Source: Parachlamydiales bacterium (lineage in GTDB: Bacteria > Chlamydiota > Chlamydiia > Chlamydiales > SM23-39). From it: a stretch of 64,000 nt of DNA. Positions 1 through 64,000 of this stretch are shown here, in pieces (the first letter of the stretch is position 1; every line of letters begins with the position of its first letter). The notes below the pieces were generated by a model. That model made no database searches. It was not told where the DNA came from and saw only the letters and a program-made list of their open reading frames with translations. The stretch spans positions 1 through 64,000 of the forward strand of contig JBNLAH010000003.1 of assembly GCA_050302075.1 (NCBI GenBank), in the 5' to 3' direction. The position numbers were made by a program, and so were the translations under genes.

Positions 1-197
1 AAGTTGAATAGAACTTTTTCTTTATCTCCTATTGAAAACTCGCTCCAGTTGATTATCCCATTTTCAGTCCCTTGGCGAATTATCAACTCTTGCAGTTTGT
101 TTTCTGCACTTATCTGGCCATGCTTTACTTGCATGTCTTTTGGTAAAGATAAGAGTAATAGCGGTGAGAGTAAAAAAAGGCTTAAGCTAAATCGCAT
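1..197 (-). CDS. Filamentous haemagglutinin N-terminal (TPS) domain protein, TpsA-like; partial, runs off the window edge
   Basis: Not in the ORF track. Manual translation from ATG 197: MRFSLSLFLLSPLLLLSLPKDMQVKHGQISAENKLQELIIRQGTENGIINWSEFSIGDKEKVLFN..., a signal peptide followed by the LP..V..G...Q....IINW..FSIG..E.V.F pattern of the secretion domain. Confidence 0.75.
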   Translation of the reverse strand, partial: MRFSLSLFLLSPLLLLSLPKDMQVKHGQISAENKLQELIIRQGTENGIINWSEFSIGDKEKVLFN

Positions 198-329
198 AAA
201 TTAAATGATCATTATTTTTTTTTATATATAAGACACTTGATTAATTTTTATCCAATGGTAAGGGTTAGAAACTCTTTAAAAAAAAAATTAAAATCTAATA
301 CATTTCATAAAACTATTTATTTTAATCGA

Positions 330-1379
330 ATGAAAAGCAAGCTGCACTTAAGCTCTGGCGAGATCTTTACTGGTATTTCACCTGATTGGCAAGAAGATAT
401 TTATTTTGGGGAAGTTGTTTTTTCAACCGGAATGACAGGCTACACTGAGTCTTTAACTGACCCTTCTTACACTGGACAAATTTTAGTTTTTACATACCCA
501 CTAATCGGAAATTATGGAGTTCCCAATAAAGAAAAATGGGAATCTGAAAAAATCCATGCCGCAGGTGTAATAGCAAATGATGTTACTGAATATCCTAGCC
601 ACTATGAAACTAAAAAATCTTTCTCAGATTGGCTAAAAGATCAAAAGATTCCACTAATTACTGGAATAGACACTAGAGCTCTTACTCTAAGGCTCAGAGA
701 TCAAGGAAGTCTATTAGGGGCAATTTGTAAACTTGACCAAACACCTGACAAATTTATCGACCCTAATGAAAACCATTTAGTAAAAAAAGTAAGTCCCAAA
801 TGTGCTGAAACATATAGGCATAAGGGGAAAAAATTAATCATAATTGACTGTGGAATGAAAGAAAATATCTTAAGGAACTTTCTAAAGTATCCTTTAAATA
901 TAAAGCGTGTCCCTTTTGATTATGATTTCACAAATGAAGAATACGATGCTGTTTTTATATCTAATGGCCCAGGCGACCCTGTAGTTTGTAAAGAAACAAT
1001 TGAAATAATTAAAAAAGTTTTAAATCAAAAAAAACCTACTTTTGGAATTTGCTTAGGCTCACAGCTAATAGCTCTTTCTATTGGCGCTAAAACTTATAAA
1101 TTAAAGTTTGGGCATAGATCTCAAAACCAACCTTGCTTTGATGAAATAAAAAGAAAATCCATTTTAACATCACAAAACCATGGATATGCCATTGATGAAA
1201 AAACACTGCCGAATGACTGGATGGTATATTTTAGAAACCTGAATGATTGCTCCATAGAAGGAATTAAACATAAAAATCTTCCTTTTTTCGCAGTTCAATT
1301 CCATCCCGAAAGCAGCCCAGGGCCGTTAGATTCTGAATATCTATTTAATGAGTTTTATAAACTAATTGAGGGTGAATGA
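330..1379 (+). CDS. carA: Carbamoyl-phosphate synthase small subunit
   Basis: GEVVFSTGMTGY..SLTDPSY, SNGPGDP, GICLG, QFHPE motifs; likely start ATG 330 (ORF opens at 237). Confidence 0.97.
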   Translation: MKSKLHLSSGEIFTGISPDWQEDIYFGEVVFSTGMTGYTESLTDPSYTGQILVFTYPLIGNYGVPNKEKWESEKIHAAGVIANDVTEYPSHYETKKSFSDWLKDQKIPLITGIDTRALTLRLRDQGSLLGAICKLDQTPDKFIDPNENHLVKKVSPKCAETYRHKGKKLIIIDCGMKENILRNFLKYPLNIKRVPFDYDFTNEEYDAVFISNGPGDPVVCKETIEIIKKVLNQKKPTFGICLGSQLIALSIGAKTYKLKFGHRSQNQPCFDEIKRKSILTSQNHGYAIDEKTLPNDWMVYFRNLNDCSIEGIKHKNLPFFAVQFHPESSPGPLDSEYLFNEFYKLIEGE

Positions 1380-4300
1380 AATTTACTAAAGTACTTATTC
1401 TAGGCTCAGGTGGTATCAAAATAGGCCAAGCTGGAGAGTTCGACTACTCTGGATCTCAAGCTATCAAAGCATTGAAAGAAGAAAAAATTAAAACAATTCT
1501 CATAAACCCTAATATTGCAACTATTCAAACAGATTCTTCCTTAGCAGACGTTGTATACTTTCAGCCTCTCAATATAACCACTGTGGAAAAAATCATTGAA
1601 AGAGAAAAACCTGACGGCATTTTATTGAGTTTTGGAGGACAGACGGCTTTGAATCTTGGAATAGCACTTCAAGCGCAGAAAATCCTAGAAAAACACAAAA
1701 TTGAAGTACTAGGAAGTAGTATAGAATCCATTCAAAAAGCAGAAGATCGAGAGCTATTCAAACAATCATTAAAGTCAATACAGGTTAAAACTCCAATCAG
1801 TTATTCCGTCGATAGCATAAAAGATGCATTAATAGCAGCTGAGAAAATTGGGTACCCAGTTATGCTACGTTCTGCATTTTCCTTGGGAGGTTTAGGATCT
1901 GGAATGATAAGCACAGAAGAAGAGCTAAAAGTGAAAGCAAATGAAGCTCTCAGTGGATCCCCTCAAATCCTAATCGAAGAGTATTTATTTGGATGGAAAG
2001 AAGTTGAATATGAAGTGATTAGAGATAAAAACTCTCAAGTACTTACAATCTGTAATATGGAAAACCTAGACCCAATGGGGATCCACACTGGAGAAAGCAT
2101 TGTCGTAGCTCCTTCACAAACATTAAGCAACCATGATTATCACTTCCTAAGATCCATTTCACAAAAAATTGCAAATCATTTCCAAATTATTGGTGAATGC
2201 AACGTGCAGTTTGCAATGAACCCAAAAAACGGAGACTATAGAGTAATTGAGATGAATCCAAGACTATCTAGATCAAGTGCACTTGCCTCAAAAGCTACTG
2301 GATATCCACTAGCTTTTGTTGCTGCGAAATTAGCTCTTGGATATCTGCTACATGAAATAAAGAACAAAATCACTAATCAAACAAGCGCTTTTTTTGAACC
2401 CTCTCTAGACTACATTGCGATTAAAATTCCAAGATGGGACACCCACAAACTTAAGGAGGCTAACCGCAGAATTGGAACTGAAATGAAAAGTGTCGGTGAA
2501 GTAATGTCAATTGGTAGAAGTTTCCCTGAGGCTCTTCAAAAAGCTATTAGAATGTTAAATATTGGGTCATATGGGATAAATTCCTATTCTTATGAAATAA
2601 AAGACTTAGAAAAAGAAATTGAATTTCCAACAGACCGCAGAATTTTTGCCCTATATAATTTTTTCCTAAAAGGAGCTACAGTCGAGAAAGCCCACAAGTT
2701 ATCTCTAATAGATAAATGGTTTTTATATCATATTCAATCTATTGCACATGTGGAAAATGAAATAAAAAGCTGTTCTTTAGATTTTTCTATTTTAAAAAAA
2801 GCTAAACAGTTTGGTTTTTCTGACTTAGCAATTGCTAAAATAAAAAATCTATCAGTATCAGAAATAAGAAACCTTAGGCTTTCACTAAACATTGTTCCTG
2901 TAATTAAACAAATTGATACCTTTGCTGGTGAGTTTAAGGCAGAAACAAACTATTTGTATCTTACGTTTCATGGTGAATATAACGATATTGAAGTACCAAA
3001 AAATGAAAGTATTATTGTTTTAGGATCAGGTCCATATAGCATTGGTTCATCTGTTGAGTTTGACTGGTGCGCTGTAAATACTGCCAGAGTTTTGAAAAGG
3101 CATAAAGTACCTACAGTTATTATAAACTCAAATCCTGAAACAGTTTCTACTGATTTTGACGAGTCAGACAGGCTCTACTTTGAAGAGCTCACTGAAGAGA
3201 GAGTACAAGATATTGCAGACTTTGAATCTCCTCTTGGAATTATTGTATCAGTAGGCGGACAGATTGCTAATAACCTAGCTTTTCCTTTATCTAAGTTTGG
3301 CTACAATATTTTAGGGACTAAAGCAAAAGATATCGACCGCGCTGAGAACAGAGAGAAATTCTCTGATCTTTTACAAAGCCTTAATATTGATCAACCCGAT
3401 TGGCAATCTGCCAATGATTTTAAAGGTGCAATCAGGTTTGCTAACTCAAAAGAATTTCCAGTACTAATAAGGCCTTCTTATGTCCTATCAGGAGCTGCAA
3501 TGAACATTGTATTCTCTGAAGAGGATCTCAAAAAGTATTTAAGTGAAGCTGCAATTGTGTCAAAAGATCATCCTATTGTGATATCCAAATTTATCATAAA
3601 TGCTAAAGAGTTAGAAGTAGATGGAGTTGCAGAAAATGGAAAAGTAATTATTGATGCCATTTCTGAGCATGTTGAGAATGCAGGGGTACATTCAGGTGAT
3701 GCAACTATAGTTCTACCTCCTCAAAAGCTCTACCTAGAAACAATCAGAAAAGCAAAAAAGATCACAAGACAAATTATCAAAGCTTTAAATATTACAGGCC
3801 CTTTCAATATTCAATTTATCGCAAAAGAGAATGAGCTCAAAGTGATTGAGTGCAACTTAAGAGCTTCAAGGTCATTTCCTTTTGTCTCAAAAGTATGTGG
3901 TCACAATTTTATTGAAATTGCAACAGAGATCTTATTAAAAAAATATAAAAGAAAGCCTTATGAAACTTTAGAATTAGATCATGTAGGAGTAAAAACTCCT
4001 CAATTTTCTTATAACAGGCTAAAAGGAGCAAATCCAGTGGCCCATGTAGAAATGGCCTCCACTGGGGAAGTTGCATGTATAGCTGACCGCCTGCAAGATG
4101 CCTTTTATAGTTCATGGCTTGCAACCGACCAGCATTTAAAAGGAAAAAGAATACTTGTAAGCGTTAGCGAATACCATAAAGTTAAACTACTTGAGCGTAT
4201 TAAAGGACTTGAAGATGCTGGCTGGGACATCTTTGCAACTGATAAAACCCATGATTTTTTAACAAAGAATGGAGTTGGCTCTATCTTCGTATACAAAGTA

Positions 4301-4555
4301 TCAGACAGACACGAGCCGAACGTTGCTACTTTAATAGAAAAAAAAGAAATCGATTTAATCATTAATATTCCCAAAAAAGGAAATTCTAAAGTCCAAACCG
4401 AGGGTTTTAAAATTAGAAGGCTTGCAATTGATCACCATATTCCTTTAATCACCAACCTTCAACAAGCAGGTCTTTTATTATCTTGTATGAAAAGTAATCA
4501 TAATATCTCGCCACTGTCTTGGAATGAATACATGATAAATCAGCTCAACACTTGA
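1376..4555 (+). CDS. carB: Carbamoyl-phosphate synthase large subunit
   Basis: GSGGIKIGQAGEFDYSG, two ATP-grasp halves, C-terminal MGS domain; 4-nt overlap with carA. Confidence 0.98.
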   Translation: MKFTKVLILGSGGIKIGQAGEFDYSGSQAIKALKEEKIKTILINPNIATIQTDSSLADVVYFQPLNITTVEKIIEREKPDGILLSFGGQTALNLGIALQAQKILEKHKIEVLGSSIESIQKAEDRELFKQSLKSIQVKTPISYSVDSIKDALIAAEKIGYPVMLRSAFSLGGLGSGMISTEEELKVKANEALSGSPQILIEEYLFGWKEVEYEVIRDKNSQVLTICNMENLDPMGIHTGESIVVAPSQTLSNHDYHFLRSISQKIANHFQIIGECNVQFAMNPKNGDYRVIEMNPRLSRSSALASKATGYPLAFVAAKLALGYLLHEIKNKITNQTSAFFEPSLDYIAIKIPRWDTHKLKEANRRIGTEMKSVGEVMSIGRSFPEALQKAIRMLNIGSYGINSYSYEIKDLEKEIEFPTDRRIFALYNFFLKGATVEKAHKLSLIDKWFLYHIQSIAHVENEIKSCSLDFSILKKAKQFGFSDLAIAKIKNLSVSEIRNLRLSLNIVPVIKQIDTFAGEFKAETNYLYLTFHGEYNDIEVPKNESIIVLGSGPYSIGSSVEFDWCAVNTARVLKRHKVPTVIINSNPETVSTDFDESDRLYFEELTEERVQDIADFESPLGIIVSVGGQIANNLAFPLSKFGYNILGTKAKDIDRAENREKFSDLLQSLNIDQPDWQSANDFKGAIRFANSKEFPVLIRPSYVLSGAAMNIVFSEEDLKKYLSEAAIVSKDHPIVISKFIINAKELEVDGVAENGKVIIDAISEHVENAGVHSGDATIVLPPQKLYLETIRKAKKITRQIIKALNITGPFNIQFIAKENELKVIECNLRASRSFPFVSKVCGHNFIEIATEILLKKYKRKPYETLELDHVGVKTPQFSYNRLKGANPVAHVEMASTGEVACIADRLQDAFYSSWLATDQHLKGKRILVSVSEYHKVKLLERIKGLEDAGWDIFATDKTHDFLTKNGVGSIFVYKVSDRHEPNVATLIEKKEIDLIINIPKKGNSKVQTEGFKIRRLAIDHHIPLITNLQQAGLLLSCMKSNHNISPLSWNEYMINQLNT

Positions 4556-4664
4556 TCTCAATTAGAAGTGAGTCAAAAAACAGCACTATAATACTTTTTA
4601 ATTTTGCTATAGTGTAAAGCAAAGTGTAAAATGAAACATTTGAAATCACCCCCCCTTTCAAGGA

Positions 4665-5708
4665 TTGAAAAATTTAAAAAATTTTGTTCTTTTATTTTTA
4701 GTTAAGATTTCAAGGGTTTTTGTAAAAACAAACTCTTATCAAGAGCTCAACCCTAGATTTCTTATTTTATCGACAACAGGTCTTGGCGATACTTTATGGG
4801 CAACCCCCGCCATTAAAACTTTAAAACTACATTTCAAAGACTCATATATAGCTGTTTTAACAACTAATTTTGGATCTGAAGTCTTAGCAAACAACCCTCA
4901 TATTGATGATCTTTTTACCATTGACAAGTTATTTTCATTTAAGACATTTCCGCTTTGGAGGAAATTAAAAAAGCAGAGAATACAAGTAATTTTTCATTTT
5001 CATACATCTCAAAGAATCATTCTCCCGTTTGCTTCAACAATTGGAGCTGAAAAAATAATCGGCAGTTTCGGGAAAACAAAAGGACTTGACCAGATTTTAA
5101 CTGATCCTTTTAAGGAGCTAAAATTACATGAAATTGAAAAAAGGCTTCATCTATTAAGTGCTCTCGGAGTTTCTGCAAAGCTTACCTATCCAGAATGTTT
5201 TTTATCAAAAAAGCTGAATAATCCTCAAAAAAAAGAAAAGTGGATACTACTCCATCCAGGAGCAAAAGACGGCTATAAATGCTGGCCTCTGGACTCATAC
5301 CTTGATTTAGCAGAGCTTTATAAAAAAGAATATAACGCAAAAATCTTCTTTTCTATTGGTCCTAGCGATAAACCCCTTTTAAAAATTATTGAAAGCTCTT
5401 GTAATGACACGATAGTAAAAAACCTTAAGTTGAAAGATTTTGCAAGGACCTTAAGCAAAATGGACTTAGTAGTTACAAATGACACAGGACCTATGCATTT
5501 ATCTTGTGCATTAAATGTTCCTACGCTTGCAATTTTTTCATCCACCGACCCCAGAGAATGTGGCCCTAAAGGAACATTAGTCAAGGTAATTAAAGTTCAA
5601 AAAACATGCACTCCATGCCTTTTAAGAAAGTGCAAAGAGCCTTTTTGTTTTTATCAGGTAAGTCCAAAAGATGTTTATGAAACATCCAGAAATTTTCTAG
5701 AAAAATAA
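4665..5708 (+). CDS. Glycosyltransferase family 9 (LPS heptosyltransferase-like)
   Basis: GLGDTLWATP, LHPGA...KCWP, NDTGPMHL motifs; start uncertain (TTG). Confidence 0.9.
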   Translation: MKNLKNFVLLFLVKISRVFVKTNSYQELNPRFLILSTTGLGDTLWATPAIKTLKLHFKDSYIAVLTTNFGSEVLANNPHIDDLFTIDKLFSFKTFPLWRKLKKQRIQVIFHFHTSQRIILPFASTIGAEKIIGSFGKTKGLDQILTDPFKELKLHEIEKRLHLLSALGVSAKLTYPECFLSKKLNNPQKKEKWILLHPGAKDGYKCWPLDSYLDLAELYKKEYNAKIFFSIGPSDKPLLKIIESSCNDTIVKNLKLKDFARTLSKMDLVVTNDTGPMHLSCALNVPTLAIFSSTDPRECGPKGTLVKVIKVQKTCTPCLLRKCKEPFCFYQVSPKDVYETSRNFLEK

Positions 5709-5752
5709 TTGCCCACATTATATCTTCTAGTAAAAATTTTAAAAATCAAGTT

Positions 5753-6676
5753 ATGTCTGGCCATTTAAAAGGCAGAAATCTAATTTCAATCACCGACCTG
5801 ACTAAATCAGAAATCTTGCAGGTTTTAAAGTTATCAAAGATATTCAAAGAAAAATCGTTTCCTGAACTTTTAAAAAAATATATTCTAGCAAATTGCTTTT
5901 TTGAACCTTCTACTCGAACTAGATTATCATTTGAAACTGCTATGTTGAGATGTGGTGGAAAAACTATTGGTTTCTCAGATACCAAAAGTACTTCGATTGA
6001 AAAAAAGGAATCGCTTTCAGACAGCATTAAAATAATTAGTAAATATGCTGACATTATTACAATTAGACATCCTTATGAAGGATCTGCTTTGCAAGCTGCA
6101 GAATCATCTTCTGTGCCTGTCATAAATGCAGGAGATGGAGCAAACCAGCATCCAACACAAACTCTAATTGATCTTTTTTCTATTCTAGAAAGTCAAGGTA
6201 CTTTGGATGATTTGAATATTGCCATTATCGGAGACTTAAAATATGCCAGGACAGTCCACTCGCTTGTAATTGCACTTGCTTTGTTCAAAACTAGGTTATT
6301 TTTTGTATCTCCAGAAATGTTAACGCTGCCAGATGAAATAATCTCCATCATAAAAAAGCACGGCATAAAATTTTCATTTCATAAGACAATTGATGAAGTT
6401 TTGTCTAAATTAGATATTTTATACATGACAAGAATTCAAGAAGAGCGATTGAGCAACTATGAAATGAGTGAAGTTAAAAACAATTGTATGCTTAAAATAG
6501 AGCACTTTCGCTCAGTAAAGAAAACACTTCGTGTTTTACATCCCCTTCCAAGAGTTGATGAAATCGAAATTACTATTGACCATACCCCTTATGCGTACTA
6601 TTTTACTCAAGCAGAGAATGGAGTTTATATAAGACAAGCACTATTAGCATTAATTTTAGGTGAGTTTGACTTATGA
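5753..6676 (+). CDS. pyrB: Aspartate carbamoyltransferase catalytic subunit
   Basis: FFEPSTRTRLSF, HPTQTLID, HPLPR. Confidence 0.97.
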   Translation: MSGHLKGRNLISITDLTKSEILQVLKLSKIFKEKSFPELLKKYILANCFFEPSTRTRLSFETAMLRCGGKTIGFSDTKSTSIEKKESLSDSIKIISKYADIITIRHPYEGSALQAAESSSVPVINAGDGANQHPTQTLIDLFSILESQGTLDDLNIAIIGDLKYARTVHSLVIALALFKTRLFFVSPEMLTLPDEIISIIKKHGIKFSFHKTIDEVLSKLDILYMTRIQEERLSNYEMSEVKNNCMLKIEHFRSVKKTLRVLHPLPRVDEIEITIDHTPYAYYFTQAENGVYIRQALLALILGEFDL

Positions 6677-7131
6677 AAAAATTACTGGTTTCAGCAATTG
6701 AAATGGGGACAGTAATAGACCATGTACCTTCAAGAGAAAGCCTAAAAATTATTAAGTTATTGAATATAGATCAAATTGAAAACCGCATCACAATTGGGGT
6801 TAATCTTTTAAGCCAAAAACTAGGTAAAAAAGACCTAATTAAAATTGAAAATATTCAGCTAAGTCAAAAAGATGCTCAGCTGATAGGTTTGTTTGCCCCA
6901 TCAGCTAGCATTAATTTGATTGAAAATTACAAAGTAGTAAAAAAATATAAAAATAAACTCCCTGAAACTATTTATTCTATTTTAGTATGCCCAAACAGCC
7001 TCTGTATTACTAATTTTGAAAAGACAGCTACTTGTTTTTTAGTTGAGCAAACAGACTCTATAATCGAACTGCATTGCAAGTACTGTCAAAAAAAGTTCCT
7101 GAAGGAAACTATTCAAGAGTTTAAAAATTGA
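6673..7131 (+). CDS. pyrI: Aspartate carbamoyltransferase regulatory subunit
   Basis: AIEMGTVIDH, Zn ligands CPNSLC...CKYC; overlaps pyrB. Confidence 0.95.
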   Translation: MKKLLVSAIEMGTVIDHVPSRESLKIIKLLNIDQIENRITIGVNLLSQKLGKKDLIKIENIQLSQKDAQLIGLFAPSASINLIENYKVVKKYKNKLPETIYSILVCPNSLCITNFEKTATCFLVEQTDSIIELHCKYCQKKFLKETIQEFKN

Positions 7132-7245
7132 TAGAAACATTTCAGATGAGCTGTTAAATAATAGCCCAGACATTATAATTTATAGCTCAGGATCTTCACA
7201 GCAATGCTGATCCTGCAAAATAATCCAAGCTTGCATGGAATTTAT

Positions 7246-8199
7246 ATGTTAGAAAACAAAAGTCCTAAAATTTACATTATTATTCTAAATTACAATGGTA
7301 AATCAGATACAATCAACTGCCTTTATTCATTATCTTCAGCAAAGCTTGAGAATACAACTACCCTAGTAATAGACAATGCTTCTATTGATGGATCAGTAAA
7401 TGAAATAAAGAAAACATTTCCTAAAGTTTCAATAATTGAAAATGAAACTAATCTCGGGTATGCCGAAGGTAATAATGTAGGAATTAAGTTTGCCTATGAT
7501 CAAGGGGCAGATTATATCCTTTTATTGAATAATGACATCAAAGTTGATCCCTATTTTTTAGAAGAGCTGCTTTGTTTGGCTTCAAAAAAGCCAAAAGGAG
7601 GAATCTTTGGATCAGCTATTTATCGTTACGATAACCCTGATAAGCTTGAGCACCTCGGAGGATTCTACAACCCCTCTACTTGTGAGTTTGTTTCAAATAA
7701 AAAAAACCTTAAATCACCTAAAAAAGTAGACTATGTTTGTGGTTGCACTATTCTAATCAAAAGAGATGTCATTGAAAAAGTTGGCTTCTTTGAACCTAAA
7801 TTTTTTTTAATGTGGGAAGAAGCTGATTTGTGCACTAGGGCCATTAGGGAAGGCTTTGAGATTTGGGCTCAGCCTACTTCTAAAATATGGCATAAGATAT
7901 CTGCTTCTTTTGAAGATGGGAAACCTCAATTGCATTATTTTTGGTGGCGAAACCGACTTTTATGGATGAAAAGAAATTTGGATAAACAAGAGAAAAAACT
8001 AATATATAAAAAAGTAATCATCCCTGAAATAATTAAGTCTTATAGGCATTTTCTTTTAAAAGGTTTCCTTTTAGTATTTAGTTTTTCTTTCGAGAAAAGA
8101 AAAAAAAGAAAAGCAAAGTATCTTCGTTTAAAAGCCGGATGTAAAGGGATTCGAGATTACTTCATGAATAGGTTTGGAAATACATATAAAAAAGTTTAG
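7246..8199 (+). CDS. Glycosyltransferase family 2 (rhamnosyltransferase-like)
   Basis: IILNYNG, IDNASIDGS, NLGYAEGNNVG, LLNND, EEADLC. Confidence 0.9.
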   Translation: MLENKSPKIYIIILNYNGKSDTINCLYSLSSAKLENTTTLVIDNASIDGSVNEIKKTFPKVSIIENETNLGYAEGNNVGIKFAYDQGADYILLLNNDIKVDPYFLEELLCLASKKPKGGIFGSAIYRYDNPDKLEHLGGFYNPSTCEFVSNKKNLKSPKKVDYVCGCTILIKRDVIEKVGFFEPKFFLMWEEADLCTRAIREGFEIWAQPTSKIWHKISASFEDGKPQLHYFWWRNRLLWMKRNLDKQEKKLIYKKVIIPEIIKSYRHFLLKGFLLVFSFSFEKRKKRKAKYLRLKAGCKGIRDYFMNRFGNTYKKV

Positions 8200-8252
8200 C
8201 AGGGAAAAAAATCTTCTAACTATGTATAAATAAATAGTAGGAGCAATTATTT

Positions 8253-9122
8253 ATGCGTTTAAAAAAAATATTAAAATTCTTTTACCTTTCATTTGCACTT
8301 ATTTTCCTAACAGGATGCGAAACAAACATGCCAATTGTTAATAATGTTGACGAACGTGAAGCAAATGAAATTATTGTATATTTAGCAAAAAATAATGTTG
8401 AAGCTCAAAAATCCCCTTCTTCAGCTGGAGAAATCGCGGGAGCTGGCGCTTCAAATATGTGGAACATCATAGTTAATGAAAGCGACTCAGTAAAAGCTAT
8501 GGCTTTATTAAATGAAGTTGGCCTTCCAAGAAGACAAGGGACTAATTTGCTTGAGTTATTTGCTAAATCTGGACTGATGTCATCTGACAGAGAAGAAACG
8601 ATTAGGTACCATGCTGGCTTAGCTGAAGAATTGAAAAATACCATTCGTAAAATGGATGGTGTATTAGATGCTGATGTACAAATTTCTTTCCCATTAGAGG
8701 AACCACTTCCAGGTGAAGCTCCCCCAAAAATCACAGCTGCAATTTATGTAAAACATCAAGGTGTACTGGACAATCCAAACAATCATTTGGAAAGCAAAAT
8801 TAAGCGTTTGGTTGCAGGCAGCATCCCTAAATTAGAATACGACAGCGTGTCTGTTATATCAGATAGATCAAGGTTTATGGCTTGGGCAGATGTTAAAGAA
8901 GAAGCGCAAGCGAGAGACATGGAAAAAGACTATGTAAAGCTATGGTCTGTTACAATGAGCAGACAGTCTGTAGGAGCATTTCGTACAATATTCTTTTTTA
9001 TGCTGATCATTATTTTTATACTTGGAGCTGCTCTTATTTGGATTACTTATAGCTTTTATCCTCAGATTTTTCAAAAAATTTTAAAAATAAAAAATGTTAT
9101 CCCAACTAAGAAAAATAAATAG
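8253..9122 (+). CDS. sctJ: T3SS inner-ring lipoprotein SctJ/CdsJ
   Basis: Lipobox LTGC, EREANEI, GLPR, MDGVLDADVQISFP, C-terminal TM. Confidence 0.95.
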   Translation: MRLKKILKFFYLSFALIFLTGCETNMPIVNNVDEREANEIIVYLAKNNVEAQKSPSSAGEIAGAGASNMWNIIVNESDSVKAMALLNEVGLPRRQGTNLLELFAKSGLMSSDREETIRYHAGLAEELKNTIRKMDGVLDADVQISFPLEEPLPGEAPPKITAAIYVKHQGVLDNPNNHLESKIKRLVAGSIPKLEYDSVSVISDRSRFMAWADVKEEAQARDMEKDYVKLWSVTMSRQSVGAFRTIFFFMLIIIFILGAALIWITYSFYPQIFQKILKIKNVIPTKKNK

Positions 9123-9965
9123 ATGAGAAAATCGTCTTATATTGTATTAAAAAGTATTTTAAATACCTCTCAAAGTTTTGAGAGGCTTACTCCTTTTTTA
9201 GATGACATATATTTAAGTAAACTAGTTTCGCTAGATGCTCCTAAATCTTTTTCCTATAAGCATTTTTTCACAGAAAATATTTTCAACCATGTTCACTATT
9301 CATGGCTAATTCCTACTCTAAAAAACTTAAAAGAAGATTTAAGTTTTTGCATAGCTTCTTTGCCTGAAAAAATGCGCGTAAAGCTAAGTAGACAATTTAA
9401 TATAGAACCCTATCCTAATGAAATTACAGACACTGCAAAAGAGTATATCCATTTAATTTTTTTAAACTCGCTTTTAGGAGAAGAAGATACGATCCTGCCG
9501 ATTCAATACCTTGAGTACTCCCCTATAAACACCTTGGCATCTAAAACAAAAGAAAACCTAATTCAAGTTATCGATTATTTAGCTCTTTTTGACCTTTCTA
9601 AAGAGATTAGAAAGATCCTCAACACAAATACAATAAAGAAAATCTATTCTTTTCTAACCGACAAAGAAAAAAAGTTCTTAAAAAAAACTCAGTCTTTAAA
9701 TGACCCTGTCTCCTTCAGTTCTTTATTAGAAAAGTGGGATGGAACTAAAGAAAGCTTCAGAAAAATCTTACATAAAAAAGGCTTATATAGATTTGGCCTT
9801 GCTTTATGTGGATCTCATCCAGACCTAATTTGGTATATTTGTCACCTTTTAGATGTTGGCAGAGGTGCTAGCTTAATGAAAATGTGTGAAAAAAAGGTAA
9901 ACCCTGTAATATCAGATACTATACAGTCACATATTTTAGAAATATTAGACATATTAAAGGCCTAA
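9123..9965 (+). CDS. T3SS SctK-position protein (chlamydial gene between sctJ and sctL)
   Basis: Synteny; HYSWLIP and LDVGRG motifs typical of the chlamydial orthologue. Confidence 0.7.
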   Translation: MRKSSYIVLKSILNTSQSFERLTPFLDDIYLSKLVSLDAPKSFSYKHFFTENIFNHVHYSWLIPTLKNLKEDLSFCIASLPEKMRVKLSRQFNIEPYPNEITDTAKEYIHLIFLNSLLGEEDTILPIQYLEYSPINTLASKTKENLIQVIDYLALFDLSKEIRKILNTNTIKKIYSFLTDKEKKFLKKTQSLNDPVSFSSLLEKWDGTKESFRKILHKKGLYRFGLALCGSHPDLIWYICHLLDVGRGASLMKMCEKKVNPVISDTIQSHILEILDILKA

Positions 9966-9968
9966 TTT

Positions 9969-10598
9969 ATGAAATTTTTTTCTCTTGTAAAAGATGGTGA
10001 GCTCCATACTGCTCCTGGAACTAAAGTTGTACCTAAGGAAGAACTAGAGTCATTGATTGATTCTGCGAAACTATTAGAGAAAGTCGACCACGAAATGAAA
10101 GAGTATCGCAAAGAAGTTTTAAAAGAATGTGAAAATCTAAAAAAAGAAGCACACGAAGAAGGTTTTCAGGAGGGATTAAAGAGATTCAATGAAGCCACTT
10201 TAAAGTTAAACCAAGAAAGTAAAAAAATTCATGATGACATCCAAAAAAAAATAACTCCTTTGACAATGCAGGCAGCTAGAAAAATTCTTGGGGAAGAGCT
10301 GAAATTAAATCCTAAGCGAATAGTTGAAATTGTATCTCAGGCGCTAAAGCCAATTACATCTCACAAATACGTTAAAATTTTTGTAAATAAAGCTGATCTA
10401 GAAATTTTGGATAAAGAAAAGGAGAACATAAAAAAGATATTAGAGCAAGTTGATACGTTTTCTTTGCAAGAAAGATCAGATATCGAACCTGGTGGTTGTA
10501 TTATAGAGACAGAAGCTGGTATTATTAATGCCCAGTTAGAGAATCAGTGGCGAGCTTTAGAAGCTGCGTTTGAATCATTTTTAAAACAGCAACAATAA
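9969..10598 (+). CDS. sctL: T3SS stator SctL (FliH/YscL family)
   Basis: MKFFSL, EEGFQEG, PGGCIIETEAGIINAQL. Confidence 0.93.
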   Translation: MKFFSLVKDGELHTAPGTKVVPKEELESLIDSAKLLEKVDHEMKEYRKEVLKECENLKKEAHEEGFQEGLKRFNEATLKLNQESKKIHDDIQKKITPLTMQAARKILGEELKLNPKRIVEIVSQALKPITSHKYVKIFVNKADLEILDKEKENIKKILEQVDTFSLQERSDIEPGGCIIETEAGIINAQLENQWRALEAAFESFLKQQQ

Positions 10599-11386
10599 TG
10601 TCTTATCGAAAATTTTTTATTTTTTTATTTCTAATTCTAAGCTTTTCGGCGGTGGCACAGGAAGCCCCTACCACAGATCTTATGGCACAACTACAAAGTC
10701 AGGCCAATCAAGTCGCATTTGAAGGTCCTTCGGTCATAACCAAAATGACCATACTAGCGGGCATAGCGATACTGCCTTTCTTAATAATGCTTTTAACCTC
10801 TTATGTTAAAATTGTAATAGTGTTGGCGCTTTTAAGAAACGCTCTTGGAGTACAACAATCCCCTCCCAACCAAGTTATTAATGGAATCGCTTTAATGCTA
10901 ACTGTCTATGTAATGTTTCCAACTGGATATGCAATGTACCAAGCATCTGAAAATGTGATAAAACAATCGCCTCCGGAAATTGTTTCAGCTCAAACTCCAG
11001 CTTACTTAATTAACGTAATTGACGCAGGGAAAGAACCTTTAAGGCAATTTTTAATTCGTAATTCTTTGCAAAAAAGCACAAGATCATTTTACCAGATTGC
11101 TTATAGGCTGTTTCCAGAGCCCTTTAAAGAGTCTTTAAAGTCCTCTGATTTTATAATATTAGTTCCATCGTTTATTACTACTCAGCTAAAAGCTGCTTTT
11201 GAAATTGGTGTACTAATTTATTTGCCCTTCTTTGTGATTGACCTTGTAACTTCCAACATCTTACTTGCAATGGGAATGATGATGTTATCTCCACTTACAA
11301 TTGCCCTTCCAATTAAGCTACTGTTACTTGTGATAATTGATGGTTGGACATTATTGGTTCAAGGTCTCATTTTGACCTTTAAATAG
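10598..11386 (+). CDS. sctR: T3SS export apparatus SctR
   Basis: LRNALGVQQSPPNQ, AFEIGVLIYLPF, AMGMMMLSP. Confidence 0.96.
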   Translation: MSYRKFFIFLFLILSFSAVAQEAPTTDLMAQLQSQANQVAFEGPSVITKMTILAGIAILPFLIMLLTSYVKIVIVLALLRNALGVQQSPPNQVINGIALMLTVYVMFPTGYAMYQASENVIKQSPPEIVSAQTPAYLINVIDAGKEPLRQFLIRNSLQKSTRSFYQIAYRLFPEPFKESLKSSDFIILVPSFITTQLKAAFEIGVLIYLPFFVIDLVTSNILLAMGMMMLSPLTIALPIKLLLLVIIDGWTLLVQGLILTFK

Positions 11387-11397
11387 GTATAAAGAAC

Positions 11398-11670
11398 ATG
11401 TTATTTTTAAACGAAATATACCAGTTAACTTATCAAGCACTTTTGCTTATCTTAATATTATCTGGTCCACCTATCTTGGTGAGCATGATATTTGGTTTAA
11501 TGGTTGCTATTTTTCAAGCTGCGACTCAGATTCAAGAACAAACACTTTCTTTTACAGTGAAACTGTTTGCCGTTGTTTTCACATTGATAGCTCTTGGAGG
11601 CTGGCTAGGGGCACAAATTATTAATTTTGCCAATACAATTTTTAACAACTTCCCTAATTGGAGACCATAA
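11398..11670 (+). CDS. sctS: T3SS export apparatus SctS
   Basis: FQAATQIQEQTLSFTVKL. Confidence 0.96.
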   Translation: MLFLNEIYQLTYQALLLILILSGPPILVSMIFGLMVAIFQAATQIQEQTLSFTVKLFAVVFTLIALGGWLGAQIINFANTIFNNFPNWRP

Positions 11671-12525
11671 GTGAATGGAGCTATGTCTTCAACTGATTCA
11701 TATTTATCGCTTATACTAAATATCCCAAATATCTCTCCTATATCCGTTTTAGGATATTTTTTTCTGGCGATGTTTAGAATAGTTCCAATTATAGTCCTTG
11801 CACCTTTTTTAGGAGGTAAAAACCTCCCTAATCCTATTAAAATTATGTTTGCAATAAGCTTAACTACAATCATCTTACCTGAAATAGTGCTTCAAGGTTC
11901 AAAAGAGCTTTTATTTGATATGCGGTTTGTGGGACTTGGCCTAAAGGAATTACTGATTGGAGCAATGCTGGGATTTCTTGTTGCTATTCCTTTTTACATC
12001 GCTCAGAATTCTGGTACATTAGTAGATCACATGCGTGGAGCATCTTCTTTGCAAGTATCCGATCCAACTACACAAGTACAAACGAGTTCCATTGGTATTT
12101 TTTATAATTATATATTAATAGCAGTCTTTTTTGCCGTTGACGGCCCTTTTATTTTCTTTAATACATTAATTCAATCGTTTCAATTAGTTCCTGTTACAGA
12201 TTTAGTTAACCCTGCCTTTTTTTCTTTAAAAATACCACTTTGGCAGATGATTATTTCTTTGTTTAATCACATAATGTCTATGGCAATACAACTTGCAGCT
12301 CCTTGTATAGTCGGAATACTTATGGCAGAGATGTTTTTAGGTATTGCTAACCGCCTTGCGCCACAAGTGCAAATTGTTTTTTTAGGTATGCCACTTAAAT
12401 CATGGCTAGGAATATTCTGTCTTTTGATTGCTTGGTATTTTATTATACAGCAGTTAGGAAAAGAGTCATTGAACTGGATCAAGACCTTAGACCAAATGAT
12501 AGCAAGAATACCTAAAGCTACTTAA
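11671..12525 (+). CDS. sctT: T3SS export apparatus SctT
   Basis: APFLG, DHMRG, NRLAPQVQ; multiple TM segments. Confidence 0.94.
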   Translation: MNGAMSSTDSYLSLILNIPNISPISVLGYFFLAMFRIVPIIVLAPFLGGKNLPNPIKIMFAISLTTIILPEIVLQGSKELLFDMRFVGLGLKELLIGAMLGFLVAIPFYIAQNSGTLVDHMRGASSLQVSDPTTQVQTSSIGIFYNYILIAVFFAVDGPFIFFNTLIQSFQLVPVTDLVNPAFFSLKIPLWQMIISLFNHIMSMAIQLAAPCIVGILMAEMFLGIANRLAPQVQIVFLGMPLKSWLGIFCLLIAWYFIIQQLGKESLNWIKTLDQMIARIPKAT

Positions 12526-12621
12526 AGCTGCGTATGTTTATAACAATCAATTTAGCTCTAATGATATTAGAAAATAAAATCTAAAAATATTAAAATGAGA
12601 AAAATTTAATAAGTAAAACAT

Positions 12622-13257
12622 ATGAGCTCAATTCAAATCGCCAACTATTTTATTGCACTTTTAATGATCTGTAATCCCATTGGAGTACTACCAATTTTTT
12701 TAAAATTAACAGAAACTGATACTTACCAAGAAAGAAGAGCCACTTCAGTAAAAGCTGCAATAGCTGTTTTTTTCATCTTGCTTGGATCAGCATGGCTTGG
12801 GATCCCTCTTTTACATATTTTAGGAATTAGAATCGCTCCTTTTCAATTTACAGGAGGATTAGTGGTGTTACTCTTAGCTCTCTCAATGTTAAGAGCAGAC
12901 GATACTAGGTATAAACAAACAACAGAAGAGAAAAAAGAATCCGTTCAAAAAGAATCTGTCGCAATTACTCCATTAGCTATTCCTTTGATTGCAGGCCCTG
13001 GGTCTATTAGTTCTATCATTACAACTAAATCAATATATCCAGGAATGGACAGTACTTTAATATTATCGCTAATTATTTTGGGAGTATCATTTTTAATGGG
13101 TTCATTCCTATTTTTTGCATCCAAAGTAGAAGATGTCTTAGGTAGGGTTGGAATAAATATATTCACAAGAATCGGAGCTTTAATTGTCGCTTCAAATGCC
13201 CTTGGCACACTTGAGGGGGCGCTTAAAGAAATGTTTCCGTTTTTAACGGGTGGCTAA
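12622..13257 (+). CDS. MarC family membrane protein
   Basis: NPIG..PIF, PLAIPLIAGPGSI. Confidence 0.9.
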   Translation: MSSIQIANYFIALLMICNPIGVLPIFLKLTETDTYQERRATSVKAAIAVFFILLGSAWLGIPLLHILGIRIAPFQFTGGLVVLLLALSMLRADDTRYKQTTEEKKESVQKESVAITPLAIPLIAGPGSISSIITTKSIYPGMDSTLILSLIILGVSFLMGSFLFFASKVEDVLGRVGINIFTRIGALIVASNALGTLEGALKEMFPFLTGG

Positions 13258-14439
13258 TTTTTTTGTGACACTTAAAACTTTATCAGCAAATATATCCATT
13301 TGTTCTAGCGTATTGTAAATACCAACAGAGGCTCTAGCGACCGAGGTTTCATTTAGTGTTTTTAAATAAGGCTGGGCACAAAGATGTCCAGTTCTAATTG
13401 AAACCCCTTCAAAGTCTAGGAAAGTTGCTAGATCAAGAGGATGAATTGAATCAATTTTAAATGTCACAATTGATTTTCTAGTGTCTGATTCGCCGATAAG
13501 TTTTAAACCATCTATTCCAGACAAGTTTTTCAAGAGCCGAGCAATAAGCCTCTCTTCATGAGTTGATATGTTGTCTACTCCAATCATTTGAAGAAGTTTT
13601 ATAGATTCATGAAAAGCTATAACTTCTGCTATAGCAGGAGTTCCAGATTCAAACTTCATAGGAGCTGGCTGACATGTAAAACCCCCGAGATATACTGTCT
13701 GAATCATATCTCCTCCCCCATTGACCGGGTTCATTTGTTCCAGAAGGCTTTTTTTTGCATAAAGTACCCCTACGCCAAATGGACCATACACTTTATGAGC
13801 TGAAAAGCAGTAAAAATCGGCATCGAGATCTGTCACGTCAACTTTCATGTGCCCAACAGCTTGAGCTCCATCAATCAAGACTTTTGCATTGTAGGCATGT
13901 GCTTTTTCTATGATATGTTTAACAGGGTGGCACGTTCCTGTTACATTTGATACATGAGCCAATGCAACAATCTTAACTCTAGGTGTTAATAATTTTTCAA
14001 ATTCACTAATTACTAACTCCCCTTTTTCATCTGCTGGAATAAACTTTAAGGTAAGTTTTTTTTCCCTAGCCAACATCTGCCAAGGAACCAAATTTGAATG
14101 GTGTTCCATTGTTGTTAAAATAACTTCATCACCTTCCTCTAAGAAATTTCCGTAAGATTTCGCCACCAAGTTAATTGATTCAGTGGTATTTTTTGTAAAA
14201 ACAATCTCTTCGTCTGAGCTGGCCTGAATAAATGCCTTTATTAGAGATCTTGTCTCAAAGTAGCTCTGAGAAGCTTCTTGAGACAACTTATGCAAAGACC
14301 TATGTACTGTCGCACAAAAATTTTGATAAAAAGAAGCTAACTTATTCACCATGCAAGAAGGTTTTAAACTGGTTGCAGCCGTATCTAAATAGATTCCATC
14401 TTTGGATTGTGGGAATTCTTTTTTAATTAGCTCTAACAT
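13243..14439 (-). CDS. sufS: Cysteine desulfurase SufS
   Basis: YLDTAATS, EHHSN, FSAHKVYGP, RTGHLCAQP. Confidence 0.93.
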   Translation of the reverse strand: MLELIKKEFPQSKDGIYLDTAATSLKPSCMVNKLASFYQNFCATVHRSLHKLSQEASQSYFETRSLIKAFIQASSDEEIVFTKNTTESINLVAKSYGNFLEEGDEVILTTMEHHSNLVPWQMLAREKKLTLKFIPADEKGELVISEFEKLLTPRVKIVALAHVSNVTGTCHPVKHIIEKAHAYNAKVLIDGAQAVGHMKVDVTDLDADFYCFSAHKVYGPFGVGVLYAKKSLLEQMNPVNGGGDMIQTVYLGGFTCQPAPMKFESGTPAIAEVIAFHESIKLLQMIGVDNISTHEERLIARLLKNLSGIDGLKLIGESDTRKSIVTFKIDSIHPLDLATFLDFEGVSIRTGHLCAQPYLKTLNETSVARASVGIYNTLEQMDIFADKVLSVTKKLATR

Positions 14440-15680
14440 ATAGTCTCTTTTAAAGAAGGAAAAATTAAGTCATTTAGAATTTCATCACAAAATGCCTTGA
14501 TCATCATTTGCTTTGCCTTTTCTTCTGTAATGCCTCGAGATCTTAAATAAAACATTTCTGTGTCAGAAAGCTTTCCAAACGTGGCCCCATGAGAAGCCTT
14601 AACATCATCTGCAAAAATCTCTAAGTTAGGTTTTGAGTACGCAGAAGCTCCATCATTTAATATTAAATTTTTATTCAATTGATAAGCTTCTGTTTTTTGG
14701 GCGATGTCCTCGACGTATATCTTCCCTTCAAAACTTGATTTAGAGTTATCATCAAGTACACATTTAAATAACTGTGAAGATGTACAATCAGGAGCTAAAT
14801 GCTCAATTAAAACATTTGTATGTGCATTTTTTTCTTCTTTCAGATAATTAAGACCTTTTAGGCTTGCTTTTGAATTTTTTTCAGTTAACGATACTCTATA
14901 ATCTCTTCTAATAGTTTTTGAGCCTTTTGAAAAATCTACACAATTAACTTCAGCTCTACTTTTCACAAGAAACCTGTAATCGGCCAAATACCAGTAATCA
15001 TTTGCGACCTCAGATATCTCATTCAAAGTTAATTTAGCTCCTTTTTCAACTACATAGTCCATATAGGGCATACAAAGATGTCTTTGGGCTTGCAGTTGAT
15101 TAGTTGTATGAATAATGGAAATTTCAGCATTCTTACCAATATATGCATGAACTCTAGGGAATGAAATCGACGGGCCATTATCAAAATTATCGGTCAAATT
15201 AATAATCTGCAAAGGTTTGGTAATTTTTATATCTTTTGGCAAGTAGATAAAAATCCCATTTTCATGGAAACTTGCATTTAGCAAGGCGAATGGATTTGTT
15301 TCATTTTTTAAATTGATTTGAAGCCTATTTTGCAAGAATATTGCGTAATCACTCATTGCCCCATTAAGTGAATTTATAGATATTCGAGAATCCCATTTAC
15401 TTAAAGCAGGATCAAACTTACCATTTACAAGCACTAAGTAAGAATCTTCTAAGCCATCAATTATATATTTTTCAATTTCTTGTTTTTGCAAGCTTTTACA
15501 AACTGCCATTTCAAAATCATGTGCATATAATTTTGCAAGTGGTATGTACCTAAAGGCCTCATTTTTACGGCTTGGTGATCCTAAGTTCCTAAATGAATCA
15601 AAAGCTTTTTTTCTAAATGACATTCGGAGATCATTTGGAATCAATTCCTCTTTTAGAAATTCAAATGCTATATCACTCAT
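14433..15680 (-). CDS. sufD: Fe-S assembly protein SufD
   Basis: KPNLEIFADDVKASHGAT, FYLRSRGI. Confidence 0.93.
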   Translation of the reverse strand: MSDIAFEFLKEELIPNDLRMSFRKKAFDSFRNLGSPSRKNEAFRYIPLAKLYAHDFEMAVCKSLQKQEIEKYIIDGLEDSYLVLVNGKFDPALSKWDSRISINSLNGAMSDYAIFLQNRLQINLKNETNPFALLNASFHENGIFIYLPKDIKITKPLQIINLTDNFDNGPSISFPRVHAYIGKNAEISIIHTTNQLQAQRHLCMPYMDYVVEKGAKLTLNEISEVANDYWYLADYRFLVKSRAEVNCVDFSKGSKTIRRDYRVSLTEKNSKASLKGLNYLKEEKNAHTNVLIEHLAPDCTSSQLFKCVLDDNSKSSFEGKIYVEDIAQKTEAYQLNKNLILNDGASAYSKPNLEIFADDVKASHGATFGKLSDTEMFYLRSRGITEEKAKQMMIKAFCDEILNDLIFPSLKETIC

Positions 15681-16426
15681 GCATATGCCTCTTGAGATAC
15701 CCAGTCATAGCCTTTCTCTTCTAGTTTTTTTGCTAGTTTATAGTCCCCAGACATAACAATCTTACCGTCCATCATAACATGCACAAAATCAGGTACAATA
15801 TATTCTAATAGCCTCTGATAATGTGTTATCAACAAAAGTCCATTATCATTTGAGCGAAAGTTATTTACTCCATTAGCTACAATTTTCATAGCATCAATAT
15901 CCAATCCTGAATCCGTTTCATCTAAAACTGCAAGAGTTGGATTCAACAAAGACATTTGTAAAATCTCAGATCTTTTTTTCTCTCCACCAGAAAATCCATC
16001 ATTTACAGAACGATTAATGAAATCATCCGTAATTTGAAGTTGACTAGATTTGATTTTTAAAAGTTTCTCGAAATCCTCTTTTGAAATTTCTTTTTGATCA
16101 TTTGCTTTTAAGTGACTTTGGTAAGCCTCATACAAAAATTGGTATGTTGATACTCCAGGTATTTCTACTGGATATTGGAAACTCATGAAAAGACCTAAAT
16201 GAGATCTTTCCTCCGGCTCTAATTCTAAAATATTTTGTCCCTTAAAAAACACATTCCCGCTTACTTCATAAGATGGGTGACCAGCTAAAATTTTTGCCAA
16301 AGTAGATTTTCCAGCTCCATTAGGCCCCATAATCGCATGTACTTCTCCTTTTTGGATTGATAAAGCAAAATCCTTCAAAATATGCTTTTCTTCAATATAG
16401 GCATTTAACTCAGTAATTTCTAACAT
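15677..16426 (-). CDS. sufC: Fe-S assembly ATPase SufC
   Basis: GPNGAGKSTL, FSGGEKKR, LDETDSGLD; likely start ATG 16426. Confidence 0.96.
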   Translation of the reverse strand: MLEITELNAYIEEKHILKDFALSIQKGEVHAIMGPNGAGKSTLAKILAGHPSYEVSGNVFFKGQNILELEPEERSHLGLFMSFQYPVEIPGVSTYQFLYEAYQSHLKANDQKEISKEDFEKLLKIKSSQLQITDDFINRSVNDGFSGGEKKRSEILQMSLLNPTLAVLDETDSGLDIDAMKIVANGVNNFRSNDNGLLLITHYQRLLEYIVPDFVHVMMDGKIVMSGDYKLAKKLEEKGYDWVSQEAYA

Positions 16427-17862
16427 CAGCCAACCGACCCCTCTAATTTTAGTGTTAATAGTTTTTGAGCCTCTGTTGCAAACTCTAAAGGAAGCTCTTT
16501 TATAACTTCTTTGCAAAATCCATTCACAATCATATTGATAGCATCTTCGAGTGAAATCCCCCTGCTTTGCAGATAAAATAGCTGCTCTTCATTCATTTTC
16601 GAAGTAGATGCCTCATGCTCAACTTGAGCCGAGCTATTTTCTACTTCAATATATGGGAAAGTGTTAGCCGAGCAAGTATTTCCAACTAGCATAGAATCAC
16701 ATTGAGTAAAATTTCTTGAATTTTCAGCTTTCTTTGAAATTTTAACTAATCCTCTATAGCTATTATGAGAAGTATCTGCAGAAATCCCCTTCGATATAAT
16801 TGTTGACTTAGTATTCTTACCGATATGAATCATTTTAGTTCCTGTATCAGCTTGCATTTTTCCATTTGTAAGCGCAACGGAATAAAACTCCCCTACAGAA
16901 TTGTCCCCTTTTAATATACAGCTTGGATATTTCCAAGTTATTGCAGCTCCTGCCTCAACTTGTGTCCACGAAATTTTTGAACTCTCTCCTTTGCAAAGGC
17001 CTCTTTTAGTAACAAAATTATAAACTCCACCTAGGCCAGTCTCAGGATCTCCTGAATACCAATTTTGGACAGTTGAATATTTAATTTCCGCTCGATCTTT
17101 AGCTATCAGTTCAACCACTGCTGCGTGGAGTTGGTTAGTGTCATATGCAGGAGCCGTACATCCTTCCAAGTAACTTACATAAGAGTCATCTTCTGCTATA
17201 ATTAATGTTCTTTCAAATTGTCCTGTTTCTTTTTCATTGATCCTAAAATACGTAGAAAGCTCCACTGGACAACGAACTTTTTTTGGAACGTACACAAAAG
17301 AACCGTCAGAGAAAACAGCTGAATTAAGTGCTGTAAAAAAGTTATCACCTATAGGGACGACACTTCCTATGTACTGCTTTACTAAATCAGGATATTTTTG
17401 CAATGCTTCTGAAATTGAACATAGTACCACTCCAGCTTCCTCAAGTGTTTTTTGGAATGTAGTTCCAATTGAAACTGAGTCAAAAACGACATCAACTGCA
17501 ACATTTGTAAGTCTTTTTTGCTCTTCTAGAGGAATGCCCAATTTGTTGAAAGTGCGCAAAAGTTCAGGATCAACCTGATCTAAACTTTCTAACCTTGGCT
17601 TTGACTTTGGCTCTGAGTAGTAAGAAATGTCTTGATAGTTTATCAATGGATATTTGACATTTGGCCATGTAGGCTCTTTCATCTCCTTCCATTTTTTGTA
17701 GGCTTTTAGCCGAAAATCAAGCATGAAATCAGGCTCATTTTTCTTAGCTGAAATAGCTTTTATAACATCCTCATTGAGTCCTTTTTCAAATTTATCAGAT
17801 TCAATTGGTGTTACAAATCCATATTTGTATTCTCGATGATTAAAAGAATTGTCTGTAGGCAT
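16426..17862 (-). CDS. sufB: Fe-S assembly protein SufB
   Basis: [26 protein letters not shown]; likely start ATG 17862. Confidence 0.97.
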
Positions 17863-17979
17863 TTCTTCCCTTGAATTTTGAGATAATATTTTATCTATTT
17901 TATTCGCAGCTGTCAAACATCGTAATTCATTTTTTTTTAGTGTTATTATAATTTAAAGTTAAAAATAGGACTGAAAATT

Positions 17980-18246
17980 ATGCAAATATCTCAAGCAAAG
18001 ACACTAAAGTTAATTGAATCTATCACATGTATAATGCATGCTTTAAATGACCATGACCAAAAAAGGATGAATACTGAAATTAAAAAATTAAAAAAAGCTT
18101 CGTCAACTCTTCCCTTAAAGCTTAAAGACGATATACAAAATTTTATTGTACAAGCTGACATTCAAAAGGACTATGACATGGGTCATGGAGTTACCAAAAA
18201 ATTAAAGCAACTAGCTGACAAATTAGTTTATGACTTAAAAAATTAA
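17980..18246 (+). CDS. Small hypothetical protein
   Basis: 88-aa ORF with AGGA RBS, divergent from sufB. Confidence 0.6.
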   Translation: MQISQAKTLKLIESITCIMHALNDHDQKRMNTEIKKLKKASSTLPLKLKDDIQNFIVQADIQKDYDMGHGVTKKLKQLADKLVYDLKN

Positions 18247-18314
18247 GCAAATAAACTTTTTTTTTATCTAAAAAACGCTAAAATGTAAAAAAAAGATATC
18301 GGAGATATAATATA

Positions 18315-18572
18315 ATGGCCTTCTCAAAAAAAAATAAGACATATTTGGACAAGGAAGTTCCTGTAGGAGAAAAAGGTAAAAAATATGTTGACGAACTAAA
18401 GAACATACGAGATGACTTGGAAAATTTAAAAAAGTTAACAGAACAGGTCAAATCATCTAAAGGCGTCTCATTAGAGACAATGGATGAGCTCAATAAGTCA
18501 ATTAAAAAACTAAGAGAAGACACTCAACAGCTTAATAAAGACTTTCCTGATTTAGGTTTTAAAATCGACTAA
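18315..18572 (+). CDS. Small coiled-coil hypothetical protein
   Basis: 85-aa ORF with GGAG RBS. Confidence 0.6.
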   Translation: MAFSKKNKTYLDKEVPVGEKGKKYVDELKNIRDDLENLKKLTEQVKSSKGVSLETMDELNKSIKKLREDTQQLNKDFPDLGFKID

Positions 18573-19562
18573 GCACTTTTTGTTTAGTATGAAGTTAATT
18601 GTCATTTCAAGGGCTTTATCTAGAGAATACTTTGTAGAAAATCCAAGGGCTTTTATTTTTGTACAATCTAAAAAATAACGAAAATCATGCCCAGGACGAT
18701 CTGCCACAAAACGAATAAGATCGATACATTCTACAACATTTTCATTTGTTATAGTGCAGTATTTCTCTATGATCTTTTGAACCATTTCAAGATTGCTCAT
18801 CTCAACACCTGAACCGATATTGTAAGACTCACCTTTTTTGCCATATTTTAAAATGATGAGAAGAGCCCTTGAGTGATCGTCGACAAAAATCCATTCTCTA
18901 GAGTTTTCCCCTACTCCATAAATAGGCAAATGCTTCTTGTCTATTAAATTTTCTATTATTTTAGGGATTAGTTTTTCTTTGTGCTGTCTTGGCCCATAAT
19001 TATTGCAACAATTGGAAATTGTAGCAGATATCTTATAAGTTTTAATATAAGCCCTGACTAAGTGATCAGAGCTAGCTTTGCTTGCCGCATACGGTGAGTT
19101 TGGTTTATAGGGGGACTCTTCTGTGAAGCTCCCTTCACTACCTAATTCACCAAATACCTCATCAGTTGATATATGATGAAAATGGATATGTGGATTATTT
19201 TTTACAACTTCTAAAAGTGCCAGCGTCCCGATAACATTAGAAACCATAAAAGGCATAGAGTCTTTAATACTGTTGTCAACATGTGTCTCTGCCGCAAAGT
19301 GCACAATTAAATCAACTTTATGATCAATACATATTTTTTCTATTATTTCTTTACTCTGAATATCTTCTTTATAAAATATGTATCTAGGATGATCAGAAAC
19401 ATCTTCAAGGTTTTCTAAACTAGCCGCATAATTTAAACTATCTACATTAACAATAGTGCCTTGAAAATCTTCTTTTGCCAGTAAATATAAAATAAAGTTA
19501 GAGCCAATAAACCCAGCTCCACCTGTCACCAGTACATTTGATTTGTTATTAATGAATGCCAT
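18552..19562 (-). CDS. rmlB: dTDP-glucose 4,6-dehydratase
   Basis: GGAGFIG, FAAETHVD, STDEVFG, YAASK, DRPGHD. Confidence 0.95.
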   Translation of the reverse strand: MAFINNKSNVLVTGGAGFIGSNFILYLLAKEDFQGTIVNVDSLNYAASLENLEDVSDHPRYIFYKEDIQSKEIIEKICIDHKVDLIVHFAAETHVDNSIKDSMPFMVSNVIGTLALLEVVKNNPHIHFHHISTDEVFGELGSEGSFTEESPYKPNSPYAASKASSDHLVRAYIKTYKISATISNCCNNYGPRQHKEKLIPKIIENLIDKKHLPIYGVGENSREWIFVDDHSRALLIILKYGKKGESYNIGSGVEMSNLEMVQKIIEKYCTITNENVVECIDLIRFVADRPGHDFRYFLDCTKIKALGFSTKYSLDKALEMTINFILNKKCLVDFKT

Positions 19563-20412
19563 ACTCTTCTGAGAAATACTCTCTAAGTCCTTCAGTAAAA
19601 GATCTAATTTTAGTTTTGTTTAGGTTAATAAATTTATCAGTATTCAAAACCGAATATTTTGGCCTTTCAGCTGCAGTTTCGAATTGATCTGATAACACAG
19701 CTCTTATATTTTTGCATTTTAGTTCTTGTCCACTAGTTTTTAAGTTTTTAAAAATCTCAAGTGCAAAATCATGCCAGCTTATTACTCCATCATTTGCAAA
19801 ATGAAAGACCCCATTTTTATCTAAAAGATCAATAGTTGCCAATGATAAATCGGCACAAAAAGTAGCTTTCCCTATCTGATCTTTTATGACTGAAATTTCT
19901 TTTTTTTCTTTCATCAAAGCCACCATCTTTGATGGAAAATTAGCTTTCTTAAGGCCAAAAAGCCACGAAGTCCTAATGATTAAGCAATCGGACAAAGTAC
20001 TTTTAGCAGCTTTTTCTGACATATATTTGGTATATCCATAGTAGTTAATTGGGTTGCACTCATCTATTTCTAAATAAGGGTCTTTTTTTCTACCGTCAAA
20101 TACATAATCACTAGAGTAATGTACCAGCTTAGCTTTCTTTTTTTTTGCAATAGCCGCGAGATTCTCTACGCCTCTCACATTAATTGCAAAAGCAAGCTCC
20201 TTTTCAGTTTCTGCCTTTTCAACATCTGTATAAGCAGCACAGTTAATGATATGCGTTATTCGAAGGTCATTAACAAAAGTTTCTATGTCAGAAATATTTA
20301 AAATGTCAACTTGGTCTTTAGATGTTGAAATGTATTTGATTTTTTTGCTTTCCAAACTGGCCGCGACGGCTCTTCCTAACATGCCATATTTTGATACAAC
20401 CCAAACAAGCAT
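19549..20412 (-). CDS. rmlD: dTDP-4-dehydrorhamnose reductase
   Basis: INCAAYTDVEKAE, SSDYVFDG, YGYTK, RPKYS. Confidence 0.93.
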   Translation of the reverse strand: MLVWVVSKYGMLGRAVAASLESKKIKYISTSKDQVDILNISDIETFVNDLRITHIINCAAYTDVEKAETEKELAFAINVRGVENLAAIAKKKKAKLVHYSSDYVFDGRKKDPYLEIDECNPINYYGYTKYMSEKAAKSTLSDCLIIRTSWLFGLKKANFPSKMVALMKEKKEISVIKDQIGKATFCADLSLATIDLLDKNGVFHFANDGVISWHDFALEIFKNLKTSGQELKCKNIRAVLSDQFETAAERPKYSVLNTDKFINLNKTKIRSFTEGLREYFSEEYGIH

Positions 20413-20958
20413 TTAAAACCACTTACTAAAATCAATTTCATCAAATGAACAATTATTTTGGTCTTTTTCAGATATAATTGGGTCCTTTACAGGCCATTGA
20501 ATTCCTATCTTTGGGTCATTATATTTAAAACCAACTTCTTTATCAGAAAGATATACATTACTTACTTTATATGCCACATATGCACTGTCACTTAAAACAC
20601 AATAGCCATGCGCAAAACCATGAGGGATAAAAAATTGATGGCGATTTTTATCATTTAAAACTTCAGCATGATATTTCCCAAAAGTAGGAGAATTAGGTCT
20701 AATGTCTACAGCAACATCTAAAATCTCCCCTTGTACAACATAAATAAGTTTATCCTGTCCAGGCTCAGTCTGAAAGTGCATTCCACGAATTACCTTGCTA
20801 TGGGAAAAAACTAGATTGTCCTGAAGAAAATCCACATCTATACCTAGTTCTTTATAAAATGATTTTCGGTAACTTTCCAAGAAAAAGCCTCTAGAATCCT
20901 CAAAAACTTTTGATTTTAAGAGCTTTAAGCCATCTAACGCAAATTCAATCGTATCCAT
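20413..20958 (-). CDS. rmlC: dTDP-4-dehydrorhamnose 3,5-epimerase
   Basis: DSRGFF, IRGMHFQ, DIRPNSPTFG, GFAHGY. Confidence 0.95.
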   Translation of the reverse strand: MDTIEFALDGLKLLKSKVFEDSRGFFLESYRKSFYKELGIDVDFLQDNLVFSHSKVIRGMHFQTEPGQDKLIYVVQGEILDVAVDIRPNSPTFGKYHAEVLNDKNRHQFFIPHGFAHGYCVLSDSAYVAYKVSNVYLSDKEVGFKYNDPKIGIQWPVKDPIISEKDQNNCSFDEIDFSKWF

Positions 20959-21275
20959 AATCCCTACTTTTAAAAAAACCATATTAAACAAGCAAAAATA
21001 TTAGACAAGATTATTTTAATATTGCTTTAAAATTTAACACCTCAAATAAAAATTTGATCACCACTAACTAATTGAAATATAAGGCTTTAATAAAAAACAC
21101 TATGTAAATGCCAGGTCTACGCATTAAAAATTTTTTTTAAATTAAACTTAATTACTTGTTTTCAATATGTTAAAAATATTTTTTTATTAAAATTTATTTT
21201 ATTGGTGTTTTTAATTATCAATACAGTTAAAATTATTAATTAATAATTTAATCTAAATTAAAAATATTTAAATTA

Positions 21276-22136
21276 ATGATAATTTCATCAAAGTCATTTA
21301 AAAGCCCTCTTCCTTTTGATTATTATCAAATTGGATTTAGTAACCAGGTTGGTAAAACCTTGTTTCAAAAAATTTATACTGTATCAATCGAGGTGTTTCA
21401 AAATATCTACTATATAATATTTAACTCAGTAGCTTTACTAGCAAACACCCTGAAGCTTTATAAATTCAAAAAAAGGGAAATATATAGGCCCACAAAAAAA
21501 CAGTTCTTTAATTTTGCTTTTAACTATGCCCGCTATATGCTCTGGGCTATCAAAGTATATGGGCCAAATAAAGATTATTATAAGATACAAACCATTAGAA
21601 CTACCCTAAATTATTTCCTTTCGGGAATGGGAGTTTTTTTTAATTTTAAAGAATATATCAACAATCCAACAATTATACAAAAGAAGCTTGTAAGAAATCT
21701 CTTCTTTAATAAGATACTAATAGTTTCTACATTAATTAAGCTGAGACAAACAGTTAGAATAGTAAGAAATTCTGTTAAGTCTTTAAAAGACTGTAGAAAA
21801 ATTTATCACAAAAAACCAGAAGATGCTATGAAGTATTCTTTTGTACACATTTCTAATATTGCTTTTTCTACTCTTAGATTATGTAGAAGTGTTGTTTACG
21901 ATTATAATGCACTTACAGGACGTAACATAAAGCTTTTCAGATTTGATAATAGCATTATAAATTTGGGAGGAATTAGTAATATATTTAAACAGCTTGCACT
22001 TCCGTTTAAAAAGGAAGCCTCAAATACACAAAGGGATTTGCTAATTTTATCTTTGGTCACAGTATTTTCATGTTTGGCCCTACTAAAACATGAGATTAAA
22101 CAAAGAAAGCCTCAACAGCTTCCCCCAGAAGACTAA
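21276..22136 (+). CDS. Hypothetical basic protein with C-terminal hydrophobic segment
   Basis: 286-aa ORF after a very AT-rich intergenic region; no recognisable motif. Confidence 0.55.
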   Translation: MIISSKSFKSPLPFDYYQIGFSNQVGKTLFQKIYTVSIEVFQNIYYIIFNSVALLANTLKLYKFKKREIYRPTKKQFFNFAFNYARYMLWAIKVYGPNKDYYKIQTIRTTLNYFLSGMGVFFNFKEYINNPTIIQKKLVRNLFFNKILIVSTLIKLRQTVRIVRNSVKSLKDCRKIYHKKPEDAMKYSFVHISNIAFSTLRLCRSVVYDYNALTGRNIKLFRFDNSIINLGGISNIFKQLALPFKKEASNTQRDLLILSLVTVFSCLALLKHEIKQRKPQQLPPED

Positions 22137-22161
22137 AAAATTTATCCACAAATAATGGTGC

Positions 22162-22905
22162 TTATCTCAAGTAAGCTACTGTCGCATTTCTACCAGTTTT
22201 TTTATCGCTCCTATAAGAAAAATAGTCATTTAAGTTACAAGCGTTGCAGATGTCTGAAAGTTCAATATTTTGCTCTAGAATCCCTAGAGATAATAAATCG
22301 CTTTTAGCCATAGCTGAAAAATCAAAATGGTTCTCTTTTACTTGAAACGAAAAATATTTTTCCGGTAGATGCTTTTCATAATCTTTGAACTCGAAATGGT
22401 CTGAACAAAGGCATGGAGATATGCACACAATTAAATCTTCTGCTTTGCAACTTTCCTCTCGCTTCAATCCCTCAACACATACTTGATAAATATTATTAAC
22501 TAATCCTCTCCAACCTGCATGGACAAGGGCCAAAACTTTTTTGTTTGGGTCAAATATGACTGCAGCTTGACAGTCAGCATGAGTAATAGCTAGCGCTATA
22601 TTTCTTTTAGTTGTGAATAAGATATCAGCGCTAATACCATTCTCATTCCCCTCAACTCTTTTCATCTCAGTTGAATGCGTTTGATTCGCAAACACTATCT
22701 TAGGGACTTCCATAATATCTTTTATTAGTTCTCTATTTGACTTAACATTTTCAGAATGATCTCCCACATTATCTGCAGCATTCAAAGAAAAAAAAGGGCC
22801 CTTTGAAGTTCCCCCGTGTCTGGTAAAGACCTTTGCATCAACATCAGGATGCCCTAACAAAAGATCAAATTCTAACCATTCAATTTTATGACTTTCAGCT
22901 TCCAT
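22162..22905 (-). CDS. pgeF: YfiH/PgeF family (laccase-domain) protein
   Basis: FTRHGG.S, QTH, ADC, HAGWRG, FSYR. Confidence 0.88.
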   Translation of the reverse strand: MEAESHKIEWLEFDLLLGHPDVDAKVFTRHGGTSKGPFFSLNAADNVGDHSENVKSNRELIKDIMEVPKIVFANQTHSTEMKRVEGNENGISADILFTTKRNIALAITHADCQAAVIFDPNKKVLALVHAGWRGLVNNIYQVCVEGLKREESCKAEDLIVCISPCLCSDHFEFKDYEKHLPEKYFSFQVKENHFDFSAMAKSDLLSLGILEQNIELSDICNACNLNDYFSYRSDKKTGRNATVAYLR

Positions 22906-23028
22906 ATATTTTTTTCTTACGTTTTTTTATTCAAACTCTCATTTTTAAAAATTAATATCAATAACTAGCTTTTTAGCTATTGCATCTATTGAGTACTTTT
23001 TTTAAGAAGTAATTTAAAGGGGATATTT

Positions 23029-24456
23029 ATGCAAAGCATCTTAGAAAACAAATGCTTAGGATCATTTATTGATAATAACTTTGTCTGCGACAAGAAGATA
23101 AAAGCCTTTTCCTGTAAATCTGTTGTCACAGATGAAGTATGGATGAAATTATGCCCGGTTACAGAAAATCAAATCCAAAGAGCTATCAAAAGCTCTTATA
23201 AATGCTTTAATGACCTGAAAAAATTAAGTCATTACCATCGAAGAGACCTCTTGAACAAGGTAGCTGATATTATCGATTTGAATAAAGATATCATAGCAAG
23301 AGTTATTTCATCTGAGATGGGAAAAACATATAAAGAGTCTATTGATGAAATAAATTACGCTAATGAATATTTTAGGTGGTTTTCCTCAGAATCTATAAGC
23401 AGATCCGGGTATTGTTTACCATCCGAAAATCCCAATAAAAGAATTTCAGCAATTTATGAACCTATCGGAGTCTGTGGGATTATCACTCCTTGGAACTTCC
23501 CGATTGCTATGGCCGCTAGAAAAATTGCACCGGCTATTGCTGCTGGGTGTACAGTTTTAGTCAAGCCGGCCAGTGAAACTCCTATTACTATGTTGCTTGT
23601 AGCTGAAGCATTTAGAAAAGCTGGAATAGCACCAGGGGCTTTGCAAGTTTTAATTGGAGATGAAAAAGTAATTGGTGAATCTCTTTTAAACTCTAAATAC
23701 ATCAAAAAAATTAGCTTCACAGGCAGCTCTAAGACGGGAAAAATGTTATATCAAAGCCTTGCTAAAAACCTCAAAGTTGCAACAATGGAACTCGGAGGAA
23801 ATGCTCCTCTTATCATAACAAATGACGCAGAAATTGATACATCGGTCAATGAAACTATAAAAGCAAAGTTGAGAAACCTAGGACAGTCATGCGTTGCGGC
23901 AAATCGAATTTTTGTTCAAAAAAATATCAAAATGTTGTTTCTAAAAAAACTAAAAGAAAAAGTCAAAAAACTACAAACTGGCAACCCTTTTTCTAAAGAT
24001 GTAGATTTAACTAACATCCTACACCCAAAATCACTTAAGAAAATGCAAAGACACATAGACGATGCTCTGAAAAAGGGTGCAAAAATCCAGCTCAAAGGAA
24101 AAACCTTAGCGCATCCCTATATTCTAGATAACTGCACGGAACGTATGGATCTTTTTTCAGAAGAAACCTTTGGCCCTCTATTTGCTATCTTCGAATTTGA
24201 AACAGACTTTGAGGCTGTTGAATATGCAAATAAAAGTGAATATGGCCTAGCTGCTTATGTATTTACAAGGGACTTAAAAAGGGCTTATCTTTTTGCAGAA
24301 AATTTACAATGCGGAATGGTTGGAATTAACGATGGAGAATTCAGCAGTCACCAACTCCCATTTGGTGGAATTAAAAACTCAGGATTTGGAAGAGAAGGAG
24401 GTCCCTTTGGGATTTTTGAATACCTGACAGAAAAAGCTATTTCGACAAAGCTATAG
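23029..24456 (+). CDS. NAD(P)-dependent aldehyde dehydrogenase (GabD-like)
   Basis: ITPWNFP, FTGS, MELGGNAP, GQSCV, EETFGP, PFGGIKNSG. Confidence 0.9.
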   Translation: MQSILENKCLGSFIDNNFVCDKKIKAFSCKSVVTDEVWMKLCPVTENQIQRAIKSSYKCFNDLKKLSHYHRRDLLNKVADIIDLNKDIIARVISSEMGKTYKESIDEINYANEYFRWFSSESISRSGYCLPSENPNKRISAIYEPIGVCGIITPWNFPIAMAARKIAPAIAAGCTVLVKPASETPITMLLVAEAFRKAGIAPGALQVLIGDEKVIGESLLNSKYIKKISFTGSSKTGKMLYQSLAKNLKVATMELGGNAPLIITNDAEIDTSVNETIKAKLRNLGQSCVAANRIFVQKNIKMLFLKKLKEKVKKLQTGNPFSKDVDLTNILHPKSLKKMQRHIDDALKKGAKIQLKGKTLAHPYILDNCTERMDLFSEETFGPLFAIFEFETDFEAVEYANKSEYGLAAYVFTRDLKRAYLFAENLQCGMVGINDGEFSSHQLPFGGIKNSGFGREGGPFGIFEYLTEKAISTKL

Positions 24457-25761
24457 CTTTTTTAAAACACAACTAAATCCTCCGTCATAGCCATTCTCAT
24501 CCGGCAAAATTTTATTCAGCTTTCCATCTACTTGAAGAGAAAACCTTTGGCAAGCCTCTTCAATAATTTTTTCATTCTCATCTGCCAAGATACTGCAAGT
24601 TAGATACCAAATGCGCCCGTTTTCATCCATTAGATTGACAGCGTTTTTTAAGATTTCTTTTTGTAGACGACAAAGGCCATGTAAGTGGTCTTTAGTAAGC
24701 TTCCATCTAGCCTCTGCCCGCCTATTTAAAACACCGCTATTTGTGCAGGGGGCATCAACTATAACCAAATCAAAGCGTCTTTTTGGATTCAATTTTTCGG
24801 CAGGCTCACAAAAAAGACTTACGTCAAGCTGATATTTTTCTATATTTTCTTTTAGCATTTCTAGCCGAGTAGGCGAAACATCATTCGCATAAAGCACTGC
24901 GCCTGGATATAAATCAAAGGCTGCAAGTAGCTTCCCACCGGGTGATGAGCAAAGATCAATAATAGATGTTGGGTTTTTTACCTTTAAAGATAGAAAATCA
25001 ATGAGCTTAGACTGTGTTAAACTCTGAAAATAGTAGTCAGGATCATTTTTTAAAGTTTCAATTAGCTTCAGATTTTTTAGCCGATACAACGAAAACTCTT
25101 TTTCATAGATAACATCAGCATCCTCTTTTTTGAGCTTAGTGTTGTTTACTTTATTTCTTTTTTTGACAAATATCTGAGGAGCTTTATTCATCGCTTTTAA
25201 AATATCCTCGGCTTGTTTTACATCAAACTGATGAGATAGCAACTCTACAAAATATCTTGGGTATGAATATCGAATATCAAGCTCTTTACTTTGCTTAAAA
25301 GCCTTAGGATCTAATTTCCTAAGCAGAGCATTAAAAAAAGCACCTGTTTTAAAAGATATCACCTTTTTTGCTAACGCAACGCTTTCATCAACTATTGCAT
25401 AAAATGGTATTCTATCCATGAAGCACATTTGATAAAGTGAAATACGTAAAATTATTTTTTCCCTTAGCTTAAGTCTATTGATATTCTCAATTTGTTTTGC
25501 ATAGTAGTCGATTGAGAGCTTCCTTTTGACCACCCCATACGCAATTTCTTGGGCCAATTGATAATCTACATCTTTGGGAAACGATGTTTTTTTCCATTCC
25601 TTCAAGGACTTGTCAATTTTTTTCCCAGTTTTTTCATAGTCTAAAAGCGCCGAAAAGCTCGCATGACGTGGATTAATAAATGCTTGCTTGGGCTTCGAGA
25701 TCGGATATTCTCTGTTTTTGAAATTCATCTTTTTCATCAATTTTTGTAGGGTATCTTCCAT
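24451..25761 (-). CDS. rsmB: 16S rRNA m5C methyltransferase RsmB/Sun with NusB-like N-terminal domain
   Basis: DLCSSPGGK, VDAPCTNSG, YLTCSI..ENE; true start probably downstream, since the ORF overlaps purF. Confidence 0.85.
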   Translation of the reverse strand: MEDTLQKLMKKMNFKNREYPISKPKQAFINPRHASFSALLDYEKTGKKIDKSLKEWKKTSFPKDVDYQLAQEIAYGVVKRKLSIDYYAKQIENINRLKLREKIILRISLYQMCFMDRIPFYAIVDESVALAKKVISFKTGAFFNALLRKLDPKAFKQSKELDIRYSYPRYFVELLSHQFDVKQAEDILKAMNKAPQIFVKKRNKVNNTKLKKEDADVIYEKEFSLYRLKNLKLIETLKNDPDYYFQSLTQSKLIDFLSLKVKNPTSIIDLCSSPGGKLLAAFDLYPGAVLYANDVSPTRLEMLKENIEKYQLDVSLFCEPAEKLNPKRRFDLVIVDAPCTNSGVLNRRAEARWKLTKDHLHGLCRLQKEILKNAVNLMDENGRIWYLTCSILADENEKIIEEACQRFSLQVDGKLNKILPDENGYDGGFSCVLKKL

Positions 25762-27094
25762 CTAGGCATGCAGTACATATTCCATCTAAGTTTATTACTT
25801 TTTTTAAGTCAGAAATATCATTATATATTACTTCATCAGCCTCAATCTTTGCAGCAATATTAACATCTATTAAGTTTGCAGCAATTAATTGCTTTGGCTC
25901 TGGGAAATCTATTCCGTAAAAACAAGGATGGGTAATTGGTGGATATGTAGATGCAAAGAAAATCTTTTTAGCCCCTGCTTTTCTCACTAAATTTACTACT
26001 TTTTTTGAAACTGTTCCTCTTACAATACTATCATCTACCAAAATAACACTTTTATTTTTAAAAACAGATTCTATGACAACCCATTTTCGAGCTGCTAAAC
26101 TCTCTCTCATAAACTGATTGGCAGCAATAAATGTCCTTCCAACGTCTGCTTGTTTAAGCAGTCCCATTTCAACTGGTATATTAAGTGCATATCCTAAAGC
26201 AAGTGCTGCAGGAGTCCCAGTATCAGGGACTGGAACCACGACATCTGCTGTAATTTTTTTCTTTAAAAAATGAGTAGCTAGACATTTACCTAAATTTGCC
26301 CTTGCTCGATAAATCTCATTTTTCTCAATTAAAGACACTGGACTTGCAAAATAATTAAATTCAAAGCTGCAAACAGTTTTTGAGCTATTCATTAATTTCT
26401 TTTTAGCTATGTTTTTATCTTTGTCAATGAAAATAAGTTCAGCAGGCCTCAGATCAAAAATCGTATCGCATTCATTTAAAGTAAGTGGATACGACTCCGA
26501 TGAGAAACAAAATTTCCCTTTACTATTTTTTATTCCCATCAAAAGAGGCCTAAGGCCTTTTGGATCTCTAAAAGCTATCATTCCAATATCTTTGATCAAT
26601 AAAACAATAGAATAAGAGCCTTGAACCTCTAAGAAAATTCTCTTTACAACTTTTGCAATCTCATCAAATGTTATTTTTTTACCCGATAAGTTATCAAAAT
26701 AATGCAATAAAACTTCAGCATCACTTTTACTCTTAAATCTATGTCCCCTTAATTCAAACATCTGCTTCAAAGACAAATAGTTAACAATATTTCCATTGTA
26801 AGCAATTGCAAACTCTTTTCTTTTTAGAGGCTGTACTTCTGACGCTTCCCCGATTCCTGATGTAGCGTATCTAACATGTGCTATTCCCCATGTTTGCATG
26901 CTATTTGGCTTATAAAATCTTGAGAATACTTGTCTTACCAAACCCAAATCTTTATGAAGTACCTCATTTTTATGCTGCCTATCAAGAGTATATAATCCAG
27001 CCGCATCTTGACCTCTATGCTGCAAAAACCTGAGACTTTTAATTAAAGATTGAGTGACATCACAACTATCTACAATACCAAAAATTCCACACAT
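25673..27094 (-). CDS. purF: Amidophosphoribosyltransferase
   Basis: MCGIFG, LQHRGQD, HVRYAT, VDDSIVRGT. Confidence 0.96.
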   Translation of the reverse strand: MCGIFGIVDSCDVTQSLIKSLRFLQHRGQDAAGLYTLDRQHKNEVLHKDLGLVRQVFSRFYKPNSMQTWGIAHVRYATSGIGEASEVQPLKRKEFAIAYNGNIVNYLSLKQMFELRGHRFKSKSDAEVLLHYFDNLSGKKITFDEIAKVVKRIFLEVQGSYSIVLLIKDIGMIAFRDPKGLRPLLMGIKNSKGKFCFSSESYPLTLNECDTIFDLRPAELIFIDKDKNIAKKKLMNSSKTVCSFEFNYFASPVSLIEKNEIYRARANLGKCLATHFLKKKITADVVVPVPDTGTPAALALGYALNIPVEMGLLKQADVGRTFIAANQFMRESLAARKWVVIESVFKNKSVILVDDSIVRGTVSKKVVNLVRKAGAKKIFFASTYPPITHPCFYGIDFPEPKQLIAANLIDVNIAAKIEADEVIYNDISDLKKVINLDGICTACLDGRYPTKIDEKDEFQKQRISDLEAQASIY

Positions 27095-27103
27095 AAAGCT
27101 TAC

Positions 27104-27853
27104 TCACATTTCATATCCACTTGAAGATAAACTATTTCCATCAACATAAATTCTCCCATCAATGAGAACTACCTCTTTAGATTGTAAAAGATCAATAGCT
27201 CTAATAAGAGCTGGATGATCACTTACAAATTTTTGCCTTTCTTGATGTTTTTCAATCGAGTCGTCATTAATCGGATATTTTCCAAGATAAGTAACCCATG
27301 GGCCCGATACAAAGATTGGGCCTGTATCTACTCCTTCATCAATAAAAATAATTGATGATCTAGTTCTTTTCATTTGATCTTGCAAGGCCAGCTTTATTGC
27401 ATTTGATCCCACATAAGCTCTTTTTTGGTTTACTGTATATGTTAGATCAGCTGGGTGTACATTGATAATTTTCCCCTGATAAGCTTTCAAGATTGATCCT
27501 TTAATAAGACGCATGTACCCAGCTAAGACTATATAATCTATCTGAAAAGCTTTTAGCTTTTCTAATAGTCTTTTTTCATAAATCTCATGATAGTTATTCG
27601 GATATTTTTCTTTGATTGATTGATATGAGATGTAGATAAGTGGGATGCCTTCAGCTTGCGCAATCTTTTGGCAATTGCATTTTCTATCAGTTACAATTAC
27701 TTTAATATGAATGTTTGGCTTTTCTTTTTGAGCGCAAAGTAGTGCTGTTAAATTTGAGCCGCTTTTAGATCCAAAAACAGCTAGGTTAAGTATTTTCTTT
27801 TTGTTGCCGCCTATTTTGCTAGGATGGGCAGAGTTTAAATGTTTTATTTGCAA
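27104..27853 (-). CDS. purN: Phosphoribosylglycinamide formyltransferase
   Basis: GSKSGSNL, LAGYMR, INVHPA, VDTGPI. Confidence 0.85.
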   Translation of the reverse strand: MQIKHLNSAHPSKIGGNKKKILNLAVFGSKSGSNLTALLCAQKEKPNIHIKVIVTDRKCNCQKIAQAEGIPLIYISYQSIKEKYPNNYHEIYEKRLLEKLKAFQIDYIVLAGYMRLIKGSILKAYQGKIINVHPADLTYTVNQKRAYVGSNAIKLALQDQMKRTRSSIIFIDEGVDTGPIFVSGPWVTYLGKYPINDDSIEKHQERQKFVSDHPALIRAIDLLQSKEVVLIDGRIYVDGNSLSSSGYEM

Positions 27854-29099
27854 TATCTTTCCGATAGTGCGCTCCCTTAAACTTAATTTTTCTTACTTGC
27901 TTATAGGCTTTTTGTCTTGCAGCTTCTAAACTGCTATCAAAGGCACACACAGACAATACCCTCCCTCCAGCTGTCATATATGGACTTCCATAACTTCTTT
28001 TAGTCCCAGCATGAAAAATATATGTACCCTCTATTTGATCATTCAAACCACTTATCTCAAAGCCGGTCTGGTATGTATTTGGATATCCTCTAGAGGCCAT
28101 TACCACACAACAGGCACTTCTATCATCCCAATGAATCTCTTCATCAAATCTGTTATTGATACATTTTTTCATAACTGAATATAAGTCACTTTTCAAAAGA
28201 GGTAGAACAGCTTGTGTTTCGGGATCACCAAACCGGCAGTTGAACTCTAGAACATTAATAGAATCACCTGAAATCATTAATCCAGCGTATAAAACACCAA
28301 CATATTCAATATTATTTTTGATTAAGCCTTGCATAGTTCTGTCGAATACTTTTTCTTGGATCATTTGCAATGTATGTCTATCAAGAAAGGGAACAGGAGC
28401 ATATGCTCCCATACCACCAGTGTTAGGTCCCTTTGCAGCTTCATAGAGTCTTTTATAGTCTTGAGCCGGGAGCATCATGTAAGCTTTCTTTCCATCGCAA
28501 AAGGCCATCACAGATACTTCCTCACCAACCAACCTTTCTTCGATTACAATTTTATTTCCAGCGCTAGAAAAGTATTTATCTTTCATAATCAGGTCAATTG
28601 CAAGATTTGCCTCGCTAATCGTGTCACAAACCATTACTCCTTTTCCAGCTGTCAACCCATCTGGTTTAATAACAACACCAAGGCCTTCTTTAAAGATTTT
28701 TAAAAGCTGCTTTTTTGCATCTTTTAAACTGCTAGAAACTATAAATTTGGAAGTTGGGATATTTTCATTCTGCATGAAATTTTTAGACCAGGCTTTGCTC
28801 GACTCAATTATTGCAGCTTTTTTTACCGGCCCGAAAAACTTTAAGTTATTTTTTTTAAAAATATCTGCTATTCCATTAGTTAAAAACTTTTCACTCGCAG
28901 CTACTGTCAAATCAACTGAGAATCTAATTGCAACGTTGCAAACTTGTTCAAAGTCATTTTCATCGACATCTTGTATCGTTTCTGCAATTTCCTGGATCCC
29001 ACTGTTGCCTGGCAGACAATATACGGCATGGTCTTGCCTATAAAATGTGTGTGCTAAGGCATGTTCTCTAGCTCCGCTTCCTAATATTAGTATTTTCAT
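27819..29099 (-). CDS. purD: Phosphoribosylamine-glycine ligase
   Basis: GSGAREHAL, GPNTGGMG, EFNCRFGDPE. Confidence 0.96.
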   Translation of the reverse strand: MKILILGSGAREHALAHTFYRQDHAVYCLPGNSGIQEIAETIQDVDENDFEQVCNVAIRFSVDLTVAASEKFLTNGIADIFKKNNLKFFGPVKKAAIIESSKAWSKNFMQNENIPTSKFIVSSSLKDAKKQLLKIFKEGLGVVIKPDGLTAGKGVMVCDTISEANLAIDLIMKDKYFSSAGNKIVIEERLVGEEVSVMAFCDGKKAYMMLPAQDYKRLYEAAKGPNTGGMGAYAPVPFLDRHTLQMIQEKVFDRTMQGLIKNNIEYVGVLYAGLMISGDSINVLEFNCRFGDPETQAVLPLLKSDLYSVMKKCINNRFDEEIHWDDRSACCVVMASRGYPNTYQTGFEISGLNDQIEGTYIFHAGTKRSYGSPYMTAGGRVLSVCAFDSSLEAARQKAYKQVRKIKFKGAHYRKDIANKTFKLCPS

Positions 29100-29100
29100 C

Positions 29101-30318
29101 TTACCTCAGATTTTTCAGTTTTCTAATAGCTGACATTGCAGCACTTTTAGGATCCATTAACTGAGTAAATATGGCAGGCCAATTGCAAAAACCCTCTATA
29201 GTTTTTAAAGAACTAAAGTTTTCTGAATGAAAAATGTAGACCACAGGTTCAATTGAATAATTATATTTGGAAATTGCGTCTTTTAGTGCTTGCCCATCAA
29301 ATTTAATTTTTATAATTTTATGGGGAATCTGGTAATCATTTAAAGTCCTGCTAATAATTTCATCAGATAAATTCTCATCAATACATACTAAAGCAAAATA
29401 TCCACATATTAGCTTAGCATCGACCAACCTTTGTAAAATCCTCTTTCTTGGACTTACTGTCTCTTGTCTTAGTTTTTCTTTTGTAATTGACTGAAAGACT
29501 TTAAGATATTTTTCCCGCGCCATCTCTTTAATATCTTCAGGCAAAGTAAAGCTTTTTTGTCCTACTTTGAAACCACTTTTAATCAAATACTGCCTGATAA
29601 ACTCTTTACTTTGATGTTCGTATTTTTTTTCATCATAATCTTCTTTAAACCAAAATCTAGACGAATCTGGAGTATGAAGTTCATCAATCAATACTAACTT
29701 ATCACTTTCATCTAGCCCAAATTCATATTTAGTATCTACTAAGATCATATTGCACTTGTCTAAAACTTCTTGCCCCCTTTTAAATAAAGCTAGTGAAGTT
29801 TTCTCGATTTTTTGAAAAATTTCTTCACTGACAATTTTTCTACTAAGGATTTCTGCTTTGGAAATATCTTCATCATGACCATCCTCAGTTTTAGTTGTCG
29901 GGGTAATTATCGGATATTCAAGCTCTTGGTTTTCTCTCAAATCCTTGGGAAGCCTTAGACCGCACTTTTCTTTTTTGCCTTCCTTGTAGTCTTTCCAAAG
30001 TGATCCTGAAACATACTTTCTAACAATTATTTCAATTGGAATTGCTCTACATTTTTTTACTACCATTACATTAGGGTCAGGAGAAAAAATCAGGTGATTT
30101 TCAATAATGTCTTTAGTTCTTTCAAACCAAAAAAGTGAGAGTTGGGTTAAGGTTTTTCCTTTATCTAAAATTGGATCACTTGAAACTACATCAAACGCAG
30201 AAACTCGATCACTTGCAATCAATATCAGCTTGTTTTGAAAAGTGTAGATATCTCTAACTTTTCCCTTTTTTCTATCACCAAGTTCAGGTATGAACGATGC
30301 TATAATTCCTTCACTCAC
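29101..30318 (-). CDS. purC: SAICAR synthase with ~110-aa C-terminal PurE-like extension
   Basis: KGKVRDIY, SDRVSAFD, LVDTKYEFG, DELHTPDSSRFW. Confidence 0.93.
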   Translation of the reverse strand: MSEGIIASFIPELGDRKKGKVRDIYTFQNKLILIASDRVSAFDVVSSDPILDKGKTLTQLSLFWFERTKDIIENHLIFSPDPNVMVVKKCRAIPIEIIVRKYVSGSLWKDYKEGKKEKCGLRLPKDLRENQELEYPIITPTTKTEDGHDEDISKAEILSRKIVSEEIFQKIEKTSLALFKRGQEVLDKCNMILVDTKYEFGLDESDKLVLIDELHTPDSSRFWFKEDYDEKKYEHQSKEFIRQYLIKSGFKVGQKSFTLPEDIKEMAREKYLKVFQSITKEKLRQETVSPRKRILQRLVDAKLICGYFALVCIDENLSDEIISRTLNDYQIPHKIIKIKFDGQALKDAISKYNYSIEPVVYIFHSENFSSLKTIEGFCNWPAIFTQLMDPKSAAMSAIRKLKNLR

Positions 30319-30381
30319 TATAGTCTCTGTAAAATAATATTTTTAAAATATTAACCAAAACGTTTTTTAAATCCAGTTAAC

Positions 30382-31986
30382 TTAATGAGAAAAAAGCCTT
30401 TGGCCTGTAAAAATCATTCCAATTTGGCATTCATCTGCCTTTTCAATTACTTCAAAATCTTTTTTTGCCCCTCCCGGCTGCACTATCCACTTGATATTAG
30501 CCCTATTTGCCGATTCGACACTATCGACAAATGGGAAAAAGCCATCACTTGCTAATACACATTCCCTCATATCTTTACACATTTTAGCGGCTTTTGGAAT
30601 AGCTAGAAGCTCCATACTATCAATGCGATTAGGTTGCCCTGAGCCTATCCCAATCGTTTGATAACAACTATCGTTAACTTTTCTTCCTATAACAATTGCA
30701 TTGGATTTAACATACTTTGTAGCAATTAAGCTGAATGCTACAAGTTCTTTTAGCTCGTTAGGAAAAACGACTTTTGTTACTAATCCCTTCCTAAAGCCTT
30801 CCCCTCCAGCAAAAAGATCATCAATATCTTGCATACTAATTTCACTTAAAGGTGTTTGTGAAATCACTCCTCCGCTTATTTTTTTAAATAACGTTGTTTG
30901 TTTTTCAAAGTCAGAGACAATCAACCTAAGCATAGGTTTATGCTCTTTCGCCCATTTTACAAAGGAGTTTGAAAAGTCTTTGGCAATTATTACCTCAATA
31001 AATTTATTTTTTACGACTTCACATAGGTCTTCTTTAACACTTTCATTTATTGCAATCACACTACCAAATGCAGATTTGCTATCAGCCTCCCAAGCAAGCT
31101 CAAAGGCTTCTTTCACTGTTTTTGCAGTAGCAAGCCCACATAAAGATCCATGTTTAACGACTGATACGGATATTTGATCTAGCATTTCTTTCAAGTCTAT
31201 AACAGCATTCGATGCAATTGTTGCATCTTCATAATTGTTATATGACAGCTCTTTGCCTGATATCACTTCTGAATGAGCTATTCCTTTCTCATCTTTTAAC
31301 TGGAAAAGCCATCCTTTCTGATCTGGATTTTCCCCATAGCGAAGCTTTTTTTGATTGTAAAAGGTAAAATAGGAAACCAGGTCTTCTCCTTGCTTAGAAG
31401 AAAACTCACTTGCTATCATAGTTTCATACTCAGCTGTTAGCTTAAAAGCTTTTGCAGCCAACATGGATCTAGTCTTTAAGGAAAGACTCCCTTTAAGGGC
31501 TTTTACTTCCTCTAACACTTTAAAATAATCAGAGACAGAAGTAAGCACAGCTACATTTTTATAGTTTTTTGCTGCAGCCCTGATTAAGGTAGGCCCCCCG
31601 ATATCAATAAATTCGATTAGTTCTTCTAAAGGTAGATTTAGATTTTTTGCACTTTTAAAATCATATAAATTACATATCACCATATCAAATGGCTTGATGT
31701 CTAATTTGCTTGCCTCCTTTAAATCCTTTGCTTTATCAAGCAAAATACCACCCGCAATTTTAGGGTGAAGTGTTTTGACCCTACCTGAAAAGCACTCCTC
31801 AAATCCAGTGTAATCTGCTACTGAAGTCGGGTTAAGATTATTTTCCTTTAGGTACTTCAGAGTAGATCCAGAAGCTATTACCTTTAATGTTGGTTGAGCC
31901 GACATTAGCCCTTTAATAAATTTAGCAAGATTATTTTTATCTGTAACACTTGTCAAAATGTTGTAGATTGGGAGGTCTTCCATCAA
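30382..31986 (-). CDS. purH: Bifunctional AICAR transformylase/IMP cyclohydrolase
   Basis: GRVKTLHP, IDIGGPTL, LRYGENP, ASDGFFPF. Confidence 0.96.
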   Translation of the reverse strand: MMEDLPIYNILTSVTDKNNLAKFIKGLMSAQPTLKVIASGSTLKYLKENNLNPTSVADYTGFEECFSGRVKTLHPKIAGGILLDKAKDLKEASKLDIKPFDMVICNLYDFKSAKNLNLPLEELIEFIDIGGPTLIRAAAKNYKNVAVLTSVSDYFKVLEEVKALKGSLSLKTRSMLAAKAFKLTAEYETMIASEFSSKQGEDLVSYFTFYNQKKLRYGENPDQKGWLFQLKDEKGIAHSEVISGKELSYNNYEDATIASNAVIDLKEMLDQISVSVVKHGSLCGLATAKTVKEAFELAWEADSKSAFGSVIAINESVKEDLCEVVKNKFIEVIIAKDFSNSFVKWAKEHKPMLRLIVSDFEKQTTLFKKISGGVISQTPLSEISMQDIDDLFAGGEGFRKGLVTKVVFPNELKELVAFSLIATKYVKSNAIVIGRKVNDSCYQTIGIGSGQPNRIDSMELLAIPKAAKMCKDMRECVLASDGFFPFVDSVESANRANIKWIVQPGGAKKDFEVIEKADECQIGMIFTGQRLFSH

Positions 31987-32755
31987 ATTTCTCCTTTAGA
32001 TAATTTAGTGCATTCTTAAAAATTATTAGCCCTGGGCCATTAGCTGGAACTGGAACATTTTTTCGAATGCAATCTTCTTTTATTTCAGTCCAGTTTGGGA
32101 GGTTCTCAAAAAATAAAGCAGCTTCAGGATGTGGCATAAGACCAAAAACTAGACCGCTGTCATCACAAACTCCTGCAATATCAAATAAAGAACCATTTGG
32201 ATTTTCCTCGCTGTATTTTAAGGCTATCTTTTGATTTGCAAACATAGCTTCAATTGTTTTCTCGCTCTTTGCAAAAAAACATCCCTCACCATGTCTAATA
32301 GGAAGATATAGATTGTCTATTCCTTTTAAGAAGATGCATTTGCTGGAGCAAACTTTAAGCTTCACCCATTTGTTAATAAAATAATTTGGGATGTTTGCTT
32401 TTAAGGTTGTGAGACCTTCTGTTGAGAAAAAACCAAGTTGAGATAGCACTTGAAACCCATTACAGATACCTAAAATGCACTTTCCTTCATCAACAAATTC
32501 TAAAAGTTTTTCTTTTAAGGAAGACTTGTACTTTAGCTTATTTGCAAAAGCTTTTCCAGCTCCAAGCTCATCACCAAATGAGAATCCTCCAGGGAAGACA
32601 ATAATATGAAATTCTTTCAAATCAATTTTCTCATCTATCAGTTCATTTAAATGAGCATACTTATAATCGACGTCTAGCAAGTTAAATGCATATGCAGTTT
32701 CTCTTTCGCAGTTAATGCCAAATCCAAAAATAATCAACGCTTTAATCGATGTCAT
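31937..32755 (-). CDS. purQ: FGAM synthase glutaminase subunit
   Basis: GINCERE, PGGFSFGD, GICNGFQ, GLMPHPE. Confidence 0.95.
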   Translation of the reverse strand: MTSIKALIIFGFGINCERETAYAFNLLDVDYKYAHLNELIDEKIDLKEFHIIVFPGGFSFGDELGAGKAFANKLKYKSSLKEKLLEFVDEGKCILGICNGFQVLSQLGFFSTEGLTTLKANIPNYFINKWVKLKVCSSKCIFLKGIDNLYLPIRHGEGCFFAKSEKTIEAMFANQKIALKYSEENPNGSLFDIAGVCDDSGLVFGLMPHPEAALFFENLPNWTEIKEDCIRKNVPVPANGPGLIIFKNALNYLKEKFDGRPPNLQHFDKCYR

Positions 32756-35636
32756 TTAAAGTACCCTGCCACACTGATTTTAGTTTCTCTGTATCTTCTT
32801 GAATTATTTTTTCTCCTTGTTTGTCTTTGATGATAAATGTTCTATCTAAAGTAACCTTCCCAACCTTAAATATAGGCTGTTGTTGCATGACCTTTTCAAA
32901 AAGTTCTATATTCTCCTGACTTATGCTAAGCACAAATCTAGAACTCGATTCAGAAAATAAAAGTTCAAGTTCATTTAAGCTTGAATGAAAATCATCTAGA
33001 GAAACTTCAACTCCGAATGAGCTTGAAAAACATGCTTCAGCAAGTGCTACTATAAAGCCTCCATCAGAAATATCGTGACAAGATGCGACATAGCCTTTCT
33101 GTATACATTCAGATAGCTTTTTATAATATATTCCAGCAACTCCAGCATCAACACTGGGAACTTTGCCTTGAGTTATCTTATTTGAAGATGCCCACTCGCT
33201 CATCATAAGCTCGTCTTTTGTGCTACCCAAAACGTATACAGCATCATCTACTTTCTTAAACTCCATTGAAATAGCCTTTCTGTAATCAGAAACCTTTCCA
33301 ATAGCTGAAATTAGCAAGGTGTATGGAATTGATATTTTTTTATCTTTAAATTTATAGTCATTTTTCATGCTGTCTTTGCCAGAAATAATTGGTAGTTTAT
33401 ATGAGCTACAGATATCAAAAAGTGCTTGATTTGCTTTGATGAGTGCTCCTAGTTTCCTTTTTCCATCAGGAGTTTTATCAATATCATAAATTGGATCTGG
33501 CCAGCAGAAATTATCTAGTATTGCAATACGCTCAAAATCTGCGCCAACACACAAACAGTTTCTTACTGCTTCATCAACGGCATTTAAAGCCATTTCATAA
33601 GGAAAATCACTAAATTTAGGGCATATCCCATGTGATATTGCAATAGCTGCCTTAGAGCTAGATCTGGTTTCTAACGGCACTAAAACAGCAGCATCCGAGG
33701 GACCTGATAGGTGGGTAAAAGGTTTGATGATAGTCTGGGCCTGCACTTCATGGTCGAATCTTCTAACAATTTTTTCCTTACTACAAACATTTAAAGAAGA
33801 AAGTACTTTTGTTAGTTCTTTCAAATAGTTTATCTCTTTTTTATAGCTAATTGGCTCGACCTTTTGATCCTCCCAAATAGCTTCCAATTCAAGCTTAGGA
33901 TGCCCAAAATGTAGAAATTTAAGATTAAGTAAGGCCACTGTCTTCGCTTCATACAAAACATGAAAATAACCACTGTTTGTAAACTTGCCAACGACAGAAA
34001 TTTCTAGTTCATGAAAGTCTGCAAGCTCTTGAAGACTTTTTAAGTCTTTAGCTGCTACAGCAAGCGTCATCCTTTCTTGTGACTCGCTGATTAAGATTTC
34101 ATAGGCCTTAATGTTTTTTGCCTTCAACTTTGCTTTATCTAAGTGTATTTCACATCCATTAGACAACAAAGCCATCTCACCGATCGAAGATGAAAAGCCT
34201 CCAGCGCCATTATCTGTAATTGCACGGTATAGCCCAAAGTCTCTGGCATTTATAATAAAATCAGATAACTTTTTTTGGGTAAAAGGATCTCCTATTTGAA
34301 CAGCTCCAATTGGGCTTTTCTCATGAAACTCTTCAGATGAAAATGTAGCTCCGTGAATACCATCTTTTCCTGTCCTACCACCTGCTATGATGATTAAATC
34401 ATTAGCCTCAACCATCTTCTTTTCAGTTGGCTGATTATTGATTCTCTTAGGTATGATTCCAATACTCCCACAGTATACAAGCGGCTTTCCTAAGTAATTC
34501 TCATTAAATACAATTGATCCATTAACTGTTGGGATTCCAGATTTATTTCCACCGTGCTCAATTCCCTTTACTACTCCTTCAAATACGCGCTTAGGATGTA
34601 AAATTTTTTCAGGCAAAGGTTTTTGATAATCAGGAGGAGCAAAACAAAAAACATCGGTATTTGCAATAACACGAGCGCCTATCCCTACTCCCAAAATATC
34701 TCTATTAACTCCCAGTATCCCTGTCAGAGCGCCACCATAAGGATCTAATGCCGATGGACTGTTATGAGTTTCCACCTTAAAGGCAACATTATATTTCTCA
34801 TTGAACTCAATAATACCAGCATTGTCGCTAAATACACTTACTAACCAATCAATACTTTTAGAAAGCTGAGTGGTCACGCTTTTAATATATGTTGAAAATA
34901 ACGAATCAATAATCTTGGCTTCACCATTTTCAATAAAAGTTATTGAAGCGTTGAATATCTTATGTTTACAGTGCTCACTCCAGGTCTGGGCGATAGCCTC
35001 CAGTTCAACGTCAGTTGGAAAAGCTTTAAGACCTAGTACCTTGCGCTTTTCTTGAACATCTTCAGATTCATAATATTTTCTGATTGTTTGCATTTCATTT
35101 AAGTTAAGAACTAAATGTCTTTTTGCGCTTAACTCCTCAAGCTCAGCATCGCTTATATCAAGTGAGATATAGTTAAAAATATCTGTATCTTTTTTAGAGA
35201 TCTCAAAAATCTCTATTACTTCATTTGCTATAAATTCCTTAACTATTTTCTCAACTAGTTTGAAACTGAGCTGTCCTTTAATAAGATAAATAGTAGAAGT
35301 GCTTAAAAATTCTTTTTCAGAAAACCTTTCGTTTAGGAAATCTTCAATTGCAATTTTAGCAGTGTTAGCTAAATTGTCATTTACCCCAGGTAGGTATTTT
35401 ACGCTGACTTTCCAGTCATAGTCTTGCTCGTCCAAAGTATTTAAGCTTTCATTGAATTGATCTGACAAGACTTCTTCTTTGATTATTTTTTTTTGCTTTT
35501 CTGTCAGCTCTTTATAGATGTGAAATCCATCAAATATAGAAATATCATGTAAAAGATGAGTACAGTATTTATTAATATTCTTAATAACTACAGATGAATA
35601 AGCCCTATCCTTTGACACGTAAATGTTTTGCATCAA
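32742..35636 (-). CDS. purL: FGAM synthase synthetase subunit with N-terminal PurS-like region
   Basis: QTWSEHCKHK, KVETHNSPS, GRTGKDGIHGAT, SGKDSM. Confidence 0.95.
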   Translation of the reverse strand: MMQNIYVSKDRAYSSVVIKNINKYCTHLLHDISIFDGFHIYKELTEKQKKIIKEEVLSDQFNESLNTLDEQDYDWKVSVKYLPGVNDNLANTAKIAIEDFLNERFSEKEFLSTSTIYLIKGQLSFKLVEKIVKEFIANEVIEIFEISKKDTDIFNYISLDISDAELEELSAKRHLVLNLNEMQTIRKYYESEDVQEKRKVLGLKAFPTDVELEAIAQTWSEHCKHKIFNASITFIENGEAKIIDSLFSTYIKSVTTQLSKSIDWLVSVFSDNAGIIEFNEKYNVAFKVETHNSPSALDPYGGALTGILGVNRDILGVGIGARVIANTDVFCFAPPDYQKPLPEKILHPKRVFEGVVKGIEHGGNKSGIPTVNGSIVFNENYLGKPLVYCGSIGIIPKRINNQPTEKKMVEANDLIIIAGGRTGKDGIHGATFSSEEFHEKSPIGAVQIGDPFTQKKLSDFIINARDFGLYRAITDNGAGGFSSSIGEMALLSNGCEIHLDKAKLKAKNIKAYEILISESQERMTLAVAAKDLKSLQELADFHELEISVVGKFTNSGYFHVLYEAKTVALLNLKFLHFGHPKLELEAIWEDQKVEPISYKKEINYLKELTKVLSSLNVCSKEKIVRRFDHEVQAQTIIKPFTHLSGPSDAAVLVPLETRSSSKAAIAISHGICPKFSDFPYEMALNAVDEAVRNCLCVGADFERIAILDNFCWPDPIYDIDKTPDGKRKLGALIKANQALFDICSSYKLPIISGKDSMKNDYKFKDKKISIPYTLLISAIGKVSDYRKAISMEFKKVDDAVYVLGSTKDELMMSEWASSNKITQGKVPSVDAGVAGIYYKKLSECIQKGYVASCHDISDGGFIVALAEACFSSSFGVEVSLDDFHSSLNELELLFSESSSRFVLSISQENIELFEKVMQQQPIFKVGKVTLDRTFIIKDKQGEKIIQEDTEKLKSVWQGTLNDID

Positions 35637-35641
35637 TATCC

Positions 35642-36586
35642 CTATTTCGAAAAAACATTTCCTATTTTTATGTATTTAAGACAGCTATCAAATTGCATAG
35701 TCTCAAAAACACTTTCCGATACAATAAATGTGTAACCAATACCCATGTTAAATGTCTGATACATCACAGTATCACTAACTCCACCCTTAACTTGGATCCA
35801 CCTAAATATCTTCGGAATGTCCCAGCTATAATTTAGATCTACAAAAAAACCATCTGGCAAGGTTCTTTGAATATTATCAACCAAACCGCCTCCAGTAATA
35901 TGAGCCATTGATTTAACACTGTACTTAGTTAAAGTTCTCTCTACATCGCTTACATAAATTCTAGTAGGATGTAATAGACATTGCCCTAAACTATCACCAC
36001 CTAAAGGCTCATCTAATGACCTTTGGTTGTCGTAAATAATCTTTCTAATTAAAGAAAATCCATTGCTGTGAACTCCATTTGATGTAAGCCCTACAACTAC
36101 ATCTTTACTTTCAATATTTTTCCCATTTATAACTGAATCATTTTGGACAATTCCAACACTAAAACCTGCTAAGTCATACTCTTTTTCCTTATAAAGTCCA
36201 GGCATTTCAGCTGTCTCTCCTCCTAAAAGAGTACACTTTGCCATTTCACACCCTTTTTCAATCCCTTTAAGAACTTCTTTAGCAACATCTATGTCAAGCT
36301 TGCCACAAGCAAAATAATCTAAAAAAAATAAAGGGGTAGCCCCCGTTGTGATAATATCATTGACACACATTGCAACTAGATCAATTCCTACCGTTGAATG
36401 CTCGTTTAACTCAAATGCAAGTTTCAACTTTGTACCAACTCCATCGGTTGCAGCTACCAAAGATTGATTCTTATTAATAGGATATAGGCCAGAAAAGCCT
36501 CCTATATGGGGAAATTTTTTTTGTAAGAAGGAAACAAATTCATTTCCTAAATTAACGTCTACACCCGCCTCTTTATATGATGGCAT
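35642..36586 (-). CDS. purM: AIR synthetase
   Basis: YKEAGVD, TDGVGTK, GGETAEMPG, HITGGG. Confidence 0.97.
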   Translation of the reverse strand: MPSYKEAGVDVNLGNEFVSFLQKKFPHIGGFSGLYPINKNQSLVAATDGVGTKLKLAFELNEHSTVGIDLVAMCVNDIITTGATPLFFLDYFACGKLDIDVAKEVLKGIEKGCEMAKCTLLGGETAEMPGLYKEKEYDLAGFSVGIVQNDSVINGKNIESKDVVVGLTSNGVHSNGFSLIRKIIYDNQRSLDEPLGGDSLGQCLLHPTRIYVSDVERTLTKYSVKSMAHITGGGLVDNIQRTLPDGFFVDLNYSWDIPKIFRWIQVKGGVSDTVMYQTFNMGIGYTFIVSESVFETMQFDSCLKYIKIGNVFSK

Positions 36587-36702
36587 TCATAACCGCTTTA
36601 AATAAAAATAAGCATTTTTAAATTGCAGAAATTTTTACGGCAAGTATTTTTTAAAAAAATAAATTTACAATTTTCAGGAAAAGGCTTTAATAAAGATTTA
36701 TG

Positions 36703-36731
36703 AAAAAGAGCGCAGTAAAACCTGCGCTCTT
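36703..36731 (-). terminator. Intrinsic terminator downstream of the Cys-rich lipoprotein gene
   Basis: Perfect 10-bp stem AAGAGCGCAG/CTGCGCTCTT with a U tract on the minus strand. Confidence 0.8.
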
Positions 36732-36742
36732 AATTAAAAGAA

Positions 36743-37297
36743 TTATTTTTCGTTAAATCTTCTTGGATCTCGACGGTTTTGTTCACTTAACTCTGTATCT
36801 CTTCCAAAAAGTTCGTTTCTAGTATACTGTCTGCCGTTTGGTCCACAAGAACTGCAACAGCTATCACATGGATCGCAGCAATCAGGTTCACAGCAATCTC
36901 CACAACCGCAATCTCCACAACCGCAATCCCCACAGCCGCAATCATCACATCCACAATCATCACATGGGTCACAGCAGTCAGTACATTCTTTTTTCTTTGG
37001 CTGCATTGGAGCATAGATTCCTGTTGGCTGATTTGTCTCCTCACACCTTGGGTTGCACCATTCACAGTCAGATTTTGGGCAACAGTCTTTTGGGCAACAT
37101 TCGTCATCATTGTACCTTTTTCTCATAGGCATCTTAGTATCACTATCTTTCATCATTGGCTGAGACTCTCTCATTTGAGATCCTCTCATTGATTGTCTTT
37201 GACTGCTTTTGCCATCTTTGGTTGGCTGGCATGCCATAGTTAAAAAGCTCATCGCAAAAACTGCGCAGAAGAGCTTTATAAATAACTTTTTCTTCAT
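36743..37297 (-). CDS. Cys-rich lipoprotein (OmcA-like envelope protein)
   Basis: Signal peptide ending LTMA-C; about 29 Cys; CGCGD repeats; GAGGAG RBS; own terminator. Confidence 0.75.
   Translation of the reverse strand: MKKKLFIKLFCAVFAMSFLTMACQPTKDGKSSQRQSMRGSQMRESQPMMKDSDTKMPMRKRYNDDECCPKDCCPKSDCEWCNPRCEETNQPTGIYAPMQPKKKECTDCCDPCDDCGCDDCGCGDCGCGDCGCGDCCEPDCCDPCDSCCSSCGPNGRQYTRNELFGRDTELSEQNRRDPRRFNEK
36893..36967. repeat. Five imperfect tandem 15-bp repeats encoding (D/G)DCGC
   Basis: gcaatctccacaacc x2, gcaatccccacagcc, gcaatcatcacatcc, acaatcatcacatgg. Confidence 0.9.
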
Positions 37298-37468
37298 GAT
37301 TTCTCCTCGTTAGTAAAAACTTTCATTTATCACTTATTTTTGCAAATTATCTCTAAAATATTTTTTTGTCTAGTAGGTTATATAAAAAAATTTAAAACTA
37401 TTCCTCGTTGAGAACTTATTTTAAAAATGTTACTATTTGTGGAATTAATAATTATTAAACGGTTAATT

Positions 37469-38314
37469 ATGATAAATAAATTGTTTAAATCTTTGATTTT
37501 AATTTTATTAACGCTAGCTCCTTTATTATCAATCTCAAGTAAAGAAGCCGACAAAAAGTACTCAAATACAGCACTTTTTACTACAGAAAAAAGCTTTTCA
37601 AACTTCGGGTATTGGGAACATATAGATCTTACTAAGCTTAAAGCATCTGATAGAATTGAGAGTCAAAAAAATTTATACCGTTATGCTCTAGACCACCTAG
37701 AATTATATGATGACGACAAAGTTTTAGAGGTAGGCTCTGGCAGAGGACAAGCAGCTCAAATAATTCATGATGAATATACAGCTGACAAATATGTTGGCCT
37801 AGACGCCTCTAAAAATAATACAGAAGCTGCAAAAAAACTAAATAGCCAACTACTGGAAAGCGAAAAGACTTACAAATATATAGTAGGAAAGGCTGAGAAT
37901 TTACCCTTTGATAACACCTCATTCTCTAGAATACTCTCAGTTGAGGCTCCTAAAAATTTTTACCCTTTTGAGAGATTTATAAATGAGTCTGAAAGAGTTT
38001 TAAGACAAAATGGTAAAATCGTAATCGCATCAATCTTTGCTCAAAATGGTGATAGTATTAACTCGTTAAAGGATCTTAAGAGTTCCATTACTTCAATAGA
38101 TAAAGCTCATAAAGCTTTAAAAGCAAAAGGATTTGTAGATATCCACATTGAACCAATTGGTCAGTATGTATTTGATGGATTTGATAAATGGTCTAAAAGT
38201 TCTAATGAATATAAAAATCACCCTATGCAAATCTGGAAAAAAGCATATGATGAAGGATTGATCAATTACTATGTTATTTCAGCATACAAGCCAGTCGAGC
38301 TGATTCGAATGTAA
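37469..38314 (+). CDS. Class I SAM-dependent methyltransferase with N-terminal signal-like segment
   Basis: NFGYW, VLEVGSGRG, AENLPF..SF, RVLRQNG. Confidence 0.85.
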   Translation: MINKLFKSLILILLTLAPLLSISSKEADKKYSNTALFTTEKSFSNFGYWEHIDLTKLKASDRIESQKNLYRYALDHLELYDDDKVLEVGSGRGQAAQIIHDEYTADKYVGLDASKNNTEAAKKLNSQLLESEKTYKYIVGKAENLPFDNTSFSRILSVEAPKNFYPFERFINESERVLRQNGKIVIASIFAQNGDSINSLKDLKSSITSIDKAHKALKAKGFVDIHIEPIGQYVFDGFDKWSKSSNEYKNHPMQIWKKAYDEGLINYYVISAYKPVELIRM

Positions 38315-38372
38315 CTGCTTTTTAAGCTATCTTTCAGCTATTATAGTTGAATACCAGATCAAACAAAAATAT

Positions 38373-39698
38373 ATGAAAGCAAGTGCAATACTATTAATGG
38401 CTGGAAGCGGTAGTAGATTTAAGAAATCTTATCCCAAGCAATTTTATAAACTGCTTGGTACTCCAGTCTACATCCATACTTTAAAACAATTCATAAAATC
38501 AGCCATTTTTCAAGAAATTATTCTATGCTGTCATTCTGATTACATTGATGAAGTAAAAAAAGAAACAGAGCAATATCAAAATGTAAAAGTAGTATCTGGA
38601 GGGAAAACTAGACAGCAGTCGAGTTTTAATGCAATAAATGCCTGCAGTGATGACTGTGAAATAGTCTTAATACACGATGCAGTAAGACCATTTGTTAGCA
38701 CAAAAATAATAAGAGATAACCTTACCCTAGCACAAAAATACAAAGCTGTTAACACCTGCATTGAAAGTACTGATACTTTAGTAAAAACCAGTGATAAAAT
38801 AAAAATTGATAGCTTCCCTGACCGTAAGAGCCTTATGCGAGGACAAACCCCACAAACGTTCGAATATTCTTTAATAAAAAAGGCTCACTTAAATGCAATT
38901 AAAAAGAACATAACAAATGCAACTGATGATTGTCAGTTAGTCTTTATGCTCCCTCACCCTGTTTACATCTGTAAAGGTGAAGAGAAAAATATAAAAATCA
39001 CAACCCCTTTTGATATTAATATCGCAAAACAGATCCTTCAAGAAGCAGAAATATCTTTAGAGCCTTCAGATAAATCATTTGAAGGAAAAAAATATATCTT
39101 GATTGGGGCTAGTGGAGGTATTGGGAAACACATACATAATCTTATTGAACAAAACGAAGGGTTTGTTATTCCTGTATCTTTAAAGAACTCAAAATACAAG
39201 ATGGATCTAACAAAGAAAGAAAGCATTAAAAGTGTTTTAGAAATGATCCATAGCAAATACGGCCCTGTAGATGGGTTAATTAACTCTGCAGGTCTTTTAC
39301 ATAAGTCGCCGCTTTCTGTTTTAACAGATTCAGAAATTGACAATCTAATTAATATTAACCTTACAGGTGTCATATATTGTTGTAAGTTTACAAAAATAAA
39401 GCGACATGGACACATCATTAACGTTTCATCTTCTTCTTACGTAAAAGGAAGAAAGAATCATAGCATTTATTCAAGCTCAAAAGCTGCACTAGTTAATTTC
39501 ACTCAAGCATTAGCGGAAGAAAGAGAAGATTTATATATCAATTCTGTAGTTCCCCAAAGAACCAATACCAATATGAGAAGATCCCATTTCTATGATGAAG
39601 ATCCTAATGAACTATTATCGCCTGATACCGTAGCTTTGGAAATTATCAATATATTAAAAAATGAACAAAGCGCAAAAGTATTCGAGCTATTCATATAA
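38373..39698 (+). CDS. Bifunctional cytidylyltransferase (IspD/TarI) / SDR reductase, Bcs1-like
   Basis: N-terminal AGSGSRF..PKQF, GGKTRQQS, HDAVRP, QTPQ, TDD, KITT; C-terminal GASGGIG, YSSSK. Confidence 0.88.
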   Translation: MKASAILLMAGSGSRFKKSYPKQFYKLLGTPVYIHTLKQFIKSAIFQEIILCCHSDYIDEVKKETEQYQNVKVVSGGKTRQQSSFNAINACSDDCEIVLIHDAVRPFVSTKIIRDNLTLAQKYKAVNTCIESTDTLVKTSDKIKIDSFPDRKSLMRGQTPQTFEYSLIKKAHLNAIKKNITNATDDCQLVFMLPHPVYICKGEEKNIKITTPFDINIAKQILQEAEISLEPSDKSFEGKKYILIGASGGIGKHIHNLIEQNEGFVIPVSLKNSKYKMDLTKKESIKSVLEMIHSKYGPVDGLINSAGLLHKSPLSVLTDSEIDNLININLTGVIYCCKFTKIKRHGHIINVSSSSYVKGRKNHSIYSSSKAALVNFTQALAEEREDLYINSVVPQRTNTNMRRSHFYDEDPNELLSPDTVALEIINILKNEQSAKVFELFI

Positions 39699-39728
39699 TT
39701 TTTTGAAACTTCACCTTCTGCTATTTTT

Positions 39729-39974
39729 TTAATGTGCCATAGATTTTCTTTGGGTAATCCTAACGAAATAAGCCTTTTCGATTTTTTCCAAATCTAATTG
39801 ACATAACTCATCTAAACTAAAGTGTGCCATCTCAGCTTCTCTCAAGATTTCCCTTTCTTTTAAGCCTTGATCATTCTTGGCGTGTATATAAGTTTCTATA
39901 CGAGAATTGTCTATATATAGATCAACAAGTGTTATTATGCTTTTTTTTTTAACTCTTCTGAAATTATTAAATTG
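39729..39974 (-). pseudogene. Detached C-terminal remnant of the 40008..42173 gene
   Basis: 81-codon open stretch in the same frame beyond four stops, similar to aa ~360-420 of the upstream protein. Confidence 0.5.
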
Positions 39975-40007
39975 CTACTTGAGATTTCAGCTAACAATTT
40001 ATTGATA

Positions 40008-42173
40008 TCAACTTACAAGCTTTTTTTGCTTTTGATGGTTGTTAAAAGGTTTATAATAGCCTTGGTATTGACTAAAAAAGCCCCTTAGTAAAGAAGGAGC
40101 TAAGTCCATTAATACCATAAAGTCTTTTAACTTTTGCTCAAATAATGGCAACCTTTCATAATCTAATTTTTTATACTCGCATAAAAAATAGATAGCAGCT
40201 GACAATGCTATCATATCAAAGTAACTTTGTTTACTCGGCTCTATGTTAAGCCTACTCTCATAAATTTGCATACAACACCCTAAAAACTCATTTAACTCAT
40301 AGCCTTCTATTTTCGATGCATCTGTTAATTTTTTGTTTTTAGTTTTTACATAAACAAAAAAAGCACCGAGTAAACACTTGTTAGTTATTTGAAAAAGTGC
40401 ACTCTTATCACTTTGTAGCATCGCAATTATTTGTAATTTTGATTCAACATAAATACTAAGCGAATTTAAATTAACATGATTTGGATGAAACAAATAAATC
40501 ATAATTTCATATGCAAAAGATGAATTTAAGAATTTAGATTCAGCATCTAAAAGCGTTTCATTTTGAGCTAGTTTCTTTGAAATCTCATCTTTAATTGCCT
40601 TAGCCCTTTTTAAAAGATTTTCATCGATTAACATCAGGGCCGTCTTAAAATCAAAGATACTGGCTATAAGTTCCACTTCTTTTGAATTAGAAACCATTTG
40701 ACCTTGCGCTGAACTAGAGGTTATAGCTGATGCAGAAGGCACATCTACATTCTGAATTTCTAAGGTGTTGCTATCAACTTCAATGGATTTTGATATGGAA
40801 GATATTTCTATAGAACTTGCGAGTGAGTCTAACCTTTTGATAGCTTCAATGGTATCTTCATCTAACTCAACTTCCTGAGATATTATTTTAATATTCGACA
40901 AAACATCTTTAAAATAATTAGTTTCAACTCTTTGTAGATAAATTCCCTCTAATTGCTCTTTTGTCATATTATCTAACTCATCTGCAGTTATATCTTTTAA
41001 TCTTTCACCTTCTTTGCAGCGAGCTTGATTAAGCCTAAAAGCTAGAAAAACCTCTAAACACGAGAACTTAATATAAATTTTTAAAAACTTTGGTAGGAAT
41101 TTTTTATAATAAGCATAGTCTACGCAATCCTTTTTTTTATTTTTAAAATAAAAACATATAAGAGCCAAAGAGCTGTTAGATTTTATAAATAACGCAGGAT
41201 CTGGTGTTAGAATGGGAAGTGGCTTTGAACCGCTCTCTTTACTATATTTGAAATAAAAAGCTCTTACTAAAGTCCATTCTGATAGTATGCTTTTAAAAAG
41301 ATGTATCAAATTTCTTTGATGAGGTAATTTTTTAAATTCTTTAATTGTAGCTTCTAGCTGCTTTAATGAAACATCAGGCAAATAAAGATCATATAATTTT
41401 CTATCCAATTCATACATCTCATTGATATTTAAAAGGTTATATTTGCATAAAAAGTAAATAGATGCTGCAACCGCTTGTACTTGAATATAATCAATTTCAT
41501 CTTCTTGCATGCTAAATCTTTGGTTATAGATTATTTGAGATGCCCAAATTAATTTATGGATATCTATCGTGTCTAAGATAAAACAACCATCAACATCTTC
41601 AAAAATTTGAATTGCAATTAAATAAGCTCCAAATAAAACCTTTGGAGGGGGCCATTTCGGATCTTTTTCAACAGCAAAGTCTCGGCTTTCTTTTGACCTC
41701 AACATTTTCTTTATTTTTGTTAGGTCTTTAAACAGCCTATTATGGTTCATAACCGATTTAATCTGCCCGCGAGAATAATAGAGCATCATTGCATCATAAA
41801 AAGATAACGAGATCATGAATTTTTGTTGCTCTTCTGTATAGTTACCCTGACTTTTCATTTTAATGCTATTAAGCATTATGAAAGATTTTTGAGCTAAAAT
41901 ACGATCTTCAGAAAACAGCGCAACTTTAATATCTAATAATTTTGAGCAACTTTTTAACTGCCTACTAGTACCAGTTAAAGATGTAATATCTATAACCTCT
42001 CTAGATTCCAAAATTGTTTGAAAATCTTTTTTATTATTTCTAAAGTCTAATAAGTTAGAAAAAACATCTTCAAAAATTTTACTTGCTTTAGTTGGAAGAG
42101 TTGGAATAGCCACCTTTGGAAAATCTTCCAATTTAATGTCTTCACTATTTTCAACCCTCTGAATACAATTCAT
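40008..42173 (-). CDS. Hypothetical helical protein with internal duplication (candidate effector)
   Basis: Repeated motifs QII/QIY...A(V/L)(A/S)A(S/A)IYFLC(K/E)Y, and LFGAY/LLGAF. Confidence 0.7.
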   Translation of the reverse strand: MNCIQRVENSEDIKLEDFPKVAIPTLPTKASKIFEDVFSNLLDFRNNKKDFQTILESREVIDITSLTGTSRQLKSCSKLLDIKVALFSEDRILAQKSFIMLNSIKMKSQGNYTEEQQKFMISLSFYDAMMLYYSRGQIKSVMNHNRLFKDLTKIKKMLRSKESRDFAVEKDPKWPPPKVLFGAYLIAIQIFEDVDGCFILDTIDIHKLIWASQIIYNQRFSMQEDEIDYIQVQAVAASIYFLCKYNLLNINEMYELDRKLYDLYLPDVSLKQLEATIKEFKKLPHQRNLIHLFKSILSEWTLVRAFYFKYSKESGSKPLPILTPDPALFIKSNSSLALICFYFKNKKKDCVDYAYYKKFLPKFLKIYIKFSCLEVFLAFRLNQARCKEGERLKDITADELDNMTKEQLEGIYLQRVETNYFKDVLSNIKIISQEVELDEDTIEAIKRLDSLASSIEISSISKSIEVDSNTLEIQNVDVPSASAITSSSAQGQMVSNSKEVELIASIFDFKTALMLIDENLLKRAKAIKDEISKKLAQNETLLDAESKFLNSSFAYEIMIYLFHPNHVNLNSLSIYVESKLQIIAMLQSDKSALFQITNKCLLGAFFVYVKTKNKKLTDASKIEGYELNEFLGCCMQIYESRLNIEPSKQSYFDMIALSAAIYFLCEYKKLDYERLPLFEQKLKDFMVLMDLAPSLLRGFFSQYQGYYKPFNNHQKQKKLVS

Positions 42174-42252
42174 TTTTTCTTAAATTTTTTTATTAAGATG
42201 AATTTCTATAGCAATTAGCAGAAAAAAATCAAGCCGTAAATTCAGCATAACT

Positions 42253-42275
42253 AAAAGGGAGCAAGTATGCTCCCT
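42253..42275 (-). terminator. Intrinsic terminator after porin copy 1
   Basis: AGGGAGCA-N4-TGCTCCCT stem with U tract. Confidence 0.75.
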
Positions 42276-42286
42276 AATTTAGAACA

Positions 42287-43324
42287 TTAGAAATCGAATC
42301 TAGCACCAACATTTAAACCGTGAGACAAGACTGATCTTCTCCAGTTAAATAAATCTGTTGGGACTGTTGCATCTGTTGAAACATTGTACTCTTCTAAGTA
42401 AGAGACAAAGTTTGGCCAGTAGTGCAATTCATATCCAAGCTTTAGTCCAAAATAGTAACAGCATTTACAAAAATGCTTTCCCCAAGTAAGACCTAAGCCT
42501 GCTTGAGCATTCATTTGGAAATCTGTGTCTTTATAGTTTTGAGTAAGTGTTGATGTACTTGCAAAGTTAGTTGCAGTATCAAACAACGTTGACTCATCTC
42601 TGATTCTATAGTTTTTTTGCCCGATCAATGCTGAGAATGAAGAGTTTCCATATAAGCCGAATCCCCAACATAAATCAACATTCATGTCCATACCAGTGTG
42701 TAGACCAACACCTAAATTAAAATGATGGTTTACATCAACATGGTGTGTTTGTGGGAAACCTACAACAGAGTTCTCTGCTACATAGTCAACTCTTAAATCT
42801 GTTTTTACCCAAGCAAACCTAACACCTACAAATGGGCTAAAAGAATATCTTGAGCATGTGTATACTGTATTAAAATCAAAGTCCAACATTCTCATTTTGA
42901 AGCGGTTTTTTGCACTAGCAGAAAGACTTAAAAGTCCTGTTGTGTCCCCTTCAAATGGATCGTTTAAAAGCCAGTAAGCAGATATTGAATTGCTGATATT
43001 AGAACTTGATGTCACGTTCCCAACTGAAAATGAATCTGTTCCATCAGTGCTATACTGGGTGTACTTTGCTGTTCCAAAAGAGCAGTTAGAAAAGTAAACT
43101 CCCAAAGCTACTCTAAATCCTGAATCAGCAGACAAAGGCACATTATGGATATTTGAGCTATATGTATTTATAGCATTTCCTGTCCCTATAGAAAATGGCG
43201 GAACTCTGTACCTTTCACTTGCATATGGTGTTAAGCTATATGTTTTAAGGTATAAATACTCACCTTCCACAAATGCCCAGCCACATTTCACAGGTAGTGG
43301 AAGACCAAAACAACATCTTTTGTA
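42287..43324. repeat. ~1.04-kb near-identical direct repeat, copy A
   Basis: Matches 45042..46079 at offset 2755; only three substitutions spotted. Confidence 0.92.
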
Positions 43325-43516
43325 ATTTTCATCACAGCCACACCTTGGCTCATAACATAAACTGCTACTTTTACTAGCTTGCCAGTCTTGCATATCAACT
43401 TTATCGTTGTTTTTTGACCTTGCTGATATGTCAAATTCAAAATCATTATCTTCTGCAAAACCGAAAGTCGCAAAAAACAATCCAATAGCTAGAGGAACTT
43501 TAAAAAACTGTTTCAT
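42287..43516 (-). CDS. MOMP-like (Lpg1974/Legionella MOMP-type) beta-barrel porin, copy 1
   Basis: Signal peptide, EYLYLK, SGFRV.LG, PFVGVR, GYE..YW, C-terminal GLNVGARFDF. Confidence 0.85.
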   Translation of the reverse strand: MKQFFKVPLAIGLFFATFGFAEDNDFEFDISARSKNNDKVDMQDWQASKSSSLCYEPRCGCDENYKRCCFGLPLPVKCGWAFVEGEYLYLKTYSLTPYASERYRVPPFSIGTGNAINTYSSNIHNVPLSADSGFRVALGVYFSNCSFGTAKYTQYSTDGTDSFSVGNVTSSSNISNSISAYWLLNDPFEGDTTGLLSLSASAKNRFKMRMLDFDFNTVYTCSRYSFSPFVGVRFAWVKTDLRVDYVAENSVVGFPQTHHVDVNHHFNLGVGLHTGMDMNVDLCWGFGLYGNSSFSALIGQKNYRIRDESTLFDTATNFASTSTLTQNYKDTDFQMNAQAGLGLTWGKHFCKCCYYFGLKLGYELHYWPNFVSYLEEYNVSTDATVPTDLFNWRRSVLSHGLNVGARFDF

Positions 43517-43613
43517 CACCTTTTGTAACCTTATTTCTTAAATTTTACGCTTGGTTTAAGTTACTTAATATAAAGTAAAAATTTCAATAAATTATTTCCT
43601 TTAAACAAACTCC

Positions 43614-44879
43614 TTAAAAATCAAAACGAATTCCTGCATTCAGGCCATGTGAAAATACAGTTCTTTTCCAAACGAAAGTATCTCTTGGAATCGAATTAGC
43701 ACCTACTGCATTAGAATTTAAATAAGTTAAAAAATTTGGCCAAAATATTGCTTCATAGCCGACCTTGATACCGGCATAATAAGCACATTTACAAAAATGA
43801 GCTCCCCAGTGGAATCCACATCCAAAAGAACCCGAAAATTGAACATCTGTTTGTTTATAATTTTCTGTTACTCTTGAACGAACCGGGCCTGAATCATTTA
43901 GTAAAAGGATATCGCGTATTCGAAAGTTTCTTTGTCCAACTATAGCAGAAAATGATGACGAAGTATAAAAATTCAAATTCCAGCATAGATCTAAATTCAT
44001 ATCAATTCCAGTATGAAACCCAGCTCCTAAGTTAAAATGCTGGCTGACATCAATATGGTGGCCTTGTTCAAAGTCTAAAGTTGGATCAATATATTTATAA
44101 TCTACGAATAAATCTGTTTTAACCCATGCTACTCTAGCCCCAACAAATGGATTAATTGAAAGATTAGAGCAAGTGATTGCTCTGTAGAAATCAAAGTCTA
44201 TTACCTTCATCCTGAATCTATTGGCAGCATTACTGTTTACTTGGGTGACATTATTTAAATCAGTTGGGCCACCTCTTGTCGCAAGCAGCCAAAAAATAGT
44301 TAGACCAGATCTATTGGGAGCCGCCGCTGAATCTATATTGTCTACAGAAACACTGGCCTTTCCATCTGTTTCAAATTGGGTATATTTGGCTGTAAAGTAA
44401 GAGCAGGAAGAAAAATATATTCCCAAGCATGCTCTATAACCTGAATTAGCATCTAAAGGGACAAATAAATCCTCTGAGTCATATTCAGTTGCACTTCCAA
44501 TCGTTGGAGGAGGAACCTGCCTCCTAACTCCTAAAAATGGAGTTAAGCTATATGTTTTAAGGTATAGATATTCACCTTCGAGAAAGACCATACCACACCT
44601 TGCCGGTAAAGGCAGTGGGTAACAACACCTTGTATAAGGCTCACAGCAGCTTTTTGTCATACATAGAGAAGATTCTTTTTGCTTAGTTTGTTTTAATTTT
44701 TTTTCACTTCTTTCACTGCTTTCCTTTTTTTTAACATCTTCAATTGAAAAAAAACCTTTGTCTGACAAGTCTGCATTCTCAGTCAGTGTTTTATCCGGAG
44801 CTTTATTTTCTACTTTGATATCGACTTCTTCTGCAAAAATTGCACTAAAAAAGAAAAATGCTGTAAATAGTGTTCTCAT
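43614..44879 (-). CDS. MOMP-like beta-barrel porin, copy 2 (divergent)
   Basis: Same motif set; C-terminal GLNAGIRFDF. Confidence 0.85.
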   Translation of the reverse strand: MRTLFTAFFFFSAIFAEEVDIKVENKAPDKTLTENADLSDKGFFSIEDVKKKESSERSEKKLKQTKQKESSLCMTKSCCEPYTRCCYPLPLPARCGMVFLEGEYLYLKTYSLTPFLGVRRQVPPPTIGSATEYDSEDLFVPLDANSGYRACLGIYFSSCSYFTAKYTQFETDGKASVSVDNIDSAAAPNRSGLTIFWLLATRGGPTDLNNVTQVNSNAANRFRMKVIDFDFYRAITCSNLSINPFVGARVAWVKTDLFVDYKYIDPTLDFEQGHHIDVSQHFNLGAGFHTGIDMNLDLCWNLNFYTSSSFSAIVGQRNFRIRDILLLNDSGPVRSRVTENYKQTDVQFSGSFGCGFHWGAHFCKCAYYAGIKVGYEAIFWPNFLTYLNSNAVGANSIPRDTFVWKRTVFSHGLNAGIRFDF

Positions 44880-44997
44880 AGCTACCTTTAGTATTTAAAA
44901 AAGACAAATACTAAAAGTAAGTTAGGGGTCAATTTATTTCAAAGAAGATCTTATAATTTTTATTTTAAACTTATGAGAAAATTTATTAGACAAAGAC

Positions 44998-45026
44998 AAA
45001 AAGGGACCCTAAGAAAAAGGGTCCCT
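44998..45026 (-). terminator. Intrinsic terminator after porin copy 3
   Basis: AGGGACCCT-N7-AGGGTCCCT stem with U tract. Confidence 0.75.
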
Positions 45027-45041
45027 ATGCTTAAAGTTACG

Positions 45042-46079
45042 TTAGAAATCGAATCTAGCACCAACATTTAAACCGTGAGACAAGACTGATCTTCTCCAGT
45101 TAAATAAATCTGCTGGGACTGTTGCATCTGTTGAAACATTGTACTCTTCTAAGTAAGAGACAAAGTTTGGCCAGTAGTGCAATTCATATCCAAGCTTTAG
45201 TCCAAAATAGTAACAGCATTTACAAAAATGCTTTCCCCAAGTAAGACCTAAGCCTGCTTGAGCATTCATTTGGAAATCTGTGTCTTTATAGTTTTGAGTA
45301 AGTGTTGATGTACTTGCAAAGTTAGTTGCAGTATCAAACAACGTTGACTCATCTCTGATTCTATAGTATTTTTGCCCGATCAATGCTGAGAATGAAGAGT
45401 TTCCATATAAGCCGAATCCCCAACATAAATCAACATTCATGTCCATACCAGTGTGTAGACCAACACCTAAATTAAAATGATGGTTTACATCAACATGGTG
45501 TGTTTGTGGGAAACCTACAACAGAGTTCTCTGCTACATAGTCAACTCTTAAATCTGTTTTTACCCAAGCAAACCTAACACCTACAAATGGGCTAAAAGAA
45601 TATCTTGAGCATGTGTATACTGTATTAAAATCAAAGTCCAACATTCTCATTTTGAAGCGGTTTTTTGCACTAGCAGAAAGACTTAAAAGTCCTGTTGTGT
45701 CCCCTTCAAATGGATCGTTTAAAAGCCAGTAAGCAGATATTGAATTGCTGATATTAGAACTTGATGTCACATTCCCAACTGAAAATGAATCTGTTCCATC
45801 AGTGCTATACTGGGTGTACTTTGCTGTTCCAAAAGAGCAGTTAGAAAAGTAAACTCCCAAAGCTACTCTAAATCCTGAATCAGCAGACAAAGGCACATTA
45901 TGGATATTTGAGCTATATGTATTTATAGCATTTCCTGTCCCTATAGAAAATGGCGGAACTCTGTACCTTTCACTTGCATATGGTGTTAAGCTATATGTTT
46001 TAAGGTATAAATACTCACCTTCCACAAATGCCCAGCCACATTTCACAGGTAGTGGAAGACCAAAACAACATCTTTTGTA
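45042..46079. repeat. ~1.04-kb near-identical direct repeat, copy B
   Basis: Matches 42287..43324. Confidence 0.92.
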
Positions 46080-46301
46080 GTCTTCATCACAGCCACATCT
46101 TGGCTCAAAACATAATGAATCATCTTCTTGATTCATCGTTTGTCTATTACCGTTCATCATGTCACGATTATTCATATTACGTGACTTTTTGTTTGATCTT
46201 GCGACCACGGCCCCACTTTCATAATCATTACTTTGAGCAAAAGTTAAACTCATGAAAAGAAATGAGGCTAAAAAAGGTAATTTATATAGAATACCCCTCA
46301 T
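45042..46301 (-). CDS. MOMP-like beta-barrel porin, copy 3
   Basis: Near-identical to copy 1 beyond the N-terminus; likely start ATG 46301 with GAGGAGG RBS. Confidence 0.85.
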   Translation of the reverse strand: MRGILYKLPFLASFLFMSLTFAQSNDYESGAVVARSNKKSRNMNNRDMMNGNRQTMNQEDDSLCFEPRCGCDEDYKRCCFGLPLPVKCGWAFVEGEYLYLKTYSLTPYASERYRVPPFSIGTGNAINTYSSNIHNVPLSADSGFRVALGVYFSNCSFGTAKYTQYSTDGTDSFSVGNVTSSSNISNSISAYWLLNDPFEGDTTGLLSLSASAKNRFKMRMLDFDFNTVYTCSRYSFSPFVGVRFAWVKTDLRVDYVAENSVVGFPQTHHVDVNHHFNLGVGLHTGMDMNVDLCWGFGLYGNSSFSALIGQKYYRIRDESTLFDTATNFASTSTLTQNYKDTDFQMNAQAGLGLTWGKHFCKCCYYFGLKLGYELHYWPNFVSYLEEYNVSTDATVPADLFNWRRSVLSHGLNVGARFDF

Positions 46302-46421
46302 AAAAATCCTCCTCGTTTTCTTTCCGTTTATCATAAAAAGTAATTTTATCAAGAAAAAAAATAAAAATAATTTGATATTTTTGAAAAAAATAAAATTAAA
46401 ACTACAAAAAGATAATCTAAT

Positions 46422-47819
46422 TTAGGACTTTTTTCTTTTAGATGAAGCTTTTGTTTTGTACTCTTTTAGAGTCTTTTTTACCTCTTTAGCATGATCTAGC
46501 ATGGGAAGTGGATATGAGCACTTATCATGATGTTTTCCCAAATACCACTGGTGTATTTCTTTATAATCCAAATTAACAAGTTCTAAAACCCACTTTTTAA
46601 TATATAAACATTTAGGATCTATTTTTAGTGCCTGAGTCCAAGGATTAAATACTCTGAAGTAAGGCTGCGCATCACATCCTGTACTGGCAGCCCACTGCCA
46701 ATTACCATTATTAACAGCAGGGTCGTAGTCTATAAGAGTTCTTGCAAAGTATTTTTCACCCCATCTCCAATCAATATGTAGGTCCTTAACAAGAAAACTA
46801 GCTACAATCATACGAGTTCTATTATGCATAAACCCAGTCTGGTTCATTTCTCGCATACCGGCATCTACAATTGGAAATCCCGTATTGCCTTCGCACCACT
46901 TTTTAAATTTTGCCTTATTATTTTCCCACTTAATGTTATTAAATTTATGGTTAAAAGCACCTTTAAATACATGAGGGTAATAAAAAGCAACATTTGTAAA
47001 AAAGTCTCTCCAATATAAAGATCTTAAAAGCTCTGAGCTACTTCCTAACTGTCTTAATATAGCATGATACACCTCTCTTATTGAGCATGTTGTAAATTTT
47101 AAATGAGCTGAAAGATGAGTGGTTTTGTCAGGGTATGGAAAATCTCGATCTATGCTATATTTTGAAAACTTCTTTAGGTTTTTTAAAATTTTCAATGCTT
47201 CAGACCTTCCTCCTTTAGCTTGTTCGAAGCGCTTTGGTAAAACTTTTTTATTTAAGCTATTGTCTTTAGCAAAAGGAATAGTTTTCGAATAATAGTTATT
47301 ATAACGATTATTTATAGGAGGTAAAACATCAAGCTTAGATGCATTTCGATAAAAAGGAGTAAAGATAGAGTAAGGTTTTTTATCTTTTTTTAAAGTTTTT
47401 TCAACTGGAACCAATAGGGCATCGTCCGTAGAGTGAAGGTCGACCTTATACTTTGTACATGCGGCCTTGATTTTCTTATCTCTTTCGATGCTATACGGTG
47501 TATAGTCCCTATTAATAAAGACTGCTTCTATTTTCAGTTTTTCTATGCATTCAGACACTACTTTCTCAGGAGCTCCCCAAAACAAATAAAGCTTGCCTTT
47601 TTTAGCATTTAATTCCTTTTCCAAATCTTCCAATGACTCAATCATAAATTGTAGGCAACGGTCACTTCGATATTGATTATGTTTAATTTGCTCTGGAGTG
47701 AAGATAAATGAGCAAATGACTTCTTTAGAATTATTGAGAGCTAAGATTAACCCTCTATTATCTTGAATCCTCAGATCTCTTCTAAAGATGAACAACGATC
47801 TTTGATATTTTTTTTCCAC
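46422..47819 (-). CDS. phrB: Deoxyribodipyrimidine photolyase (class I CPD)
   Basis: FRRDLRIQDN, GNTGFPIVDAGMR, MHNRTRM, DYDPAVNNGNWQW, RVFNP. Confidence 0.93.
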   Translation of the reverse strand: MEKKYQRSLFIFRRDLRIQDNRGLILALNNSKEVICSFIFTPEQIKHNQYRSDRCLQFMIESLEDLEKELNAKKGKLYLFWGAPEKVVSECIEKLKIEAVFINRDYTPYSIERDKKIKAACTKYKVDLHSTDDALLVPVEKTLKKDKKPYSIFTPFYRNASKLDVLPPINNRYNNYYSKTIPFAKDNSLNKKVLPKRFEQAKGGRSEALKILKNLKKFSKYSIDRDFPYPDKTTHLSAHLKFTTCSIREVYHAILRQLGSSSELLRSLYWRDFFTNVAFYYPHVFKGAFNHKFNNIKWENNKAKFKKWCEGNTGFPIVDAGMREMNQTGFMHNRTRMIVASFLVKDLHIDWRWGEKYFARTLIDYDPAVNNGNWQWAASTGCDAQPYFRVFNPWTQALKIDPKCLYIKKWVLELVNLDYKEIHQWYLGKHHDKCSYPLPMLDHAKEVKKTLKEYKTKASSKRKKS

Positions 47820-47829
47820 AAGCTTGCCT

Positions 47830-48285
47830 TTAAATAGTATTCCACCTTTTTAAAGTTTTGAGCATGCTCTTTGCATGAGAGCCTTCCCAGTAAATTTTTT
47901 TGCATTTTTTACAAACTTTAAAATTATTGAGATCCTCTTTTACATGCGGAGGGATTTCCTCTAGTATCTCATCTTTATTAATTTTATTAAGGATATAATT
48001 ACATTTTAAACATCTTGAAAAAGGATGTAAAACCCAGTTAATTTTAAGCTTTTTATTAAGTTCTTTAACATTTTTTTCAAGCTCATTTGCGCTTAAAAAA
48101 ATCACATTCTTATTCATTTCAGAAAAAAAGCTGTCGCATGTAAGTAAGATTCTATTTTCTTTTACAGCTATATTTAACATTTGAACATCATCAACATGTT
48201 CGGCAATAAACAAGGTATCATAGCCAGCAGCCCTTAGCCATTTCCCTAGTTTAATTAACATTCTGTCGCATAAGAACTTAATCAT
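47830..48285 (-). CDS. Mut7-C RNase domain protein (PIN fold + Zn ribbon)
   Basis: FLCDRML.KLGKWLR..GYD, RC..CN, C..C.KIYWEGSH. Confidence 0.9.
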   Translation of the reverse strand: MIKFLCDRMLIKLGKWLRAAGYDTLFIAEHVDDVQMLNIAVKENRILLTCDSFFSEMNKNVIFLSANELEKNVKELNKKLKINWVLHPFSRCLKCNYILNKINKDEILEEIPPHVKEDLNNFKVCKKCKKIYWEGSHAKSMLKTLKRWNTI

Positions 48286-48320
48286 TCAAAAATTCTTTTC
48301 AATGTCATAAAGCTAAGTGA

Positions 48321-49160
48321 CTAGTTCATAACTATCTTTTGAAGATTCCATCTTTCATCTTTATCAGATGGAGAAAATAAACAAATCTCACCAAAATCAA
48401 TCTTTGCCTTTTCTCCAGTTAACAAAAAAGAGAGGCATTCAAAAACCATACTATGAGACACAATTATTTTGATACTTCCCTTAAACGACTTTTCTTTTAA
48501 AAGCTTATTAAAAGATTCATAAATCCTTCTTTTGAAAATTTCGTTTGTTTCAGCATCAGCCGGCAAAGTGCCCTCACTTTGATTTTCTTCTAATAACCTA
48601 AAGTCCCCAAAATAACGTTCATGTATATTAGGAAAAACCTGTTCAGTTTTTTCTAGTGCCTTAGCAATAGTTTCAGCTGTTTGCCTAGTTCTTCTAAGTT
48701 CGCTAGAAATCACTGCAACATCTTGTTTTACATATAAATCCTTTAATAATAAAGCTGCTTTTTCTGCCTGGATTTCTCCTTCTTTATTTAAAGGTAAATC
48801 CAAGGGACCTTGTTTTATAAGATCTTTATTCCAATCTGTTTTGCCATGCCTCACAAATAAAAACTCCTCTCTTGGAAATATGGCTCTTATCTTTTCAACC
48901 TCTTCTACAACTTTAAAAGGCATCTTTAATACCGGTTCTATTACTCGTCTCTGACCATCGTAAGTAATTTGGAAATTCCCAAAAGATAAGTGCTTTTTAA
49001 TCACCTCACTTATCGCTATATCTATATCTTCACGATCATCAGGAATATATACTAAGTATTCACCTTCAGAGTAACTTGATAAAAAAGATCTAAACTCACC
49101 AGAAAATTTCACTATAAAGCTTTTTGGACTTCTATTGCCTATTGATTGGAGTGCACTCAT
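48321..49160 (-). CDS. Histidine phosphatase family protein with ~95-aa N-terminal extension
   Basis: FVRHGKTDWN, SSELRRTRQTA, ERYFG, VSH. Confidence 0.85.
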   Translation of the reverse strand: MSALQSIGNRSPKSFIVKFSGEFRSFLSSYSEGEYLVYIPDDREDIDIAISEVIKKHLSFGNFQITYDGQRRVIEPVLKMPFKVVEEVEKIRAIFPREEFLFVRHGKTDWNKDLIKQGPLDLPLNKEGEIQAEKAALLLKDLYVKQDVAVISSELRRTRQTAETIAKALEKTEQVFPNIHERYFGDFRLLEENQSEGTLPADAETNEIFKRRIYESFNKLLKEKSFKGSIKIIVSHSMVFECLSFLLTGEKAKIDFGEICLFSPSDKDERWNLQKIVMN

Positions 49161-49253
49161 AAAAACCTCCTCATATATTTGTGAAAAAAATTTAATTGAT
49201 TTTATTTATGTGAAAAAACTAATTTTTTCAAAATTAAAAACAAAGGGCATTTT

Positions 49254-49532
49254 ATGAACTTTTATTCTTTTCCCACAGAAAGAAATCTTTTTGGCTGCCT
49301 GAGAAATCACTTTTCTATAGAAGAAAACTCTTCTGTAAATAAAGATACCATTCGTTTTGCAGCTTTTTTATTTGCAAACAAACAAAATGTTGAGCCTAAA
49401 AGAATCAGCGCTGGTGTTAGATCTGTGCTTATCAAATCTGGATTAGGTGCTGCACAAAAGAAAAGATTAGAAAATATACAGATAATTTTAGTCGAAGCTA
49501 TCAAAGATTGTGCCAAACAACAAAAAAAATAG
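49254..49532 (+). CDS. Small hypothetical protein, paralogue of 50549..50848
   Basis: Shared YSFP.E..LF.C and AIKDCA motifs. Confidence 0.7.
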   Translation: MNFYSFPTERNLFGCLRNHFSIEENSSVNKDTIRFAAFLFANKQNVEPKRISAGVRSVLIKSGLGAAQKKRLENIQIILVEAIKDCAKQQKK

Positions 49533-49624
49533 TCCAAATTACTTTTGTAAGCTCTCTTTCATTATATGACTAAAATTATCGCTCTATTAAGCTTGATAAA
49601 GCCAAACATTTGACATTGTCAATA

Positions 49625-50395
49625 CTAAACTTCAAAGCCCATTTCTGAATGTGCCTTGTCAAAAATGGACAGAATTGAAGACTTGCCATTCTCATCTTCT
49701 ATAGAACGAGCTATTTCACTAACTGCTTGCAAAGTACCTAAAGCCATAGCAAGTTCATCTATTTTATGATAGCCATAGGCTACTTGGATAAGCATTAAGC
49801 AATTATCTGTCTTATCATTTATAAGAACAGCATTGGCATTTTCTTCTATAAAAGCATTTAAGGCGCTTTCGAATTCCTCAAGCTCTATGTACTCTAATGC
49901 AATAGCATGTAAAGCTTTGCAGATTTCTTTTTTATCACTCAAAGTTGCAATTAAATTCTCTCTAACTTTTAAACCCTCTATTTGCTGCTGCTTTGAAAAT
50001 CTAGGTGTCAAAATTTGATTTTCATCTCTCGGTAAATCGCTCTCTGAATCTGATTCAGATAAATCCTCTAAAGAGAAACCTAAAGTACCTAAATCGAAGC
50101 TACCACTTGAAGGGACCTCCATATCTTCTAAAACTTGGTTATCTATTTCAACTTCTAAATAGTCATCTTGAAATTCCTCTTTTTCAATTAGCTCAAAGTC
50201 TTCTTGAGATGGTATCAGGTAGCTTATAATATGATTTTGCAAATCTCTATTATGATCTCCTAAATACTCTCCAATAAGACTAATGATATTGTTTGCATCT
50301 TCTGTAAAAGAAGTAAAACTATCGGGAGAATAATTAACATCTGAAGTAGATATTGAACTTATATTACCTTTAGAAAAAGACACTAAACTTGTCAT
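49625..50395 (-). CDS. Acidic hypothetical protein with TPR-like C-terminal helices
   Basis: Ser-rich N-terminus, acidic linker, AL..IA..Y..L.E...A pattern. Confidence 0.6.
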   Translation of the reverse strand: MTSLVSFSKGNISSISTSDVNYSPDSFTSFTEDANNIISLIGEYLGDHNRDLQNHIISYLIPSQEDFELIEKEEFQDDYLEVEIDNQVLEDMEVPSSGSFDLGTLGFSLEDLSESDSESDLPRDENQILTPRFSKQQQIEGLKVRENLIATLSDKKEICKALHAIALEYIELEEFESALNAFIEENANAVLINDKTDNCLMLIQVAYGYHKIDELAMALGTLQAVSEIARSIEDENGKSSILSIFDKAHSEMGFEV

Positions 50396-50548
50396 AAAAT
50401 ATTACCTATTATTATTTTTTTTGGAGCAAGATATATGGCTTAAAGATTGATCACAACAGAAATCAAAAGTTACGAAAAATATTTCATTGTCTTTTATTTT
50501 AGTGAAAATTAGAGTTTACACCTCAACCTATTAAAAGGAGCTTTTATT

Positions 50549-50848
50549 ATGAATCCATTACCCTCTTCGTATTCATTTCCTAGCGAGCACCAACTTTTTG
50601 ACTGTATAGCAAGCCATCCCGTGTTAGGAGATACTTCCTCTTACTTTACGAAAAGAAAAGTTACCCAGGCAGTAGTTAAGGCTTTTGCTGATAAAAAAGA
50701 CATGTCCTCTTCTGAAATTGAGCCAAGAACTACCGCCGCCATTCGTGAATCAACATTTGTAAGAGGAAATCCTAATATATCAATTAGCTTATTGGCAGTT
50801 ATGCAAATGAGTTTTGCTCAAGCTATAAAAGATTGCGCTAATAAATAA
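50549..50848 (+). CDS. Small hypothetical protein, paralogue of 49254..49532
   Basis: AAGGAG RBS; shared motifs. Confidence 0.7.
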   Translation: MNPLPSSYSFPSEHQLFDCIASHPVLGDTSSYFTKRKVTQAVVKAFADKKDMSSSEIEPRTTAAIRESTFVRGNPNISISLLAVMQMSFAQAIKDCANK

Positions 50849-50866
50849 CTGAAAAGCAGCTCTTTT

Positions 50867-50934
50867 AATAAACTCTGAAAAAACCTTAAGCAACATTAGG
50901 CTTAAGGTTTTTTCATTTATTTGCAGAGTTTATT
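50867..50934. terminator. Long nested inverted repeat, probable bidirectional terminator between convergent genes
   Basis: TGAAAAAACCTTAAGC/GCTTAAGGTTTTTTCA 16-bp stem plus outer AATAAACTCTG/CAGAGTTTATT. Confidence 0.75.
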
Positions 50935-50949
50935 GTCTGACAGTACTTA

Positions 50950-51507
50950 TTAATCATCATCTTTAGGTCCCCAAATTTCAGCTATTATCGCAAGCGCTAT
51001 AGCACAGCATACTAACCCTGAAATTTTTAAAACTGGATTGTGATCAAGGTTACAGCATTCACAAATTGTATTATCATTACCACGCCTTTCTAAATTAACA
51101 GGGCGTCTTCTCATTTGATGACTTAAATTAGGATGTCTTTGCAAAGAAGAGCTTTCAGATTGTCCTGGATAACATTTTAGTGCGTTAAAAGCTACTTCCG
51201 AAATTTTTATTTGTTTTGGGTTAGATCCAGAAACTTCAGAAATCCCTTTAAAATTACGGTCTACTATAATTTTATCAGATCTATTAACTAATCGAACAAG
51301 AAAATTAATCCCATCAAGACTTGGATTTTCATTTAGAACTTTTATAGTTTGTTTCTCTCTATCACTAAAATCTGCAGAGTTATTTTCTATAAAACTTGCT
51401 AGCTGACTTATTACCTGATGTGCGACTTCTATCTTATATTGGGGATTTTCAAGTTCTTCTTGAATATCTATTGCAACATGACCTAACTGAGATGGCTGTA
51501 CAGACAT
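50950..51507 (-). CDS. Hypothetical protein with single C-terminal TM segment
   Basis: AGGAG RBS; C-terminal ISGLVCCAIALAIIAEIW. Confidence 0.65.
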   Translation of the reverse strand: MSVQPSQLGHVAIDIQEELENPQYKIEVAHQVISQLASFIENNSADFSDREKQTIKVLNENPSLDGINFLVRLVNRSDKIIVDRNFKGISEVSGSNPKQIKISEVAFNALKCYPGQSESSSLQRHPNLSHQMRRRPVNLERRGNDNTICECCNLDHNPVLKISGLVCCAIALAIIAEIWGPKDDD

Positions 51508-51623
51508 TTTTACTCCTAGTTTTAAAATTAATGAGTTGAATATGCTGCTGAGACTGCGTCTATTTTTTCAAGTTTTATTTAGAAGCTTAGATGTTCTTTC
51601 TAAAGGTAATTTCCATTACTTCT

Positions 51624-52616
51624 TTAAAATTCTTTAAAACTTTTTATCCAATTTATTGCCTCTTTTAAAATCTTTTCGTCATTTTTTGAGGAGACATATA
51701 AATCTGGATTGATTATTTCTGAACAAATTTTTTTATCCCAAGACGCAATTCGAGATGATGTGACAAAAAGAAGAGTCCCGTCATTAAGTTCAAACATTTT
51801 AGTACTATTAGCAAAACCAGCGGAATACTCCCCAAAGACCTTAGAAAATCTGCTTCTTAAAGCTATCGCTATGATTTCTCCTGAACTTGCTGTTGATCTA
51901 CCTATAAGGATTGCAATAATAGGCTTATTACGTTTTACCTCATAATAATTTTTATCAGGCATTGAAAGTTGAACACTGCTACCCTGTTTCACAGTCCCAT
52001 TTTCATAGGAAAACGGAATATATTTATTTTCTGAGTCAGTAAAATATCCCAATACTTTGTTTCCAGTAATTGCACCCAGCCCCAGCAACATCGGCCATAA
52101 ATTACCGCCCTTATTATTTCTTAAGTCAATAATCCAGCTATTCACATCTGTGCTGTCAATTTTCTTGATAATGTTCTGAAGATTTTGAGCATACTCTTGG
52201 TTTAATGATATATCCAAGCTTGGACACGAGGGCATGCTTATGTAACCGATTCCCTCTTCTATTAGCTTCCCTCTAATTTCATCATTTAGCAGGGAATTTC
52301 TCTGACCTACTTGGTTTGGACGAAGTATAAATCCATGCTTATCGCCAACTTTATACAGTAATTGGTTTATTATTGGATAAACTTCATCAAAGGATTGACA
52401 TAAGCTTGCCTTACCAAAAAATTCTTTCTCTATTTTCTTCCAATCAACTTGATCCTTGTAAACTGAATGCTTTTTTACAATAGAGATAACTTCATGTATA
52501 TAAGCATGCACTTTATGCCTATCAAAAATTCTTAATGAAGAAATCCAAGATAATATCCCAACTACTGATAAAGCTATCATGAAAAATAAAACATAATAGG
52601 CTTTTAAAAATTTCAT
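51624..52616 (-). CDS. S41 family peptidase, nisin resistance protein (NSR)-like, membrane anchored
   Basis: N-terminal TM, GDKH, DLRNNKGGNLWPM, TASSGE, FG..SAG, L.DG, I.PD. Confidence 0.88.
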   Translation of the reverse strand: MKFLKAYYVLFFMIALSVVGILSWISSLRIFDRHKVHAYIHEVISIVKKHSVYKDQVDWKKIEKEFFGKASLCQSFDEVYPIINQLLYKVGDKHGFILRPNQVGQRNSLLNDEIRGKLIEEGIGYISMPSCPSLDISLNQEYAQNLQNIIKKIDSTDVNSWIIDLRNNKGGNLWPMLLGLGAITGNKVLGYFTDSENKYIPFSYENGTVKQGSSVQLSMPDKNYYEVKRNKPIIAILIGRSTASSGEIIAIALRSRFSKVFGEYSAGFANSTKMFELNDGTLLFVTSSRIASWDKKICSEIINPDLYVSSKNDEKILKEAINWIKSFKEF

Positions 52617-52726
52617 AAGGTTTTACATATATTATAAATCAAAAGGTAAACATCACTAGTTGGGAATTATCTTAATTTAAATAACTTAGTTTTAATGATT
52701 AAAAAGACTTCCAATTAAAAACTATG

Positions 52727-52909
52727 TCATCGAGGGCAACGACCACTACATTCACAACTACAACCACTAGCTGTAACAATTTTAGTAGGCCCCATATCCA
52801 TTGCTTTGATCTTAATCTCTTGAATACGTAAATCAAGATCAAAAAAATCTTCATCCTTATTGAGTTCACTAATATATTCATTTTTAATAGCTATACCACG
52901 AATATCCAT
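52727..52909 (-). CDS. Putative class I lanthipeptide precursor (FDLD leader)
   Basis: GGAG RBS then ATG 52909; MDIRGIAIKNEYISELNKDEDFFDLDLRIQEIKIKAMDMGPTKIVTASGCSCECSGRCPR. Confidence 0.72.
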   Translation of the reverse strand: MDIRGIAIKNEYISELNKDEDFFDLDLRIQEIKIKAMDMGPTKIVTASGCSCECSGRCPR

Positions 52910-53207
52910 AATATTACTCCCTTGCAAATATTAAATTTTTTACCAAACAAGAACTAACGTGGACATGATTTTCTTTCTCAACTTTTTACTCAAGCTTTTT
53001 ACATTAAAAAATAATATCCGCACTTAACTCTATTAAAAAAAGCTAAGCAAAACCGACTAGATGTAACTTATTTACGAATTGAAAAAATGAAACCTGATGC
53101 ACTGGATCTCAATGGAATGCCACAGATCAAGTTACAGATTTTTTAAAGTTTCTTTGAAAGAGATTAGAAATTGCTATTTGAGTTTCTTAAATTTCAGAAA
53201 AAAGAAA

Positions 53208-53280
53208 TGAGGCTTATTGGGCTCGAACCAATGACCCTCTCCTTAAAAGGGAGATGCTCTACCAACTGAGCTAAAGCCTC
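53208..53280 (-). tRNA. tRNA-Lys (UUU)
   Basis: Cloverleaf GAGGCTT...; anticodon arm TCTCC-CTTTTAA-GGAGA; GTTCGA T-loop. Confidence 0.95.
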
Positions 53281-53288
53281 GCTTAAAC

Positions 53289-53363
53289 TGACCCCAAGGG
53301 GATTCGAACCCCTGTTGCCGGAATGAAAATCCGGTGTCCTAGGCCGGGCTAGACGATGGGGCC
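53289..53363 (-). tRNA. tRNA-Glu (UUC)
   Basis: GGCCCCATCGTCTAG...; anticodon arm CCGGA-TTTTCAT-TCCGG; GTTCGAATC. Confidence 0.95.
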
Positions 53364-53416
53364 TTAAGGCAAATTAGGTTTTAGATTTTACCTTGGCCAC
53401 TTAATTTGTTGCAAGT

Positions 53417-53968
53417 TTAAATCTCCATAATTTCTTTTTGCTTCTTATCACAAAGTTCATCTACTTGCTTACAAAAATGATCAGTGTGCTCTTGTATCTT
53501 TTTTTCTAAATGCTTCTGCTCATCTTCTGGCATTTCGCCACCAGATTTTTGTTCCTTTATTAATGCATTATATTTACGCCTTACTTCTCTAACAGCAATT
53601 TTTGCATCTTCACCCTTTTTTTTACACTGCTTCGCAATTTCCTTCCTCATTTTTTCGTCCATCGGTGGAATATTTATCCTAACAGAGTTTCCTTCTACAA
53701 TAGGAAGCAGGTTTAAATTAGCATTTTCAATTGCTTTGCCAATCGCTTTTGTATTATTTGCATCAAAAGGCGTAATTAACAATTGTCTAGGTTCTGGAAC
53801 AGTAATGTTTGCAATATCTTTTAAACGCATTTTAGCGCCGTAAACTTCTACAACTACAGGATCTAAAACACCCGGATTTGCACGAGATGAGCGCAAATTT
53901 CTTAGCTCAGATTTTAGGTGATCAATAGATCCTTCCATTTGCTTTTTGACTTGATTTTCAATGCTCAT
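53417..53968 (-). CDS. frr: Ribosome recycling factor
   Basis: RSSRANP, VEVYG, PEPRQL, AVREVRR. Confidence 0.96.
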   Translation of the reverse strand: MSIENQVKKQMEGSIDHLKSELRNLRSSRANPGVLDPVVVEVYGAKMRLKDIANITVPEPRQLLITPFDANNTKAIGKAIENANLNLLPIVEGNSVRINIPPMDEKMRKEIAKQCKKKGEDAKIAVREVRRKYNALIKEQKSGGEMPEDEQKHLEKKIQEHTDHFCKQVDELCDKKQKEIMEI

Positions 53969-53980
53969 ATTATTACTCCT

Positions 53981-54013
53981 AAAAAAAAACTTTCCGGGGT
54001 TACCAGAAAGTTT
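53981..54013 (-). terminator. Hairpin plus U9 between tsf and frr
   Basis: Minus strand AAACTTTCTGG-TAACC-CCGGAAAGTTTTTTTTT directly before the frr RBS AGGAG. Confidence 0.65.
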
Positions 54014-54045
54014 AGTAAAGATTAGATTTAAAAGAAATTAATCTT

Positions 54046-54891
54046 TTAAGAAATTGACCAACGCCAAAATCTAGTAACTGATAATGACTTGCCTGTTTCT
54101 TTTGAACAAGCATCCAAATATGCTTGCACACTAACAGAAGGGTCCTTCACAAATTTTTGTGATAAAAGAGCTACTTGGTCACAGTAAGCTTTGACTTTAC
54201 CTTCAACAATCTTTTCAATTACATTAGCCGGCTTTCCTTGGACTTGTGATTTTGCAATCTCTTCTTCTCTTTTAATTATATTCTCAGGAACGTCATTTTG
54301 AGATAGATATTCAGGATCTTCAGCTGCAACATGCATTGCTATGTCTTTTGCTATCTTATCTGCTGAGTTTGAGCCTGAAACTTCAACTAAGCAAAGTATT
54401 TGACCACCCATATGAGAATAAATCCCATAAGAAGAACTTTCGATTTTACTTATAATTTCAACTCTTTTTATCTGAATGTTTTCTCCAAGTGCTTGAATAG
54501 TCACGTTTCTATATTCATCAAGAGTCAAGGTTTTATCTTTAGTATAAGTATCTTGCATTAAAGCTTCTAAACTAGCTGGATTTGTGTTTGCAGCTTGTTC
54601 TGCAACATCTTTTAAGAAAGCTTGAAATTTTTCGTTTTTTACTACAAAGTCAGTTTCAGCTCCAGCTTCAACTAATGCTAAGGTATTCGCTGTTTCGGCA
54701 CAATAAATCGCACCCTCTTTAATTTCTCTTCCTTCTTTTTTTACTGCAGAAGCCATTCCTTTTTTTCTCAAATATTCAATCGCGCGATCAATGTTACCAT
54801 CCGATTCTACCAAGGCCTCTTTACATTTTGTCATTCCTACGCCAGTTCTTTCCCTTAGCTCCTTGATCATTGCAGCTGTTAATTCACTCAT
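54046..54891 (-). CDS. tsf: Elongation factor Ts
   Basis: IKELRERTGVGMTKCKEAL, ETDFV, GENI; likely start ATG 54891. Confidence 0.97.
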   Translation of the reverse strand: MSELTAAMIKELRERTGVGMTKCKEALVESDGNIDRAIEYLRKKGMASAVKKEGREIKEGAIYCAETANTLALVEAGAETDFVVKNEKFQAFLKDVAEQAANTNPASLEALMQDTYTKDKTLTLDEYRNVTIQALGENIQIKRVEIISKIESSSYGIYSHMGGQILCLVEVSGSNSADKIAKDIAMHVAAEDPEYLSQNDVPENIIKREEEIAKSQVQGKPANVIEKIVEGKVKAYCDQVALLSQKFVKDPSVSVQAYLDACSKETGKSLSVTRFWRWSIS

Positions 54892-55705
54892 TACTCTTTC
54901 CCTCTTCTTCTGATTCTTCATTCACTTCTGGAGATTTTTCTGTTTCTCCCATTTTCTCTACTACATTAGTAGAAGATGGCTTCTCAGAAACATCCCCTTT
55001 AGAGATTGCTATATTCATTTCATTCTTCTTATTGATTATTGCTTGAGTTAAAGCATTTAGGATTAATTTAATGCTTTTTAAAGCATCATCATTACAAGCA
55101 ATAACGTAATCAATTAGATCAGGATCACAGTTAGTGTCAACTAGTCCAAGTACTGGAATATTCAATTTTCTGGCCTCTTCAACTGCTATGTGCTCTTTAC
55201 TTGGATCTACAACTATTAATAGTCCAGGAGGCTTTCGCATTGATCTGATGCCCGATAGGTTTTTCTCCAATTTAACTTGTTTTTTTGTTAACTCAGAAAG
55301 CTCTTTCTTTGTAAGCCCTTCACCACCAGCAGAAATTCTCTTCTCAATTCGCTCTAATGTCTTTACTGACTGCCTGATAGTTGTAAGGTTTGTAAGCATG
55401 CCACCAAGCCATCTCTCACATACGTAGAATTCCCCTGCTTGTTCAGCTTGATCTTTAACAACTGATTTTGCTTGCTTTTTTGTGCCAACAAATAAAATAG
55501 ACTTTCTTTTAGAAACAGCGTCTACAACAACTTTTTCAGCTTCTCTAATTTGCTGAAGAGTTTTTGCTAGGTCTATAATGTAAATTCCATTGCGCTCTTC
55601 GAAAATATATCGCTTCATTTTCGGGTTCCATCTGCGCTTTTGGTGACCAAAATGAGCACCTGATTCTAATAAATCTTTAATAGTTACTTCTTCTTTCGCG
55701 TTCAA
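54884..55705 (-). CDS. rpsB: 30S ribosomal protein S2
   Basis: GAHFGHQ..RWNPKM, ERWLGGMLTN, DTNCDP. Confidence 0.98.
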   Translation of the reverse strand: MNAKEEVTIKDLLESGAHFGHQKRRWNPKMKRYIFEERNGIYIIDLAKTLQQIREAEKVVVDAVSKRKSILFVGTKKQAKSVVKDQAEQAGEFYVCERWLGGMLTNLTTIRQSVKTLERIEKRISAGGEGLTKKELSELTKKQVKLEKNLSGIRSMRKPPGLLIVVDPSKEHIAVEEARKLNIPVLGLVDTNCDPDLIDYVIACNDDALKSIKLILNALTQAIINKKNEMNIAISKGDVSEKPSSTNVVEKMGETEKSPEVNEESEEEGKSNE

Positions 55706-55737
55706 AGTTGTCTATCCTCTATTTTAATTAGTTCGTT

Positions 55738-55808
55738 AGCGCCTGATCAGAATCGAACTGACACAAGTAGCTTGGAAGGCTACTGTTCTACCATTGAACT
55801 ACAGGCGC
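55738..55808 (-). tRNA. tRNA-Gly (UCC)
   Basis: GCGCCTG...; anticodon arm GTAGC-CTTCCAA-GCTAC; GTTCGATTC. Confidence 0.94.
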
Positions 55809-55947
55809 ATGATTTTATCCAAAACCATCAAAAAACCGAAACAACATTTTTACCCTAATAACTATTTTTTTCCAAGGAAAAATATGTTCGACAAACTGCA
55901 TAATAATTCATTAAATTATTTTTATAGGAAATATTAACTCTTTTATT

Positions 55948-58900
55948 ATGGGCAACAAGGATTTTTTTTCAAAATCTTCGAAAATTCTTCGAATTATATT
56001 TATTTTTTTATTTTTACTAGTCTTTAGGGTCTGGCACCTTTGTGTTATCCAAAAAGACACAAAAAAAATGGAAGCTAAAGCCCCTCAAAGACGAATTCTA
56101 TTAGAAAAAGCACAAAGGGGAACAATAAGAGACCGCTTTGATTTACCCCTTGCAATGAACCGTATTAGGTTTAACGCGGCAATTTATTATGAACAAATAC
56201 TTCAAATCCCTAGAGTAAAGTGGATAGACAAGAATGGTCAAAAGATAAAAACTTTCCCAAGAAAAGATTATATTGATCGGCTAGCTGCCTTTTTATCACA
56301 AGAACTTAGTCTTTCTAAACAAGAACTTGAAGATCAGATTTATGCAAAAGCGACCCTTTTTCCCCATATACCATTTGTACTAAAAGAAAATATTCCAGAA
56401 AAGACTTACTATAAATTGAAATTTTTAGAAAGAAACTGGCCTGGGCTATATGCTGAGATATCATCTACTAGATATTACCCAAAAAATGAAATAGGCTCTT
56501 CAATTATAGGAACCATGGGGGCAATTAATGAAGAAGAGTTTATTTCGAATGCAGAAGAAATAAAAATTTTAGAAAAATACTTAGAAAAGCAGTTTGATTT
56601 AGAGCATGAAGTTCCACCTTTTGGCTATCAAAGCAAACAAGAAGTCCTATCGAGACTAAAAGAACTTAAAGAAAAAGCTTACTCTGTAAATGATCTGGTC
56701 GGTAAGTATGGGATCGAAAAAAAATTTGAACAGCAACTACGCGGCTCTGTCGGCAAAAAACTTTTTGAAGTTGATGTACGAGGATCATTCGTTAAAGAAT
56801 TACCTATACATACCAAGCCAATACCCGGCAATAACATCAAATTGACCATCTCAGCCGAGCTACAGGAATATGCAGAAAAGCTCTTAGCAATAAGAGAAAA
56901 AACAATGGCAGACCTAGGTTCGGATAAATTACCTTGGAGTATTGGTGGAGCCATAGTTGCTGTTGACCCCAACAATGGAGAAGTCTTAGCTCTTGCCAGT
57001 TATCCAAACTACAACCCAAATGATTTCATCCCATCTTCCAACCCACAAGAAAAAACTGAAAAACAAGCGAGGATACTAAAGTGGCTTGAAACGAAAGAAC
57101 ATATCGGTCAAATCTGGGATGGAAAAAAAGATTTAACGAAAAAAGTTTATGATCCAGATAAAAAAAAATACAGTGAACTTACAAAAAAAATTAATTGGGA
57201 CTCTTTTATTACAAGTTTAATATCTGAAAATAATGAAGTTTTCAAAGCTATTAAAAATATAGATACCCTAAAAGCTGCTATCAGTGTTCAAGAGGACGTT
57301 GAGACAATTTTATATTTTACAAAAGCTACAGATGTAGAGCTTCTTTTCGATGTCATATTTCCCAATGATATATCATCAGCCCCCAAAGCTTCACTTGCTG
57401 AAAAAGAACTATTGGCAGAAAAATTAAAAGCTATTTTTAGTTATGTTGACTTCCCCTTAAGACGTCTAAAAGAAATATTCAGAGGAGTTGTACATAATAA
57501 AGACAAATTATTAATTGTTGATATTTTTCGAATTGCTGTTTTTAGTGCTTCTTTTTCAGACGGATTGATTTCTGCTATCAGCGATTTAAATATTGGTGAC
57601 TATTTTGAATATAGTAGACACCTCTTGCATTTTGAAAAACTGATCAAAGACGAGACAAAAAAGATATTCGATGAAACCTACTTTCAAATATGGAGAGATT
57701 ACAATTTAACTGATTATCTGAAAGAAAAAAGAAAAGAGGAAAAGAAAAAAAATACCTATGCAAGACCATATACCGATTATATAGATCAAAAAAAACATGA
57801 GTTATTCAAAGCCTTTTGGGAAGAACATAAAGTTGCATTTCAACTTCTAACAATTTTAGGAATAGATGAACTGGGAGATGAGCACTTTAAGATTTTTAAA
57901 AAATGGCACGAACAGCTAAAAGAAAGCTGCTTTCCAATAAAAAAAACACAAGAGTCATTCCAATCACTATTCCCATTCTTTAGCCAAATAGATAAAGAAC
58001 TAGTCAAAGACTTTATAAAAACTGTCCGATGTTTCAATGACCTGAATCGTCCATTATATGGGAAATACAGAAAAGTAACAAAAAATGAACCGAAAGAAAT
58101 GGATTTGGCAATGCTAGCATACCCTCATGAAGGATTTGGATACATGCTCTCTTATGCATATCAATGCCCTCTACCTTTAGGTTCTATTTTCAAGGTTTTA
58201 ACAGCTTATGAGGCTCTAAGGCAAAACGATGACAAGGTGAGCCATTTTTCCATGATAGATAAAGTGGAAGGATCTAAGGGTAATTTTATCGTTGGATATA
58301 ACTTAAACAACAAACCCTATAAAAGAATCTACAAAAAAGGAAGGCTGCCCAAAAGCACGCACTTAAATATTGGCAAAATAGACTTTTTTTCCGCAATGGA
58401 GCAATCTAGCAATCCTTATTTTTCAATTTTAGCATCTGATTACATAGCGTCTCCAGAAGACTTGAACTCTGCCGCTTCTAATTTCGGTTTTGGAGAAAAG
58501 ACTAAAATTGACTTAGTTGGTGAATATAGAGGAAGCCTCCCTGACGATTTGTCACATAATCGCACAGGTCTTTATTCTTACGCAATAGGACACCACACCC
58601 TTACTGTAACTCCATTGCAGACCGCTTTATTTTTATCGGCAATAGCCAATGAAGGAAAGCTCTATAAACCTAAAATTGTAAGTCAAATATTGGGATCATA
58701 CCAAGATTTAGCCGAAAAAGAGGTCTTTTTATACCAAAAGAGTTTGCAGAAACTAGGGATTCATGTTCCTGTTTTTTCTGTTAATGATTCTGATAAATTT
58801 ACTATGGTTCAAGAAATTGCATCTAAAGTATCCAAAAAAATTTTTATGACAAAAAATTTAAAGGATAAGCTTCTAAAGTCAATGGCTGCAGTCATACACG

Positions 58901-59247
58901 GAAACAAAGGAACTGCAAGAGCCTCAAGAATCAAGGCATTAAAAAACGATTTAGAGTTGAGTGAACTTTATAAGCAGATTTCTAAAAAAATGGTGGGAAA
59001 GACCTCTACAGCAGAAATTTTCTATGTTCCGCATATTGCAGCATCTGAAAAAATAAAATTATCCAAGCACGTGTGCTTTGCTGCTATTAGCTTTAAAGAA
59101 TCAGTTTTAAACTCAAAATTCAAAAACCCCGACCTGGTTGTTATCGTGTATCTTCCATTTGGAAAATCTGGGAAAGAAGCCGCCCCACTCGCAGCTCAAG
59201 TTATTGCTAAGTGGGATGAAATACGTTCAAGATCCGGAAGATATTGA
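55948..59247 (+). CDS. Penicillin-binding protein 2, large chlamydial type
   Basis: RG.I.DR, RYYP, GK.GIE, GSIFK (SxxK), SSN (SxN), GKTSTAE; large internal insertion. Confidence 0.9.
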
Positions 59248-60207
59248 ATCTTGTTCTAATGACAAAATTTGGTCAAAATATTTAATTGTAGCTAAGAGGC
59301 CATCATCAATTGAAGTTGTAGGGCTCCACTTCAAAAGTTCCTTAGCTCTTTTGATATTTGGTTTTCTTTTTCGAGGATCATCTGATGGAAGCGGTAATGT
59401 AATGATCGGTGATTTAGAGTTTGTAAGCAAAAGGATTTTCTCAGCTAAATCAATAATCCTGAACTCATCAGGATTACCTAAATTGATTGGACCTATTGCT
59501 GAGTAGTCAGATTTCATCATAGCACAAATTCCCCCTATTAGATCGCTCACATAACAAAAAGATCTAGTCTGTTCGCCTGAACCGTAAATTGTAATAGGTT
59601 GGTTTTTTAAAGCTTGGACTATAAAGTTAGAAACTACCCTTCCATCATTGGGCTGCATTCTAGGCCCATATGTGTTAAAAATTCTAACTACCTTAATAGG
59701 AATCTGAAACTCTCTCCAATAATCAAAAAATAGGGTCTCAGCGCATCTTTTACCCTCGTCATAACAAGATCGAAGCCCTGTTGGATTAACATTCCCCCAA
59801 TAGCTTTCCTCTTGAGGATGTAACTTAGGATCTCCATAAACCTCACTAGTTGAAGCTTGTAGCACCTTGGCCTTGTTTGACACTGCCAAATCCAGCATAT
59901 TTATAGAGCCTAAAACACTTGTCTTAGTTGTTTGAATTGGATCCATTTGGTAATGGACCGGAGATGCCGGACAAGCAAAATTATAGACTTCATCAACATC
60001 TAACTGCAAGGGTCTACAAATATCGTGTTCAATTACATTAAAGTTAGAGTAGCAAATTAAATGATCAATATTTTCTTTTTTACCAGTGAAGAAATTATCT
60101 ACACAAGTTACAAAATGATCTTCTTTGATTAATCTTTCACATAAATGAGAGCCTAAAAACCCAGCTCCACCGGTAACTAATATTTTTTTTTGTTCTTTTT
60201 TTCTCAT
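59227..60207 (-). CDS. UDP-glucuronate decarboxylase (UDP-xylose synthase)
   Basis: [31 protein letters not shown]. Confidence 0.93.
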
Positions 60208-63047
60208 TACTTTACTTTTAGAAATCCAACCATGCTTTCTTTTTGAAAAAAAGCAGATAACTTTTGTACTGTTTCATCTATAAAAGACACTACCAATTTG
60301 TCAGAAAATTGCAAATAAGCAGTAGCCTCAGCACTAGTTGGACTTGTCTTTCCATATGCTATAACAATGTCATATTTTTCTTTTATTTCTTTTATAAATT
60401 GATGAAAAGATAAAGATCTCAATATTTCTGTTCCGTATCTAGAAGTTATTCCCGCTGGCAAAAAGTCAAAATTATGAAACCTTTGAATGGGGATTTCTTT
60501 AAGATTTTTATCTAAATATTGTGCCATTCCTATGCCCTTATTTGAATGGATTGATTGAAAGTTAAGTTCAAGCAATAATACTTTCTTCCCAATCTTACCA
60601 ACTAAATCGCTTAAACAATAAGCATAGTTCGGCCCATTGTTTCCTATTAAACTTAATACTTTACATGATTTTTCCAATAAAGGCTCGGAAAATTGAATAA
60701 TATTTCTTAACACTTCTAAGTCATTATCATTAATGTATTCGACTTCAGGACCATCGCAGGCATAAGAGATCTCTCCTAGGGTTATTTCTTTAATGGCACT
60801 CAGATTGTCTAATGTAGCTATAAAACCTTTAGATAAGGCTCTTATAAAAAAGTATAAAAAAGCTAGAAAAAGGCCGATTAAAAAAGTCACAACAAATATA
60901 AAAAACCCTTTTTTGCTGTTAGGGCCTTTTGGGAACTCCGCCAATTCAATAGGTTTGGATGCAATTTGTTTTAAGTGGTATTCAATTGTTTTAGATTCTA
61001 TTAAACTTGTTAAAGACTGGATCATCTTTAGTGCAGCTCCAGAGCGCAGATCTAGTAACTTTTCTTTTTTCCATTTCTCGGGGAGTAACAACATGTTGTT
61101 TCTAATTGATTGCATTTGATTTTGTAACAAGTTTTTTTCTTTTAAAATATTTTCTTTTCTAAAAAACAAATAATCTTTTGCTTGCTGATCTAAAATTGAG
61201 ATCTGTTGATTGGTCCTATCAAGAGCTGCCATCTGAAGCGCATAAAACTTGTCTTTATATAAATTTTCTAACGACCTCTCAGCTTGGAGAGTTTGGCTAA
61301 TATGTGTTTTCAAAAATTTACGAATTAAAAAAAGATCTTTTTCTAATCTCCCCTTGTCTTTCTCACTTAAAATATCATTATCATTTAAACGAAATTGAAT
61401 ATCATTTGCCTGATTTATAAGCCCTTTACTTACAGAGTCTGAAAGGAAAGGAGATATAGAGCTTATTTCAAATTGATCCTTGTCAATTTCTTTCAAAATA
61501 ATTTCCAATTGTCTTACTTGAGCTTGGATTTGATCTATTTTATGATTATATTTTATATAAAGCTCATTTGCAGTATCAGCGTCCAACCCTTCAAACATCT
61601 TGTCTTGAGATTGAGCAAATATTGGCCTAGATTTTAATATTTTTTCTTGAGTTGTCAGAGCTCTTTTAAATTGAGACAGGTGATAATTCAAATCTTCTTT
61701 TATTGTATTTTCATCTTTTTCTGTCTTTAAACCTTCAATTTGTGAAGATGTCTTTAATATTTCTTTTTTGTTTAATTGTTCCAGTGCATTTTCGATCTCA
61801 CTTTTTTCTTTTCTTAAACTTGAAATATCTTTCAAAAGTTTATCCATATTTTGGGAATACGTCCCTTGCAGCGGATCTTCATTCTTTTTTTCCTGTGAAA
61901 AAAGCGACATGCTTAAGGCATCTTTTTTCTGGTTCAAAGTACTTTTCTGAATACTCATAGCAGCAAGTTTTTTCCCAACAAGCTCATCATTAAATATAAA
62001 ATCGCTGTCTGATTTTTTTAACAAATCAATATGCGCAAGCTCTAAGTCAAGGTCGAATAGCCTTTTCAAACATTCTGCGTGGGGGTTTGCAAAGCTTGAA
62101 ATTTCTTGTTCTAAAGCAATAAATCCATTCTTAATTAAATTGTCTGATAGATACTCTGCATGGCTATCGAGAGTATTTTCAAGGTTTTGCCCTACTTGCT
62201 TTTTTCTTTGCTCTAAATATTTAAATTGTTCTTTAGCAAAGGTGTCACTCTCTTTCTCTAAATATTTAACATAAGAGTGCATAAGCCCATTTAAAGTATT
62301 TTGAGCTAGATATGGATCAATATCTTTGTAGGTTATATCCAAAACATTATCGCTATAACGCGACACTTGGATTTTTAAATTGCGTTTAACTTTTGCAACA
62401 CAGCCCTCAACTGATGTAAAATTTAAAATATAAGCTTTGTTTTTTTTTAAATTTTTTGGAGTCGCTTGTATTATAAAAGAAATTTCATCTAGAAAGATTT
62501 TTTCATTTAACCTTCCTTTTGCTTTCACTTTTTTCTTCATATCAAAAATTTCAAATGAGTCGTTTGACTTAAAAAAAACAAGATATTTTCTTGAAGCTGT
62601 AGATGGACAATTTACTTCTTTAAATCTAAAGTTGCTACTTTCCTTATCAGTTATTTTAAATTCTCTTTTTAGATTTTGAAAGTACCTTGATAAGATTGCA
62701 AAAAAACGACTTTTATTTTTCAAATAGCAACTAGCTTGCAATCCAAATTTTTTCACAACAGGCTCAATTACAAGCCGAGACTGAATCATCTCCTTAGCTT
62801 TATTCTTATCATTTTCAACTGATCCTGACGAAAAAAAATCTTTAAAATTCAACGATTCTTTTTTTTCGGGCATTTCTGAAAATTTAGCAGAAGATTGGTA
62901 GACATCAGGTTTAATCATTACATAAAAAAAACAAATACTTGCAAAAATTAAAGCAAAACCAAAAATTTGTTTTTTTAAAGTAGTAAAAATATTTGATATA
63001 TCGCTTAAGCAAAAAAATACTTCATCACCTGACATGTTATTTCTCAT
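60207..63047 (-). CDS. Wzc/GumC-like polysaccharide co-polymerase with degenerate kinase domain
   Basis: Two TM segments flanking a large coiled-coil periplasmic domain; C-terminal P-loop-like fold; follows wza; start uncertain. Confidence 0.8.
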
Positions 63048-64000
63048 GGAATAAACAACCCCCAACTACGACATCCTTTGCCAATAACATCTATACCGGT
63101 AAAACAAGGTAGAAGCTGTGAGATAAAACGATTCCATTCGGTAATTGGCTTTGCAGCAACATAAACAACATCTCCCGGCATCAATAGCAGCGATTCATTT
63201 GGCAAATGAATAACATGCTTCCAACTAAGTGTGTATATCTTCGGGCATGCTATTGCTCCTCTAATGATTTGGATATATGATTTGTCCCCTGTAAACGGAA
63301 TTCCTCTGGCGGACGCCAAAGCTTCTCTTAATGATATATATCCATTAGGCAAATTGACAACAGTTTCACAGCCTACTTCCCCTAGAACCATTAGATTGGC
63401 AGATGAGGGATCCGCTATATAAATTTTGTCACCACCACGCATAACAACATTTTGGGTCATATCGCCCTCCTTTAAAAGCTTATGGAAATCAACTGATATT
63501 AATTGATTGTCTCGAATCATATAACTTTTAAAAAGGTTTGCATTTGGAGGGACCTTTGCAATTGAAAGAACATCAAACAATCTAATTTTTCCATCTACCG
63601 GCACACTGGAAATTGCCACAAGCCCGGCCAATTCAACTTTTCTTAATATTCTGTTTTTATATGCTACAAAAGCTTCTATATCACTAATTTGGTTCAAATA
63701 AAGGTTCTGAATTTTTTCTTTAGCTTCCTGGAGTGTTAAGCCACTAACACAAACGGGTGGAAGGTCTGGCAAATATATCCTCCCGTCAGTTACCCTATAA
63801 CCAATCGTATTACCAATTTTAGAAACAGCTTCTGTAATGTCTGATCTTTTGGGATGATAGATCTCAATTTTTAGAACATCATCTTCATGAATTGTATCTT
63901 TATACTCTTCTAAAAAATCTAAAGGGAGCTGTTCAAAACATTTGCCTTCCATTTCCAAAATAGAAAATTTTCCAGCCTTTATTTTGTAAGAATCTACGAC
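63044..64000 (-). CDS. Wza-like polysaccharide export protein; partial, frame open to the window edge
   Basis: DG.IYLP...V.GLTL.EA, SLBB repeats, VLGEV, L.PGDVVYV. Confidence 0.88.
   Translation of the reverse strand, partial: VVDSYKIKAGKFSILEMEGKCFEQLPLDFLEEYKDTIHEDDVLKIEIYHPKRSDITEAVSKIGNTIGYRVTDGRIYLPDLPPVCVSGLTLQEAKEKIQNLYLNQISDIEAFVAYKNRILRKVELAGLVAISSVPVDGKIRLFDVLSIAKVPPNANLFKSYMIRDNQLISVDFHKLLKEGDMTQNVVMRGGDKIYIADPSSANLMVLGEVGCETVVNLPNGYISLREALASARGIPFTGDKSYIQIIRGAIACPKIYTLSWKHVIHLPNESLLLMPGDVVYVAAKPITEWNRFISQLLPCFTGIDVIGKGCRSWGLFIP

Follow-up and report, generated by a model that had tools for sequence, protein, structure and literature searches.

What is a gene that reads like a class I lanthipeptide precursor doing beside an NSR-type S41 peptidase gene, with no LanB or LanC gene next to it, in the genome of a chlamydial bacterium? 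The question is raised by two neighboring minus-strand genes in a 64,000-nucleotide stretch of contig JBNLAH010000003.1 from a Parachlamydiales bacterium (assembly GCA_050302075.1). This whole stretch is referred to here as the window, and the genome to which it belongs as G000. The features on which the argument depends are the following.

51624..52616, minus strand: 330-aa NSR-type S41 peptidase with an N-terminal membrane helix and no PDZ domain (assigned from PF03572, 4Y68 and a tree)
51885..51887, minus strand: Ser244 codon of the peptidase (TASSGEI), counterpart of Ser236 in the TASSAEM motif of SaNSR (alignment to 4Y68)
52335..52337, minus strand: His94 codon of the peptidase (GDKH), counterpart of the SaNSR catalytic His98 (alignment to 4Y68)
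52539..52613, minus strand: predicted membrane helix, peptidase codons 2-26 (DSSP helix H2-26 in the structure model)
52617..52726, minus strand: 110-bp spacer separating the precursor ORF from the S41 gene (sequence)
52726..52743, minus strand: weak terminator-like hairpin spanning the precursor stop codon (7 pairs, 3 of them G-C, T-rich tail)
52727..52909, minus strand: 60-aa LanA-type precursor ORF, no LanB or LanC beside it (sequence, profile matches)
52917..52923, minus strand: Shine-Dalgarno-like AAGGGAG, 7 nt 5' of the precursor ATG (read from the sequence)
53208-53280, minus strand: tRNA-Lys(UUU), conserved border of the variable segment in which the two genes lie
53289-53363, minus strand: tRNA-Glu(UUC), conserved border of the same segment

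The precursor ORF runs on the minus strand from an ATG at 52909 to a stop codon at 52727-52729 (60 codons), and its translation is MDIRGIAIKNEYISELNKDEDFFDLDLRIQEIKIKAMDMGPTKIVTASGCSCECSGRCPR. The leader is acidic and carries an FFDLDL box at residues 22-27, followed by G40-P41, and the core (approximately residues 42-60, the last 19) holds 4 Cys and 5 Ser/Thr; the F(D/N)LD leader box and the Ser/Thr/Cys core by which an FDLD LanA is recognized are therefore both present. An earlier note on this DNA had listed the ORF with its ribosome-binding site, leader box, Gly-Pro and core composition, and all of these can be found in the sequence. The same is true of the surroundings that it described, namely the 110-bp gap, a membrane-anchored S41 peptidase on the same strand with the motifs GDKH, DLRNNKGGN and TASSGE, and tRNA-Lys/Glu genes some 300 bp away (298 bp from the ORF start to tRNA-Lys). 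The hairpin over the stop codon is not significant by itself, because one was found against 0.7 expected in shuffled sequences, and there is no promoter signal, since 8 promoter-like sites were found against 8.1 expected. Positions 51000-53262 recur with 0 differences in a 7,213-nt Logan contig that was assembled separately, from a run that is possibly the source sample, so that more than one assembler gives this junction. A second sequencing run (X2) contains only the tRNA region plus a single 151-nt contig of the stretch, and none of the runs containing the stretch is on record as RNA.

Whether the ORF is a real LanA was examined with two profiles. Against the NCBIfam FDLD model (NF038155) the precursor scores 15.3 bits (E = 0.026), short of the curated cut-off of 20, and when all six frames of the 1.84-Mb genome are scanned with this model, the ORF is the sole match at E <= 10 (13.7 bits; 4 candidates scored). 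A phylum LanA profile was built from 21 LanA candidates located <=7 kb from LanB in other genomes, with no G000 sequence included; its seeds were defined by their position near LanB, a regular expression for an [FLIVM][DNE]L[DENQK] box and a Cys/Ser/Thr-rich tail. With this profile, in a test that is not fully independent because the seed expression uses features for which the ORF was noticed, the precursor ORF ranks first among 14,487 six-frame ORFs (32.1 bits, E = 9e-8), followed by the LanA of the genome's own cluster (E = 1.4e-5) and then by an unrelated ORF (E = 0.14), and its alignment begins at the ATG and reaches the last Cys. The precursor also aligns with 18 LanAs of the phylum, sharing an M-x-I start, the DLD box and a Cys-bearing core, and is 36% identical over 42 aa (E = 9e-7) to a LanA that adjoins LanB in genome G083. 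60-codon frames are common at 33.5% G+C, another 60-aa frame overlaps at 52699-52881 and the NCBIfam score is under its cut-off, yet an open frame arisen by chance in A+T-rich spacer DNA, with a coincidental FDLD-like box, is scarcely credible for the genome's single NF038155 match, located 110 bp from its only NSR-type protease gene, and the genome-wide ranking by an other-genome profile argues strongly against it.

Judged by its sequence family, the 60-aa ORF belongs with the FDLD-leader class I LanA genes of environmental chlamydiae. Like other FDLD/FNLD precursors (NF038155; TIGR03731, PF02052), it has an acidic leader with an F-D-L-D box ~15-20 residues before the core, a core rich in Ser/Thr and Cys, and a genome that encodes LanB and LanC. 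It differs from them in staying below the 20-bit threshold of NF038155, in having a core that no family model matched, in not lying beside LanB or LanC, and in its short core (~15-19 residues) with four closely spaced Cys.

The neighboring peptidase has PF03572 (Peptidase_S41; 80.7 bits, E = 1.2e-22) as its only significant domain, and a domain search returned no PDZ domain at E <= 1. Its best sequence match in the PDB is SaNSR of Streptococcus agalactiae (PDB ID: 4Y68; E = 1.1e-18 over residues 39-306), the next S41 protein being at E = 0.0016. When the structure model (pLDDT 88.9) was searched with Foldseek, 4Y68 was again first (E = 3.7e-23, TM 0.76/0.87, rmsd 2.4 Å), with 1FC7 next (TM 0.57/0.49). 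SaNSR has a catalytic His98/Ser236 pair, the Ser being part of TASSAEM, together with Glu239 (PMC4698656); these correspond to His94, Ser244 and Glu247 of the window peptidase, which are invariant in 13 homologues. The ring D/E pocket by which SaNSR accommodates nisin (Asn172-Met173-Ile174) reads Asn-Leu-Trp in the window peptidase, and the pocket appears to be conserved within the group though unlike that of SaNSR, because Trp174 and Met176 are invariant in the same 13 homologues. With Lys2 and Lys5 ahead of the predicted helix, the catalytic domain would face the periplasm.

In an S41 tree, where an L. lactis plasmid orthologue (5.8e-58 to 4Y68) takes the place of SaNSR, the window peptidase falls in a 100/100 clade of short S41 proteins with L. 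lactis and Enterococcus plasmid proteins; branching inside this clade is unsettled, and the window peptidase is not sister to the Firmicutes NSR pair. The ordinary tail-specific proteases of the genome are encoded by two further genes, whose products score above the CT441 cut-off (796.6 and 742.4 against 700) and fall outside the short-S41 clade. An identity as CtpA, Prc or Tsp does not fit: the CtpA/B/C models give 45-50 bits against cut-offs of 625-665 and the prc model gives 43.4 against 218.6, so that the window peptidase shares the S41 catalytic fold with this group (including CT441 of Chlamydia trachomatis) but differs from it in these scores and in having no PDZ domain. By family membership the peptidase is NSR-type rather than CtpA/Prc-type, and its gene is the sole NSR-type protease gene of the genome.

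NSR lies next to a BceAB-type transporter and a two-component system. The window peptidase resembles NSR in its size (~320-330 aa), single N-terminal helix, S41 core without PDZ, His/Ser dyad and helix-positioning Glu, and in sharing the short-S41 clade with the L. lactis plasmid protein. It differs in being only 25-28% identical, in its pocket and its place outside the Firmicutes pair, in the Gram-negative-type envelope of its host, and in a chlamydial setting beside a precursor gene (G000) or within a lanACB operon (G132). NSR has been described as a resistance factor in bacteria that make no nisin, producers being said to protect themselves with LanI and LanFEG (PMC4828448), and a recent survey describes nisinase-related S41 proteases as widespread and of unknown function (PMC11251773). 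Around plasmid S41 genes of Streptomyces, Spirosoma, L. lactis and Enterococcus, we found no annotated lanthipeptide genes within 5-9 kb, and we found no description in the open-access literature of an S41/NSR-type protease within a lanthipeptide cluster or beside a precursor.

If the precursor is to be modified, the enzymes must come from elsewhere in the genome. No lanB or lanC lies in the window; across the whole genome, every strong match to LanB or LanC falls on another contig, C1. This contig encodes the genome's only LanB (1004 aa; PF04738 329 bits, PF14028 151.6 bits) and two LanC proteins (135.2 and 192.9 bits) in a gallidermin/nisin-type cluster with its own LanA, a 68-aa protein that passes both TIGR03731 (33.4 against 29.3) and PF02052 (32.2 against 21). 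Action in trans is possible because LanB and two LanC are encoded in the same genome. Recognition of the precursor by the C1 LanB is nevertheless not assured, because its leader is only weakly like that of the C1 LanA (pairwise E = 0.24). When the precursor and the C1 LanA were used as tblastn queries against the genome and the S41 loci, no second copy turned up; the best match outside this genome was to the leader of the LanA in G132 (33% over 39 aa, E = 0.43).

We compared these arrangements across the phylum, in samples of 400 + 129 chlamydial genomes. LanB is present in 34 of 301 sampled genomes, and lanthipeptides are therefore not rare in it. In the 40 chlamydial LanB loci, LanB (40/40) and LanC (35/40) are conserved and there is almost no dedicated protease or transporter; an NSR-type S41 lies within +-7 kb of LanB in just one, which makes the link between S41 and lan genes a rare one. 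G132, of another chlamydial genus (g95), has an intact operon in the order lanA, lanC, lanB, S41, with the start of S41 overlapping the end of lanB. A second genome of the genus, G274, has lanA-lanC-lanB running to a contig end and the C-terminus of an S41, 93% identical to that of G132, at the start of another contig, and a third, G343, keeps the S41 beside the same HTH gene with LanB and LanC absent. This resembles the behavior of orphan immunity genes, which are immunity genes of a bacteriocin system kept after its biosynthetic genes have been lost: two g95 species hold lanA-lanC-lanB-S41 and the third holds S41 alone at the same place by the HTH gene. G000 differs in keeping the precursor gene too, and an immunity role for the S41 is one that we infer.

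Eight genomes were seen with this S41 type, four of which (G000, G132, G274 and G346) have LanB, compared with the 34/301 background. The other four (G343, G135, G190 and G442) lack LanB, and LanC is also absent from G343, G135 and G190. The closest relative of the protease (72% identity) is on a metagenome contig, L043, where it is flanked by Fic and NUDIX genes and where no ORF resembling LanA was found. As an observation in its own right, the occurrence of S41 without LanB in those four genomes and the Fic/NUDIX context of L043 lend support to resistance over biosynthesis. The LanA profile found nothing at E < 1 on the S41-only loci (L039-L043, L100, L101). An 87-aa ORF upstream of the G442 S41 was considered as a LanA and set aside; it is not LanA-like and, as read from its sequence, has a SEC-C-type zinc motif. 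Pattern searches for the protease gave 137 matches in genome contigs and 261 in metagenome contigs, with 0 confirmed in either set, and a second, alignment-based scan of the latter returned one locus, L043.

Part of what the earlier note proposed is borne out by these comparisons. Its assignment of the ORF to the FDLD class I precursors is supported, in the form that the family takes in this phylum (profile E = 9e-8), and its NSR-like peptidase by the 4Y68 sequence match, the fold match and the tree, where the peptidase is separated from the genome's CT441-type Tsp proteins at 100/100. The whole-genome search that it called for recovered both LanB and LanC, on C1. Its suggestion that modifying enzymes act in trans is thereby made possible at the level of gene content, and its alternative, the relic of a deleted cluster, fits the intact operon of G132 and that of G274 across a contig gap. 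The search of relatives had a divided outcome, the exact peptide being conserved nowhere and the S41 being found beside lanACB in G132. The idea that a lanthipeptide system would be unusual in this phylum did not hold, given the frequency of LanB and the nisin-like clusters of Chlamydiota already mentioned in print (PMC12506125). None of the three outcomes that it said would refute it was seen: LanB and LanC are present, the FDLD/Cys pattern recurs in other LanAs of the phylum, and the peptidase lies outside the CtpA/Prc group and does co-occur with such peptides.

The lanB and lanC genes are located in trans and the lanA-lanC-lanB-S41 operon exists in G132. The explanation that we prefer, and to which we give about half of our confidence, is that a genuine LanA and an NSR-type S41 are left over or split from an operon of this type, minus lanCB. 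The pair would probably have arisen by deletion. The stray peptide, if dehydrated and cyclized at all, would be modified in trans by the C1 LanB and LanC through its FDLD-type leader. The protease, presumably held in the inner membrane by its one N-terminal helix with the catalytic domain in the periplasm, would most likely cut lanthipeptides with rings once these arrive in the periplasm, be they made by the cell itself or by a competitor, and this cutting would protect the lipid II cycle (immunity or resistance).

It is possible, though we think it doubtful, that the ORF is instead an inert remnant of a lanA-lanC-lanB-S41 operon that has been lost, intact only through recency and no longer yielding a product, so that the adjacency has no present function and the protease is kept for its own sake, in resistance or in some unrelated periplasmic role. 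An orthologue of the ORF is found nowhere: there is none in 60 relatives, where the best matches (E = 9.8e-4 and weaker) fall within frames of ~300 aa, a word-indexed search returned no relatives, and the sequence is alone among 1.84 billion representative proteins. The L043 homologue of the protease has no such ORF, and the G343 protease has outlived the loss of its lan genes. The pair also lies at one end of a ~6.9-kb variable segment that is missing from the nearest relative, G004, the bordering tRNA-Lys/tRNA-Glu pair adjoining frr being present in G004, G003 and G008 as well. Against an inert leftover, the ORF retains its start codon, a good Shine-Dalgarno sequence, the full leader box and all ring-forming residues, its G+C content (33.9%) matches that of the 1.84-Mb genome (33.5%), with no foreign signature in base composition for the ORF/protease pair, and the cell also encodes a LanB and two LanC.

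The main rival to lanthipeptide inactivation concerns the substrate: the S41 could be a maturation enzyme that acts on the stray peptide after export across the inner membrane, cleaving off the leader or trimming the short C-terminal tail, and would do likewise for the LanA of G132 and G274, the pair then being a module of precursor plus processing protease that borrows LanBC. Neither Peptidase_S8 (PF00082, the subtilisin-type LanP) nor a C39 peptidase is present in the genome, so leaders must be removed by another protease and there is room for such a role; the near absence of dedicated proteases and transporters from chlamydial LanB loci, and the position of the S41 as sole protease of the G132 operon, point the same way. 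The two complete precursors that adjoin an S41 (window and G132) both end in Gly, a basic residue, Cys and (Pro)Arg, an anecdotal likeness (n = 2) that the G274 precursor, with Ser at the basic position, does not share. We nevertheless regard processing as rather unlikely. It is not a general requirement, as 39 of the 40 LanB loci lack this S41 within 7 kb, and the protease occurs without LanB in four genomes and without LanC in three of these, its closest relative lying between Fic and NUDIX genes; according to PMC4698656 and PMC4828448, the one characterized relative inactivates the finished lantibiotic by a cut near its C-terminus and removes no leader.

A bolder version is about equally improbable, namely that an NSR-type protease has been recruited into chlamydial class I systems, for proteolytic self-immunity in the periplasm or for the missing export-side processing, and that the pair is a small cassette inserted beside tRNA-Lys and exploiting the distant LanB and LanC for a second lanthipeptide of different structure. 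Among the 40 loci we saw no pattern of a second LanC paired with a second LanA, and 6 loci have two LanC with one LanA.

The occurrence of an NSR-type protease within a lanthipeptide operon, and alongside a stray precursor, provides a concrete, testable case for a role of these enzymes in producers. We found no detailed analysis of chlamydial lanthipeptide clusters in the open-access literature. The practical yield is modest, comprising a single new, short core peptide with four Cys and a group of chlamydial precursors that could be expressed heterologously. The locus adds to a picture of obligately intracellular chlamydiae of protists with minimal lanthipeptide systems, in which only LanA, LanB and LanC are conserved and there is no dedicated exporter or LanP, and it bears on chlamydial competition, or host defence, inside shared host cells.

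The stray ORF, a candidate lanthipeptide precursor (LanA) gene that stands in the window without an adjoining dehydratase (LanB) or cyclase (LanC) gene, forms a pair with an S41 protease gene downstream of it. On checking against the sequence, the ORF, ribosome-binding site, spacing and tRNAs in the earlier note were each correct:

ATG at 52909, stop at 52727-52729, minus strand: stray ORF, 60 codons (sequence reading)
7 nt 5' of the stray ORF ATG, minus strand: AAGGGAG box (sequence reading)
51624-52616, minus strand: 330-aa Peptidase_S41 gene; this is the sole significant Pfam domain (80.7 bits, E 1.2e-22), with no PDZ
53208-53280: tRNA-Lys, 298 bp upstream of the stray ORF
53289-53363: tRNA-Glu, beyond tRNA-Lys, upstream of the stray ORF

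The stray ORF encodes MDIRGIAIKNEYISELNKDEDFFDLDLRIQEIKIKAMDMGPTKIVTASGCSCECSGRCPR, and a gap of 110 bp separates it from the S41 gene on the same strand. A 7,213-nt Logan contig, from a run that is a possible source sample, spans 51000-53262 with zero differences.

The length of the stray ORF is no argument for it, because G+C is low and a second 60-aa frame overlaps it; the argument is its content. The NCBIfam model for FDLD class I lanthipeptides gives it 15.3 bits (E 0.026), under the cut-off of 20, and in a six-frame scan of the entire source genome (G000) with this model it was the sole match at E <= 10 among four scored candidates. We then assembled 40 LanB loci (L007, L038 and 38 more that were taken, with 7 kb on either side, from further genomes of the phylum). 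From their small ORFs we took 31 candidate LanAs that combine a leader box with a tail rich in Cys, Ser and Thr, of which 22 were kept as true-looking; a profile was built from the 21 not from G000. This filter used the features for which the stray ORF was first noticed, although the seeds are still defined by position beside LanB and the resulting match spans the whole stray peptide. When the profile is searched against all 14,487 six-frame ORFs (at least 25 aa) of G000, the stray ORF takes first rank at E 9e-8 (32.1 bits), and the alignment extends from the ATG through the last Cys. Second is the LanA of the lan cluster on contig C1 (E 1.4e-5); for the ORF in third place E is already 0.14. 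The nearest single relative (pairwise E 9e-7, 36% identity over 42 aa) is a LanA in another genome (G083), whose gene lies 87 bp downstream of LanB. We conclude on these sequence grounds that the stray ORF is a member of the phylum's LanA family, though it lies under the curated NCBIfam threshold.

Of this particular stray peptide, no conserved copy was found in 60 relatives or two protein databases. The best matches in the relatives (E 9.8e-4 and weaker) fall inside frames of about 300 aa, a word-indexed search of 5.8 billion proteins retrieves only the peptide itself, and HMMER, run exhaustively over 1.84 billion representatives, returned it alone. The closest homologues of the S41 protease are 72-73% identical, and the fetched contig of a nearest one (L043) carries no LanA-like ORF, with a Fic gene upstream and a NUDIX gene downstream. 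That the stray ORF is an inert relic and the protease unrelated to it seems to us doubtful.

We accept G000 (1.84 Mb, 89 contigs, 96.2% complete, 33.5% G+C) as chlamydial; it encodes four full-length TLC nucleotide transporters, and it has two long S41 proteins that score 796.6 and 742.4 bits with the NCBIfam model named for Chlamydia trachomatis CT441, above its cut-off of 700. The LanB and LanC on whose presence in the genome the earlier proposal hung are both encoded there, on C1:

L007 (G000:C1:288000-307999), 6892-16679, minus, all genes on one strand: complete class I lan cluster, containing
LanA, 68 aa, gallidermin/nisin family, above both cut-offs (TIGR03731, 33.4 against 29.3; PF02052, 32.2 against 21)
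LanC, 435 aa
LanB, 1004 aa (PF04738, 329 bits; PF14028, 151.6 bits)
beta-lactamase-fold protein, 460 aa
second LanC, 449 aa
AstE/AspA-type hydrolase
MFS transporter

Neither an ABC exporter nor a LanP leader peptidase was found near the cluster in L007. It is possible, judging from these genes, that the C1 enzymes modify the stray peptide in trans; the leaders of the stray peptide and the C1 LanA show only a weak likeness (E 0.24). The C1 LanA core contains an SLCTPGC stretch; in nisin-type and gallidermin-type peptides this is the ring A/B region that binds lipid II.

Across the 40 LanB loci (L007, L038, L044-L081), LanB (40/40) and LanC (35/40) are conserved and nothing else is; 15 loci have two or three LanC copies, eight a LanD-like flavoprotein (PF02441), and some LanAs end in SFCC. 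Since the profile detects no precursor within 7 kb in 19 of the 40, distant or other-type precursors may be common. One locus (L070, G210:C1:368000-385000, about 10087-13875) has a tandem array of six LanA-like genes, nearly identical in their leaders but not in their cores, adjoined by one LanB and one LanC. Elsewhere (G266:C1:449092-450975), on a complete-looking 2.85-Mb contig, a LanB match interrupted by three TGA and one TAG stops is probably a decayed LanB.

The protease is of the type of the nisin resistance protein (NSR), as the earlier note had proposed, and the GDKH, DLRNNKGGN and TASSGE motifs reported for it are all present. A PDB sequence search places SaNSR of Streptococcus agalactiae best (4Y68; E 1.1e-18, residues 39-306 against 35-292), with one further match at E <= 0.01, an S41 at 0.0016. 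With a structure model built on 13 homologues (pLDDT 88.9, pTM 0.82), the predicted fold again retrieves 4Y68 first (E 3.7e-23, TM 0.76/0.87, rmsd 2.4 A), and a D1 processing protease second (TM 0.57/0.49). SaNSR catalysis uses Ser236 (in TASSAEM) and His98, with a helix positioned by Glu239, according to the passages on catalysis in PMC4698656; the counterparts S244, H94 and E247 are invariant in 13 of 13 homologues. The SaNSR pocket for nisin rings D and E is Asn172-Met173-Ile174, whereas the window protease has Asn-Leu-Trp. A tree was built in which two plasmid proteins from Firmicutes represent NSR (that of L. lactis matches 4Y68 at 5.8e-58) and the two CT441-type Tsp of G000 serve as outgroup; the short S41s all group together in it (100/100), with no supported order of branching among them. 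By sequence, model and tree the protease is thus NSR-type and clearly not CtpA/Prc-type, which does not imply orthology with NSR proper.

No such protease was found in the 60 relatives searched. In the phylum sample 400 genomes were scored (one more was not scorable), and 6 of them, among them G000, carry one; so do 5 of 129 genomes of family f7, which gives eight genomes over both samples. In one species of another chlamydial genus (G132) the order is lanA-lanC-lanB-S41, the S41 gene being last in the operon with its start overlapping the lanB end. In a second species of that genus (G274) lanA-lanC-lanB runs into a contig end, and the C-terminal 87 residues of an S41, 93% identical to that of G132, stand at the start of another contig; the cores of the two LanAs differ, with every Cys kept. 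A third species (G343, assembly 90% complete) keeps the S41, and neither LanB nor LanC was found; there (L039, G343:C85, 10157-11823) the S41 gene has the HTH neighbour that it has in G132, and the place of lanA-lanC-lanB is taken by 644 bp in which no LanA-like remnant was detected. Another genome (G346) encodes LanC and LanB 58 kb from the S41 on the same contig, and its S41 gene lies between a PBP2 gene and rpsB-tsf-frr (L040, G346:C12, 5953-14972), at the opposite end of the conserved gene block bordering the window pair. LanB was not found in the remaining S41 carriers G135, G190 and G442. LanB thus accompanies the S41 in 4 of 8 genomes against 34 of 301 in a background sample, small numbers from related genomes to which we attach no statistic; conversely, such an S41 lies within 7 kb in only 1 of 40 LanB loci.

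The nearest relative, G004 (frr 74% identical), keeps the gene order tRNA-Gly, rpsB, tsf, frr, tRNA-Glu, tRNA-Lys; there, an array of at least four outer-membrane-protein paralogues directly follows tRNA-Lys. Relative to G004, about 6.9 kb are interposed in the window (photolyase, Mut7-C RNase, histidine phosphatase, several small unknown proteins, S41 and stray ORF). Features in and around this segment:

42287-46352, minus: three paralogues of about 410-436 aa, Legionella_OMP family (PF05150); the G004 array is similar and syntenic
46255-46269 and 53200-53214: exact 15-nt direct repeat flanking the segment, the second copy overlapping the tRNA-Lys 3' end
49254-49532 and 50549-50848, plus: two small paralogous ORFs (92 and 99 aa), similar at both their N- and C-terminal ends, that match no family

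By our own estimate the chance expectation for such a repeat is about 0.2 in the 9.3 kb searched; no integrase was seen in the segment, and the G+C of the pair region equals that of the genome. Directly downstream of the S41 gene, unknown proteins of 256 and 185 aa, acidic or Cys-rich, alternate with the 92/99-aa paralogues, and the 185-aa protein has a C-terminal hydrophobic stretch. tRNA-Glu is the co-substrate carrier of LanB enzymes, and the pair's closeness to its gene is best taken as coincidence, because relatives without the pair have the tRNA pair at the same place. Window positions 53088-53238, upstream of tRNA-Lys, are identical to a 151-nt contig from another run, unrelated to the first and carrying the label mangrove metagenome, which hints that this organism, or one very close to it, is present there at low depth.

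In the literature searched, chlamydial lanthipeptide genes are mentioned only in passing: one sentence records nisin-like clusters in Chlamydiota (PMC12506125), another paper notes for Ca. Algichlamydia a group of lanthionine synthetases (PMC11317633), and the main text on sponge chlamydiae has 'RiPP-like' clusters alone (PMC9666466). A 2024 survey describes nisinase-related S41 proteases as widespread and calls their function unknown (PMC11251773), and full-text searching of open-access literature gave no account of an NSR-type protease encoded within a lanthipeptide operon or next to a precursor gene. The predicted parts (LanA, NSR-type S41, LanBC) are known; their arrangement and host appear to be without description in the literature searched.

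Because the G132 operon minus lanC and lanB gives exactly the layout of the pair (precursor, short spacer, S41), we read the pair as a lanA-lanC-lanB-S41 type of operon that lacks lanCB and persists in a genome with another LanBC set. The main rival for the protease, that it is a processing enzyme, we consider unlikely: it gains from the search of all of G000, in which neither Peptidase_S8 (LanP type) nor a C39 peptidase was found, and from the sparse gene content of lan loci in chlamydiae, but 39 LanB loci manage without such an S41. A role in immunity or resistance is a proposition we hold to be about evenly balanced; the S41 survives alone in G343 and occurs in genomes without any lanthionine enzymes, as expected of such a gene. 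The N-terminal helix of the protease, after Lys2 and Lys5, would put its catalytic domain in the periplasm, the site of action of lipid II-directed lanthipeptides.
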